Shown here piece by piece: positions 1-64,000 of a stretch of DNA of 64,000 nt. How positions within the stretch are numbered: the stretch's first letter is position 1; every line of letters begins with the position of its first letter. The notes below the pieces were generated by a model, which saw only the letters and a program-made list of their open reading frames with translations, made no database searches and was not told the DNA's origin. The position numbers were made by a program, and so were the translations under genes. Source of the stretch: Octopus vulgaris (Eukaryota); contig OX597819.1 in assembly GCA_951406725.2 (NCBI GenBank), forward strand, positions 101,494,001-101,558,000, in the 5' to 3' direction.

Positions 1-977
1 GGTGCTGGTTTAACGCCAGTGTCTTGGCCGTTACCTGAGCCGCAGGGCCAGTTTTCATGGCTTCCTCTAAATCCTTAACTAGAGTTGATCTCCTCCTGGC
101 CTCTCTAGCACTAATCTTATGCTATATCTAATAGACTCGAATTTTATGGCTCGTTTGATAGCATACCACCATTAATTATTAATGATGGCACCAGATATCG
201 CCCTCTGAATCAAAGTCCTAATCCGGTCTCTGTACTCCTTGATCGCCAAAAGGGACGTATTAAGATTCCAATAACCAGAGCCTCTCTTATATACCTTATG
301 TATGTCAAGCTTACAGGTGACCATTTTATGATCAATATAGCTGACCGGGTAAAACTGTGGACACTTAGGTATTTCTCTATCTGCTTTTCTAATTAGTACT
401 CTATCTATGTATGTCCTGGAAGTTCCGTCGCTATTTGACCATGTCCACAATTGAGAGTTCGGAAATTCCAACCTATAAGGATCTGCTAGCTCAAAGCGAC
501 TTAGCAGTTCCAGGAAGCCAGGGTTACCTTTCCTATCTGTACACGAGCCAACATAATCTACATCCGCCTTGTAAATTGTGTTGTAGTCTCCTAGCACAAC
601 TAATGAATGTGAAGTACTAAGAAACTTCTCTAGCTCTCGAAAATACTCACTTTGCCCAGATGATGATGAGGGTGCATAAATTGCAATCAGTTACTGAACG
701 TCAAATCCATGACGACTGAAAAAATTAACTTTTTCTCAAAAACCCGGTTTCTTTTTAATAGGACTAACACGCCACTCCTGCCGGTAGGACTGCCTGGAGA
801 GAAAAAACTCTCGTAGCCGTTCAACAGCGGGAGCAGATCTCTTGGCTCCTCTAACCGAGTTTCTGTAGCAACAATGACATCCAAATTCCGCGACCTGATA
901 TCATTAAGGAAGCGACCCTGCTTCCAGCTTGATCTCAGGCCACGCATATTCAAGCAACCAACATGAATGTTAGACAT
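1..977 (-). pseudogene. LINE ORF2 N-terminal apurinic-like endonuclease, frameshifted
   Basis: MSNIHVGCLNMRGL...DVIVATET, LGDYN, WTW...TYIDRVL, DHKMV and GSGYWNLNTSLL are the canonical L1/Tx1 APE motifs (NxRG, QET, GDFN, RIDR, SDH, WKLN). Confidence 0.9.
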
Positions 978-980
978 TAC

Positions 981-2263
981 TTACCTCAGTATCAGTGGTT
1001 CAGCGTTTTTTCATCCTCGTTTTCTTTTTCTCGGGCTCGTGGCGTATTTGGTCGTAGGCCCTCGTAAATATATGGAGAAAATCCATTCTTAGAGGGCCTA
1101 CGCCGTGGAAGAATTCGGACTTAATCCGCCCGTAATCCTCCCGGCCTATCTTGTAGATAAGGAAGTCTTTTGATGTACTTTTTTCAACTCGTTTGACAGT
1201 TGGGATAACTGCCAAACGGTTGACTAGTCTGTTGTTTGAGGCCTTTATGGCCATGTACGTATTGTCTTTCTCTTGTTCATTTTTCTTTTTTATATTCAAT
1301 TTGGGAGGGGCGGTCTGTGTTTTTTTCCTTTTCCTTAAAAGTAGTCGACCAGTCTTTCTCTTCACTTTCTTCTGTCGCTGGTGATGTAACATCTTTAGGT
1401 GTTGGTGCTGGTGTTTCTTTTAGTGTTGGTACTGGTGTTGTCTCATCTGGTGTTTCTTCTTTTCTTTCCTTCTCTTTTGGTTGGCACTCGGCCCTTGTGT
1501 GTCCCTTCAACTCGCAGCTGAAGCATCTCGGTTTTCTGGCTTCCACGTATACTATCAGTCTCTCACCTCCGCCAACATTTATGGCTTTTGGAATTTCTTC
1601 TAATGTTGCCACCTCCGCTTGAATTACCATCGTCAAGCATTGCCCTTTCCAATGCTCTTCCTCTTCCACTGAGGCCTGGAGAATATTTATTTTTTCCTCC
1701 AGGCCTAATGTTATTGCTGCCACTAAACAAGAGGCATCCACTTCAGGGGGTAAGTTATTTATTTTTGATGTTCTTCCTCCCATGAATATTGGAAGAAGAA
1801 CCACCTCCTCTGTTTTGAGTGTCTCCGAAGAGTACCTTTTGGCTGCTTCTTCTGTTTTGAACCTTACTTCCAATGTACCGAACCGTTTTCCACGGTTGAT
1901 GTAGGTGATTTCGGGTCAAATTGGTTTCAGGCATTTTTCTACATTTTTTCCTCTATTCTTTGTATCATTTTTTAAACTATGCTGTACGTCTTGTATATGA
2001 TCCTTTTCCTGTTTACTGCGTCTGTCGTTCCTTCTGTTGTAGCCACTGTAATTTCTGTTCCTTCTTTTTTCAACATGTGCATATATTTTTCTAAATTACT
2101 CTTTTCAGTATTTAGCTTTTTTTCCCCTTTTCCTAGCTACCTCTGCGAATTTCTTCAGTGAGACTACTGGTGTTATTTCATTTTGTTTTTTCGGTGTTAC
2201 TGCTGGTGAACTACTTTCTTCACCTGACACGGGTGAGAAAGAAAATGGTGTATGCATTTCCAT
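981..2263 (-). pseudogene. LINE ORF1 (gag-like, zinc knuckle), disrupted by frameshifts
   Basis: ATG at 2263 (MEMHTPFSFSP...). ORF 1277..1873 contains CFSCELKGHTRAEC (CX2CX4HX4C). The reading continues in the frame of ORF 1000..1392. Confidence 0.8.
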
Positions 2264-2279
2264 TTTTCCACAACAAGTT

Positions 2280-2359
2280 GCCTTTCACAAAATTGGCTTA
2301 AAAAGCCTTTCTCAAAAATTTGGTTCAGAAGCCTTTCACAAAAATTGGCTTAAATAGCC
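2280..2359 (-). repeat. Three tandem ~25-26 bp monomers in the LINE 5'UTR
   Basis: gcctttcacaaaattggcttaaaaa / gcctttctcaaaaatttggttcagaa / gcctttcacaaaaattggcttaaata. Confidence 0.8.
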
Positions 2360-2741
2360 ACAAGATAACGATAATTCCCCCGCAGGGGGGTTCAACAAAT
2401 AGCTTTCAAAGAAAGCAAACAACAGTTCTTTTTTAAAAACAATATCAATAATTCACAGTAACAATAGCAATATTTACAGGGAAAAAATTAACACGTACCA
2501 ACTCAGTCGAAGCAGCTGTTCGAGAAAACAGACATTACATACAGCCAAACTTCATATAGATACTTAATGCTAGCTAATTAGCAGAAAATCTAATGTAAAA
2601 GCCGTGGTAAACGGTATGTGCACAGCTCCGACGGGACTATTCCATTTCTGCACACTAATTTTATTTTTCAGTTTTTTGTTTTTTGTTTTTGTTTTTCCAG
2701 TTTCAGCTCTTGAGCTGTGGCCATGCTGGGGCACCGCCATT

Positions 2742-2903
2742 GTGGTGAAAGAGTACAGCAGGGATCACCACCCCCTGCCGGAGCCTCGTAGAGCTTTTAG
2801 GTGTTTTCGCTCAATAAACACACACAACGCCCGGTCTGAGAATCGAAACCGCGATCCTGCGACCGCGAGTCCGCTGCCCTAACCACTAGGCCATTGCGCC
2901 TCT
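2742..2903 (-). mobile_element. tRNA-derived SINE family A, 5' half
   Basis: Minus strand has A box TGGCCTAGTGG and B-box-like GGTTTCGATTC; body matches 10410-10560. Confidence 0.85.
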
Positions 2904-3149
2904 ACAATTATTCCCATTCATGTGAAACCACTTATTCAAGTTCAAGTAATTGATGCAATTTTATACCAATTGCTATATTTACTTTTGCTATGTTACGATT
3001 ATATTATACTTTAGTTTGATTTTAATTATTACTTACTACATATAATTCAATTGTTATTATTATCTCTAATTTTTATTGTTAAAATGAAAGTATCTGACAT
3101 AAAATAGAGAAATGTTTTTGTTTCAATTTTAACACGTAGTACTGAAGTA

Positions 3150-3339
3150 GTGGAGAAGATATGATATTGCTATGGGCTCGCCCTATGCAAGAAGTTGAAC
3201 AGTTCTTTTTGCCCATGAAACTACATGGACCCTAAGTAAGGCATGTGTAAAATTTGAATGAAATTGGTAGTGTAGTTCTCAAGTTTTAGGGAAACACACA
3301 GACAGACAGACAAACATTCTCAGTTTTATATATAGAGAG

Positions 3340-3340
<1 letters not shown>
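3150..3340 (-). mobile_element. Non-autonomous Helitron-like element, 5' part
   Basis: Minus strand starts A|TCTCTCTATATATAAAA then (TGTC)n, the same layout as the Helitron at 22434; no 3' CTAG or hairpin found. Confidence 0.6.
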
Positions 3341-3419
<79 letters not shown>

Positions 3420-4234
3420 TATATGCATATATATATATATATATATGTATATGCATATATAAATATATATATACATACATGTATGTATATATATGTATGT
3501 ACATGTGTAGTTATGTATCTTAATATGAGTGTAACTGTCAGTATGAATTATACTTGTTCGCCTGTATACCTATGTATCCATCTATCCATCCATCCGTCCG
3601 TCCATCTATCCATCCATCCATCTATGTATGTATGTATGTATGTATGTATGTATGTATGTATCTATCCATCTATCTATCTATCTATCTATCAATCTCTACC
3701 TCTCTCTTTCTCTCTCTGCATATATGTATATTTGCGTGTGCATAAATATATATCATATCATATGTCGCTCAGTATTATAAAGGAAACATTATAAATGTAT
3801 ATTGCATATATATATACGTGCATATGTGTGTGTTTGTATGTCCGTCTGTATGGCATGCCTGTTTGTATGTAGTTAAATATATATAAATATATATTTATAC
3901 ATGTTTGCATTTTATATCATATTACATAATATTATATTATAAAGAAATAGCAATAAATATACTTTGTTCAAAATGGCTGACAGAAACAGTCGTGCGAGTG
4001 ATAAGCAACGTTTCATTGTATGGAAACGATTTTCTGAGAGAAATTGAATTAATGCGGCAGCAGCGGCAGGTTGTTAGATTATGTAAGGCCATCAATAACT
4101 TGATACAGAGTCAGATATAGAGTTGAGTTGAACGGAAGCTTTATGGAACAAAATGACACCCCGATATGGAATCATAGATTGAATAATACTCACATTTTCA
4201 CGTGCATACATAGGCAAGTTATATATGCATATAA

Positions 4235-4354
<120 letters not shown>

Positions 4355-4455
4355 TATATAATTATCGACCGCCTATCCACCCATAGATATATGGGTGTTA
4401 GGTGTTCTTTCATAAATTAATGTGTATGTGAATGTGTATATATATCTACACGTAT

Positions 4456-4533
<78 letters not shown>

Positions 4534-4561
4534 ACATAAAGGGAAAGGGAGAGTTAAGTGA

Positions 4562-4599
<38 letters not shown>

Positions 4600-5539
4600 T
4601 CACATACATAACACTTATATCCACTTTCTTTCTCTCTTTCTCTCTCTTTCCCACGCACACAAATTATACATGCATGTATAAATATACATGCATATATGTG
4701 TCTAGAAGTATATGTGTGTTGTATTAGTGTACACGTATATTTCTGGCAAAGAAGGGAAATAGATGAAGTTTGAAATAAAGAATATGAGAAAAAAAATCAT
4801 TTACCGGGTCGCTGAGTGAGATGGCGAAATATAGTTTGTTGAGTGCATCTAGAAACTTCTCATGTAAATAGAGTTCTATGTAATATAGTCTATTTCTTAT
4901 GAACGTAAAAAATATGTAGATCTGTGTGTCTATGCATATGAATGTGTAATAAATGAAACATAAACGCTCTCACACACGTTCACATTTCTTGTGTACGTAG
5001 GTATATTTGTGCCCACGTGTGAATGTTAGTATTTTTGTGCATATCTATAGTATTCTCAGAAATATATAGATTTTGTGTAAACATAACGAAAATACTTTTA
5101 TGCTAAAAATCATCTTCGCAATATTCTCGATGAGCATGAAACGAATTCATGTTTAATGAAATAGCATAAATAGATATGATGATTGGTTATACGAAAAGAC
5201 ATTGGAAAATGCGTCCATGTTATACGCACATAAAGGTAAATATGTACATTTATTAAATTTTCTCCGGACACGAACTGGTGTTCCTAGTACTTGCGGCTGT
5301 AAAAGAACTGTCGCTGTGCACTCGGTAAAAAGAGTAAGCTTTAACAGAAAGCATGTTTATATACAAATGTGGTGAAATAGAGAATCTAAAACTGATTTGC
5401 AAAAAAAACAAACATAAATTTCAAGAATATTTGTTAAAAACACATATACAAACATATACACATATAATAATACTTACATACTTATTTATATAAGAACTTT
5501 TACGTGTTTGTATATTTGTGTGTCGATGTGTACGTATGC

Positions 5540-5690
5540 CAGTACTTGACTGGTTCTTGTTTTATCGACACTGAAAGAATGAAAGGCAAAACGCAAAATC
5601 ACCCTGCGCGGAATTTGAACTCAGAACGTAAAGATGGATGAAATGATGCCATGTTTTTTGCCCTGTATGATTATCATTCTAGCATCTTGC
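5540..5690 (-). mobile_element. Nin-domain SINE (family D), degraded
   Basis: gaatgaaaggcaaa...cggaatttgaactcagaacg is the reverse complement of the family D body. Confidence 0.75.
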
Positions 5691-5857
5691 CTCAATAATT
5701 CTTGCACTTTATTGGCATCAAAGGATATATATGTGTACACTAATAGGCATTTATACATATGTCGTTCATTTGTTCCTCCTAGTTATAATAACTTTTTAAT
5801 TCAAATTATGCATATATAATATACATGTTCAACAAAGAGCCCAATCTATTTCGTAGA

Positions 5858-5913
<56 letters not shown>

Positions 5914-6868
5914 GGATGTATGAGTGTGTGTGTGAGTACGAGACGCACAACAGTAAAATATGTATTTGTCGAAGCCCAGTAGATAATTAAATAGATTAGT
6001 TAATTTAATTATTAATTACTATAGATAATATAATAATTGTTGATGTGTAAATATACAGGAGACTGTAGTAAGGTATCGTATCGTTGATTTAGTTATTCCT
6101 TATACTGAAGACACTAGTTATAATTAACAGCTTTAGAATTTGATTGTAGGATTAATTGTATTATAAAGCTTCACATCAATCATGTAAACAGAAAAAGAAA
6201 TATACAACTGGATATGTATATTACACTAAAAACAGCAGTGAAAAGATCAAGTTTAATATAATGTCACACATGATAACCAACAATATTATACCAACGGTGC
6301 TACTTCGGAATGTTTGTTAGTTCCATCTTTTCTTTGAGCTTAAAATACCTAAGTTCTATTCAATCTATTAGCAACCTTCTGAATTCAGTAAAAAAAGGTT
6401 CTGCTATTTAATGCTGGCGTTGTTGGTGTAGTTTTGTATTTGACAAAAATGCAGGTAGCTTTTACAATTAATTAGGGTTATTTTCAATTAATTAGCGTTA
6501 TTAAATCTGCATTCTACTCTTTTGTTGTCTCTTAATTCATACAAGGGTGTATCAACAATGGTTACACAAGAATGTATCAACATAATACGATATTTACTGA
6601 TGTATATTAAGCTCGAAGTTGGGCGCCAGAGAGACTCCTAATTAATAAATATTACTGGCGGTATTCTTATGTCACCATAACCTGTGGAGCTATTCTTGCT
6701 GTTGTTGGTTCCAGGTGTTCACGCATACACTCTTTATTTGAAGGCGACTTGTTAATTATAAGTCCTTCACACACACACACATACAGACACACACACACAA
6801 TCACGCATAGAAAAGTACACATAGGCCCATACATATATATTGTGAGTGTATGTATGATCGTATTTGAA

Positions 6869-7039
6869 GGCGCAGGAGTGGCTGTGTGGTAAGTAGCTTG
6901 CTAACCAACCACATGGTTCCGAGTTCATTCCCACTGCGAGGCACCTTGGGCAAGTGTCTTCTGCTATAGCCCCGGGCCGACCAATGCCTTGTGAGTGGAT
7001 CTGGTAGACGGAAACTGAAAGAAGCCTGTCGTATATATG

Positions 7040-7074
<35 letters not shown>

Positions 7075-7284
7075 CTGTGTTTGTCTCCCTAGCATCGCTT
7101 GACAACCGATGCTGGTGTGTTTACGTCCACGTCACTTAGCGGTTCGGCAAAAGAGACCGATAGAATAAGTACGGGGCTTACAAAGAATAAGTCCCGGGGT
7201 CGATTTGCTCGACTAAATGTGGTGCTCCAGCATGGCCGCAGTCAAATGACTGAAACAAGTAAAAGAGTAAAAAGAGTAAGAGAG
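6869..7284 (+). mobile_element. Full-length tRNA/CORE-type SINE (family C) with an internal (TA)n(TG)n microsatellite
   Basis: A box TGGCTGTGTGG, B box GAGTTCATTCCC, CORE-like ACCTTGGGCAAGTG, tail ...gactgaaacaagtaaaagagtaaaaagagtaagag; several other copies in the window. Confidence 0.9.
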
Positions 7285-7304
7285 TATATTTATATAAAAG
7301 GAGG

Positions 7305-7460
7305 CGGGTCGAAAGTGCATGGCTTAGTAATTAGGATGTTGGGCTTACGATCGTATGATCCAAGGTTCGATTACTGGACAAGATTATGCGTTTTTTCCTT
7401 GATCAAAGCATTTATTTTGAAGACGTTCATGCCTGCTCAGCTAAAACTGAGTACCAAGTC
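7305..7460 (+). mobile_element. Degraded tRNA-SINE related to family B
   Basis: tggcttagtaattagg...ggttcgatt...ccttgatcaaagca...ctcagctaaaactgagtacc. Confidence 0.55.
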
Positions 7461-7684
7461 AGTGCTGGACGCAGTGGCGGATCCAGTGAAATTTCTAAGG
7501 TCTACCAAGTAGACGAGCTTCCTCCATTTGTTACATTTTCGATGGTTCCCTGGTGTTAGCGTGAATAGAGGGAGCATCGATTATATAATACATAAAGAAA
7601 GCAAAAGCGGAATACAAGACATCACATCATATTCGTAATATCTATATATCTATCAATTTATCTATCGCTTTCTTTCTCTCTCTC

Positions 7685-7762
<78 letters not shown>

Positions 7763-7763
<1 letters not shown>

Positions 7764-7985
7764 TGGATGCGCGTGGCTTAGTGGTTAGGGTGTCAGCATC
7801 AAGATTGTGGTTCCGATTCCTGGGCCGGGTGACGCGTTGTGTTCTTGAGCAAAACACTTCATTTCACGTTGCTCCAGTCCACTCAGCTGGCAAAAATGAG
7901 TAACGATGCGATCACATACGCCATTGAAACCGGGAAACCGGGCTCATGAGCCTGGCTAAGCTTTAAAAGGGCGCATTTATTTTAT
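7763..7985 (+). mobile_element. tRNA-derived SINE family B (CORE/V-like central domain), internally deleted
   Basis: A box TGGCTTAGTGG, GTTCCGATTCC, gtgttcttgagcaaaacactt...ccagtccactcagctg...aaatgagta; matches 31937-32190. Confidence 0.85.
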
Positions 7986-8566
7986 TATATATATATATAT
8001 ATATATCCACACACATATGGATGTGTATTTGTGTGTACCTATGTGTTTGCATTACCACCATTGCTAAAATTAATCCTCGGGGATTCAGCATGCGTCATAA
8101 TGAGGTCTGTTAGGGAACCAAATTATAGATGTAGCCATTTCCTGTCAGGAAGGAAATGTACGTAGTAAGCCAGTCATCATAGTCAAGACAGCACGGAATA
8201 CACATTCAAGTGCATTGAATCATGCTCACTTAACCTGCCTTGCAATGCTGCAGTATTAGTGTACTAAGTAATTAGAGTACAAAGTAAGGATCGTTGCTTT
8301 GACCATCCCGAAACAGATATGGGGGCCTGATGATTGGGGTTATATTTTAAGAATGGTTCCAGCAAAATATGGAGTGGTTTAGGAACCGGGAAATGTACCT
8401 CATGAAACACGTGTAAACAAGTTATAAAGTAGTAGGTATTTCAAATAAAAATTATTTCTTATATGGTGAGATGAAGGGGCCTACAATCTCTAAATGAAAA
8501 TATATATTTCTTCATTGAGAATAATTTGAACCCCTGTTATGCCGGAATTTTTATTCCCTAACAAAT

Positions 8567-8609
<43 letters not shown>

Positions 8610-8634
8610 TTTGTGCGCGTTTGTGTGTGTGAGC

Positions 8635-8727
<93 letters not shown>

Positions 8728-9022
8728 CGTGTGTGCATATGTTTAGTGTTTGCGGGTACAAATGTTTTTCGCTGATTTGTATTGTCGATTTTATATTTAT
8801 ATAAGGCGTATGTCTCGCTAAGCTAAGCTTTTTATGATATCTTTATCATTATTTTTATATTTAATGTACTGGCCAGATGATATCATCAATCACGACAATA
8901 TATCATCAGAGATATCAATTATTCAGTTTTTCATTGCACTTATTTGACTGTATCTGAGTGAGTTTCTCTTACTGATGGCTTCTATATGTATAATGACAAA
9001 TGGATTTAACAATCTATAAATT

Positions 9023-9069
<47 letters not shown>

Positions 9070-9392
9070 CTGTGTGTGTATAGGTATATGTATTTGTATG
9101 TACACACAAATGCACACGTGCACACATACACACATATAGACACGCATAATCACACACACACACATATATATATATATAGATAAGAGATTATAAAATTATA
9201 GGCATGTATATATAAAAAAATATAAGAGCTAATTACAAAGAAGATAGATATGATAGAGTAGACACAGATTTGTAATATATTAAATAGACAGTAGACGAGT
9301 GCATATGTGTATACGACTATATATATATATATATATATAGTTAGATAAATAGATAGATATATACACCTTATGCATAATTCACTACTTCCTTT

Positions 9393-9428
<36 letters not shown>

Positions 9429-9775
9429 TGCGTGTATATTATGTATATATGATATATATTTATATGTGTGTACACGCACATATGTGTGTGTATTTGTGTG
9501 TGTGTGTATTTTAATGCTTGTTTTATGCATAAATATTACCTTCAGCACTCACTGAAGTTGATTAACAGATTTATGTTTATTTGGGCATACATAATTTTTA
9601 TATTTTGCCAGTTGTGGTGGAATCAGGAGAAATTTTTCATACAAAACTTCCAGTAGAGCCGTTACCACACGTTTTACTTTCCAAAGTTAATGTACCCCAA
9701 ACAACAATTGCCAATGTATCCGTCGATAAGCTGATATTTAACTATTCGAAAATGATGTTTAATTCATAACATACA

Positions 9776-9819
<44 letters not shown>

Positions 9820-10209
9820 CTGTCTTCTCTCTCACTCTATCTTTAAGACATACAAACATTCATACACACACACACATACAAAATCTGTCTGTCTCTCTCA
9901 CTCTCTCGCTCTCTCTCTCTCTCTCTCTCTTTCTCTTTCACACATACTCACTCACTTTTCCTCTCTCTCACACTCACTCGCCTTTCCTCTCTCTCTATCT
10001 CTCTCTAACGCATACAAACACACACATACACATACAGATTTCATTCATCACCATACTTCCACGTGATTCAACAACCAATCCCAACCAGTAGGGTTTCACA
10101 CAACAGGTTGCACAATTCCTCCATTCGATCTCTGAAATTCAAAACGTGAAATATCAGCTCGAGTGATTTTCCAGAGTCGCCACCCTATAGTTGTACGCCA
10201 ATCTGTCTC

Positions 10210-10352
10210 AAGATTACCCACTTAAAGCTGAGTGAACTGCACCAACGTGAAATGAAATCTTTGCTCAAACACCCAACATACAATTGGTCAGGCGATGGAA
10301 ACATTAATCTCAAGATCGTGAGCGCATCACCCCAAACACTAAGCCACGCGCA
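10210..10352 (-). mobile_element. Degraded family B SINE head
   Basis: agctgagtgaactgcaccaacgtgaaatgaaa...cactaagccacgcgc. Confidence 0.65.
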
Positions 10353-10409
10353 TATCACATCTCCTCACATACATGCATATATACATACATATATGCATAT
10401 ATACATTGC

Positions 10410-10707
10410 GTGGAGGAGTAATGGCACGGTGGTTAGGGCAGCGGACTCGCGGTTTCGATTCCCAGATCGGGCGTTGTGAGTGTTTATTGAGCGAAAACAC
10501 CTAAAGCTCCACGAGTCTCCTGCAGGGGGTAGTGGTGATCCCTACTGTACCCTTTCTCTACAATTTTCTCTCACTCTTTCTTCTATAGGCCTGCTCGCTT
10601 AGCCAGCGGGGTGGCGTCATGTGAAGGCTAAAACAATGCGAAGCGCATTGTGACCAGCGATGTGTAGCAATATCTGATAGCATGGTCGGTCACGGTGATC
10701 ACGGGGA
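10410..10707 (+). mobile_element. SINE family A, near full length
   Basis: tRNA head ggttagggcagcggactcgcggtttcgattccc; body shared with 2742-2903. Confidence 0.85.
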
Positions 10708-10742
10708 TATACATATATAAATGTATTTGCGTATATGAGAGA

Positions 10743-10799
<57 letters not shown>

Positions 10800-10804
10800 A
10801 GCGT

Positions 10805-10995
10805 CTTTGTGCTTGTGTTCGTTCTAGCTACTCAGTGATAATCGGTGTTGGTTTGTTTAAGTGTTTCTAATGTTGCGGCCCAGCAAACAGGCAAAAATAT
10901 AGATAGGCGTAAGATTAACAATTGGGTCGATTTATCCGACTAATGGCGCAGCTCAAACATGGCCACCTTCCAATGAATGAAACAAGTAAAATAGT
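10805..10995 (+). mobile_element. Family C SINE 3' half, degraded
   Basis: Follows (TG)n; ggtcgatttatccgactaa...catggccac...tgaaacaagtaaaa. Confidence 0.7.
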
Positions 10996-11572
10996 ATAAC
11001 TATGGGCATATGTGTGTATGAATTTACGTTTCCAACACTTTTTTGTCCGTTATGCATAATACAACCAAAAGATGATATACGTCGGAATGTGTGTGGTGTG
11101 CATGCATGTCTGTATATGTATATATGTTTGGCATATAATGATAACTATATAGAAATAGAGAAATATATTTGGAAGTTCAGGAAAGCTTGTGAGTTTCAAG
11201 ACAAAAGGTTTAGTTAATTATGAAGTAACTTTATGTTGTGTGTCTGTGTGTGAAGTCGAGTTATATTCCACTTGACAACATCATCAAGATTTATGAAGCC
11301 ATCGATGATAGATCCAGCCGAGTAATTGCTGCGTTCAGTCGGTGAAAATAAGTAAACGGTGTCATGTGTGCATGATTTAAAATCAATTTAGAAGTATTAG
11401 CATCGCCTTTATTTATCAGTGTGCGCGTAAATTTGTACAAACTCGCGCACCATACATGCAGTGAGATCGCTCTGTATGTGTGACTGTGCACGCGTATGTA
11501 TGCATGTATGCATATTATATATATATATATACACATATATATTAAATATATGTATGTATACACATAAATATC

Positions 11573-11604
<32 letters not shown>

Positions 11605-12300
11605 GTGTGTGTGTATAGGTATATGTATACAAACACATGCACTTGCACACACACATACATACACGCTCAGGTATTTAAATAGAGTAAAAGAGACAGTAGA
11701 GGAAGAGGGAGAAAAATGGCGAGAAAGGGAAAAAGTGAAGAAAAATGAGAAGACGAGAGAAATGTGGAGAGGTATACAGCGAATAGGACACAAAATATTA
11801 TACCTCTCTAAAAGTTAGCAAGATCTACAGTTGACTACTTCCATGCGAATAATGTATTTGAAATAAGAGCATCAAAATTTACTACATTCAAATCAAATGC
11901 TGAAAATGGTGGTTTACAATATTTTGGAAGCCGATTAGTTAATTTTAAGACACAAACCAGCTGACACAAATTCATGAACGATTGTAGCGCATAACTGCTT
12001 GATAATTGTAAGGCTGTGTTGGTGGGCTTCATTTTATGGTATAGTTACATGAATAAATCTGCAACTATCAAGTTAAAGCATTACAATGTCATTCACAAAT
12101 ATACCTCGGTGCCTTATGCAGCGCTCAGTTAAATGCTCCTTTAGGTAAGATCCTATGATGTTAACAAAATGAGATGTAAAAGCATTCATTTGAAAATGCT
12201 TGTGACACTATAAGAGAAATAAAGTACACACTAGGAGTTAACAGTTAACATCTCGTCGTAACGAGCAACTTTCTGCGTGCCGGCAGAAAAGAAAGGTCCT

Positions 12301-12386
12301 TGGGGTCGATGTAGTCGACTTAATCCATTTGTCTGTCCTTGTTTGTACCCTCTGTGTGTAGCCCCTTGTGGGCAATACAGAAATAC
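12301..12386 (+). mobile_element. 5'-truncated family D SINE (3' tail only)
   Basis: tggggtcgatgtagtcgacttaatcc...gccccttgtgggcaatacagaaata. Confidence 0.8.
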
Positions 12387-12411
12387 GAAACAAGCGCTTT
12401 GCAGCTGAAGC

Positions 12412-12800
12412 TCACGACTGATTCCTATGCCTACCTTTATCTACAGTTTCATGAAGATTAGATGTACTAAAATATATGTTGCAGTTGATAACAAATCCAT
12501 CCAAATGGAATTTTGCTTCTCTAACCAAGTTACGAGTCCAGTAACAAAAAGGAATATTTCTTTGTACAATTGAACTTAAAGATGAAAATCTTCCCCGTTT
12601 TTGTAAAATCAAGTGATCTAACTTATAACTTCAGAGAATATGTCACATTGACTTCTGGATGACATTCTCTTGAGATTAAACACCTATTAGAGATGTCTAA
12701 GGATATTGTTCATAATACTGGCCGACTTGTTGAACATTCTCATCTGTCATGGCTGACACTGAATGACTACAGTGAGAAACATTATTAATTCAACCTGTAA
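12412..12800 (-). mobile_element. Highly decayed Tc1/mariner (maT/DD37D-like) transposase fragment
   Basis: REAKFHLDGFVINCN resembles the maT motif DEAxFHLxGxVNxxN. Confidence 0.4.
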
Positions 12801-13072
12801 TCTTCCAATTACCAAAGAGAACATCAATAGTTCTTCTGGTTAGTGGAGCACTTCTAATATCCTACCTTTATCAGAGTTGAATAGAAACTGGATATTGAAG
12901 TCAATATATCGTTTTATCCAACCACGCATGTATTGTACAGTTCTGTAATGTGACTCATATTACTGATTCAGAAATAAGTGCAAATATACTTCATTATATT
13001 GTGTTTTACAGTTTTGTCATATAGCAATAAATGAGAAAACCAATATGGTTTTCGTATTTGTTGCTCTATGTG

Positions 13073-13196
<124 letters not shown>

Positions 13197-13260
13197 AACG
13201 ATAGATAGATAGATAGATAGATAGATATACATACATGCGTATATACATAAATATATATTG

Positions 13261-14290
13261 CTACAAAAGGAAGACAAAACAAAAAAATTGCAGTTTTATT
13301 TGTATTTCTAAATTTCGGAGCTATAACCTCCTTTTCAGGATATTTGGGTTGGAAAAGTAAGGAATGGAAGAGTCATTGCTCAGTGGGGAAGAAAAGAGTA
13401 TGGAAGATGAAGGCGGAAGGTGACATGCGCAAACTGGTGTTGCTATAGTAACCAGTCTGTCTTATGTAGCTTCTTCCTGCCGTTAATGGCTGCTTTCAGT
13501 TCGTTGATTAAGAGGGCCTCCTTGACACTGAGATTGACTCTCTCACGTTGAGAGGCCAAATGGATATTTTAAAATCATGGGTCTGGCACTTCTTTAGGTG
13601 GTATGTTTATTGAAGTGTCTGTGCACTTATGTTCTTTTACTGGAAGGTTAAACCTCCTGGTGGTACTCCCAAAGTAGGATTCCCCACATTTACTGCAGAC
13701 TATTTCATATACCACATAGACCCTCGAGCACGTATTGACGTCATTTACGCGGCAATTGCATAGTGTGCACGACACACCGCTACCTGTGGTATTATTCCCC
13801 CACAGATATTTCCTCAGCGACGAGCGATGTGCACTAAGTGTGCGTTGACAGTTCCTCCCTGCGGATCGCGTGTTGTATAACTGCAGTTATTTTGTCATCG
13901 AAGTTGAGCAGTTTGAGGAAGCACATATCAGTCTTGGGACTATGAGCCCTTTGATATGGTTTACCCACTCTGATGTTTTGTAGATGCAGTCGTTTGGCTA
14001 CAGGTGGCGGATAGATGTTGTGCGTTAAGTTGTTTCGCTGCCTCTGTCGCTTATGCGTGTGATTTCATTTCATACGTGTGTGAATTTGGCTTTGGTGGGC
14101 AGGGCTGATTGTAAAGTTCCTACTGGATGATTTTCTGTAAAAATCAGTATGATGGAACCCTCCTCTATGAATTTGATTTTGGAAATCTAGCAGAAAGTGT
14201 GTTCCGGATTCGTCCTGGTGCTCTATTTCAAATTTGAGATACAGCCCTACTTCCAAGACAGAACATAACTCCGGTTATACAACAGGCGAT
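13261..14290 (-). mobile_element. Penelope-like element 3' part (RT thumb, GIY-YIG endonuclease, hammerhead relic)
   Basis: LKFEIEHQ...FLLDF...TDFYRK...PAH; VVYEIVCSKCGESYFGSTTRRFNLPVKEH; downstream CTGAAAA-GGAG-gttatag-CTCC-GAAA. Confidence 0.85.
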
Positions 14291-14539
14291 CCTCAGAGAG
14301 GAACCCTACATACATATGCTGTGCGCTGGTGCATACCCGTGGAAATGTCTGTTCAAAAATAATATCACAGGTAGCATCGAAGGGTGACACTACTGAATTG
14401 CCCCTTCGATGACGTCAAAAGCTGTTCAAGATCTAACTTTTAGAATCGTATACCTCTCCCTATTTCTCCCTTTTTCTTTCCTTTTCTCTTTCACGCTATT
14501 TCTCTCTCTCTTCCTCTACTATGTCTCTCTTTTTTTATG

Positions 14540-14770
14540 CGGTATGCGAAGTAGTCTGCAGCAAATGTGGGACGCCCTACATTAGTTGTACATTCGAATA
14601 AAAGAACATATGAACATTTCAATTAAAAAAAAAAAAAGAATATCTACTCCAAAGCAAGTTCCCATCGTGAACGTTTCTTCACTTTTGAATGTACACCAAC
14701 ATGTCAAGTGTAAATGTATTACAAGAGCCGAAACAAACATTACAAGGAATCTTATTCGACACTCTAACGA
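14540..14770 (+). mobile_element. Second GIY-YIG (PLE) fragment, opposite orientation
   Basis: Translates roughly VCEVVCSKCGTPYIS...IRIKEH, homologous to 13625-13715. Confidence 0.6.
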
Positions 14771-15899
14771 TTCTGCTACTATGTAGTGAAAAAGTAAAAA
14801 ATGATATATCTATTATAATACATAATGTTATCGCTCATTATAATCTCTTTAATTCTAATGTATTCGATTTTGTTTTTATAGTTTCATCCATGTTGTTTGT
14901 TGTAGTTATTGCTGTTCTTGTAGTTATACTTTTCTTCTATACTGCTGCACAAATTTAAAATTAATAATTAACCAAAATTCAACTAAATATTTTATTGGAA
15001 AAATTATTTAAAAATAATACACACACACACAAACACACATATATTGTTATTTCGAAATAATTTTTCCTATAATGAATACATACATGCGCGCGCGAATATA
15101 TGTATACATGTGTGTATGCGCGTAAATATTAGAAAGGATTTGAGAATATAGACGAAAGGAATATAAGAATGTAAAATATTCGAACGATACCATTGAAGTT
15201 TCTGTACACTTTAGAGTTTAACGGGGCAACAGCAAGATAGGCCAAAAGTCGTAAGAGCAAATCTTGGAATATTCTCTAATATTTATAAATTGTTTCAGAT
15301 TCTAAGACATTTTCATAGGGATTTAATACTGCATTTGTTTTACATTTTTGGATGTTAATTTTAATTAATCGCGTAACAACTAGGGAATCATACATATACT
15401 TCCATTGACTTAAAGGGTCTGTGAATGAGGAATATTTCTATTCGCTTTATGTAGTCTATCCAAACTTTGTGCTCTCTGTTTCTCTTTCAAATTTTCTAAG
15501 AATATCTCGTTTATCAACGTTTATTCCTTACAGTTACATGCAATCTTCATCATGTAGGAGACAGATTCTATTGAGAAGTTAATATCGGTTTTAGAAACCG
15601 TATCAGGGACTGTTCATGCAACTGTCCGGCTAGATTTGTAGGGCCCAACTATTTGTGCTGTATGTGACCACAACTCTGGTTAGGAAAACTTATTATATTT
15701 AATTATTGTGTTTTATATAATTATTTCTTCGTATTTAATTATTTATTCACTATTTATTTACTCTTATTACATCATTATATAATTTACAATAAATTTGTAA
15801 CAAATCTACTTGTTTATGTATTTGCCCTTCCTCTATTTTGTCCTGCGTATAACATATTTTGTATGCTTGAAAGAACCCCGAGGGACAAAATCAAAGAAT

Positions 15900-17480
15900 A
15901 CATTACAAAAGAATTGTTAAAGCTTCAGAGATAATTCCCTTCAGTTCAAAATCTCAAAATCCTGAGTTCAAATCCTACTGTCGTCAACATTGACTTTCAT
16001 TTCATCAGGAACAATAAAATAAAGCTTAACTTGGATAGTTTGGAGCAATTTAATCAACGAACTCTTGGCCCGAATTTTTGGTTTTGTGCGTATGTTAAGA
16101 GTAATTATTACTTTTGCAGGAGCTGGGTTTTAGTAGAGCGATCAAATGGTCAAGAAAAGGGCATTGCAGTATTTACTTATTCCATTTTATATCTTGAGAA
16201 GTCAAATCACATCGAGGTTAATTTTGACTTTCATCCTTCTGGAATCCACAAAATGAAATTACAGTCAATTTGGAGAAAAGAGTACTTGATGATATTGGCC
16301 CTGCTGGTTAATCTGCATTATTCCATAGGGAGTGTAGGGCCAGTTTCCCAGTCTCTCTGACATATATATATATATTCCCTCTACTGGAAGAGACAAAGGT
16401 CCGTTACTGGGTTACTCATTTTTGCCAGCTGAGTGGACTGGAGCAACGTGAAATGAAGTGTTTTACTCAAGAACGCAATGAATCGCCCAGTCTAGGAATC
16501 GAGAGCACAGTCTTACGATCATGGGTCCAACACCCTGACTACTAAGACATGCACCTTCACTGGATTAATGTAATCAGGTTTTACCTCGCAAATTTCTTGC
16601 CTTATGCCAGTATAAGTGTTTGGCAAAATATTTTGGGTTGTCTGACAAAATACCTTATGATATCTGTTCCATCTCCTTCTCTTTTGAGTTCAAGTCCAAA
16701 CGAGGTGTAATTTCACAAGGTTTCGACCCAAGTCGTAAAATAAAGAACCAGTCAATTACAGTTTTCGATCTAATCGAGTAACTACCCCGCCTAAAACTTT
16801 AAAATATTCCTTTATTATTGATGATGAGAAATTACGGGGCGTGCTGAGAGAATCATAAGCTCACCGGAGAAAATACTTAGCAACGGTATTACTTCCGGTT
16901 TTGTGAAATGCTTAGCGGTATTTCGTCTGCGTTACGTTGTGAGTTCAAATTCCGCTGAGGTCGACTTTGCCTTTCATCCTTTCGGGGTCGATAAATTAAG
17001 TACCAGTTACGCACTGGGGTCGATGTAATCGACTTAATACCTATGTCTGTCCTTGTTTGTCCCCTCTGTGTTTAGCCCCTTGTGGGTAATAAAGAAATAG
17101 GTATTACTTCCGGTTTTGCGTTCTGAGTTCAAAATTCTACTCAGGTGGACTTTGCTTTCCATCTTTTCGGAGTCGTGCCAGTTAAGCACTGGGATTGACG
17201 TTGTCGATTAGACCCCTAACTCAAAATTTCAGGCCTTATTATAAAAAGGATTATTGATGATCAGAAATTTGGTGACATGCTGGTTCGTCGAACAAAATGC
17301 TAAAATGCTTAGAGCTATTTATTCCGGCTCTTATCGTTTTAAGCTCAAATCCTACCGAGGCCAACTTTGCTTTCCCTCACTTTCGGTGGTCGATAAAATA
17401 AAGTACCAGTTAAAAACTGGAGTCGATAGAATGGACCTGTCTCCTCCCCACAAAATTTCTAGCCTTCTGCCAAAATTAGA
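15900..17480 (+). mobile_element. Cluster of at least 5 family D SINE copies of different ages plus one inverted family B copy (about 16330-16560, minus)
   Basis: Repeated gagttcaaat...gactttcatcc/gcctttcatcc...taaaataaagtaccag motifs near 15960, 16200, 16690, 16940, 17125 and 17345. Confidence 0.8.
16904..17099 (+). mobile_element. Young 5'-truncated family D SINE with a 19-bp TSD
   Basis: GGTATTACTTCCGGTTTTG at 16885-16903 and 17100-17118; Nin-like gcctttcatcctttcggggtcgataaattaagtaccag. Confidence 0.92.
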
Positions 17481-17589
17481 GGGAAGCACTAATGAGGATA
17501 ATAGAAGATAATGAAGAATATAAAAATTATGACTGAGAATATCACTCAGAAATATGATGGACTTCATTATTAGTCATGTCGAAATTAAT

Positions 17590-18470
17590 GCTGATGATGA
17601 TATTGATGAAGATGTTGATGATGATGAGGATGATGATGATGAGGAGGAGGAGGAGGAGGAGGAAGAGGATGACAATGACGATGACATAACAGCAATGAAG
17701 CAGACGATACCAATAAAAGTTCAATGCTTTTAAAACATAAACAGTAGAGCGTGGATGGTTGCGCAGACTTTAAGGTGTAAAAGGTGCTGTGTGTAAGTAG
17801 AGTTGTTGGCGTTGATGGCGGCGGCGAGGATTACGATATTGGGTGTTGAGTTGGCAATGTTCGAAGTGGAGGAATAGGGAGAGAGAAGTAAGAGAGAAAG
17901 GGAGAGAAGGGGAGAGAGAGAGTGAGAGTGAGAATAAGAATAAAGACGAATATGAATGAGGAGGAGGAGGAGGAGGAAGTGGAGGTGGTGGTGGTGATGG
18001 TGGTGGCGTCGGAGTTAGAGGATGTGTTGGAATAACCGATTTCTTCTGAGTGCTGAGAACTATTGCGTAAGACACCCGACACGTTTGCACGGAATGACAT
18101 AGGAGGCGGGTGTTAGAAGTGGTAGCGGCGGTAGTGTTGGTGGTGGTGTTGGTGGTGATGATGTTGGTGGTGGTGGTGGTGATGGTGGTGAAGATAGTGG
18201 TGGTGTCGGTAGTGGTAATAGTTGGTCTGATGATACTGATGACTGAGGTAGTGAGGTGGGTGTGGCAGGGACCGTTTTTGGGGGTGCTCGGCTTAATGGA
18301 AGTGGAGATTGGTAATGATGATGGTGATGGCGAAGATGATGAAGATGATGGAGCTGATGAAGATGATGGTAATGGTGATGATGTGGTTAATGATGACGAT
18401 GATGATGATGGTGATGGTGATGGTGATGATGTGGACAAAAATGAAGATAGTGGTGACAGATGTTGTTGAC

Positions 18471-18501
<31 letters not shown>

Positions 18502-18560
18502 GTGGTAGAGTTTGTGATGATGGTGCTGGTGACGATGATGGCGGTGCTGGGGATGTGTGT
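17590..18560. repeat. Compound (GAT)n/(GGT)n/(GAG)n low-complexity tract
   Basis: Directly visible trinucleotide runs. Confidence 0.9.
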
Positions 18561-18906
18561 ACTAGTGTTGAGGAGAAGGTGACGGAATAATAGGGAAGCG
18601 AAAGTGAAGGAACGAAAGGGTAGATGTGAGAGGATATCGTGTGAAAATACGAAGCGATGACGACAGCAAGCGATGAGAGCAAAAACTGAGGAATAACGGG
18701 GTGGGTAAATGGATGGCTACGTGAATGGGGGTGGAGATGTAACGAGGTTTTTTTAAATGAACGAAGGGCGTAGTGATGAGGAAATTGTGTAAAACAGTAA
18801 CTTCATGGTGATGGGTTGAGATTTGAGGGGTTAAAAGGAGGAATGGCGTTGCCGTTAAGATATTATTTTGTAGCTTTGATCGTAATAGTGCTTTGGCACC
18901 GATGAT

Positions 18907-19080
18907 CAGTGGTTCCGAACCGGTGTCCATATGAACTTTGGGGATCCATATAGTTTATTTTCATAATTCACGTATAATAAATTCTTAAAGTTTTGCAATA
19001 ATGCAAAATAATATCACATTTTATACAGTTCAAACAATATTTAAGAATAAGAATATGATTGGATGTTTTATGATAAAGGA
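18907..19080 (+). mobile_element. Possible hAT (Charlie-like) MITE left end
   Basis: CAGTGGTTCCGAACC resembles Charlie-type TIRs; no matching right TIR seen. Confidence 0.35.
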
Positions 19081-19122
19081 AAGGTGAGTTTATTTCATTA
19101 TTGTGCAAATGGGAAATTTGGT

Positions 19123-19142
19123 GCTGCTACTGCTGTTATTGC

Positions 19143-19173
<31 letters not shown>

Positions 19174-19700
19174 CTTCTTCTTCTTCTTCTTCTTCTTCTT
19201 CTTCTTCTTCTTCTTCTTCTTCTTCTTCTAGCTCTTCTTCTTCTTCTTCTTCTTTTTCTCGTTCTTCTTCTTCTTCTTCTCCTTCTCCCCCTCCCCTCCT
19301 TCTTTTCCTCCTCCTTCGTTTGTATTCTTCTCCTCCTCCTTCGTTTTATGCTTCTTCTCCTCCTTCCCTCCTCCTCCTTCGTTTTATGCTTCTTCTCCTC
19401 CTTCCCTCCTCCTCCTCTTCCTCCCCCTTCTTCTTCTTCATCTCCCCCTCCCCTCCTTCTTTTCCTCCTCCTTCGTTTGTCTTCTTTTCCTCATCCGCCT
19501 CCTTCTCCCCCCTCCCCCTCATCCTTATCCTTCTTCTTCTTCTCCCCTTTCCCTCCTTCTTTTCCTTATCCTTCGTTTGTCTTCTTTTCCCCCTCCTCCT
19601 CCTTCTCCTCCTTCGTTTTCTGCTTCTTCTCCTCCTCCTCCTCCTCCTCCTCCTCCTTCTTCTTCTTTTTCTTCTTCTTCTTCTTCTTCTTCTTCTTCTT
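19123..19700. repeat. (GTT)n-(CTT)n-(CCT)n polypyrimidine tract
   Basis: About 550 bp that is almost purely pyrimidine on the + strand. Confidence 0.95.
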
Positions 19701-20811
19701 CGTGTTTAGTTCCTAACAAAACCCTAATTGAACAAACGTATTTCAACCATGACCAACATTTTCCTCTAAGAACGCAGAGAGTTCAGGGTCACATTATACA
19801 ACATGTTTCTCTTCTGAAGCTGTTAGGAATGTGATTTGAGGGAATAATTGACTGCAGTTTGTAGTAGGTCCAGTAACAACTCCTCAGTCTCCATTGGTTG
19901 TCCATTTGGTATTTATGATGTCTTTGCAGTTTTATTAATGAATTAAGTGTATGTATGTATATATAAACTTTCAGGATTCAAGCGAATCGGGCATTTAAAT
20001 AGTAAAACACGAAGGTCGGGTCGGTAATATCGCTATCGTGTACAAAACAATATGTACGTATTAAAGTAAACACAGATATACACCACTTGAATATACAACG
20101 AATCTTCAGAGGTGGAATATGGGTACAGACACTCCACGCACTGTACTGCCTTCAACAGACTCCACATCGTAGGAAATTGTAGGTTCCGAGTTAGGTGAAT
20201 GATAAACAAATAACAACAGAATTGTGGAAAATAAAGAGGGTTACGTGAGGAAAAGAAAAATGGACGATGGTCACGTGCGAACAATGAGAGAGAGGAAAAG
20301 ATAATTAGCACACACACATACATACGCACAATGAGACAAAGATAAACATGAACACACACATGCATACACACATGAACATGAACACACAGACACTTGAATA
20401 TTCAGAATACATACATACAAACTTACACACACGCATACATGTATAATACATGCACACATTTGCATGCATATATACACACACATACATGCATACATATATG
20501 TGTATGAACATGTACATTGATATACACACATGTGCACAAACAAATACAAAGAACGCAGCTCCGATAACGAACAGAATCAACGACTGAAGATGTTACAGAA
20601 AGCAACGAAAATTTTAGTAAAAGTAAATAAATATATGAGTGGAAATCGAACCGGTGTATGTATTAATTAATAAGGCATTAAAAGAAAATGACTCTACTCA
20701 GATACAATAAAATATGCTTCAACACATGAAGTCACATAAAGAATCTCGCAAACCAAATACATAAAGGAAATATATGTGTGTGTGTATGTGTATGTATGTA
20801 TGTATATATAT

Positions 20812-20920
<109 letters not shown>

Positions 20921-21247
20921 TATAATGTGCTGGGAGGTGTTCCCAAATATATACAATTATATATTTTATACTGTAAGCATTTAAACATTACCTAACGTAA
21001 AAATCAATACGATGAACAGACGTATGAACAAAAACATTCCATTCATGGCCAAACCGAATCACTAGTTAGGTTTTTAATGATGAGGTGATAAGGAGTGGCT
21101 GTGGTACCTGCAGCCGTATCTAAGGTAGTGTAGAGATGCTATTCAATGTTTCAATTTAATTGGCGATAGTTTTTTATAGCTCTATTGATTTTGGTAGTAG
21201 TCATAGTTATGATACTGCTAGAAGCAGCAGTAGTTTCAACAGTGACG

Positions 21248-21264
21248 GTAGTAGTAGTAGTAGC

Positions 21265-21311
<47 letters not shown>

Positions 21312-21342
21312 CAGCAGCAGCAACAGTAACAGCAGCAGCAGT

Positions 21343-21374
<32 letters not shown>

Positions 21375-21411
21375 TAGTAGCAGCAGCAACAGTAACAGCA
21401 GCAGCAGTAGT

Positions 21412-21476
<65 letters not shown>

Positions 21477-21535
21477 CAGTATTAGTAGTAGTAGTAGTAG
21501 TAGTAGCAGTAGTATTAGTAGTAGTAGTTGTTGTT
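21248..21535. repeat. (GTA)n/(GCA)n compound microsatellite with a higher-order duplication
   Basis: The (gta)n-(gca)n-acagtaaca-(gca)n block occurs twice. Confidence 0.95.
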
Positions 21536-21934
21536 TTTTGCTGTTCGTGAAGTAAAAACAGAATAGTACACTTGTATGCATTAGTAGTAAAATTAATTGG
21601 AAGCGTCAGCATCATCATAGGATCATCAGCAGCGTCATCATGATCCTCATCGTCACCACTTCGTCATCATCATCATCATCATCATCATCAATCATCATCA
21701 TTATTATTATCACCAGCCTCCGTCATCAGTCGAAGATGCCTGTCCATATGAGATACAAAAATTGGAGCAAAATCATACACGAAAAGATAGATATAAAGGT
21801 CAAGCGTTATATTTAATCTAATTTGATCAGAAGCTCTGTTACCTCAAAATAGTTACACAGTGATATAGTTTTTGTATTCATTAAGAATACACATACATTA
21901 TAGCCTTTTGTTCCTTTTACATTAATATATTGGC

Positions 21935-22100
21935 AGAAGCAGCGAGTAGTAGATCGATCCCAGACAAAATGTTCTGCGTTCGAATCCAACCGGAGTTACT
22001 ACTTGCTTCTTTCTTAATCAGTAGTTAATAAAACAATATGCCATTATCAATAAAATTAATTGTTTCCTCCTCACGAAAGGATAGGCTTTGTTCTGATATA
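21935..22100 (+). mobile_element. Degraded family D SINE
   Basis: tgcgttcgaatccaaccggagttactacttgc...ggctttgttc. Confidence 0.4.
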
Positions 22101-22433
22101 AGAAATGCTTAAATATGTTAGAATCATTTCATATAATTCATTGACGAACTAGGAAAGGCCAGAAGTCATTTTAAAGACGCCATATTTCCGATCCTGGTTT
22201 ATGATACTACCAGATGCGAGGCATACAATTTCAGCACAGAAACAATATGACAAAAGTTGGGGAAGATGTTTTGCGGATTAAATCATCACAGGAATTTAAG
22301 CTAATGCTGCTTGAAGAAGAAAAATATATATTAGGGTAAACAGAATGACGACCTACTTAAACCCATTCATTTGTTTGGAACTATATATATATTTACAGGA
22401 ACACACGCGCACACACACCTATGCATGTACACA

Positions 22434-22820
22434 TCTCTCTCTATATAAACGGCAGTTCGTCTGTCTGCGTGTCTGTGTGTCTGTTAGGTTGTACCCTCAC
22501 CCTGACCACGGCTTTCAACCGATTCTGATGAAACTTGACACACACATAGCCCAATGTCATAATTCAAAACTAACGCAGCAAAAATTTTGAAAAGTTCCCC
22601 CAGTTCTGAAAAAAAATCGACAAATTCGACATGGGGTCGAGAATTAGAAACACAAACCACAGACTGTCTAGGGGACGCAACTCGACCTTTTTTATTCTCA
22701 AAAAAAAGTTACCATAATTTTTTTTTTCCATTTTTTTGCTATTTTTTGGCTATAACTCTCTAAAAATGCTTTATAGTTATTTCCCTTACAAACCCGAGCA
22801 ACGCAGGGCGATACTGCTAG
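22434..22820 (+). mobile_element. Complete non-autonomous Helitron
   Basis: 5' TC(TCTCTCTATATAAA), (GTCT)n-like run, subterminal CCCGAGCAACGCAGGG imperfect hairpin, 3' CTAG; inserted between A (22433) and T (22821) with no TSD. Confidence 0.9.
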
Positions 22821-23190
22821 TATATATATAAATACACAAATGTATATATGTACATGCACATATATCAACATACACATATATTTACATTTATGCATATACT
22901 TCTATCTATATATATGTGTATGTATGTGAGTGTGTGTGTGTGTGACTGTGTGTTGTCTGTGTCTGTGTCTGTGTGCATCATGTTTCTCAGTTATATTCGC
23001 TTTATACAGATTCTGATCAGAGATTTATTGGTCAACACTCACCTCTATTGAAGAATATGAAAAGCATTTGCTCATAGTACCAAACTCTAGAAGCGAAACC
23101 GGAATCACGTGCTTGCGAAACGATCTTCTGAATTACCAACCATACCTGCACCCATACATACACACATACACTCGCACATACATACATACA

Positions 23191-23289
<99 letters not shown>

Positions 23290-24013
23290 ACGAGAGAGCT
23301 AGAGGAGAGAGAGGGAAAGAGATGTGTGAGATTAGGAGATCCTAATTATTACTCCAGGAACCTAACATCTTTGAAGAATCTATGAACACGATTCATTAAA
23401 TTCCTATCTCAGCGCTTTTAATTTTTTTCCTCTTTTATTTTTCTTTCATTCCTACCCCTGCTCATTCCACACTTTCATTCCACCGATCACGCTTTGATTC
23501 TTTTCATTTTATTTCTTTATATCGGTTGTTACCAATATATTTATTTACTGATTTTTATCCGCATCCTCCTTCTATTCCGTATTATATATTTGACTCATTT
23601 CTTTGCATAATTTTCTTCACAATTCTCTTAATACTCTCCTTCGTTTGATTGTGTTTGTATTTCTGGTTATGTTTATTCATGTTTATTTTTATTTTATTTA
23701 TTTTTTTTTTTTTAGGGTGACATTAGTGGTAACTTTGCTGTTTTCCTTTCATGAAAAATGTTGCAATGAAATTGTTTTTCTGTGGTTTACTTTATGAAAG
23801 AAAAATCAAAATCAGACAGGTGGAGTAGTAGAGTTGTACATTTTTTAAACATTTTTTGAAAACATTACTCTCTTCATATACATATATGTACACATATATT
23901 AATCGGTACACACATCACACGTGACACACACGCATACACAAAAAGGAGGAACGTATGTATAATCTATAGCAAATAAAAATGAATATATATATATATATGA
24001 TATACATATGATA

Positions 24014-24083
<70 letters not shown>

Positions 24084-24294
24084 ATATATATATATATTTA
24101 TGTATTTATTTATTTATTTATACATATACACACACGTGTATAATTATACCCAAAAGGCAGTAGATACACGTATAAAAATATAAATATGTATGTGTTCATT
24201 TATCATACGTAAAGGTGTATATGTATTTATGCACACGTCTAGTTATAGATGGGTGTATCAATGCTTCTGTCTGTCTGTCTATCTGTCTATCTAT

Positions 24295-24376
<82 letters not shown>

Positions 24377-24964
24377 ATATACGCATGTGCATGTGTGAAT
24401 GTGCGTCCAAAAAAATGCACATACACTCAAATAAGAATGTGGTGGTTACCTCTTAACTGCTTTTACGTAATTGATTTCAATTTTTCAGTGGAGTTCTTTG
24501 GAAATTTTTATTGAAAAAGGACTGGCTTATCCACAACTAAATTAAAGTAATTTGTGTGGATCGGTAATGAGAGTAGAGAAAAGAGTGTTGGTGATAACAA
24601 CGAAGACTATGATGACGACCACGAATAGGATAAAGATGGCGGTGATGGCGATGGGGTGAAGAATAAAAGGGAAGAAGTGGGAGGATGAGGAGAAGAATGA
24701 GGTATCGGCATGATAATGATGTTGATGATTTAGACTACGATGTTCGATGGACATGATGATGACGATGGTGTAAGAAACTGATGTTGACGATGATGATTAT
24801 CATAATGATGAACGTGATTATTATTATAATGGTTTCAAAAAATTTGCGTTTCTAATGCACTTCAAGTAATTAATTATACTGACGATTATCATGCTTATTA
24901 TTATTATTATTCTTTTTATTTAAGAATTTATTATTATCATCATCATCGTCATCATCATCACCTT

Positions 24965-25150
24965 CATGTAGTGAGATGACAGAGTCGTTAACGCGAAGGA
25001 GAAAATGTTTAGCAACATTTTTTCCGTGTCTTTACACTCTGAAATCAAACATCAATAAGTTTGCTTTTCATCCCTCTGAGGTCAATATAATAATCAGTCG
25101 AGTACTGGGGTAATGTAAATGACTTACACCTTCCCGTCAAAATTTTTGTG
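24965..25150 (+). mobile_element. Degraded family D SINE
   Basis: ttgcttttcatccctctgaggtcaata...gagtactggggtaatgtaaatgactta. Confidence 0.6.
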
Positions 25151-25499
25151 AAGACTGGTAAAGGTTCAATGTTTCTACTCATATTTTATCATATTTAATT
25201 CTCCATTTATTGTCGGTACTATTTTCAACCTTACATTTTGAATATTTTTGTATCAAGATCCTGAACTTTGACAGTTTTTTTTTTCATTTCTATTAGAACA
25301 ATCGTTTTATTATTCATTCCTTGTTTATAGAATCTGGACCGTGTGCATTGACTTTTTTTGTCAGTATGGACGGGCATATTCCAGATGGTTGTGGTCAGGT
25401 CACTGTTATGTACTGTGTTTGGAAAATGTTTTTATCACTTCTTCACTGTTTTCATATTAAAGAGCTGTCATATTAAACAGTTAGTATATCTGTCTATGT

Positions 25500-25739
25500 G
25501 AAAGGCGGCGGGCGAGCTGGCAGAAACGTTAGCAGGCCGGGCGAAATGCGTAGCCGTATTTCGTCTGCCGTTACGTTCTGAGTTCAAATTCCGCCGAGGT
25601 CGACTTTGCCTTTCATCCTTTCGGGGTCGATTAAATAAGTACCTGTTACGCACTGGGGTCGATATAAGCGACTTAATCCGTTTGTCTGTCCTTGTTTGTT
25701 CCCTCTATGTTTAGCCCTTTGTGTGTAGTAAAGAAATAG
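25500..25739 (+). mobile_element. Full-length family D (tRNA head + Nin domain) SINE with a 16-bp TSD
   Basis: TSD gtatatctgtc(t/a)atgt at 25484-25499 and 25740-25755; B box GAGTTCAAATTCC; Nin motif gcctttcatcctttcggggtcga. Confidence 0.92.
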
Positions 25740-26496
25740 GTATATCTGTCAATGTAATCATGTATACGTATCTATCCATATCTGGTAAGGACTCTGCAAC
25801 CAGAGATGACGTGGTCAACAGCCTCATTATGTTGGTTGGGCATTTTTCATAAGTTGCTAGGTTGCACCTTTACTATTGTCATCTCATAAATCTTTACGGA
25901 TAGGCATTGATCTTGTGCTGCGAAAACCAATCCACCCGTTTCTCTTTTTGTCCGAATGTTTAGAATGTTTACTACTCTGTCGAACGTTGCGGGCTATTGG
26001 TCGTGGAGTTTTTTATTTTTCTTTCCATTTATTCTTTAATATCTTTTGTAATGCTGTTTTCATGTTGTTTTAGGTATCTTTAATCTTCTCTGCTGTGTAG
26101 TTATTTAAATTTATCTTCTGGTGCAGTTTGTATCTGGTTGTACTTTCTTGCTGCATTGTGTATAAATAAATAATTTTTCCATGTTTATTCAATTTATCAG
26201 CCTTCTAATTTTTCTTTAGTCTTCCAGTCTGAATTGTTATTTTACTAAAGCTTTCAGTCTGCGTCAGGCCACGTCCTCTTCATGTAGGTATATTCTGTCT
26301 ATGTTTGTATCAGAATGGTAGCTTCAGGACGCAATCAGTATTTGCCTGTTTCCTGTTTAAATTTTTCAACTCACTTAGCCTCCAGTTTATCACATTGAAG
26401 CTGGAATTTATAAGTAGAATGGTTAGTGTATTTATACCTATCAACTTATTGTTAGCATTGTGTTTAGTTCCTATTTATTTCTTTTTTATTCATATC

Positions 26497-26690
26497 AAAG
26501 AGAGGACAAACAAGGACACAAACGGATGAAGTCAATTATATCGACCCCAGTGCGTAACTGGTACTTATTTAATCGACCCCGAAAGGATGAAAGGCAAAGT
26601 GGACCTCGGCGGAATTTGAACTCAGAACGTAACGACAGACGAAATACAGCTACGCATTTCGCCCGACGTGCTAACGTTTCTGCCAGCTCA
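26497..26690 (-). mobile_element. Family D SINE, extreme 3' tail missing
   Basis: Near-identical reverse complement of about 25515-25705. Confidence 0.9.
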
Positions 26691-27224
26691 CAAGAACAAC
26701 ACAAGCTCTAATAAGCATTCACAAGAGTGGAAGCCACTAGCACAATAAAAACAACAGACATCGGCAGTCATGGAAGCACTGGGAAACTTGGAGAGAAAAT
26801 TCTTGAAATGCTGAGTGACAATCTTCACAACACAAACTTCCATTACTAGTACAAATAAGACGTTTACTAGTCAAGCAGCTTTGACTTTCAGCCTCCTGTT
26901 CCTCTTTTCACTTTCTCGACTTCTCCAAGCTCTTCTCGAATGAAGAAGAGAGGAGGAGGAGGAGCGGTAGTCACATAGAACGGTCTTCCACCCTACAACA
27001 CAAACCATTACTATTTCCTTCGGGTTGGTTCCATGCTTTCTCCACTCATGCATTCCTAGCTGTTTCGTCTCCTTTTCATTCTTTAGTCATTCTATACACA
27101 CAGTTTCACTGTCCACGTATTGCTGATTTGTGGAGTAATATCAATCATTTTCTTTCATTGCGCTACACATTTTTGTCAGAATTCGTCGGCACAGCCAAAC
27201 GTATAGGGAAAATTATGATATTCG

Positions 27225-27298
27225 AGTTACACTGCGGCACACCTAGCATCGTCTCGTAGCATACCAGTGTGCCACGACATACCAGTTGCGGAGCACTG
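27225..27298. mobile_element. hAT (Charlie/Buster-like) terminus
   Basis: gcggcacacc...gtgtgccacgacataccagttgcggagcactg resembles Charlie-type subterminal sequence plus TIR. Confidence 0.45.
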
Positions 27299-28429
27299 CT
27301 CTAAATTAAACATGGGGCAGGATGAACCTACTTCAAAATGCTCCTACATAGACAATACCTCAAAATCTGAACAGAGAAGAATTAGACGATAAATGTCGAC
27401 ATTGGCTAGGAAGCGTTAGAATCAAAGCAGAGAGACAATGGTTCATTATTGAGGTGCATCATCAAAGCTTACTCAACAGAAATGTAGAAAAAGAAAATGA
27501 AATAAGCTCAGGATGTGGTGACATAAATAATTGGAAGTGTCATAAGATAATACTGATGAAACTAATAATAAAAAGAAATCACTAACGTCATGAGAAAAAG
27601 GGAAAAACTTATACACCTAGATATGTAATGATCTAAAGAAAGACGGTAGTGGAGAGGAATTAGCCGGGGATGGCCATGTCCTGTAGAAAAAGAGTAGCAA
27701 CATGTTTGAGTGTCAGCGTTGCATGTATTTCATTCTGTTTGTTATGTACATTTGTGAACGTGGGAATGCGTATATAAAGAAAAGGGTATGTTTAGCAATG
27801 CGCATGCGTGTGGACATGAGTATGAATACTATTTAAGTGCTTCTGACAAACTTCTGAAGCAGAAAAAGGACACTTCATTCCCATTCATATATAGCAATGT
27901 ACTATATACACTGATATTCATTGACATACATTTTCACGCTCATACACACACTCACGCACGAACGCATATACACATACACACTACGCACGCGCACACGCAT
28001 ACACACACACACGTGCACACACACATATTTTTATGTATTCTTATATATATATATATATATATAAATTTAAAAACACATACGCAATTATGTAGAAATGTAT
28101 GTGGGATATATGTGTGTGTGTGCGTCTTATCTGTGCGTGTGCATATGCATGTGGTTATGTATGCGTGTATGCATGTGTGAGTGTGCAGATAATTCTTGAA
28201 AAGAAATTGAATAATAGAGAAGACAAAAAAGAAAACAACATTCTTAAAATATTCTCAAAGGATTTTATTTTTTAGATTGATTTTAATTTTTTTTTCTCTT
28301 CATTTTTTTCCACGCATGATTTCGTAATGTGAGAGCAAATTAGTTTAAAAACGTACAACAGTATGAAACACCATATAAATAAACAAATAAAAAACGCACA
28401 CACATATATACATACATACATATATACAT

Positions 28430-28527
<98 letters not shown>

Positions 28528-28890
28528 GTATGTATGTACGTACATATACAATATATAAATTTTAAAACCATCCAAAGAAATAAGAAAAATAGGATAAAAA
28601 AGTAAGGAAGTATTTATAATAACAAATATGACAAGTTTTCTCAGAAGCTTTGCAAAAACAATGGAGCAGAATTTGCTAATTATTCGTGACAATGCTCATG
28701 TCATCACGTGGGAACTTTCAGGAAATGTGACACGCAAGTTGAGCTAATGTTGCAGCTATATGTTTACAAACATCCATACTAACACTGCTCTAACCTGCAT
28801 AACAAATATCTGTCTTACAATGAATTGTTTTACCCCGCACCAAATTGCTCTGCCGCTGCCTTCACTTGGGTATAAGAATATATCTATATA

Positions 28891-29108
28891 CGAGAGGGTA
28901 CTGAAAGGATCCTGGTTTTCGATAAAAGAAGATACTGGAGGTTCAATTAATTATGATTTTATCCAACATAGTTGAATAACAACAAAATTTCCATGCATCG
29001 TCCTTCAGTTTTTCTAAGCCCTACATCAAGGCCCTTCAGTTTCTCTGAGGCCTCCAGCCAGGCCTTTCGCGAAACCCCGAAATCTAGGAACTTTTCAACA
29101 CCTCCTTG
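28891..29108. mobile_element. Mariner-type MITE
   Basis: Imperfect ~25-bp TIRs CGAGAGGGTACTGAAAGGATCCTGG / CTAGGAACTTTTCAACACCTCCTTG flanked by TA. Confidence 0.7.
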
Positions 29109-29152
29109 TATGTATATATGAATGTGTGTGGGGTGTGTGTGTATACGTGTAT

Positions 29153-29206
<54 letters not shown>

Positions 29207-29400
29207 CTGTGTGTGAATTTTATCTTTCGAATTTCTCACAAACGGACAGAAAGCTGATGTCTAACCGAGAAAAGAACTCTTTCGATGAAATCTTTATAAC
29301 ATCAAAGTCGGCAGCTTGAATATATGTACTCTTTCACAAACACACACACATACAGACACGCACACACACACACACACATACAGACACACACACACATACA

Positions 29401-29476
<76 letters not shown>

Positions 29477-31195
29477 ATTGTAATATCAAAGCTGCAGCAG
29501 TATGAGAAGAATTTAGTCGTAGCCTGGTTGAATTACAACAAATTTCCACTCGTAGATGTTAAAGGTCCTCTAGCTTGCTTATGTCCTCTTGCTTGCTAAA
29601 TTTCAGAGCCCGTAACTGAAGCCACAGACATATATGTATGCATGTTTGTATGTATGTATGTATGTATGTATGTATGTATGTATGTATGTGTGAATGTGTG
29701 TATGTATGTATGTATGTGTGTATATACATACAACACACACGCGCGCACGCACACACATACACTCAAACGCACACTCACACACACACATACATACATACAT
29801 ACATACATACATACATACATACATACATGTGTGTGCCCTTTTTATTTTTTACCCACACCGCTTGGCAACTGGTTAGTTTGTTTACGTAATTCTTGGACCT
29901 GTGAAACAGTAAGATTTTTGGACACCAAATTGATAGCAAAGTTCGATAAAATTATCCAGGAAAGAAGTTCAGGTTATTTTCCTCCAGTTTATTTTTTAAC
30001 CAGATGAAACGGTAAAGGTTTTGTTGGTGCTTATCAATCTGAAAACTTTTATATCACTGTCTCGACTATATCACCATCAATATTGTATATTTTTGATATG
30101 ATACAAGTAAATTAGTTCTTTATGATTTCGTTTAACCATGTCCTGAATGGTCGCCTTTTTTTCACAAAAAATGGTTTGGGGGAATTGCTCCATAACATCT
30201 TGGGAAAGACTGACCCTGATTCTTATTGACTACGTGCTTCTAGCACTTCTTTCTCTACAGCTTGCTTACTAGCAATTGAGGTCTGTTTAGTTGACAAACT
30301 ACATGACCGCAGTCCAATGAGCGAAACAAGTTAAAGGTGAAATGTAAGGTAACCAGAAATATGCTTTCTAAACTACATAAATTGGATGGTTTTAGTCAGT
30401 TATATGAGCCATATGAAAGTTAATCTTCAGTTAAATAAGAACAAAAGGCTCCAATAAAGAAAAATATACCCTGCTAGAAACATCATTAGGGCTAAACAAC
30501 AAAAACAAGGACGACCAGAACGACGAAAGCAAGAGGAAAAAGAAAACAAGGCTAATCTGCATATCTCCAGAAAACAGGTATCTAATTAGACGAAATTCTT
30601 CACTCTGTTATTGAAACTGTAATATCTAAAAGTGTGGAAAGTCGTCTCGTCATCTCAGTTGAAGGCGAGTGATGAATATGTCTCGAGTACAAAAAGATCG
30701 ATAGGAATTTAAATGTTGCTCGACTTCGTATATTTTTCACGTTTCTTGATTAAAATTATATTACGTATTTATACATTTGTTTATTTCTTGATTTTTCTGT
30801 TGATTGATTTTGCTTCAAATATTGATTCCGTTTATTTCATTATCTTATATTCTCAGCTAATTATGTTAGTAACAGGTCATGTTAAATTCATCGTCTTTTA
30901 TTATTCGCCTTATGTATATTGGAAAGATTTTTATAAACTTTCTCTTTCATATGCCGCACCTTCATAAATACATACATCATTAATACGTAAATAAAAGCAC
31001 GCGCAGACGCACAACACACACAAACGCACACGCACACAGGCACACGTACACACAAACACACACACGTACACTCACACACACACAAATGTACAAAGACTCG
31101 ACAAAAAATAAAATATTCGAACATAACCATACATATATAGTCATACAACATACGCACCACGACACGAACTTACATGTCACATATATATCTATCTG

Positions 31196-31264
<69 letters not shown>

Positions 31265-31272
31265 TTATTTAC

Positions 31273-31314
<42 letters not shown>

Positions 31315-31326
31315 GTCTATCTATCA

Positions 31327-31359
<33 letters not shown>

Positions 31360-31877
31360 CCTGTTTATCTATATATCTATCGATCGATCTATCTATATAT
31401 CTATCTAACTATTTGTCTGTCTCGTATAGAGATATAGATATGTACATATATATGCATATACATAAATATATATACATACATATATATACATATACATACA
31501 TACATACATATATATATATGTATATGATACTCACACACACTCACACACGCTTATACATGATTGTATCATCATACGTACTTCCAATATTTATCATCTTAAC
31601 TTTTCTCATACTTCCATCATTTGACATAATATCACTAATTACTTTGAAAATTCTCCTTCATGTACACACAGTATTTCTCAAAGTTTCCTCTTTAAGCTCT
31701 CATCCGTTCACTTCTTTCACTCATACATATAAACGCATGATATATTTATACACGCTTTTTAATACACCCAAATTCACACACATGCATACATACACGTGCA
31801 GGTTAAATGAACATACATACATATTTATATATATATTATATACATGTATATACATATATATACGTGTATATATATAC

Positions 31878-31931
<54 letters not shown>

Positions 31932-31936
31932 TGTGT

Positions 31937-32190
31937 GTGGAGGCGCGTGGCTTAGTGGTTAGTGTGTCAGCATCAGGATCGTAAGATTCTGGTTTCGATT
32001 GCTGGACCGGGGGACGCGTTGTGTTCTTGATCAAAACACTTAATTTCACGTTGCTCCAGTCCACGCAGCTGGCAAAAATGAGTAACGCTGCAATGGCCAA
32101 GCGACCTGTCCAGATGGGGAACATATACGCCATAGAAACCGGGAAAGCGGGCCCATAAGCCTGGCTAGGCTTTAAAAGAGTGCATTTATT
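31937..32190 (+). mobile_element. Family B SINE, full length
   Basis: tRNA head, CORE/V-like centre, tail ggctaggctttaaaagagtgcatttattt. Confidence 0.88.
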
Positions 32191-32200
32191 TTATATATAT

Positions 32201-32240
<40 letters not shown>

Positions 32241-32242
<2 letters not shown>

Positions 32243-32449
32243 TAATCCAAACATGAAAACAAAAAGAGAAAACACAACAACGCGAGGACGTGGAACAAGT
32301 ATAGCATTATTGGACGCTCAGGAAAGAAGGAAAGAAGGAGGGTTTAACGTTTCGAGCGGAGCTCTTCGTCAGAAACATAGGAAAAGGAAAGATCCAAAGA
32401 AGGGAAGACGGAGGAAAAATTTGCCAACGGTACACACGCGGTCACATTT

Positions 32450-32451
<2 letters not shown>
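32241..32451 (-). mobile_element. ~210-bp hammerhead-bearing non-coding element (PLE-terminal/retrozyme-like), in (TA)n
   Basis: Same boundaries as the copy at 53131-53337; contains a hammerhead core. Confidence 0.8.
32342..32376 (-). ncRNA. Minimal type I hammerhead ribozyme, intact core
   Basis: GTTT-CTGACGA-A-GAGC-tcc-GCTC-GAA-ACGT-T-AAAC: stem I GTTT/AAAC, stem II GAGC/GCTC, palindromic ACGT stem III, NUH = GUU. Confidence 0.75.
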
Positions 32452-32535
<84 letters not shown>

Positions 32536-32539
<4 letters not shown>

Positions 32540-33421
32540 GTCATCCTATAAATAATGCCACGAAATGAAGACAGACAAATTTCTTTCTGAATCTAAAATA
32601 CACTCTCTTTCATTTTCTACAACGCTCTTCCATCTATCTGTTAGACTCACGGGCCTCTCTTCCAAAATTCACTTGACCGTTACGAAAAATACTCCTCCAG
32701 TACTTTTCTGACCTCGTCTGCAGAATTCATATTTTTTCCATCCAAAGACTGCGGAAAAAATGATAATCAGATGGGGCAATGTGCGGCGAATAATGTGGGT
32801 AGGACATCGTTTCCCGTTGAAACTGCTCCAGCTTTGGGATTGTCACCCTCGCTGTATGTGGCTGAGCATTATTCTGATAGAAGAGCACCTTTCGTCATGA
32901 AACCAGAGATGGTCGCGTTCATCTTGCGCAGGTGTCGATGAATGGTTGGATAACCAAACTCAAGCTTGTGTGCTAGTTCCTCAACAGTTATGATGGGATT
33001 TTGTTCTAACAGGGTTTGCAAGACGTCCTCATCGAGTTCCACAGATCTTCCAGGACGCTGCTCGTCTTCTAGGTGTAGTTTCGGCTCGGAATTTCTGGAA
33101 CCACTGTTGACACTGTCTTACGCCTATTGTCCGATCTCCATATACTGCATCACTATCCCTCGCACTTTCCGTTGCGTTGTTGCCTTCAATGAACTATTAA
33201 AGAAAATGATACCGAACATGGTCCTTTGTCATTTCCATTATAGCTTTGAAAAAATAACTGTTAAAATCGAAATGCACTCTTCAAAACTAGCACTCAGATA
33301 AAGGACAAGGTATAATTAGTACCCGCTTTTATAGCAAGTTGATAGAGGTAGTTTATCCCGTCCTTCTCCGACTTTAATACACGCAATTGAAAAAAAACGC
33401 ATTATTTATGCGATGGCCAAA
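32536..33421 (-). mobile_element. Internally deleted mariner transposon
   Basis: 23-bp TIRs (19/23 match) with TA flanks. Decayed transposase from ATG 33238: MEMTKDHVR...GNNATESAR...QWFQKFR...RPGRS...NAQPH...YSPHIAPSDYHFFRSL (mariner YSPDLAPSD motif). The central part is missing. Confidence 0.9.
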
Positions 33422-34094
33422 TACATTCATTCATACAAAGCACATAAGTATATACGTACATACATGCATATACAAATATATGTATATATGAATTTAACAC
33501 ACAAACTCACTGTTTATTATCCACAAACATGCATGCAAGCCCGCACTCGCGCACAGACACACAAATATGTAAATATAGCAAAATCCCACATATGTAACAT
33601 AGCGAGTTAAGAATTTCGTTTAGTGAAGATTATCATTACAATTATAGGACACAATATTCTGTAGCGTATTTCAAATCTAAAGACAACAAACAAGAGTGAT
33701 AACTCCATTAATATCACTTAATCCAGATACTTGACAAGTAACGAGAAAGCAGTTAGGGGTGTACGTTGTGACAAAATCCAAAAAGTGAACGGGGCGGAAA
33801 ATGTTTCGATTTAATTTGATCTCATCAGACAACATTGCAAGTTCTTTTTTAATGATAATGTAGATTGCTTGCATAGGAGAAATATATTTCTTGAATTTTG
33901 ATCCCTTGTTATTTATATAACGCCGAAAATGGATTCAAAAGTATTTCTTTTGACCTGTTTGTGTGTCATCAGTAGAATTCGGAATATATTATTGACATCA
34001 TATTACATAAGAGGTGGGAAAATAATAAATGAAAATGAAGAGAGTTTATTATAAAGTACAAATACGCCCTGATGAGCTTTTAGTCTTATGAACA

Positions 34095-34375
34095 GAAACC
34101 AGAGTTAATTTTTTAAGCCTAGCACTTATTTCATCGAATAGTGTTGCTGAACCACTAGGTTACTGGAACGTAACACACCAATACTATTTGTCAAGCGGTG
34201 GTGAGGGACAAACACAAAAGCATAAACAAACACACACACTCACACACACACACACACACACGAACGATGGGCGACGTTCAATTTCCGCCTGCGAAATTCA
34301 AGCAGTCGGCTCTGGTCGACGCCAGATTATAGAAGAAGACGCTTGTCCAAATTTGTTACCACACAGCGACACATA
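34095..34375 (-). mobile_element. Family C SINE, degraded
   Basis: agcctagcacttatt...tgtcaagcg...(CA)n...ggtcgacgccagattatagaagaagacgcttgtccaa. Confidence 0.75.
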
Positions 34376-35064
34376 AAAAAAGGAACTTGCTATGTTTTCT
34401 CATGAGATCAAATTCACTCGATGCGTTTTCCGTCCAGTTCACTTTTTGGCTTTTGACGCAACATACATTGCTAACTGCTTCATTAACTTATAGTAGTGTA
34501 AATTACAAATAAATCATTTACCATTCCTGCCACTCTATATGTAAGTTGAAAATATTCGATCTATTCTATGCTGTCTTCTCCGAGTTAGTGATTAAGCAGA
34601 TACATAGGTACTTGAATTACTTTTCAAATTGCAGGCTCATTTCAGATGAGTCATTCATTTTTTCCTTTTTTTTTTTTCTTTTGCAAGGTGAGAAAAAGAG
34701 AAATCAAGCTTGAAAGTTAAATACTCGTTAACGAAATTAAATACACTTAATATTCAATTAGATTTAATTAGACTTCAACTACGACATTGACAGTATTAAC
34801 ATTCGTAAACAGGACAGTTTTGAAGTTGTTGTGTCTCGTCAGTATAAATCAATTAGCTGTAGATTAGTTACGTTAAATTTGACGAAAAACGGAAATATAT
34901 GTATATATTGATACAAAAAGGTAGAAATATCATATATAAGGATTTGAAGAAAATAATTCATACATACATGCATACGTATAGAAATACAAATATACATACA
35001 CACATAAAATATATATATATACATTCAGACTCACATACACACACATATATGTGTGTGTGTGTGA

Positions 35065-35121
<57 letters not shown>

Positions 35122-35127
35122 CACATA

Positions 35128-35508
35128 TTCTTTTGTTCTTTTATTCTTTTACTTATTTCAGTCATTTGACTGTGACCATGCTGGAGCACTGCCTTTAGTC
35201 GAACAAATCGACTCCAGGTTTTATTTTTTGTAAGACTAGTACTTATTCTATCGTCACTTTTGCCGAACGTTTAAGTTACTGGGACGTAAACACAACTACA
35301 TCGGTTGTCAAGTGAGGGTAGGGAACACACACACACACATATATATAGATATATATACGGCGGGCTTTTTTCAGTTTCCGTCTGCCAAATTCACTCACAA
35401 GGTTTTGGTCGGCCAAGGCTATAGTAAAAGAAACTAGCCCAAGGTGCAGCGCAGTTGAAATGAAACCAGAACCATGTGGTTGGGAGGCAATCTTCTTACC
35501 ACACAGCT
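35128..35508 (-). mobile_element. Family C SINE, full length
   Basis: Reverse complement homologous to 6869-7284. Confidence 0.9.
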
Positions 35509-35519
35509 TCGCTGAGTCT

Positions 35520-35805
35520 GCATGACTTACTGGTTAGGGTGTTGCACTCACGATCTGGCAGTCGTGAGTACAAGTCCGTCCTAGACCAGGTGATGCATGG
35601 CGTTCTTGAGCAAAAAGAAACACTTCATCTTACGTTGTTCTGCGATCACTGCGACACTTGACGCGTGGTATACGGCGCCTCGGTTCAGACAAAGTCGATT
35701 TGCTGGAGGGAATGAGCTAATGTGCTACACGAAAGTTTGATCATTATAAACAAAACATTTATGCAGGTCGTTCGACCAAGTATGAATACTCACCCGTCGT
35801 CTTTA
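35520..35805 (+). mobile_element. tRNA-derived SINE with a family B-like head and centre and a different tail
   Basis: tgacttactggttagggtgttgcactcacgatc...gttcttgagcaaa...cacttcatcttacgttg, then an unrelated 3' part. Confidence 0.65.
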
Positions 35806-36249
35806 GAGATACACAAACACAAAAAGCAAGATTCATATATTGGACAAAACCGCATATATATAGTACAACATACAGCCTCATTTTATCGCTGCCACTCACA
35901 TAGAAACTAGGACATACAAACACATACAGGTAGACAAAATTACAGAAAGAAATACGCATATTTATATTCATTAACAAGTACCCCGACATACAAAGACGTT
36001 TCTCTTTAATAACGTGTATATTTTCATACATTCATATAGAATATAAATACATTTTTACTCATCTTTATGTATGTATATATATATATATATATGTATGTAT
36101 CTATGTATATGATGGATTATCTTACAATCAACAACAAATGAGTGTTCAGTAAAATAAAACGTTAATCATGTCTTGTGGACGTGAATGTGTGTCTTGAGAG
36201 GCCTGCTGGTTCGTTGCAAACCTTTGGGCAAAAGAAACAAGTCGAGGAC

Positions 36250-36860
36250 TCAGTATAAGTGTTTGTGCATCATTTACTATGTGTTTACTTGAGTGGACGG
36301 ATCAGCCTGCTTTGCTTCTTTCCACAAAACCACAACGACATGCAAGGTTTCCATTTAGAGGAGCAGTGTTTTACCAGCGTTCATTCGTGCTTGCACGACG
36401 TTGCTTCCGATGCTGGAGTCGACTTTGCTCAAATCTTTGAACTGAGAAGAAGCAGGACTGCCACCGGGTCCTGCGTTCTGATGCTTTGTTTTCCCAGGAA
36501 AAAAATGGAATGTTGCGTCGCTACGGATTATCTTTTAGTTGGTCTTTGATGCGCAAGAGTAAGCTTCCGGGTGATCTTTCTGTTCTGAATTAACTAAAGA
36601 GAAGTTACTACAGAAATCTAACATCACACATATGTGAGAGATGACCTGACCGTCTAAGATGTATTTTGATGAGGATCGCTTCAGTACCTGATATGCTGCA
36701 TTTTCATAATACCTCATCGTTATGAATATGACAACTCGGGATTATGTTGGAGATAGCACGCAAGCATTGCATATGAAACGCGCGAAATTGGTTGATGTAC
36801 ATTCAGTACAAAGTCGAAGATTCAGCACCATGAAGTAATATTGTCAAGAGCACTGACTTA
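36250..36860 (-). mobile_element. RTE-clade LINE 3' fragment, decayed
   Basis: Minus-strand translation GAESSTLY..FRAFHMQCLRAI..NDEV, then WENKAS..RW..FEQSR..CRCG..SKAG..H, matching the RTE/BovB-type C-terminus. Confidence 0.7.
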
Positions 36861-37449
36861 TATACATGAACTTTCACCTTCTACGATACATCGTGACTGT
36901 TCCAAATTTGGAATATATATATATATATATATATAATACATATATAAACACACACACACTCACACACACACACACACACTCACACAACACACACTCACAC
37001 ACACATATATACATTTCTACAAGCCATTTCTCTCATCTCTGTCTTTTCTGGGTGCGACTTCTACTTAGCTGGGCTTAATACTACTCGCCTCGCGATATTT
37101 TTTTATCTATTCTAAAATGTTTTCCTCTTCTATTTATTCTAACTCCTTTCAAAATTTCTCACAGGCATTACCCATTACAATGCCTCTTAATGTTTACTCT
37201 GTATGTCCACTCAGCCGTTGATTGTTTGTCCGAAGCGATAACTCTCCACAAGTTATATATTTTTCAAATTTCTTGATGTTGTAGTTTTATCAAGGTTTCC
37301 TATCTTTCCGTTGAAAGCTAAAAATAGTAATTAACAGTCGACATCCTTTCGTGTATAAATACGTAAATTGTTTATAAACTATTATATTTGAAATTATGTT
37401 CTCTTTTGATTTATTACGCATGCTAGCTACTGGCATGAAAGTTTTCACA

Positions 37450-37537
<88 letters not shown>

Positions 37538-37604
37538 TGATAGAAATGACAAGACAACAAAAGAATGACAGAAACCTCGATATATGTAATATATGTAAAT
37601 AGAG

Positions 37605-37866
37605 GACTTTATCTGTAAATATAAATTGTGATAGTTATTCAGTAGCCATGATAAACTCAGCCGTCATTCTAATAATAGCTCTTTTGTCTTAATAACGGCC
37701 AATCACACAGTAATTACCCTTTGTTTAACGGTCATTTTCATAGCATTTCTTCGGTGGTCAGATAACTGAAGAGATGGCGGCGTGGGTTTCTACCTCGACA
37801 TCCGAAGCTCGGAGTTTTATCATGGCTACCGAATAATTGTTACATATTACATTTACAGATAAAGTC
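37605..37866. mobile_element. Fold-back element with ~54-bp imperfect inverted arms enclosing a hammerhead-like motif
   Basis: gactttatctgtaaat...tagccatgataaactc (37605-37658) versus gagttttatcatggcta...atttacagataaagtc (37812-37866). Confidence 0.75.
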
Positions 37867-37951
<85 letters not shown>

Positions 37952-38530
37952 TTATTTAGTTATTCACATTTACAGAGGTTTAAAACTACATACGTAGTCA
38001 GCTAATGAATTTACCGTCAGTACGTACGTCAATCACACACATTCACACCTGCATATTAACATATGCACTATCATATTAAACACTTTAAGCTCACACACAC
38101 ACACGCACACAAACTACATTTCTCTCTCGTTATCTATCATATGAATCTATCAAAACTTTTAATTTCAGTTACTAATTTCATTAAGTCGGTTCGAAATACT
38201 TTTTTAGGAAATTCCTGTAAATATAGCTCTCTATATATGCATGTAATAATATATATAGATGTATATAAATATACATCAGTGTGTGTGTATACATAGAAGG
38301 TATTTAATATAGCTTGTGAAAAATATTCCATTGATTTCTTTCGCTTTTAGAATCATTTTTATATCTTCATCGTTTTTCTCCTTCAATTCTGATTTTTTGT
38401 CCTCCCGTAGGTCTCCTCTTTGAAGGTTTACTTCAGTATATTTCTTGTTTATAGTTCTTTTAATGAAATTTAGCATTAATATTGAATCACCATGGACTGG
38501 AACATTATCTATCTATTTATCTATCTATTT

Positions 38531-38596
<66 letters not shown>

Positions 38597-38606
38597 CATC
38601 TACCTA

Positions 38607-38644
<38 letters not shown>

Positions 38645-38709
38645 CATACAGTATACAAACATATATATGTACGCATATTTATGCATTTATATCAATACGC
38701 ATACACATT

Positions 38710-38763
<54 letters not shown>

Positions 38764-39980
38764 TATATCCACACACACATATATGCATACATCCACACAC
38801 ATATGCGTATGTGAGAGAGAGAGAGAGTGAGTGAGAGTGAGAGAGAGAGAGAGAGAGAGCTAAAGAAAGAGTCAGGGAGGAGCGCGTTTGATAAAGAAAT
38901 GCAGTGATAATAAATGAAGAAGCATAGGTGCTAGAAAAAGATTTTGTTGTTATTTAGCATTCACACAACTAATATTCCATTTTATAGCACATATTTTGGA
39001 TTCAAGTGATACATTAAACATGATCAACAACTACAACATGAACATCAATCACATCAATAGAAACATTAAACAAGTAAATAAATATGAACATAAAAGAAAT
39101 ACAGAGAACTACAAGAAATAGAATAAAAAAAATTATTCCAAATGTAACAAGAATCATAACGTAAAAGCTTGAAATGGAAAGTTAAAGCAAGCATATTTGA
39201 AATAAAAATAACATGAAATATAATAACATAATAAAATATAATAAAATAATTGAATAAATTCAGAAGAAAAAAAATAATTCTAAAGAATTATGACATTAAG
39301 AATAAAACATAAAAATTGAAAGACAAGGAAAGACAGGAAACATATCTGGAAAGACGGTATTGCATCTAGTTCTTTAAATCTCAAATCTGATATTGACACG
39401 TCTTCAGTCAACTATTTTAAAATATGTTATCACATTTTTTATCATTTTCAAAGAGTGTCCTTATTTTTTCCCCGCCTTATAATTATAAGATTCTGTTTAA
39501 TTATTTTTTGTTTAAACTTCTTAGAATTATTTGTTTTAAATATTTCTATTCCATTTTCAAATTTTAATCTTGTTTTGATTTTGTTAATGATTAAATGACA
39601 ATTTTTTTTGCCATTATCAACGAAATTTAGTGCATTTTATGATTTTTTAAATAACATTATGTGTATTAATAAAAAAATATATTATAAATATTAATATACA
39701 GATGTGTACAAATAAACAGCGAAAAAATGTGCAGGCATCGACATGCATTTATACAGCCACACAGAAAAACACACAACATGAGATATTCATAAACATATAT
39801 TGACATATGTAATGAAGTGAAAAATGTGGTTATACAGTATAACAACACATGCGCGGATGCGTTTATGTATGTATGAATGTATGTAAGTACATGCAAATAA
39901 ACACACACAGCGATTACTTACTCATATATATGATTACACACATACACATATATATTTATACACATACACAAATATACATA

Positions 39981-40054
<74 letters not shown>

Positions 40055-40183
40055 TGTGTGTGTGTGTGTGTGTGCATTCATAAATATTTACATGCATACG
40101 CATATATTTTCCACGGGTGGGGTCTGATATAAATTGTGAAAAATACTTTTATAGTGATATATATATATATATATATACATATA

Positions 40184-40282
<99 letters not shown>

Positions 40283-40615
40283 TCATACATATCTATGTAT
40301 ATAAGCATATATGTATATGCATATGCACACACACACACATATATATATGTAATTATCTCTCACTTCTCTCTGTCTGCCTGTCTGTCTCCCTCTCGCTCAT
40401 TCTTTCTGCACGCACACACACACACGTACACATATAACTATAGGTAGGTATATATATATATGTAAGTGTGTGTGTGTGTGTGTGTATGTATAAATGTATG
40501 CATATATATATGTACATATATACATATATATCTATATATATAAATATATATATGTGTATATATATATATATACACATATATTCTTATATATATCTATAAA
40601 TGTATCTGTATATAT

Positions 40616-40658
<43 letters not shown>

Positions 40659-41014
40659 GAGAGAGAGAAAGAAGGAGAGAGAGAGGGAAAATAGATACAT
40701 ACTCGCTAAATTCTTTATGATGTAAAAATTCAATTACATTATTACATCAAGGTTATATAATTCTTAATTTTTCACAATTTAATAAGTTAGAAATGAACTT
40801 AAATTAAATTGCAGAAAAAAAATTAAGAAAAGAGATTTTAAAATGAAACTTATTATAGCAGACTAAATACAAAAGACAAGAGAAATTATTTGCATTCAAT
40901 TTTTATCGCATAAAATTCAAATATGATGCAGAATCATAGAAACTGCTTTACACCTGGTTTATCCAAGTACACTGTAAACCGAGACGCTTCTTTAAATTCA
41001 CGGAGATATATATA

Positions 41015-41083
<69 letters not shown>

Positions 41084-41293
41084 AAGAGATAGAATCTCCA
41101 TAAAGTAATTTAATTAATACTGAAAGATATTATCTATAATAAACATAAATTTAAATATACTATTAACATTGTACTAAAAAATTCTATACTAATATACATA
41201 TAAAAAATGCACATTATATATGTGTGTGTGTGTGCGCGCGCGTGTGTGTGTATGTGTACGTGTGTATACTGAGAAACACACAAAGAACGATAG

Positions 41294-41374
<81 letters not shown>

Positions 41375-41382
41375 CAGCAAAA

Positions 41383-41830
41383 TTCAAGATCGCCACAGTC
41401 CAGCAGTTGAACTACAGGGAGCGACTGTAAGCACTAATTCTCTACTCCCCGGAGCGCAAGCGGGAGAGATATGTAATAATTTGCATATGGGAAATACTGG
41501 AAGGATTGGTACCAAACTTTGGCATCAAGTACTACACGAATGCCCGCACAGGTCACCACTGCATAGTACCAAGGGCACCGTCCACTGCATCTCACATAAG
41601 AACAAGGTACCTCGACAGACTAGGTTTCAGAGGACTTCAGCTCTTTAATGCCCTGCCAAAACAATTAAGAGACCTGCAAGTCATGGATTTAGAGGACTTC
41701 AAAACAAAACTCGACACTTTCCTATCCACGATACCAGACGAGCCGATGACTTGAAATTAGACACAGTTGGGGGCAGCGATGTCAAATTCTCTTATACACC
41801 AGATGTGCCATCGAATGTCTTGATTGGACT
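41383..41830 (+). mobile_element. CR1/L2-group LINE 3' fragment
   Basis: YS.ERKRERY..WEILEGLVPNFG...LQLFNALPKQLR...FKTKLDTFLSTIPDEP. Confidence 0.8.
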
Positions 41831-42099
41831 ACATCAAGTTGCGGAGAAAATCCATGCAAAGAAAGGTGCAGAGAGCACACCATGAGGAAGGAAAGTCATG
41901 GTAGTGCTTCCTTTCTCACATACTAAATCATATAAATGACACGGGAAAAGGAAATTATGGCAATAAACTTCATTAGTTTACTGCTATTTGTGCTATAAGA
42001 TGCACTATACTTAAAGATGAAACCTTATAGCTTCCTTGGATAAACACCCACGCGCGCGCGCACGCATACTCACACACACACCCGTATATATGTATATAT

Positions 42100-42400
42100 A
42101 AGAAGCTTGCCCCCCACAGTAAGGTTCATTCCCAATGCGTGGCATTTTGGGCATAAGTCTTCTACTGTAGCTTCCGTCTGATTAAAGTATGTGTATGTGT
42201 GTCTGCCTTTGTGCCTGAGATTGCTCCCTACCACCTCTTGACAACTGGTGTTTACATCCCAGAAACCTAGCGGTTTTTGTCAAAATGTGACAGGCTTTAA
42301 AAGAACAAATAAAATATTGATGTAGATTCATTCGACTAAAGTTTCTTGAAGGTGGTGCCCCAGCATGGCTGATGTCCAATGACCGAAACAAGTAAAAGCG
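42100..42400 (+). mobile_element. Family C SINE, degraded
   Basis: ggttcattcccaatgcgtggcattttgggca...ggtggtgccccagcatggct...gaaacaagtaaaag. Confidence 0.75.
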
Positions 42401-42559
42401 ATATTTATTCGTATATCAAGGTTACATTTCATAAGCAAATTTTCTGAAGAAAATAACACGCAATTTATTGCATGGAAACTCTAAACTTTCCACTGTGAGT
42501 CAGCTTGTACTCACATGCGGCAACAAAGATATTTCGGACCAAATTAGCGGCTATCACAT

Positions 42560-43230
42560 AGACAGCCATAGAGTGCGGCCTGGGATTGAGACGATGAACG
42601 ACGCATCGTTTCATGTACATATTACCATGATAGTGGTAATGTGCTGGCGAATGGCCAGATGGATTTAGAGAACTTTCGTAACAAGCTGCCAGAAAACTAT
42701 AATGGTCATATGGAGGATATTTGTCTTCAGCCGGTTAATCTACAACTCAAAACTGTGGTCACCCCACAATGTCATTTTATTGACAGAGCTCGAGGTAGTT
42801 TAGTAGTGCTGCACCAAAAAGATTGCAGTTCTGAAACACTAAAGCTACTTGGATAGATTGAAGGAATTGCGATATTACGGTCTGTATCTAAGTGATATGT
42901 ATATGCAGTGATATACATATAAAAGATCCTTGAGGGACTGGTACCAAATTTTGGCATCGAGAATTATACCAGTCTCCGAGCAAGATGTCGCTGCGGTGTT
43001 TCAAAGCCCTACCATCCATTCTAGCGTAAGGACCAGGTACTGCAATAGTTGGGATTCAAAGGCACATATGCATTACATATCTTGTGAAAATACCCGAGAG
43101 ATTTACATGATGTGTGGGTAGATTTTCTGAAGACACACTTTGAGCAGCTGCTGTCCAGCACCCCTAGATGAACTTACATTGCGGCAAGAAACTCAAACAA
43201 AGGGCAGCAAAATACCTCCACCTCATTCAC
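42560..43230 (+). mobile_element. Older copy of the same CR1-group LINE
   Basis: RTFVT...SKLWSP...SYLDRLKEL...ILEGLVPNFGI, homologous to 41480-41700. Confidence 0.65.
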
Positions 43231-44945
43231 TAATGGCTCACCTTACAGGAATAGCCATTGAATGAACATTGCTTGTAATGCGATAATGAAATCTGTAACT
43301 AACAGAGATGGAAGAAGTTATCGAGTTCTATAGCTGCTTCACAAGTTCATAGTTGTATGGCATAAAGAAAAATGTGGTATTAAAACACATATAAATTTAT
43401 TTTTTACGAGTTAGGAGATAACATGACACTCAGGGGAATAGAAAGGTAATCGAAGTGATATGTTAACTGTCAGAAACGAAAGATGTAAAATGTGTACTAA
43501 TCCTAGCCAAACCCTCACATCATTATGTAGTAGCAACATAGGGGAGAAATATAAAATTCAGAGTACTACTTAATAAAAATTAAGCGAAAATTCTACTAGA
43601 GAACAAATTAATTACGCTAAATAATGTTAAATAAATTAAAATAAGGATATAGGGAAGCTGAGATTCCTTAGAAATGTTCTGTTACTACAAATAAATATGA
43701 AACGACAGGAGTTGTTTAAAGGGAATTAGGGTTTGTAGCAGAGGAAGATGTTGCACAGTCAGTATGTACATCTGCCAATAAGTTACTTAGTTAGGGAAAG
43801 TTATTTTATCAACAGATGTGAATGTATTAACCAGTAAAGTTAAACTAGAAAGTAGTTACTAGTAAAGTTTGTAGCAGAGGGTGGTGTTGCATAATTTATG
43901 TCTACATCTCAAAGTAAGTTAATAAAGCTATTAATAATGTTGTCCTTACTGTCAATGGAGTTAAAAATCTCCCAATACTTGCTAGATTTGAGGAAGTGCT
44001 TTTCTAAAACTGCTTATAATGTAATTCGGCTGTCTACTTTGGATATTATGGATGAAGGGTGGATCGAAACAGATTACAGCCCTTTGTCTAGCATTCCGAC
44101 TATCCCTTGGAGAGGTCCTGAATTTAGAGTTCGGGTGGCGGGTCCTGACACATCCCTAGTGACCAAGTGTTTAGAAACGTTCTTATTAACCGATTCACTA
44201 TTGCATTTACTAGGAGGCTTACAGTTATGAAAGTTTCGAGGGGATTTCCCGAGGGTTCCTAGAATTAGCCGTATAGTGAGCGTGTTTATGGTGATTAGAA
44301 TAGGTATAAGTATATTTTTTTTAGTACGGTTGAGAGGAACCTCTTGAATTTGCTCTAGAAACTGGGGTAGTCGGCTTCTGGGACCAGAGAGCTGGTCCAT
44401 GGGGAACAGTAGTAATTAGCATTCCCAGCGGAAGAACCATAGTTATCCCATATTGTCATACCTTACTTTTTTCAGTATACCCAGCTCTACTGAGTGCATC
44501 GTTGTAGTACTCTGTGTATTAGTCGCAAATTTCTATATTAGCTAATAGTGAAGAGATTCTGTGCGACACACTGTCGATGATACAGAAAGCGGGAATGTGA
44601 ATAAAAATTTAACATAATTAAGGTTTTCGCAGAAAGAGTGTATACATCCACAAGATCTGTAACCTTGCCTTAATCTCTACATCCTATAAAGATGTTTAAG
44701 TTATTTAAATCCAAAGCTTTCTATAGAAATTCATAACAGCGCGATGGTCTGTGAAAATAGCATCAGTTTCTTTTCAGGTAAGATCAGAAATTTTCATTGC
44801 AAATATAAATCATCAGTCTCGTGAGATCGGGGAAATAATACAATAAAAATTATCAATGCTAATTTGAATGAACTAACATTTATCCTTATTTTCTAAAGAT
44901 CTAATACAATTAATAATATCACTGGTCTTGGAGCAGAGTTCCGTT

Positions 44946-45040
44946 TGAGGTATGATCTAGTCGAGGTACTATATTGTTGAGGTACGATCCAGTTAAGGCA
45001 TGATCCAGTTGAGGTACGATCCAGTTGAGGTACGATCCTA
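44946..45040 (+). repeat. Minisatellite, 6 x 16 bp (TGAGGTACGATCCAGT)
   Basis: Six adjacent units, the last three nearly perfect; no spacers. Confidence 0.9.
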
Positions 45041-46278
45041 TACAGTACCAAGTTGATAATCCCGACAATATCTAATCCCAGTGATTAAATCAGACGAATA
45101 GAAGAGTGAACAACAAAATTGTCCTTGTGACACTTGAAGTTGAACAGTCGTATGTAACTATTTAAAGAGCACAACGGACAACTACAAAACATTTGTAATG
45201 TTATGTAAGATGTACCCAATGTGCTTTTGAAACACCTGTAATGCTCGATTATATCTTCCAGACCATTTATTTTCAGACATGATTATTCACAAGCACACAC
45301 ACACACACACACAGAGTCGTACGCACATAAACATTCTTTAAAGTGAATATATTGATAGTGTCAATACTATCCTCGCTAAAGTATACTAATGAAGAATTAT
45401 AAATTTGCACTCTAACCAAAAGTACTAAGTACGTCTCTGAGTGTGTGTGTGCGTGTGTGTGTATGTGTGTGGGGACATTACGAATTTTAAAAAATCATTC
45501 ATATGTGTACATGCGTAGGTGCATGTATTATGACAAATTTTTAATAAATATGTACCGTTTCATAATTAGCTTGGAGGAAGTAAATCAGAGAGAAATCCAT
45601 TGAATAGATTTATACATATGTTTCATGATGCAAACTAGAAAATGAAACTCAAAACATGAGTATGTATACGTTTTTAAATAAAATTAGGCAGAAGTTACAA
45701 AGTGACTGAAGAGCCGAGAGTTTCATGCGTCTGAGAGATGAAGAAGAAATAGATTCTTGTGAGTACTTCAGTTAGTATGTAACTATGTGAGTAAATGAGC
45801 AAGCGAGTCGCTAAATAAGGTAATACTGAATAAATCAGTAAAGATTTTATGGTATGGAATGAATGGAAGGAGCAGTTTCAGACCACAGAATTTGTGAAGT
45901 CAGCGATATAGCAACGAAGAGCTAGGAAGAATCAGGAAAAAATGATAACAGAGAGATTGGCGATCGATAGGCTGGTGAGGGAGACTGTTATCATAAAATC
46001 AAGCTATTTCAGCATTCCAGTCCAATTAATAGCAATGCATGACATTGAAGTGAACTAGCTGACAACTTTCATCTTCTAATACTTGTTGATATCAGTGAAA
46101 CAGGCCAAAGTAAAGCATACACCACACTCCTGGCAGGCACTTCTATAAGCTGTCACTCACACGGCAACACTCTCTTACATTCTCTATTTCTCTCACTCCC
46201 CTCTCTTTCTCTCTGACACACTAACACGCATACACACACAACACACAAATACACCCTGTACAAACATGCAGAGATGTG

Positions 46279-46328
<50 letters not shown>

Positions 46329-46511
46329 TACAGACATGTGTGCATACGTACGTACATACATACACATATATATACATGCACAAATACATTTTTGTATGTA
46401 TTTACATATACATGTATATATATACATAGATAGGCAAACAACAAATTCAAATACATGCATACATATACACACACATACTCACACACACACACACACACCA
46501 CACATACACAT

Positions 46512-46544
<33 letters not shown>

Positions 46545-46914
46545 AATGAAGTATAATAAGAAAATTCATATGTGTGAAAGATAAGTTTAAAAAAGAACAA
46601 TTCAAACATTTTGAGAGGTCCAAAAAGAGAGAAAGAATGATTTCTAATAAAGATTCATCATATTTATGAAATAAACAGCCAGAGCAAGAAATAAGAATAT
46701 GAAAATAGTAGTTTAAAAATATCGTTATTGGTATTATACCATAAAATTTATAGAAAAATGGAGGAGAGAAAGATGTTGCATTAGATTTATTAGATTTAAT
46801 ACAAATTAGTATTCATTACATACGCGCATTTCAAAGGACAATACAAATATGTAAGAAAAGAATTATAATCGTAGTAATTATGATTAAATTTATGCATTGT
46901 CATATGTGCGTGTG

Positions 46915-47115
46915 TGTGTTTGTGTGTCTGTGTTCGCTTGACAACCGATGCTGGTGTGTTTACGTCCCCCGTAACTTAGCGGTTCGACAAAAGAGACCGA
47001 TGGAATAAGTACTAGGCTTACAAAAAATAAGTGCTGGTGCCGACTTGCTCGACTAAAGGCGGTGCTCCAGCATGGCCACAGTCAAATTACTGAAACAAGT
47101 AAAAGAGTAAAGAGC
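46915..47115 (+). mobile_element. Family C SINE 3' half
   Basis: Nearly identical to 7095-7280. Confidence 0.88.
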
Positions 47116-47203
47116 ATGTAATGTACTGGTGGATGATGAATCGAAACAATCATAGTAGTTCTCAATAAATATTTAGGGAATTCCATTTTCTGTCTCTTAC
47201 AGA

Positions 47204-47405
47204 AAAATGTAACCGCATGTGATTGTTAGCCATTGTTTTTCTAGTTCGACTTGGACGTTCATGCTTTTTCTGTTTCCGAAGGTGAGCTATGCTCGAAACG
47301 TAAAACACTTTTCTTTCTTTAATCGTCTTATCAATACATTGCTTGTGCCACATCCACATGTTCATTAGTAAAAGTAATTGTATTTCTTTTGTTGTTTGGA
47401 ATTTG
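47204..47405 (+). mobile_element. Older copy of the ~210-bp hammerhead element
   Basis: Starts aaaatgtaaccgc like the other copies; GTTT-CCGAAGG-T-GAGC-tat-GCTC-GAA-ACGT-A-AAAC at 47272-47306. Confidence 0.7.
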
Positions 47406-47704
47406 GGTTTTATTTTCTCAAAATAGGGCAAATAACCAGCAATAAACCAAACCACAAGCTCCCCTTAAATTGTCGAGATTTACAAAATTATGTGGAGATG
47501 CCCTAAATGTGAAAGAAAAATAAAGATAATCAGGTGAGGCTTGTAACACAAGTAAAAGACAAACATACAGCTGAAAAGGAAAAGCAAGACTGAAGAAGAT
47601 AAAGAGACGAGGGAACAGGAGACGAAAATAAGACAGTAGAAGTAATAGAAGCAATAGACGATAAAGGAGCTGATGAGGAAGAAGAAAAGAAAAAGAAAAA
47701 AAAA

Positions 47705-47861
47705 AGTAGCAGTAGTAGTAGTAGTAGTGATGGTGTTGGTAGTAGTAGTGGTGGTGGTAGTAGTATTAGTAGTAGTGATGGTGTTGGTGGTGGTAATAGT
47801 AGTAATGGTGGTAGTGATGGTAGTGGTGGTGATAGTAGTAGTAGTGATTGTGTTCGTGGTG

Positions 47862-47893
<32 letters not shown>

Positions 47894-48000
47894 GGTGGTA
47901 GTAGTGGTGGTGGTGGTTGTAGTATTAGTAGTAGTGATGGTTTTGGTGGTGGTAATAGTAGTAGTAGTAATAGATAAAGGAGGGGGAGGAGGAGGAGGAG
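47705..48000. repeat. (GTA)n/(GTG)n microsatellite
   Basis: Directly visible. Confidence 0.95.
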
Positions 48001-48833
48001 GATAATGAGGATGGTGAAAAGGAGGAGGTAAAACAGGGGTAAGTGGAAAGGATACAGCGGACTGAATAAAGGCGCTCATTAATCGTTTCCATATTTGGAA
48101 GTAAGCAGAGTTTATGGTCAGAGCAAGTATGCAGAAAGGGGAGGGGAAAAATTGACCCCTGTCTTTTGATTAGATATCATAACATGAATATATTTTCTTG
48201 ATAACACTTTGTCCTCACACATATCTCGACTCTTCAATATCAATTTCGTTAGCTTTAAATTTGCTTCTTCCGTTTCCTCCTCGCCATCATGCTGTTACCA
48301 CTCCCATGTCAGAGGTGGTGGCGGCGGCGGTGATGGTGGTCTGGCGGTGGTGGTCAGCAAGGGTCAAATTAAAGTTTTATGACCAATACTAAAATCAGTG
48401 AAGACCTAAACTGATAACGGGATTAAGGATCTCGAAGTTTACAAAGCATAGCAATAAGGAACTTATCTGATCTGATCTGATGTGCTAAAGTGGTTGGAAG
48501 GTGTGGTAATGTTTGTGCGCGTGTATGTGTATGCGTATGTTTTTGAGTGGGTGCGCATCTGGTAAGGGAAATTATTCATAAATATTCCTGAGCATTGACC
48601 AAGAGTAATGGGGGAACATTCTGGATCATATAAGATGATTCTGTATACATACAATAATGTGTTTGTATAAGCATGTATATATAGCTATATATGTGAATGC
48701 ATGTGTAGATGCATATATACACATGCACAAAAAAGGCCATGCACTAGCATTCAGCCAAATTACTGCGACAAGTAAAAGAAAAAAATTACTATAGTAACAC
48801 ACAGAGACACACACACTTACACCCAAATAAATG

Positions 48834-48865
<32 letters not shown>

Positions 48866-48899
48866 GAGAGGGAGAGAGAGAGAGCAAAGTGTACTACGC

Positions 48900-48943
<44 letters not shown>

Positions 48944-49228
48944 CAAAATGGGACAAGAATGCAAAACATCCGGACAGCTAGGTGATACAAAATGGGACAA
49001 CAAAACAACCAGATACACGATACAAAGAAAACAAGGACGGATCATTCGAAGCTTTCTTTCCTCAGTCAAAAGATTGTTCCAATTTGCCCAGCCCAAGGAA
49101 AAAATTAAGCTAAGAGCATTAGATACCATAGAAGAAAGCAGAGAATAACGGACTAAGTTATACAAAAATAAGTACAATAATAAATACAACAAAAGTAATA
49201 ACAGGACATAACAACATGTGTCTTTCGA

Positions 49229-49269
<41 letters not shown>

Positions 49270-50239
49270 TTGGGTTCACACCTTGTAGTATGCCATTTAG
49301 TCACCCTTCAATGTATTCCGCAACAAGATGTCATCCATAGTATAGATACCATTGGTTTTATTTCAAGAGAAAAATGGAATTCGCGAGATTATTAATCATT
49401 ACGATCGCTTCGACACATCGTGCATTGATTCATCGTGACTGAGATGCTCTACAAGTAGTTGTGGTGCATCATTTATAGCATCAGAATCTTGTCAAATGAC
49501 TTGTCAAAAGGTACCTCTGTTTTTTTAATCACCGTTTCGCTTTTTTCGATTAGAATACATTTTAGTAGTTGTCTGTATCTACTCGCATACAGGAAAGGCT
49601 TCAGTGAAAATCACGATAGGCTGAAACAATCGGAGTGATCAATAAAGTATCTTACATATATATATATATACATGAACGTATTTAAGTGCATATTGCTTAG
49701 ATATCTAATATAATCGACGTTCTCTTTTTTCCAGTCTCTGCTAGACATGGCCAGTATATTCCCTATGGAATTATCTCAAATGCATATACGTATTTCCTCT
49801 TCATACACCTAGTTAAATATTCTGAGAAATATTAAAGAAAAACCGAAGATTCCCTCGTCTAGAAGCAACGCCATGTGTTTCAGCCATGTTATAAAATATA
49901 TCTGTCGGTTCATAGCAATAATAGCAACTCATAATACGTAATCTCTGAAAGGCCTGGTATCTACTTATATACGGATTAATTTCGTAGATGCTAGCCAAAT
50001 TCGTTTGAGTTACATCTGTATATCAATCTAAGCATGTATATATTCATCTGTCTAGTTATCCGTTAACTCACGCTTACACATGAATACGGACACACATACA
50101 TACATACACGCACACAGAGTCAAGCACACACACATGTGCATATATTCGTATTCTTATGTTATTCATTTCTCCATCTGTGATCACTTAGTGTCTGTAAGTA
50201 TCACTATCTGCCTGCCACATATCATATGTATGTATGTAA

Positions 50240-50301
<62 letters not shown>

Positions 50302-50471
50302 ATATATACATATATATATGCACATTTGTACATGCATATATATATATATATGTAAGTATATACATACGTATGTACATATATATATGTATGCATATATATA
50401 AATATGTGTGTGTGTGTATATATACTTATGTATATATATATATATATATACACGAGTATATATATACACAG

Positions 50472-50524
<53 letters not shown>

Positions 50525-51090
50525 CATATAAACACACACACACATATAGGTGCATACACAGAGTGTAAATTGTACGGTAGTGAAGTAAAACGAACTGTGA
50601 AGAACAAATAATATTTATAACAACAAAAACAACTGGAACAACAACAAATATTTGAATAAATGTAGCTAGATTGAGATTTTGCCGACAGTTTTTGGTGGTG
50701 ATGGGCGTGTGCAGAATTTATCCAAAATTATTGCTTCGCTTCTGACAACATAATTCCAGTTCACTTGCAACATGATTCCTCAGTCAAAGATTTTGGCATT
50801 TCCTCTAATAACTATTGATATTCTAACTTTGGCTGGCATTAACAGTCGATTCTTCATTTTTTTTTTTCCCCTTTATTGTGTATTTTCACTTCCGTCGTCT
50901 TAAAAGAACAACTGATTCGAGGGGAAGTTGGGAAACTTTGATGCTTCCATATGCAATGTGTATGTTGGATACCGGAACGTTTCAAATTGCAGCTTAAAGG
51001 ATAGATAGTAAGTAGTATGACGTAATTTACTAGATGGCTGTAGGGGTAGGGTGGTAGTGGTAGTGGTGGATCTATCTATCTATCTATCTT

Positions 51091-51151
<61 letters not shown>

Positions 51152-51172
51152 ATATCTATCTATCTATGTCTG

Positions 51173-51229
<57 letters not shown>

Positions 51230-51297
51230 TTATCTATTTATATGTCTGTCTTTGTGTCTGTGTGACTGGATCTGTCACTGTCTTTTCGTCTGTCTGG

Positions 51298-51341
<44 letters not shown>

Positions 51342-51356
51342 ATATCTATCTATCTA

Positions 51357-51424
<68 letters not shown>

Positions 51425-51618
51425 TATCATATATATATATGGGGGGGGCGTGTGCGTACGTTTATATATATGTGTGTATGTTCATGTGTGTGTGTAGAAA
51501 AATATATCCGAAATATGAAAAGTACGTGACATGAGAAATAAATTTATCGCAGTTTTGCTTAGCCTCAAATCAAAAGTGCCACCAACAATACTATCATCAA
51601 TGGAAGTCAGGTATAAGA

Positions 51619-51649
<31 letters not shown>

Positions 51650-52294
51650 GTGTGTGCGTGTGTGTGAGTGTGTGCGTGTGAGTCTGTGTGTATAGATATA
51701 TGTGTGTATTGTGTTGTGGTGTGTGTGTGTGCTAACTGAGTGTGTGTTTACTGGGTCTCCGAGTTAAATTGATAACATAACGTGTTTCCTTTTTTCAAGA
51801 ACAGCCTTGATTTATTGGCATATATTCAACGGCGCTGGAGACATTGAACGGTAAATTTGTAATTGACAAAATGTTTGCTGACAGTGCGATTGCAAGCCAT
51901 CTGAATATTGGAAAAGAGGTACCTGTATCATGATGATTCGTGCCAGGTGTCAAAGTTAAAGGCGGCTACTGTGGCTAAACTGTTATCTACAAGCCATAAT
52001 CTCGTTCATATTCTTTGAATTTTTTACAGTGCTTCGGGGTTCTTGGAAGCCAAATTGTGCTTTATTTTCCGTTAATGCTAACTGCTACACATTGCCCGAA
52101 CACACACACACATCTACATACATACATACATACATACATACATACATACATACATACATACAGACATACATACATACAGACATACATACAAACACATACA
52201 TACACGATACATGCAAACATATATTTTTACACTTCTACATTTACCGTGCTTCATTTGATTGGAAAGTAATACATTTGTATTTCAATATTTAAAT

Positions 52295-52492
52295 AGTTAG
52301 CTCTCCGAGCGAAATGCTTAGCAGTATTTCGACTCCCGTTACTTTCTGAAATCAAATTCCGCCGAGTTCGACTTTCCCTTTTATCCTTTCGGGGTCGATT
52401 AAATAAGTACGAGTTACGCACTGGGGTCGGTATAATCACCTTAATCTCTTTCTCAGTTCTTTTTTGTCCCCTCTATGGGCAATAAAGAGATA
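52295..52492 (+). mobile_element. Family D SINE
   Basis: aaattccgccgagttcgactttcccttttatcctttcggggtcgatt...gggcaataaagagata. Confidence 0.85.
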
Positions 52493-52856
52493 AATATTAA
52501 TTTTTTCATTGAAAACTTTTCCACTGTTCTCGGTTCTTTTAACGGTAGGAGTTCAGGTGAGTATACTGGCACAGGTGTAGCCACATTTGAAATATTGTCC
52601 AGGTAACTCTACCTGAAGAAGACTAATCAAATTTACGATAATAAATGTATTTGAAGAGTCCGAAACCTAGGTACGAGATTATCCGATTCTGGGTTGTCCA
52701 TTTATCTACTGTTCTTTCTAGAGGTAAGATGAAATTTTTTATGTTCGCTACACGCATACATATTTGCCAGAATATATACAGTGAAATTTTAATATAGCGA
52801 CGTAAACTTATCGACAACTATTTCCAATAAACATTGGTGTCTTGATGTACCACTGT

Positions 52857-52895
<39 letters not shown>

Positions 52896-53092
52896 GCTTG
52901 TGTGTGTGTCTCTGTCTGTGCATATATGCATAGCGGACACCTAGTAGAATCGTCAGGGCATAGGACAGACTGGTGTGCGATTTATGCAGTAACAAGTTTC
53001 TTTAATCATCTTGTGGTTTCAAACAGAAACGCACATCTTACTAGCCATCCGTGCTACATAACAAAAAGTTGTGGCATGTGTGCACGTATACA

Positions 53093-53130
<38 letters not shown>

Positions 53131-53131
<1 letters not shown>

Positions 53132-53337
53132 TTAATCCAAACAAGAAAGCACAAATAAAACACAACGCGAGGACGTGGAACAAATATAGTATTATAGGAC
53201 GCTCAGGAATGAAGGAAAGAAGGAGGGTTTAACGTTTCGAGCGGAGCTCTTCGTCGGAAACATAAGAGAAGGAAAAATCCAGAGATGGGAAGACAGAGGA
53301 AAAAAATCGTCAACGGTACACACGAGGTCACACTTTG
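53131..53337 (-). mobile_element. Second ~210-bp hammerhead element in (TA)n; core mutated (CCGACGA)
   Basis: Colinear with 32241-32451 end to end; hammerhead at 53227-53261. Confidence 0.8.
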
Positions 53338-55835
53338 AAATATATATATATTTATATATATATATATATATATACCTCTTCATACATACGCAAACAAGAA
53401 CCTACACACTCACAAACACACACACATACAAATACACAAACATACGTTAATATGTATATTTATTTTTCTTCCCCTTCTCTCACTCTGTCTTCATAATTTA
53501 TCGTAATTTATTTATATAATAGTGAGCATGAATGCTCATCACATTTTGTGTATAAGTATATTCTTTAATTATGGATTAACTATGCTACATTAGAATTCCT
53601 GCGAAAACCTTGCAATTTTAAAGCGTTCCCATTAAATGTCGGTATTCTTCCCCTATGTTAGACTAAGATATGTGAGAGGACACGAGACTTTGAAGAACTT
53701 TAAACTTTGCCTGCTGGAATTGAGTGAAACATATGAGACATAGATAAGGGGAGAAAACGTGCGTGCAGTTTTTGTTCGTGTGTGCGGTGAGGTAGGGCAG
53801 TGTTAGGTAAAATATCTATGGCTATTGGCTTTCAAAGCTGTTTCACTACACCATACTAAAACTTAAATAAAGGCATACAGCATGCATCACACCCTTGCGC
53901 ACATGTGTATGTGTATTCATGGCTTTAGTGGTCATTTTATGAGATGTTACATAATTTTAAGCGTTCGTATGTTCATGAAACATATTCAAAAATATGTTCC
54001 TGAGAGCAAGTGAAGAATACATATTCTTATTTATTAACATTAAATCTATTTTCTATCAATTTATTCTGGCGAGGTAGACAAGTGATCATGCTTGAATTTT
54101 CCCAGTTTAAGCTGTTGTTTCTGTAAGCAAGGTGAGAACGTTCCTTCCATAATTTTCAAAACGCCTAATGTTGAATTACGAGATTTAATCTCTCTTTGAT
54201 TACGACATTTCCCGCCGCCACTAGTGTCAATAATTTGCAGTTTCCTTTACCGCGACAGGTGCTAACCAAGTGCTAGCCGTCAATGCCCCTTCTCACCGCC
54301 ATGACCTCTACGACCACTGCAAGAATCGTTTAGAAAATGTCAGTAACTGTTATATTCGTCTATCACCCCCACGACTTCTTAAACGGAAGAAGCAGTGTCT
54401 CTGCTCGCATCACAGTCCACACAGCTGGATCTATATAGACTCAAATGTCGTTACTCAGTTCATCTCTGAGGATGGACCTGTATAACCCATATATATCCTT
54501 GATTATGTTTTCGCAACGGGAACCTACACCTACTTTTTGGACATGAACTCGCCGAGAAGCATCTGACTGAGCATACAAAATCTTCAGTAGATAGTCGACA
54601 CCCGTAGCTAACAGTTGCATGTCCTTTTTTTCCAGATTGTGAAAGCTTAACATAATGTTTAATCTAAATACAGTGAAATTTTAAGACTTCATTTTATTTT
54701 ATGGACATATATGGATGGGATAAGAAAGAGAAGAGACAAAGGAATAAATTATTATCTTCGTTACCTTATAGTTATTTCTGCTATACGATGTTGTGGGCTC
54801 ATAGTTTAGTGCCTGAATAACACCTTATAGCTTCATCGAGGCCTCGAATATGAAATGAAATTTATTGTTGTAAAAGAATTACATTACATGTCTTGTCCAA
54901 TGAACAGAAAAGAACAATATACTCCTAAATGAAAAGAACAATATGTTGATAATTTAATTTGATCCACTTTCGAAAGAGAATATTCTGATACTGCAACATG
55001 CTCTTGTTCTCGGCATATTGTATTGGTGTAACTATTGATAAGAATTTAAACTGAAGTTTCCACGTAAACAGCTAGGTTGACTTGGCCCGCAAGATGTGCT
55101 CCTAGATTCTGATAACTTTCTGGTCTAAAGATGCTCACAACATCATTCTTTTCTACTCTACCGTTGCTCGAATTCACCTTCAATACCGTTGCTACTGTGG
55201 TCTCCCCACACGAAGCAAAGAATTATAAAAGTGGAATCACTCCAGATGTCAATAACTAGAAAGAAAGACGGCATGGCAGCCATTGACTACTGGGGTTGAC
55301 TAAAAAAAATCAATCTCGACTCACTCCAATGCCGCCGTGAGCGCTACATCATTTGTGTGATATGGAGATCAATATTGCAGAAATGATGCTGGCATCAGTT
55401 TTATAATCCACTCAAGAATTTGTCTCCGTGCTATCTGCCGACTACAAAAATCGAACTCAGGACACATAACGACATTACGACACAACTACTTTAACACAAC
55501 CGGTCCAGCTCTCTTTAATGTCATATCAAAATACATAAAAAAATACATCCCATAAAACACAAAAGTTCTCTGGACAAATTTCACCAAAAATTCTCGGACC
55601 AGCCTTCTATACTCGGATATGTCTCTAACAATAATACATCCTTGATAGAATGGGCCATGGTGTCCCATATATGATGGAAGCGTGAATCACGATCTGAAAG
55701 ACTTCACCAGGTGGTGCTATTCAGTTAGACGTGGCCTGAGCCAATACTGACCGAAACCTATCTAAGTTATATGTAAAGACATATATACATACATATATGT
55801 GTGCGTGTGCGTGTGTGTGTGTGTGTTTGTGCGTT

Positions 55836-55879
<44 letters not shown>

Positions 55880-56699
55880 CATACAATCATACATGTACAT
55901 ATATGTATTACATATATATAGACATATACATAAATATATATACGTGTGTATATATATATATGCATACATACATATACATCCATACATCTATACATATATA
56001 TATATACATATACATATACATATATATATATACATATATATATACACAGGGAGAGAAAGAAAGAGAGAGAGAGCAAAGTAGCGGGAGACTATGGGTGAGC
56101 GGTGTCTGTGTGATTGAAGTAATCAGAAAGAGTGACAGAAATTGTAAATTACATTGCCTTGAGTCATGGAGTTTCCGTTATTTAGGATATACACTCACGT
56201 GCACAAATACATACATGTATGCAGACATGCAAACATATATACACACATACATACATATTTATGTGCGTCCCTATGTAGATATGCATGTCTATTAATGTGT
56301 GTGAATGCGTGTTAACAATAAAAGTAAAATGTATATCATAGGAAGTTAGACAAAAATATGGAACACTATTGGCAGAAAAATCTAACGACCCTTTATTTAA
56401 AGAACATGTGTCAACAGTGGTATATTCTGTAACTTCTACGCACAATCCACTTGTCACATTTCTCCTGTCATATAAATCGAATTTCAATCCACTTGTCACA
56501 AATCACTTGACATATCAAGTGATTTTGGTAAAATTCGATTGTTGATCACAACCCTAACACTCATCCTTCATTATATAATCGTAAATTTGTGGCTTTCAGC
56601 GTATTCACTGAGGTAATTTTATAGAACTAAGAACATATCTCAAGTGAAATTGTGATGCACAACTTCGAAAATTAAATTAAATTGTGTGTGTGTGTGTGT

Positions 56700-57830
56700 T
56701 GGTATCTTGGGAATACCGTAGAATTGGCTGGTTTTACTTTTGAAATTGGTCATATAGTCATATTCTTTGTCGGTGAGCTCTTCTTTGTATAGGTTTAACA
56801 TGGATTTTTGTTCTCTCATTATTTTTTGCTGACTGTACTTTTGGGTCTTTTCATAATATGTTGTATCTTCCAACATAGATAGTACTAAAGTTATATAAAA
56901 TACCGTGTCCATTATGTCAACTGCACTCCCTTTATTGGCCTCTTTGGTTGTTATTGTTTTGTCATTTTTTAATTTGTTCAGCTCAGTCCATTTTTTTTTT
57001 TGCTGAAGTTTGGTTTGTGTTTTTGTTTGTGCATATGTTGATATGGGTAATTCGAAATGTGTTCACACAAATGATCAAGTGTTTTGAGCGGGGTGCAGTT
57101 ACTCGTATTTCTGACCAACGATTCGTCCTCGTTGTATTTGTCGTATAGCTCCTCAGCAAGACGTAATTTTCTACAGAATTCTGCGATGTCCTCTTTCATT
57201 TCATTGTAGTTGGGGTGTTGTGGGGTGGGTGTAAACTTGAGTCCTTTGGAGAGTATATTGATTTGGTTTGCTGTTAGTTCATTGTGAGTTAGATTGATCA
57301 TTTTTATCACTGTTGGTTACTCCTGTCTCTTTGGTGCTATCTTGTGTCTCTGTGTTTGCGTATTGAGTCTAAAAAATGATTGCGGTGGTTGGGAGGGTAA
57401 CTATTATGTAGTTGTTCCTTGTTGTTGCGGGGTGCCCTGTTGTGATTTATGGTGTGTGTTCTGTGAACAGTATTGAAAAGTGTGTCCCAATAACCCATAT
57501 TCGGGTGTGGTGTTTTAGGGGGCCGTCGTTCGTAATTATTGCGTGTGGTGCGGGTTTGTTGTGCATGGTTGTTTAGTAGGTTGTTGGAACGAAAATTTCG
57601 TTCGTAACTCTTTTTCGGGGGTAGGAGGTTACAGCGTCTATCCTGTGGGTAGTGATTTATCCTTTCTCTGTTTGAAGTTAGGGTACTCCCGAAATTGTAT
57701 TGTTGGTGGCTTACAAAGTTAGGGTTAGGTCCTGTATTATTTTTTGGTAGAAGTGATGGTTCCGATTTTTAGTCAGGTATGTATCAGTGTTTGAGTGTTG
57801 TTTTGATTTTCTTATTTTCTGGAAAGGATT
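56700..57830 (-). mobile_element. Penelope-like element, N-terminal region and start of RT, truncated at a (CA)n run
   Basis: INLT...QINILSKGLKFTPTP...EFCRKLRL; KEANKGSAVDIM...YYEK...FYGIPKI (PLE ADKG and FYGLPKIHK motifs). Confidence 0.85.
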
Positions 57831-57959
57831 GTTCTCTCGATTGGGTTGATGTGTCGAGTCGAATTATATATATATAGCATCTCTTTGATTCGTAATTACT
57901 TATCATATACATCGAAGGTTATCCATTTGCACATAAAGAAAAAGTTGTTGGTACGAAAT

Positions 57960-58560
57960 ACCTAACAAACAATTGACAGTGAAGACCTTCAGATTCCAAG
58001 ATACAACCGAAAATTTAGATTATATTCTATTTCTGTTGAGGGCATCACGCATGTAATTGGAAGCTGCCAAACAATGTCATCAAGTGAAATGATGCTGTCA
58101 CAGAAACAATATACAATACCATTCGGAAAACAGAATGATCAAAAATGTATAGAGACCATATTTACAACATCAACACTAGGAATATTGGTGAAACCATTCC
58201 TGTCAAAACACCCGACAGGTTTAAACATAACAGGCCCGATGTTATTTTGGACAGACAAGAAAAACTATGTACCATCACAGAGGTCAGAAGCCCTTCTGAT
58301 ATAAATATCTCTTTGAGAAGGAAAGAGAAAGAGGATGACAATGGGAAACTGCTCCCACTTTATATATCTAGATTATAAAGTTACATTTATAGCAATTGGT
58401 GTTTTTTCTGTTTAGAGTAAGTTGCCTATGTGATAATTTGGGTAAGCTACGCTTCTCAGGGAGAGAAAACAACGAACTAATACGCGCATTACAAATGCAT
58501 ATTTTTACTGTAAGTGGAACAGTAAAAATATGCGAGACATTCTCAAGTTTGAAATTTGTC
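57960..58560 (+). mobile_element. RLE-type (R4/Dong-like) non-LTR retrotransposon 3' fragment
   Basis: ITHVIGSCQTM; HNRPDVILDRQEKLCTITEVRSPSDINISLRRKEKEDD (PD..D/E nuclease); ...GTVKICETF. Confidence 0.75.
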
Positions 58561-58900
58561 TTTCTTTTTGTTGTCAACCTTCTAGCGGTAGAGTTTGTAG
58601 CTTCGTTACAAACCACCTCCTTCCTCAGCGGAAGAATTCAAGAATTAAAGACAGAAGAGATCATACTTACTTACACACACTCACACAAACACACACACAC
58701 ACAAACATACAAACAAACACACATATGTATGTATGCGCATCTATTGTATCTAACTATAGATAAATAGACAAATAGATACACACATACATGCATGCATACA
58801 TATATACATTCATATAAGCACGCATAGATACACATACATTTTATATATATATATGTATATATACACACATACATATACATATATATATATATATACATTT

Positions 58901-59005
<105 letters not shown>

Positions 59006-59309
59006 TGTATACATACATATAATAGTCATACAAATCTTGAATGTATTATAAACATAAATGCTTTGAATGTTTAGTATTAGGCAGAATGAATCATGATTTA
59101 TCTTTAAATCTACCCGGCCTGATTTCAGGGTACATCTAGCACACGTGAACGCCTCATTTCATTGATAACACTGTCATATACGCGGCCTATACAGCCTAAT
59201 CTACGATCAGTGGTTAACTAGAGGATTGTTCGTCTTTATTGCTATCACTCTCCTCCCTCCTATATGCCATCTCTCGTACTGTCACTCATACATATTTATA
59301 TACATGATA

Positions 59310-59394
<85 letters not shown>

Positions 59395-59584
59395 AGAGCG
59401 TGTTTAGAGCCATGAGCCCTGTACATACATGTATGTGTGCCTGTGGGAATGTGTGTACATCTCTGACTGTATATGTAACTGAATATCTAGATATTTGGTC
59501 TGCGTTGTATTTATTTCATTTCCAAAAATGTAAATGCATACTTATATACATTTGTATATCAATCAATCAACTTATCTATCTATC

Positions 59585-59658
<74 letters not shown>

Positions 59659-59679
59659 AATCTATCTATCTATCTATCT

Positions 59680-60668
59680 GCTCTCAAGCAACTCTGCCGT
59701 CCTGGGTCGACCTTGAGTGACTTCAACACAACCAAAGCATTCTATAGGGGTTTAGTGGAGGGGAGGTACGACGACGAGCTCGGGGCGAACCTGGACGTCG
59801 ACGAGGAGTACCTGACCCGCCTGTTCAGGATGACTTTCGGGACAGGGCCCATGGACAACTTCCAGAGATCCCTGGCCTGGCAGTGCTACCGAGAAGCGCT
59901 ACCCGTTCGGGATAAGCTCTACAGACACGGCTCGAGAAACACGGGGCCGACCTGCCCGAGATGCGGTCAGAGCGACGAAACCGTTCTGCACGCACTCGTG
60001 CAGTGTCCAACAATTTCCGACCTGTGGGCTTGTGTCGAACAACTGCTGCCACGTGTGGGACGAGTCGGTTTATCAGCTGAGTCTATCGTTAATATTGTCA
60101 CGCCTCCCTCCTTCAAACGGGAAGGAAGAGCTATTTTCATCATCCTTGTGGCTATGGCGAAAGAATGTATCTGGTGGACGCGTCTGAAATGATTGGAGAC
60201 AAACACTTTCCTCTCTGGTCAATCTCTCATCAACTTCTTCAAGTACCACTTGAAAAGGAAAGTGAGAGTAGAGAGGCAAGTTTTGTCTAGCGAATGCTTT
60301 AAAAAGATGGGTGAATGTAGCAAGAATGGCACGTATGAATGACGAAGCCACCTTGAGCATGATCTAATGAACCCAGAAATTGAAAACAGAGAGTTGCTTA
60401 TTTGCAAAAAAAAAAAAAAAAAGAAATATAACATGTGACTCCATTGACCGAGGTTACCGTGGTCTTTTCCGTAGGCTTTTCTTTCGACGGGTAAACCTCA
60501 CCTGTCCTCCCCTTTACACTTCATATTGACATTTCTGTGATAACGATCCCTATTGATCAAATTTTTTTTTTCCTCTCCCCCTTTTTTTTTTTTAAACCTT
60601 CAAAAGAAAAGCTCTACCTTGTAATTTGTTCTATCTGTGTGCAGCCCTGTGTGGCTAATAAAGAAACA
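59680..60668 (+). mobile_element. 5'-truncated Tx1/L1-clade LINE (ORF2 C-terminal zf-RVT and 3'UTR) inserted in a (TATC)n array
   Basis: W..YREALPVRDKL...CPRCGQSDETVLHALVQC...CIWWTR; frameshifted tail to about 60367; ends AATAAAGAAACA; (TATC)n on both sides. Confidence 0.9.
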
Positions 60669-60688
60669 TATCTATCTATCTATCTATC

Positions 60689-60761
<73 letters not shown>

Positions 60762-60828
60762 CCTAACAATCTCTATGTATGCATCTATTTATATATAATA
60801 TATGTTTATATATATATATATATATATG

Positions 60829-60885
<57 letters not shown>

Positions 60886-60925
60886 TAAGGGTGAGAGAAT
60901 TAGATACTAATTTAATAGTATATAG

Positions 60926-60957
<32 letters not shown>

Positions 60958-61174
60958 GCATATATATACATATATACATATGCATATATCTATATATAAA
61001 TACTTATATAGAGAGAGAAAGAGAGATCTTTCTCTCTCTCACTCTCTCTCTCTATATATATATGTATTTATATATAAATATATGCATATACATATATATG
61101 TATATATATGCATATAAATACATATATATATGTGTGTGTGTGTATGTATACGTATATATATATGTGTGTGTGTG

Positions 61175-61218
<44 letters not shown>

Positions 61219-61988
61219 TGTGGATATGCTGGAGCACCGCCTTTAGTCGAGCAAATCGACCCCAGGACTTATCCTTTGTAAGCCTAGTACTTATTCTATC
61301 GTAGTCTTTTGCCGAACCGCTAAGTGACGGGACGTAAACACACCAGTATCAGTTGTTAAGCGATGTTGTGGAACAACCACAGACACACAATTATATACAC
61401 AAACATACATATATATATATATATATAGAAGATAAGAAAATGGTGAAACACATCTAAATCAAATATCAATTACCAGATAATACTCAATCACATACTTTAT
61501 TAAACCACCACATAAGAGACTGTAGGGTTAAATATAAAAAGCAGAACAAATCAGTGTACATAAAGGAATGTACATAAAAAAGTGTACATAAAAGAGTAAT
61601 GTTGTATAATAATTAGAATATAAATACAAGTAAATATAAATATAAGCATACATTAGATCTTACAGCTGTTTCGGCCATGTCGATGTACACTGATTTGTTC
61701 TGCTTTTTATATTTAACCCTACAGTCTCTTATGTGGTGGTTTAATAAAGTATGTGATTGAATATTATCTGGTAATTGATATTTGATTTAGATGTGTTTCT
61801 CCATTTTCTTATCTTGTATTAGCAATTTGTGGTAAATCATTTTACCTTTGCCCATATAATACAGTAAATGAATGGATTGCATCGCAATCATTAACATTTA
61901 GGTATTAACTTTGTTGGGTACTTCACTAGCAGTATATTGGATATACGTTATCCCATGGAGGGTTGCATTTTCAACCGCTATCTCAATT

Positions 61989-62040
<52 letters not shown>

Positions 62041-62320
62041 TAAGGGTAGAAATTGATATTTATCAATTAAGACCAGTGGTCTAGCATATTAAAAAAGAAT
62101 CCGAAGATTAAAATATTTATATATACCAATTATATATATATATATATGTAAATATATAGGACGGGCTTCTTTAAGTTTCCGTCTACCAAATCGCTCAAAA
62201 CGTTTTGGTCTGCCCGGGGCTATAGTAGCAGGCACTTGCCCAAGGTGGCACGCAATGGGACTGAACCTAGAACCATGTTATTCATAAGCAAGCAACTTAA
62301 CACACAGCCACTCCTACGCC
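61219..62320 (-). mobile_element. Family C SINE split in two (61219-61390 and 62160-62320) by ~770 bp inserted in its internal microsatellite
   Basis: The 3' half and the tRNA/CORE head are colinear and on the same strand. Confidence 0.85.
61429..61815. repeat. 133-bp near-perfect inverted repeat with a 121-bp spacer (PLE-like fold-back)
   Basis: Arms 61429-61561 and 61683-61815, two mismatches seen. Confidence 0.92.
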
Positions 62321-62531
62321 GTATGTATATGTATATACATATACATATGTTCCTGTATAATTCTGTGTGTGTGTGTATGTGTGTGTGTGCGTGTGTGTTT
62401 GTGTGCGTGCGTGTGCGTAAATAAATATATAGTCATTCAGTTATCAGTGCGTGTTTCTTTGAATAGTTGATTTCTTAAGTAAAGTAAATATATACATATA
62501 AATATAAATATACATATATGCATACACGTCT

Positions 62532-62592
<61 letters not shown>

Positions 62593-62655
62593 CATATATA
62601 TATACAAATATATGCATTTGTATGCATATATATTTAATATATATATATGTACACA

Positions 62656-62713
<58 letters not shown>

Positions 62714-62909
62714 CTATGTATATGTATATTATGTGTATGTAGATAGAAATGAATTTGTTTATGATTATGTATATTCACAGACATAAATACGTATAAAATT
62801 ATGCCTTTGTGTGTATGAGAGTGTGTCCATATATATTTCACGTTAACCGTGTCATAGTGATAAATGTATCTATTCCCTTTTCATACACAATATAATGGAA
62901 TAACAACCA

Positions 62910-63377
<468 letters not shown>

Positions 63378-64000
63378 AACTATTTTGTCAGTTTACTATT
63401 GATATTCTTTGTATTACAATAATAAGAATACCAGTAACAATAAATAGTACCTACCACCTTAATAATAGAAGACAGTAACTTGCTTTTTGTTTACCTCTTC
63501 TTTTTCTTTTTTCTTTCTTTTTCTTCTTCTTTTTTTCTTTTTCTTCTTCCCTTATCTCTTAAAATTATGTCGGTTTATAATGGGTTAGTGCTTATCACTG
63601 AAATATCATATCTTGTTGCAAGGTTGGTTATAAACATATATTGTAATATAACTTGCGAGGGAGAAGAAAAAGAGAAAGGAAAGATGAGAAAGAATGGTAG
63701 AGAGAGTGAGAGAGAGAGAGTGAGAGAGAGAAAGGTAAGATGTGGAGAGGAACGTGGATTTGTTTGGAGAAAGGGTGGTGACTATATGTGACACACAGTC
63801 ATAATTTTATGGTGACACTCTGTCTCATTTGGTGAATATTATTATTATGGAAATAATAAAAAAGAATCAGTATAAGTTACATGAGGAACGTGTTGTAGAT
63901 GTTGTGCTTTCGTACAACATATGGTGGTGGGGTAGAATTGCATGGTGGTGAAGTGGGAGCTGTTACCAAGCAAAATAAAGGGCTCTGTTAGACGTTCCAA

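What the first reader, a model, noticed from the sequence alone, without database searches (positions are those of the whole stretch)
32241..32451. Discrete ~210-bp hammerhead-ribozyme element (retrozyme/PLE-terminal type) with an intact core, repeated in (TA)n tracts
Seen: the minus strand 32342-32376 reads GTTT CTGACGA A GAGC tcc GCTC GAA ACGT T AAAC, which is a full CUGANGA/GAAA core with stem I GTTT/AAAC, stem II GAGC/GCTC and a palindromic ACGT in place of a closed stem III. A second copy (53131-53337) has the same two boundaries, a third (from 47204) shares the 5' boundary, and the first two sit in (TA)n. Established: minimal type I hammerheads with a palindromic stem III that cleave as dimers mark Penelope-like terminal repeats and retrozymes. 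Inference: this is a non-autonomous self-cleaving retroelement family, possibly mobilised by the PLEs whose RT and GIY-YIG remnants are in this window.
Basis: partly seen in the sequence, partly recalled or inferred. Interest (0 to 1): 0.8.

Follow-up and report, generated by a model that had tools for sequence, protein, structure and literature searches.

The report
Octopus Penelope-type hammerhead terminal repeats
This is a real, highly repeated ~210-base element with a minimal hammerhead-ribozyme motif in what is likely octopus DNA, and it is most likely the stranded end piece of a Penelope-type jumping gene, a kind of element already described in many other animals.

Summary
The motif is real: 32342-32376(-) fits the published minimal hammerhead of Penelope-like elements (PLEs); 1 of 1000 simulated windows gave one. 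It lies mid-way in a 212-bp unit (32240-32451) inside (TA)n. Copy 2 (90% identical) has the same ends but a U4C core. Copy 3 (47204+, 72%) is a distant subfamily outside (TA)n. Against copy 3, changes fall at 5 of 6 free but 2 of 29 constrained ribozyme positions (p=4e-4). Public runs lay 5,667-27,799 contigs on the unit; U4C is 34-49% of depth in all four. Length, ribozyme position, (TA)n target and lack of tandem joints fit solo PLE pseudo-LTRs, likely copied from uncleaved RNA. They do not fit circular-RNA retrozymes. The parent ORF was not found, so a self-propagating non-autonomous family stays open (~25%). The PLE remnants in the window share no sequence with the unit. Cleavage is untested and predicted weak. 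Verdict: new member of a known kind, low-moderate interest.

The parts
32240..32451 (-). Copy 1 of the 212-bp hammerhead-bearing unit (likely solo pseudo-LTR of a PLE)
32342..32376 (-). Minimal type I hammerhead motif, canonical core; predicted cut 3' of 32346 (GUU), 106 nt from either end of the unit
   Evidence: consensus in the supplement of PMC4209133
32192..32238 (.). (TA)n tract at the RNA 3' end of copy 1
32452..32536 (.). (TA)n tract at the RNA 5' end of copy 1
53130..53337 (-). Copy 2, 90% identical to copy 1, same ends, in (TA)n (53099-53128 and 53340-53374)
53227..53261 (-). Hammerhead motif of copy 2 with U4C core (a variant carried by 34-49% of family depth)
47204..47402 (+). Copy 3, distant subfamily (72% identity), not in (TA)n; own ends unknown
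47272..47306 (+). Hammerhead motif of copy 3: U4C, A9G, changed N7, extra base, loop II and H17; stems unchanged
13255..13868 (-). Separate PLE remnant used for comparison: GIY-YIG-like frame, stop at about 13443, ~185-nt 3' region with its own decayed hammerhead (core starts 13338), then microsatellite; no similarity to the unit
56700..57316 (-). Separate PLE-like remnant: N-terminal region and start of RT, frameshifted, 3' end missing; 33 of 39 residues identical to an Octopus bimaculoides RT-like protein

Best explanation
The unit is a dispersed, high-copy 212-bp repeat with a minimal hammerhead motif at its centre, and it is most likely the solo pseudo-LTR (3' terminal repeat) of an octopus Penelope-like retroelement, likely inserted into (TA)n tracts by that element's RT/GIY-YIG protein. 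Shown here: the motif, the repeat, the shared ends of two copies, the (TA)n flanks, abundance in public runs, and sequence change that spares the ribozyme frame. Inferred steps: (1) the PLE protein nicks AT-rich/(TA)n DNA. (2) It starts reverse transcription at a fixed site about 100 nt 3' of the hammerhead, as shown in vitro for the Anolis Poseidon element (85-92 nt past the cut; PMC11167929); this gives the sharp 3' end. (3) Synthesis stops at the 5' end of the pseudo-LTR, at the template's start or a preferred stop, leaving the repeat without its ORF. (4) The template was uncleaved, since the cut site lies inside every full copy. The hammerhead would be a weak ribozyme that needs a dimer or protein help. 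It would process tandem parent transcripts and is probably inactive in solitary copies.
For: Architecture equals the PLE min-HHR consensus, including the U-rich 5' flank, the extra base before stem II, G10.1-C11.1 and the two-base palindromic 15.2-16.2 pair, with the same C-G-U-U ending as two Lottia motifs (PMC4209133 supplement file 2). That paper says most such motifs occur as single elements probably from truncated PLEs. Unit length 212 bp against pLTRs of 193-218 bp in Adineta, where solo pLTRs also occur (PMC3846280 passages). The 3' end lies 106 nt past the cut against 85-92 nt in PAc. The window's own GIY-YIG remnant shows the same layout: stop, ~105 nt, hammerhead, ~50 nt, microsatellite. 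(TA)n bias is reported for Naiad and Neptune PLEs. In one search, loose ends of 27 and 25 contigs (runs X1, X6) run through the unit's 3' end straight into (TA)n. Selection on the fold: copy 1 vs copy 3 differ at 5 of 6 free and 2 of 29 constrained positions, Fisher p=3.7e-4. The two common family variants inside the motif are both compatible with the fold: U4C, and a stem I G-C to G-U change at 10-16%. Depth over the 5'-most ~40 bp is 2-16% of the peak, as 5' truncation would give.
Against: No copy joined to a PLE ORF was seen. No genome is held, no laid contig spans the whole unit, and protein searches with one open frame of the unit found nothing. A shared 5' end in copy 1, copy 2, X1 record 8 and, in run X6, about 74% of the depth at that end is sharper than random truncation predicts. 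The 5' depth drop is confounded by copy 1's private changes (32420, 32422) and an A-run indel at 32419. Within the family the motif is not less variable than its flanks: 2 of 35 vs 9 of 176 positions with a minor variant of 10% or more, p=1.0 (2 rows of the table were not shown). No compensatory change occurs in the stems of the three copies. ViennaRNA does not favour the hammerhead fold: monomer probability 0.001-0.003, stem I pairing under 0.09 in the full unit, double-hammerhead -5.7 against MFE -22.5 kcal/mol, z-scores -0.8 to +0.3; the model ignores core contacts. Cleavage was not tested.
Confidence: 0.62

Rival explanations
1. A pseudo-LTR-derived, SINE-like non-autonomous family: solo copies are themselves transcribed (from an internal Pol II promoter or by read-in from the upstream (TA)n tract) and the linear, uncleaved RNA is copied in trans by a PLE protein, so the unit spreads without a sequence-matched full-length parent.
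For: The same two ends in copy 1, copy 2 and X1 record 8; TA-flank depth right at the 5' end in all four runs. Eleven positions vary at 10-60%, which points to several source copies. U4C, which lowers activity in vitro (PMC3088659), was amplified to 34-49%. Trans-mobilisation by pLTR sequences alone is reported (PMC3846280), and pLTR-derived non-autonomous monomers are proposed in 10.64898/2026.07.22.740005.
Against: In X1, X9 and X8 only 7-12% of the depth at the 5' end continues into (TA)n as copy 1 does; the rest differs and could run on into longer elements. A fixed 5' end and several subfamilies are also expected from several autonomous masters. No transcript evidence is available.
Confidence: 0.27
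2. A classical non-LTR retrozyme: tandem units are transcribed, cut to 212-nt monomers, circularised and reverse-transcribed by rolling circle.
For: Unit size and low GC fit 150-400-nt metazoan retrozymes (PMC7229834); the palindromic stem III suits dimer cleavage; some retrozyme families are mostly monomers.
Against: All three window copies are single and 15-21 kb or 6 kb apart. None of the 15 listed of 20 joints links the unit's 3' end to its 5' end, and the best-supported joints have depth under 100 against millions (short contigs can miss such joints). Ends are fixed 106 nt from the cut rather than at the cut or at random points of a circle.
Confidence: 0.07
3. A Pol III SINE with a hammerhead, like the schistosome SM-alpha/Sj-alpha elements.
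For: Short, dispersed and abundant; a B-box-like nonamer with one mismatch overlaps the hammerhead.
Against: No A box even with one mismatch, and T5-T7 and T4-T5 runs lie on the sense strand upstream of the hammerhead in both copies, which would end Pol III transcription (terminator rule from general knowledge).
Confidence: 0.02
4. The motif is a chance look-alike inside an unrelated repeat.
For: No Rfam match; fold not favoured by ViennaRNA; motif not less variable than flanks within the family.
Against: 1 of 1000 simulations gave a match; the divergent copy 3 changes the free positions and keeps the constrained ones, p=3.7e-4.
Confidence: 0.02

Closest known systems
Minimal hammerheads (min-HHR) in pseudo-LTRs of metazoan Penelope-like elements (Cervera & De la Pena 2014, PMC4209133)
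   Same: Type I topology, 4-bp stem I, extra base before stem II, G10.1-C11.1, palindromic 15.2-16.2 in place of stem III, U-rich 5' flank, mostly solo and genome-wide; molluscan examples (Lottia, Crassostrea) are in its supplement.
   Different: Stem II is 4 bp (7-8 bp in Schistosoma min-HHRs); a third to a half of the family carries U4C; no octopus entry in the searchable supplement file (file 1 not searchable); no parent ORF identified here.
Poseidon element PAc of Anolis carolinensis (Frangieh et al. 2024, PMC11167929)
   Same: Insertion 3' end about 90-105 nt past the hammerhead cut; AT-rich target; cleavage not needed for insertion in vitro, which fits copies that contain the uncut site.
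   Different: In PAc the ORF starts in stem II; here the ATG at stem I (32378) opens only 23 codons and is absent in copy 3. The 3' region here is U-rich, not AC-rich.
Non-LTR retrozymes of animals (Cervera & de la Pena 2020, PMC7229834; Li, Clavereau & Pollet 2026, 10.64898/2026.07.22.740005)
   Same: Short non-coding unit with a type I hammerhead, proposed to derive from PLE pLTRs and to be moved by PLEs; monomers occur.
   Different: Defined by tandem units and circular RNA; neither seen here. Ends are offset from the cut site.
Microsatellite-targeting PLE clades Neptune, Nematis and Naiad (Craig et al. 2021, 10.1101/2021.04.23.441226)
   Same: Insertion bias for (TA)n, with target duplications hidden by the tract; present in Octopus (Naiads).
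   Different: Naiads lack hammerheads, so a Naiad parent is unlikely; a Neptune- or Nematis-type parent is my inference and untested.

Membership tests
PLE-type minimal hammerhead (min-HHR) | CUGANGA-H, stem II with G10.1-C11.1, GAAA, palindromic 15.2-16.2, U-H, short stem I | tested here: met
   copy 1, against the consensus; copies 2 and 3 carry U4C (and A9G)
PLE-type minimal hammerhead (min-HHR) | Variation across copies spares core and stems | tested here: inconclusive
   met between subfamilies (5 of 6 vs 2 of 29, p=3.7e-4); not seen within the family (2 of 35 vs 9 of 176, p=1.0); no compensatory pairs
PLE-type minimal hammerhead (min-HHR) | Self-cleavage, as a dimer or with protein help | not testable with these tools
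   folding models do not favour the active fold; needs an in vitro assay
PLE pseudo-LTR | About 200-bp terminal repeat holding the hammerhead, with a fixed 3' end about 100 nt past the cut | tested here: met
   212 bp, 106 nt; 3' end abuts (TA)n in loose ends of 27 and 25 contigs
PLE pseudo-LTR | Same sequence found flanking an RT plus GIY-YIG ORF | not testable with these tools
   no genome; not met for the two remnants in the window; contigs too short
PLE pseudo-LTR | 5'-truncated, inverted or tailed copies | tested here: inconclusive
   5' depth 2-16% of peak but confounded by copy 1's private changes; no inverted pair in the window
Non-LTR retrozyme | Head-to-tail tandem units, each with a hammerhead | tested here: not met
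   three single copies in the window; no end-to-start joint among 15 listed of 20; weak for the genome as a whole
Non-LTR retrozyme | Abundant unit-length circular RNA | not testable with these tools
   only contigs could be laid
Pol III hammerhead SINE (SM-alpha type) | A and B boxes, no internal T-run before the ribozyme | tested here: not met
   no A box; T5-T7 runs upstream of the motif
Rfam hammerhead families | Covariance-model match | tested here: not met

The most novel reading that the evidence does not exclude
A self-propagating, SINE-like family driven by Penelope machinery, with thousands to about 10^5 copies in octopus. It inserts into (TA)n tracts, could use the upstream tract as its promoter, is copied from uncleaved linear RNA between two fixed ends, and has spread a tuned-down U4C ribozyme in up to half of its copies. 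It would be a PLE-dependent non-autonomous element that needs neither tandem arrays nor circles, and a natural series for testing whether hammerhead cleavage helps or hinders PLE transposition.
Probability: 0.27. Interest if true: 0.55.

Novelty: new member of a known kind. Interest (0 to 1): 0.27.

Why it matters
As a solo PLE terminal repeat it adds an octopus family to a described class and helps repeat annotation; little more. Two features have some use. The cut site lies inside every full copy, and a weakened-core variant (U4C) reached a third to a half of the family. Both agree with the in vitro result that hammerhead cleavage is not needed for PLE insertion, and the role of the PLE hammerhead is still open. 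If the unit proves to propagate on its own, it would be a large SINE-like parasite of Penelope elements in a genome much studied for its repeats.

Tried and rejected
Whole-genome search: no genome held. Rfam: 0 at gathering; no hammerhead among 19 weak matches. Pattern scans for relatives: 0 in viral contigs, 2 in metagenomes, 3 in prokaryote genomes; all 5 are 59-61% GC contigs with no CUGA core and no similarity beyond the pattern, so they were rejected as chance. Linking the unit to a PLE ORF through protein databases: the one fully open frame (antisense, 71 aa) gave 0 of 60 candidates and 0 hits among 1.84 billion representatives; sense frames were not searched. The GIY-YIG remnant gave 0 of 26 candidates and no GIY-YIG Pfam hit; its identity rests on a feature-search lead (GIY-YIG in 16-18% of cluster members) and recalled motifs. 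A z~4 similarity between the unit and 58250-58720 under lenient scoring vanished with stricter scoring and dinucleotide shuffles. I first took 57966-58390 for an inverted GIY-YIG copy; its frame reads instead like a restriction-like endonuclease of an R4/Dong LINE (motif recalled), so it was dropped. A profile of the three copies found no fourth copy in the window. Expression: no RNA holder listed; run X8 is only guessed to be RNA and is not used as evidence of transcription. Target-site duplications cannot be read inside (TA)n. Earlier-findings look-ups by sequence, genome and relatives were empty. Lunse et al. on dimer cleavage is not held and is known here only through PMC6765202. PMC12602865 gave nothing relevant.

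Full report
Setting. The window is 34.8% GC, microsatellite-rich animal DNA. A remnant at 56703-57020 has as its only protein hits two Octopus bimaculoides proteins (2 of 82 candidates; 33 of 39 residues identical to the best), so the source is likely an octopus. No whole genome is held, so family-level evidence comes from three window copies and from public-run contigs.

Observation. A strict descriptor (exact core, stem II of 4 bp or more, palindrome, stem I of 4 bp or more) finds 1 site in the window; 1 of 1000 locally matched Markov simulations gave one. The motif lies in a unit spanning 32240-32451. Copy 2 (53130-53337) is 187 of 207 identical, has the same ends, and is also inside (TA)n; about 1.9% of window positions lie that deep in a TA tract. 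Copy 3 (47204-~47402, + strand) is 138 of 193 identical and lies hundreds of bases from any TA tract. Only copy 1 has the canonical core: copy 2 has U4C, copy 3 U4C and A9G. A profile of the three finds no fourth copy. Rfam sees none of them.

Is it a hammerhead? The layout equals the min-HHR consensus of Cervera & De la Pena 2014 (PMC4209133; I read parts 1-2 of 4 of the text, and passages of supplement file 2; file 1 was not searchable). The best test here is copy 1 against copy 3. Of 7 differences in 35 nt, 5 fall on the 6 free positions (N7, the extra base, loop II, H17) and 2 on the 29 constrained ones (p=3.7e-4). One of those two, U4C, is a known natural variant: it lowers activity in vitro but supports viroid infectivity (PMC3088659 passage), and is said not to abolish cleavage (PMC9608096 passage; also seen in 10.64898/2026.09.16.752053 passages). 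Against: the stems show no compensatory change; within the family common variants are as frequent in the motif as outside (2 of 35 vs 9 of 176, p=1.0); and ViennaRNA gives the hammerhead fold a probability of 0.001-0.003, with stem I pairing under 0.09 in the full unit and the double hammerhead far above the MFE. This fits the low in vitro activity reported for min-HHRs and the 8 of 9 inactive dimers in 10.64898/2026.07.22.740005 (parts 1-3 of 5 read; supplements not seen). Cleavage itself is untested.

The family. 21 of 24 listed runs, from 11 studies, hold the stretch or part of it. I laid 4 of them (organism codes A, B, D, B): 14,255, 27,799, 6,847 and 5,667 contigs. Summed depth is not a copy number. 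If one assumes single-locus depth near 30 and up to 31-fold overlap inflation, the rough range is 5,000 to 170,000 copies; two copies per 64 kb would be about 31,000 per Gb. U4C makes up 34, 46, 49 and 47% of depth in the four runs, far above the 1-9% seen at most CpG sites, so it was amplified from source copies and is not decay. The other common change in the motif (10-16%) turns the closing G-C of stem I into G-U. Remaining listed core changes are at CpG level (40 rows listed, 2 not shown). Loose ends run from the unit's RNA 3' end straight into (TA)n. At the 5' end the picture is mixed. One other locus (X1 record 8) and about 74% of local depth in X6 continue into TA as copy 1 does, but only 7-12% do so in X1, X9 and X8. 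Depth over the last 40 bp is 2-16% of peak, which may reflect truncation or copy 1's private changes. No listed joint (15 of 20 shown) links end to start.

What it most likely is. Length (212 bp against 193-218 bp pLTRs in PMC3846280, passages), ribozyme position and target all match a PLE pseudo-LTR. Frangieh et al. (PMC11167929, parts 1-2 of 4) showed that a Poseidon protein nicks AT-rich DNA, starts reverse transcription 85-92 nt past the hammerhead cut, and does not need cleavage; here the 3' end is 106 nt past the cut. Because the cut site is internal, every full copy came from RNA that was not cut there. That argues against the retrozyme cycle of tandem transcript, monomer and circle (PMC7229834, passages and Discussion). 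The window holds its own model: the GIY-YIG-like remnant at 13578-13868 is followed by a stop, about 105 nt, a different decayed hammerhead at 13338 and a microsatellite. Its 3' region is unrelated to the unit, so it is not the parent. The RT remnant at 56700-57316 lacks its 3' end and shows no similarity upstream. (TA)n bias is reported for Neptune and Naiad clades, and Naiads lack hammerheads (10.1101/2021.04.23.441226 passages), so a Neptune- or Nematis-type parent is my inference. PLE 5' truncation and pLTR formation are described in PMC8969392 and PMC6765202 (passages).

What stays open. I could not see a copy attached to an ORF. The fixed 5' end of a good part of the family leaves a real chance (about 0.27) that solo copies propagate themselves in trans, SINE-fashion. 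A Pol III origin is unlikely (no A box, internal T runs).

In print? Searches for hammerhead+octopus (30 of 51 listed), hammerhead ribozyme+Penelope (35 of 36), octopus+Penelope+retrotransposon (15 of 17) and cephalopod+ribozyme (20 of 30) listed no paper on this family. PMC13282606 (parts 1-2 of 3; supplement not opened, library off-site) lists 31 recently active PLE families in O. vulgaris. PMC8967140 (passages) has no mention of ribozymes. PMC6962438 (passages) counts 235 hammerhead-1 loci in giant squid. Repbase and Dfam could not be checked, so the family may already be catalogued as a repeat. An earlier AI note from another genome (e1-7882047) reached a similar reading for similar motifs; I did not test it, and it is not independent support.

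Verdict. Observation partly confirmed; interpretation partly supported. A real PLE-type minimal hammerhead in an abundant (TA)n-inserted unit, most likely solo pseudo-LTRs (0.62). New member of a known kind; interest 0.27.

Noticed in passing
window 13255-13868 (-): GIY-YIG-like PLE remnant with a Cys-rich linker and its own decayed hammerhead (core at 13338, G8A) in a ~185-nt 3' region ending at a microsatellite; a second PLE family unrelated to the unit.
   Followed up: partly
window 58103-58390 (+): Frame resembling the restriction-like endonuclease of R4/Dong-type LINEs (motif recalled), head-to-head with the PLE-like remnant at 56700-57770.
   Followed up: partly
window 47180-47203 (+): Copy 3 is directly preceded by a polypyrimidine tract and CAG (47200-47202), like a splice acceptor; PLE pLTRs can hold introns. 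May be chance.
   Followed up: no
window 32346: The predicted cut site lies exactly at the middle of the unit, 106 nt from each end; unexplained, possibly coincidence.
   Followed up: no
window 32349-32357 (-): A B-box-like nonamer (one mismatch) overlaps stem II and the GAAA of the hammerhead; no A box.
   Followed up: yes
window 172-1915 (-) and 59494-60192 (+): Remnants of APE-type LINEs: Exo_endo_phos domain with an upstream gag-like frame, and a zf-RVT domain.
   Followed up: no
window 31940-32190, 7766-7981, 16411-16556, 7317-7418, 10226-10351, 2797-2902: A dispersed SINE-like family (70-81% identity; tRNA-like head recalled, not tested); one copy ends at the (TA)n tract that holds copy 1.
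   Followed up: no
L002:2064-2090 and L005:1831-1857: The same short inverted repeat resembling the pattern in two GC-rich bacterial contigs; no hammerhead core, treated as chance.
   Followed up: partly

What the first reader, a model, noticed from the sequence alone, without database searches (positions are those of the whole stretch)
60617..60668. Nin-domain SINE shares its 3' tail and stem-loop with a Tx1/L1-clade LINE: candidate SINE-LINE partner pair
Seen: the LINE end ccttgtaatttgttctatctgtgtgcagccctgtgtggctaataaagaaaca aligns with the family D SINE end (17051-17099) ccttgtttgtcccctctgtgtttagccccttgtgggtaataaagaaata at 40 of 49 aligned positions by hand, plus one 3-nt gap. Both form a short hairpin just before AATAAAGAAA (AGCC/GGCT in the LINE; GCCC/GGGY in SINE copies at 12361 and 17075) and neither has a poly(A) tail. 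The SINE copies have 16-19 bp TSDs. Established: SINEs borrow 3' ends from stringent LINEs, mostly of the L2, CR1 and RTE clades, while mammalian L1 recognises poly(A). Inference: a Tx1/L1-clade enzyme with stringent 3' recognition drives this SINE, which is an uncommon pairing.
Basis: partly seen in the sequence, partly recalled or inferred. Interest (0 to 1): 0.75.

Follow-up and report, generated by a model that had tools for sequence, protein, structure and literature searches.

The report
Octopus SINE carries Tx1-type LINE tail
In what is likely an octopus genome, a short mobile repeat (SINE) ends in nearly the same 50 letters as a common long mobile element of the L1/Tx1 group, so it likely borrows that element's copying enzyme, a tail-sharing pairing that the papers we could search report for this enzyme group only in plants and algae.

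Summary
The shared 3' end is real. Window 60617-60668 matches SINE 17051-17099 at 40 of 49 positions plus a 3-nt gap, above all 2000 shuffles. It is not a stray SINE fragment: in four sequencing runs from four organisms, LINE-version tail letters are covered as deeply as the LINE-only sequence just upstream. The LINE is a 5'-truncated, decayed L1/Tx1-group copy between TATC repeats. Tx1 rather than another L1 lineage is inferred, not shown by a labelled tree. Two corrections: the SINE body is a UCON3 domain, not Nin, and the hairpin is weak (LINE z = 0.06, inner stems offset by one base, no compensatory changes). TSDs hold in 2 of 5 copies. Sister SINEs carry the same body with other tails, which fits a tail swap. 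Most likely the SINE took its tail from this LINE lineage and is copied by it. Strict recognition of the tail is untested. Tail-sharing SINE-LINE pairs are well known, but I found none with an animal L1/Tx1 LINE; Repbase and Dfam could not be checked.

The parts
59680..60668 (+). 5'-truncated copy of a high-copy L1/Tx1-group LINE (end of ORF2 plus 3' UTR)
   Evidence: tblastn to full-length ORF2 homolog P0013, 67% identity over 207 aa; 3,666-23,229 contigs per run laid on 60100-60690
59680..60370 (+). C-terminal part of ORF2 with zf-RVT domain; broken in this copy by a stop at 60190-60192 and a frameshift near 60300
   Evidence: Pfam zf-RVT E=1.7e-8; translations; homologs with RT at 63-72% identity
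60617..60667 (+). LINE 3' terminal segment shared with the SINE
   Evidence: depth equal to the LINE-only segment upstream
60634..60664 (+). predicted interrupted stem-loop (inner stem 60643-60646 with 60653-60656); weakly supported
   Evidence: fold z=0.06; no compensatory pairs
59585..59679 (.). (TATC)n array 5' of the LINE copy (18 + 5 units); candidate target or TSD
60669..60688 (.). (TATC)5 directly after the LINE end; candidate target, TSD or terminal repeat
16904..17099 (+). 5'-truncated SINE copy with complete tail, inserted in an older SINE of the same body type, 19-bp exact TSD
16952..17005 (+). UCON3-type SINE body domain (not Nin)
   Evidence: 27 of 29 letters match the hookworm SINE2-1_NAm row of Fig. 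S2 of PMC7245038
25500..25739 (+). near full-length SINE copy: A-box-like 25518-25528, B-box-like 25582-25590, UCON3 body, shared tail 25690-25737, 16-bp TSD
   Evidence: no tRNA call by ARAGORN or Rfam
12300..12385 (+). 3' fragment of the SINE with the shared tail; no TSD found
26470..26690 (-). SINE copy with the tail partly deleted; no TSD found; ends approximate
52300..52497 (+). SINE copy with the tail partly deleted; no TSD found; ends approximate

Best explanation
A UCON3-body SINE with a likely tRNA-derived head ends in a ~50-nt segment homologous to the family-wide 3' end of an L1/Tx1-group LINE, and it is likely copied in trans by the ORF2 protein of that LINE lineage. Shown: the homology; that the tail belongs to the LINE family in four organisms; the LINE's endonuclease-RT-zinc-finger layout; long TSDs at 2 of 5 SINE copies; sister SINEs with the same head and body but other tails. 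Inferred: a template switch or recombination once joined the last ~50 nt of the LINE RNA to an existing UCON3 SINE. RNA polymerase III would transcribe the SINE from its A and B boxes. ORF2p would bind the tail, nick the target with its endonuclease and prime reverse transcription at the A-rich end without a poly(A), leaving 16-19 bp duplications. The tails differ at about 18% of positions, so the working partner may be a sister Tx1-type family rather than this exact one. Whether the enzyme reads the tail's sequence, a loose stem-loop or only the A-rich end is untested; I put strict tail recognition near even odds.
For: 40 of 49 identity, ending at the 3' end of both elements; 0 of 2000 shuffles reach the score for each of 3 SINE copies. 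Summed contig depth in bin 60620-60639 is 1.01-1.30 times that of the mostly LINE-only bin 60600-60619 and 0.55-1.68 times the ORF2 median in 4 of 4 runs. No other letter reaches 10% after 60561, and SINE tails are only 74-81% alike there, below the 85% laying threshold. Full-length homolog P0013 has Exo_endo_phos, RVT_1 and zf-RVT; its best solved relative is human L1 ORF2p (175 bits; R2 proteins 81 or less). Named relatives: Argonauta (73% in the RT region), amphioxus (40%), and a fish element with a ZCCHC3-type RNA-binding/CCHC ORF1. The same SINE body ends in two other tails in the window. Published mollusc SINE-LINE tail homologies span 35-61 bp at 72-95% (PMC11481361).
Against: The predicted hairpin is not more stable than shuffles in the LINE (z=0.06), and only 1 of 3 SINE copies has z below -2. 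No pair of 10 shows a compensatory change, and the inner stems are offset. TSDs are missing at 3 of 5 copies, and their length also fits RTE. The RT tree was only the quick version, held no verified Tx1 or L1 reference and left the deep placement open. No shared target preference is shown: the LINE sits in (TATC)n, one SINE copy in a loosely similar sequence, another inside an older SINE. What follows the tail in other LINE copies could not be seen, because 60656-60690 was skipped as repeat. No whole genome was available, so a closer match to another LINE was excluded only within 64 kb.
Confidence: 0.65

Rival explanations
1. The tail came from the LINE but is a relic. The SINE is copied through its A-rich end by a relaxed enzyme (this lineage or another such as RTE), without specific recognition.
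For: About 18% divergence between the tails, weak fold and no covariation. AATAAAGAAA is itself 8 of 10 A. 16-19 bp TSDs also fit RTE, and RTE-BovB is abundant in octopuses (PMC8967140). Two of 5 copies have partly deleted tails.
Against: Homology is confined to the last ~50 nt of both elements, the pattern of known partner pairs. No poly(A) is present in the window copies. The tail deletions may have arisen after insertion.
Confidence: 0.17
2. The direction is reversed: a master LINE copy picked up a SINE 3' end (by insertion into its UTR or read-through) and spread it to the whole family.
For: The data here give no direction. The LINE UTR upstream of the tail is low-complexity (T and A runs), so a junction would be hard to see.
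Against: The LINE carries none of the SINE body upstream of 60617. The tail is the module that differs among sister SINEs sharing one body, so it needs a source outside the SINE.
Confidence: 0.1
3. The SINE tail derives from a LINE of another clade, and the match to this LINE is secondary or convergent (polyadenylation signal plus TG-rich sequence).
For: No genome-wide LINE library could be searched. Bivalve SINE tails map to CR1, CR1-Zenon, L2 and Nimb.
Against: The match exceeds all composition-preserving shuffles. A tail profile finds only the five SINE copies and this LINE in the window, not the other retroelement fragments.
Confidence: 0.06
4. The tail is a chance SINE fragment lying next to this one LINE copy.
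For: Only one copy of the LINE 3' end is in the window.
Against: Depth is continuous across 60600-60639 with LINE-version letters in 4 of 4 runs. No loose end at 60616/60617 is among the 24 best-supported rows (1089 rows not shown).
Confidence: 0.02

Closest known systems
Maize/sorghum ZmSINE2, ZmSINE3 with LINE1-1_ZM; Chlamydomonas SINEX-3_CR with L1-1_CR (Ohshima 2012 PMC3472496, 2013 PMC3747384)
   Same: SINE shares a short 3' end (about 50-80 nt) with an L1-clade LINE, read as stringent recognition.
   Different: Those are plant and algal, with compensatory changes in the hairpin (maize) and poly(T) or poly(A) ends. Here the host is an animal, the LINE is Tx1-like, there is no homopolymer tail and no covariation is seen.
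Crocodilian SINEU with Tx1-Mar (Kojima 2015, PMC4494074)
   Same: An animal SINE proposed to be mobilised by a Tx1-clade LINE.
   Different: That link rests on shared target preference and age; SINEU has poly(A), an snRNA head, and no LINE was found sharing the SINEU-1 3' end. Here the link is a shared tail, and target sharing is not shown.
UCON3-domain SINEs (Kojima 2020, PMC7245038)
   Same: tRNA-type head followed by the ~50-nt UCON3 body, with exchangeable tails.
   Different: Listed from chordates, nematodes, cnidarians and xenacoelomorphs (21 rows, no mollusc); the hagfish tails assigned there come from RTE or CR1.
Stringent L2 pairs UnaL2/UnaSINE and ZfL2 (Hayashi 2014, PMC4176376)
   Same: Model for how ORF2p could bind a 3' stem-loop through the endonuclease-RT linker.
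   Different: L2 clade, shown by experiment, with a defined stem-loop; nothing equivalent is shown here.
Microsatellite-targeting Tx1 families Kibi, Koshi and crocodilian Tx1 (passages in PMC4494074)
   Same: Tx1-clade LINEs found in microsatellites.
   Different: Their targets are (TC)n, (TTC)n, (TTCC)n and (TTTC)n; here one copy lies in (TATC)n and preference is untested.

Membership tests
SINE-LINE partner pair (shared tail) | significant homology at the extreme 3' ends of both elements | tested here: met
SINE-LINE partner pair (shared tail) | tail is a family-wide part of the LINE 3' UTR | tested here: met
   (contig depth in 4 runs; not assembled copies)
SINE-LINE partner pair (shared tail) | best match among all LINE families of the genome | tested here: inconclusive
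   only the window could be searched
SINE-LINE partner pair (shared tail) | overlapping activity periods and matching insertion signature | tested here: inconclusive
   4 SINE copies are 84-91% alike pairwise; LINE TSD unreadable inside a microsatellite
Stringent-type LINE | conserved 3' stem-loop with compensatory changes | tested here: inconclusive
   similar predicted shape but z=0.06 in the LINE and 0 of 10 pairs compensatory in 4 sequences; too few sequences to exclude it
Stringent-type LINE | 3' tail required for retrotransposition | not testable with these tools
   needs a cell assay
L1/Tx1 group of LINEs | ORF2 with N-terminal apurinic-type endonuclease, RT and C-terminal cysteine-histidine domain, closest to L1 among solved RTs | tested here: met
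   (tested on homolog P0013, 67% identical to the window fragment)
Tx1 clade | RT groups with reference Tx1 elements in a phylogeny | tested here: inconclusive
   quick tree of 46 RTs without verified references; deep branches open
Tx1 clade | ORF1 of RRM/CCHC type rather than Transposase_22 | tested here: inconclusive
   seen only in a related element at window 1280-1915 (atlas leads at 0.89-0.92; Pfam not significant), not in this family
Tx1 clade | target-sequence preference (common, not universal) | tested here: inconclusive
   one copy between TATC arrays that cover 1% of the window
Nin-DC (Deu) SINEs | Nin domain after the head | tested here: not met
   0 matches at up to 3 mismatches to a 23-nt Lottia Nin motif; by eye only a 7-letter stretch is shared with the mollusc Nin sequences
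MetaSINEs | 66-bp Meta domain | tested here: not met
   by eye against the Meta consensus printed
UCON3-domain SINEs | UCON3 body directly after a tRNA-type head | tested here: met
   27 of 29 at 16969-16997, 0.00 expected (row picked as the closest of 21; 1 of the 4 body-bearing copies passes at 3 mismatches)
tRNA-derived SINE (SINE2) | tRNA-related head with A and B boxes | tested here: inconclusive
   box-like motifs with 1-2 mismatches to recalled consensus; ARAGORN and Rfam negative

The most novel reading that the evidence does not exclude
This is the first animal SINE with a 3' tail taken from a Tx1/L1-group LINE. It would show that an animal L1-group enzyme still recognises a specific non-poly(A) RNA end, a natural stringent counterpart to mammalian L1, and it extends UCON3-body SINEs to molluscs.
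Probability: 0.35. Interest if true: 0.7.

Novelty: new variant of a known kind. Interest (0 to 1): 0.52.

Why it matters
Ohshima's survey found only 3 SINEs with L1-clade tails among 58 pairs, all in plants or algae, and proposed that L1-clade enzymes began stringent and relaxed to poly(A) recognition in parallel. An animal L1/Tx1-group element with a tail-sharing SINE and no poly(A) would be the missing animal case. It would allow a direct comparison with human L1 ORF2p, whose structure is solved, to find what decides template choice. It would also name a likely driver for one SINE family in genomes where SINEs are about 12% of the DNA (O. vulgaris, PMC13282606).

Tried and rejected
No whole genome is held. 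Protein-based locus searches found no relatives in genome contigs, metagenome contigs or viral contigs. Tail-motif scans gave 3, 0 and 7 hits; all 10 were chance matches with no similarity beyond the motif and no LINE protein. A phage search was empty. ARAGORN and Rfam did not call the SINE head. The careful RT tree did not finish, and the quick tree cannot separate Tx1 from other L1 lineages. Nin and Meta labels were rejected. TSD length was rejected as a clade marker. Summed contig depth was not used as a copy number. The zero depth at 60400-60435 and 60656-60690 is the tool skipping repeats, not a finding. Earlier scan notes held nothing on this locus. The 29 'TX1' hits in PMC4176376 are mutant names, not the Tx1 clade.

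Full report
Observation. In a self-search the LINE end hit only three SINE tails significantly (17056, 12342, 25695; E 3e-6 to 1e-4), and the SINE hit the LINE only at 60625-60666. Local scores of the 300-nt LINE UTR against the three SINE copies were 45, 40 and 40, and 0 of 2000 dinucleotide shuffles reached them in each case. All three alignments start at 60617 and end at 60667, so the homology is about 50 nt and terminal. Five copies of the SINE lie in the window; three have a full tail and two a partly deleted one. TSDs were found at 2 of 5: 19 bp exact and 16 bp with one mismatch, against 0 of 1500 random pairs. No copy has poly(A).

The LINE. 59680-60668 is the end of an ORF2 with a zf-RVT domain, a stop at 60190-60192, a frameshift near 60300, and a 300-nt UTR. 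It lies between TATC arrays (59585-59679 and 60669-60688; such arrays cover 1% of the window). Six longer relatives are 63-72% identical. A cluster member of 1111 aa (P0013; 67% identical over 207 aa) has endonuclease, RT and zf-RVT domains and no RNase H hit. Among solved structures it is closest to human L1 ORF2p (175 bits) ahead of R2 proteins (81 or less). Named relatives are an Argonauta protein (73% in the RT region), an amphioxus protein (40%) and a fish element whose ORF1 has ZCCHC3-type RNA-binding domains and a CCHC knuckle. RRM/CCHC ORF1s go with Tx1-type elements in non-mammalian animals (PMC5203782, passages). A quick tree of 46 RTs groups the five closest proteins, Argonauta among them (support 99), but has no verified reference and leaves deep branches open. 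L1/Tx1 group is therefore shown; Tx1 in the strict sense is inferred. The octopod host is inferred from hits to Octopus bimaculoides and Argonauta proteins.

Is the tail part of the LINE family? No genome was held, and collection searches gave nothing usable. Of 24 listed runs, 18 hold at least half of the LINE's sampled words, from four coded organisms. I laid one run of each organism on 60100-60690 at 85% likeness; 3,666 to 23,229 contigs were laid per run. Summed depth in bin 60620-60639 (tail) is 1.09, 1.01, 1.30 and 1.23 times that of bin 60600-60619 (17 of its 20 bases are LINE-only), and 1.22, 1.68, 0.55 and 1.06 times the median of seven ORF2 bins. No other letter reached 10% after 60561. 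SINE tails are 74-81% alike over this stretch, under the threshold, so the depth is not from SINE contigs. No loose end at the junction is among the 24 best-supported rows; 1089 rows were not shown. The depth is no copy number, and the last 13 bases and the flank were skipped as repeat, so poly(A) and target in other copies remain unseen.

The SINE. The near-complete copy at 25500-25739 has A-box-like and B-box-like motifs (recalled consensus, 1-2 mismatches), though ARAGORN and Rfam call nothing. The body is not Nin. A 23-nt Lottia Nin motif has 0 matches at 3 mismatches, and the mollusc Nin sequences in the supplement of PMC4758252 (file 4, parts 3-4) share only a 7-letter stretch by eye. 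It is not Meta either (consensus). It matches the UCON3 domain of PMC7245038 (section 7 and supplement 1): 27 of 29 letters to the hookworm row at 16969-16997, 0.00 expected. I chose that row as the closest of 21, and 1 of the 4 body-bearing copies passes at 3 mismatches. That figure lists no mollusc. A profile of the head and body gave 15 window hits. Five are this family, two end inside or at the body, and the others continue after the same body end into two different tails (one at 16677, 17101, 17303 and 25003; another at 7156, 35256 and 61301); the remaining hit at 5539-5653 is cut off. The tail is thus an exchangeable module, as described for other SINE superfamilies (PMC4824008 section 9; PMC5786205 passages).

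The stem-loop. The LINE tail and two SINE tails fold into a similar interrupted hairpin, but z-scores are 0.06 (LINE), -1.36, -2.48 and +0.74. In the ungapped four-sequence alignment, 0 of 10 pairs change on both sides. The SINE register breaks one inner pair in the LINE, and the LINE register breaks one in all three SINE copies. The maize pair, by contrast, shows compensatory changes. Four close sequences cannot exclude a structure, but they give no positive support.

Mechanism. Most likely (0.65) the SINE gained the LINE's last ~50 nt by template switching and is copied in trans by ORF2p of this lineage through target-primed reverse transcription. The homology, family membership, domain layout, TSDs and tail exchange are shown. 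Transcription, binding, direction of transfer and strictness are inferred from the established behaviour of stringent LINEs (PMC4176376 passages). The tails differ by about 18%, inside the 72-95% identity range of bivalve pairs (PMC11481361 passages). A closer partner may exist: O. vulgaris has 80 L1-Tx1 families, 13 recently active (PMC13282606 parts 1-2 of 3 and supplement search), and a different related element lies at window 1-2550 (endonuclease 45% identical to P0013). TSD length does not discriminate, since RTE-driven SINEs give about 17 bp. Rivals: relic tail with relaxed or foreign mobilisation (0.17), reverse transfer (0.10), another clade as source (0.06), chance neighbour (0.02).

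Comparison and novelty. Ohshima's table of 58 pairs has 3 SINEs with L1-clade tails, in maize and Chlamydomonas, and none with Tx1 (PMC3747384 passages and tables part 1; PMC3472496 passages). The bivalve survey found CR1, CR1-Zenon, L2 and Nimb partners, and 'Tx1' does not occur in its text. SINEU is tied to Tx1-Mar by target preference, has poly(A), and no LINE shares the SINEU-1 3' end (PMC4494074 passages). Ten full-text searches returned no animal SINE with a Tx1 tail and no mollusc UCON3 SINE. I saw listings for most hits and passages of PMC5804259, PMC3531059, PMC11121367 and PMC8967140. Subscription papers, Repbase, Dfam, SINEBase, Albertin 2015, figure images and one unreadable supplement file of PMC4824008 were not seen, so prior description cannot be excluded. 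That octopus tRNA-derived SINEs were described in 1994 is seen only as a citation; whether this family is among them was not checked. One earlier scan note from another genome (e1-7511667) concerns a Tx1/L1 tail running past an internal AATAAA; it is a reminder that the true end needs more copies, and I did not test it.

Verdict. The feature is real and partly mislabelled: a UCON3 SINE, not Nin, with a weakly supported hairpin. It is a new variant of a known kind, interest 0.52.

Noticed in passing
window 1-2550 (-): 5' half of a related L1/Tx1-group LINE: ORF1 with a CCHC knuckle (1277-1915), then a frameshifted endonuclease 45% identical to P0013; probably a different family from the 3' fragment.
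   Followed up: partly
window 59585-59679 and 60669-60688: The LINE copy is flanked by (TATC)n on both sides. Tx1 families often target microsatellites, so a (TATC)n-preferring family is possible; one copy only.
   Followed up: partly
window 17090-17104 and 25729-25744: Both TSD-bearing SINE copies read AAAGAAATAGGTAT across the 3' junction, so their TSDs begin alike (GTAT). This could be microhomology priming or a nick preference; n=2.
   Followed up: no
window 16677-17437, 25003-25126, 7156-7260, 35150-35256, 61220-61301: Two other SINE families share the UCON3-type body but have different tails (one AT-rich ending near ATT repeats, one beginning GGCGGTGCTCCAGCA); their partners are unknown.
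   Followed up: partly
window 16850-17240: The SINE copy at 16904-17099 is nested inside an older SINE with the same body type.
   Followed up: partly
window 56700-57850 (-): Decayed reading frame that by eye resembles a Penelope-like element (recalled motif, not tested).
   Followed up: no
window 57900-58570 (+): Decayed fragment that by eye resembles the restriction-like endonuclease end of an R2/R4-type LINE (recalled motif, not tested).
   Followed up: no
window 54300-55770 (+): Decayed fragment that looks like the 3' part of another LINE with an unrelated end; not matched by the tail profile.
   Followed up: no
proteins P0006, P0017: Relatives of this LINE ORF2 are annotated as Herbaspirillum sp. 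MAG proteins, likely host DNA in a bacterial assembly.
   Followed up: no
proteins P0007, P0059: Pieces of this LINE's ORF2 appear inside predicted Octopus bimaculoides proteins (a Rho GEF and neprilysin-1): exonisation or annotation error.
   Followed up: no
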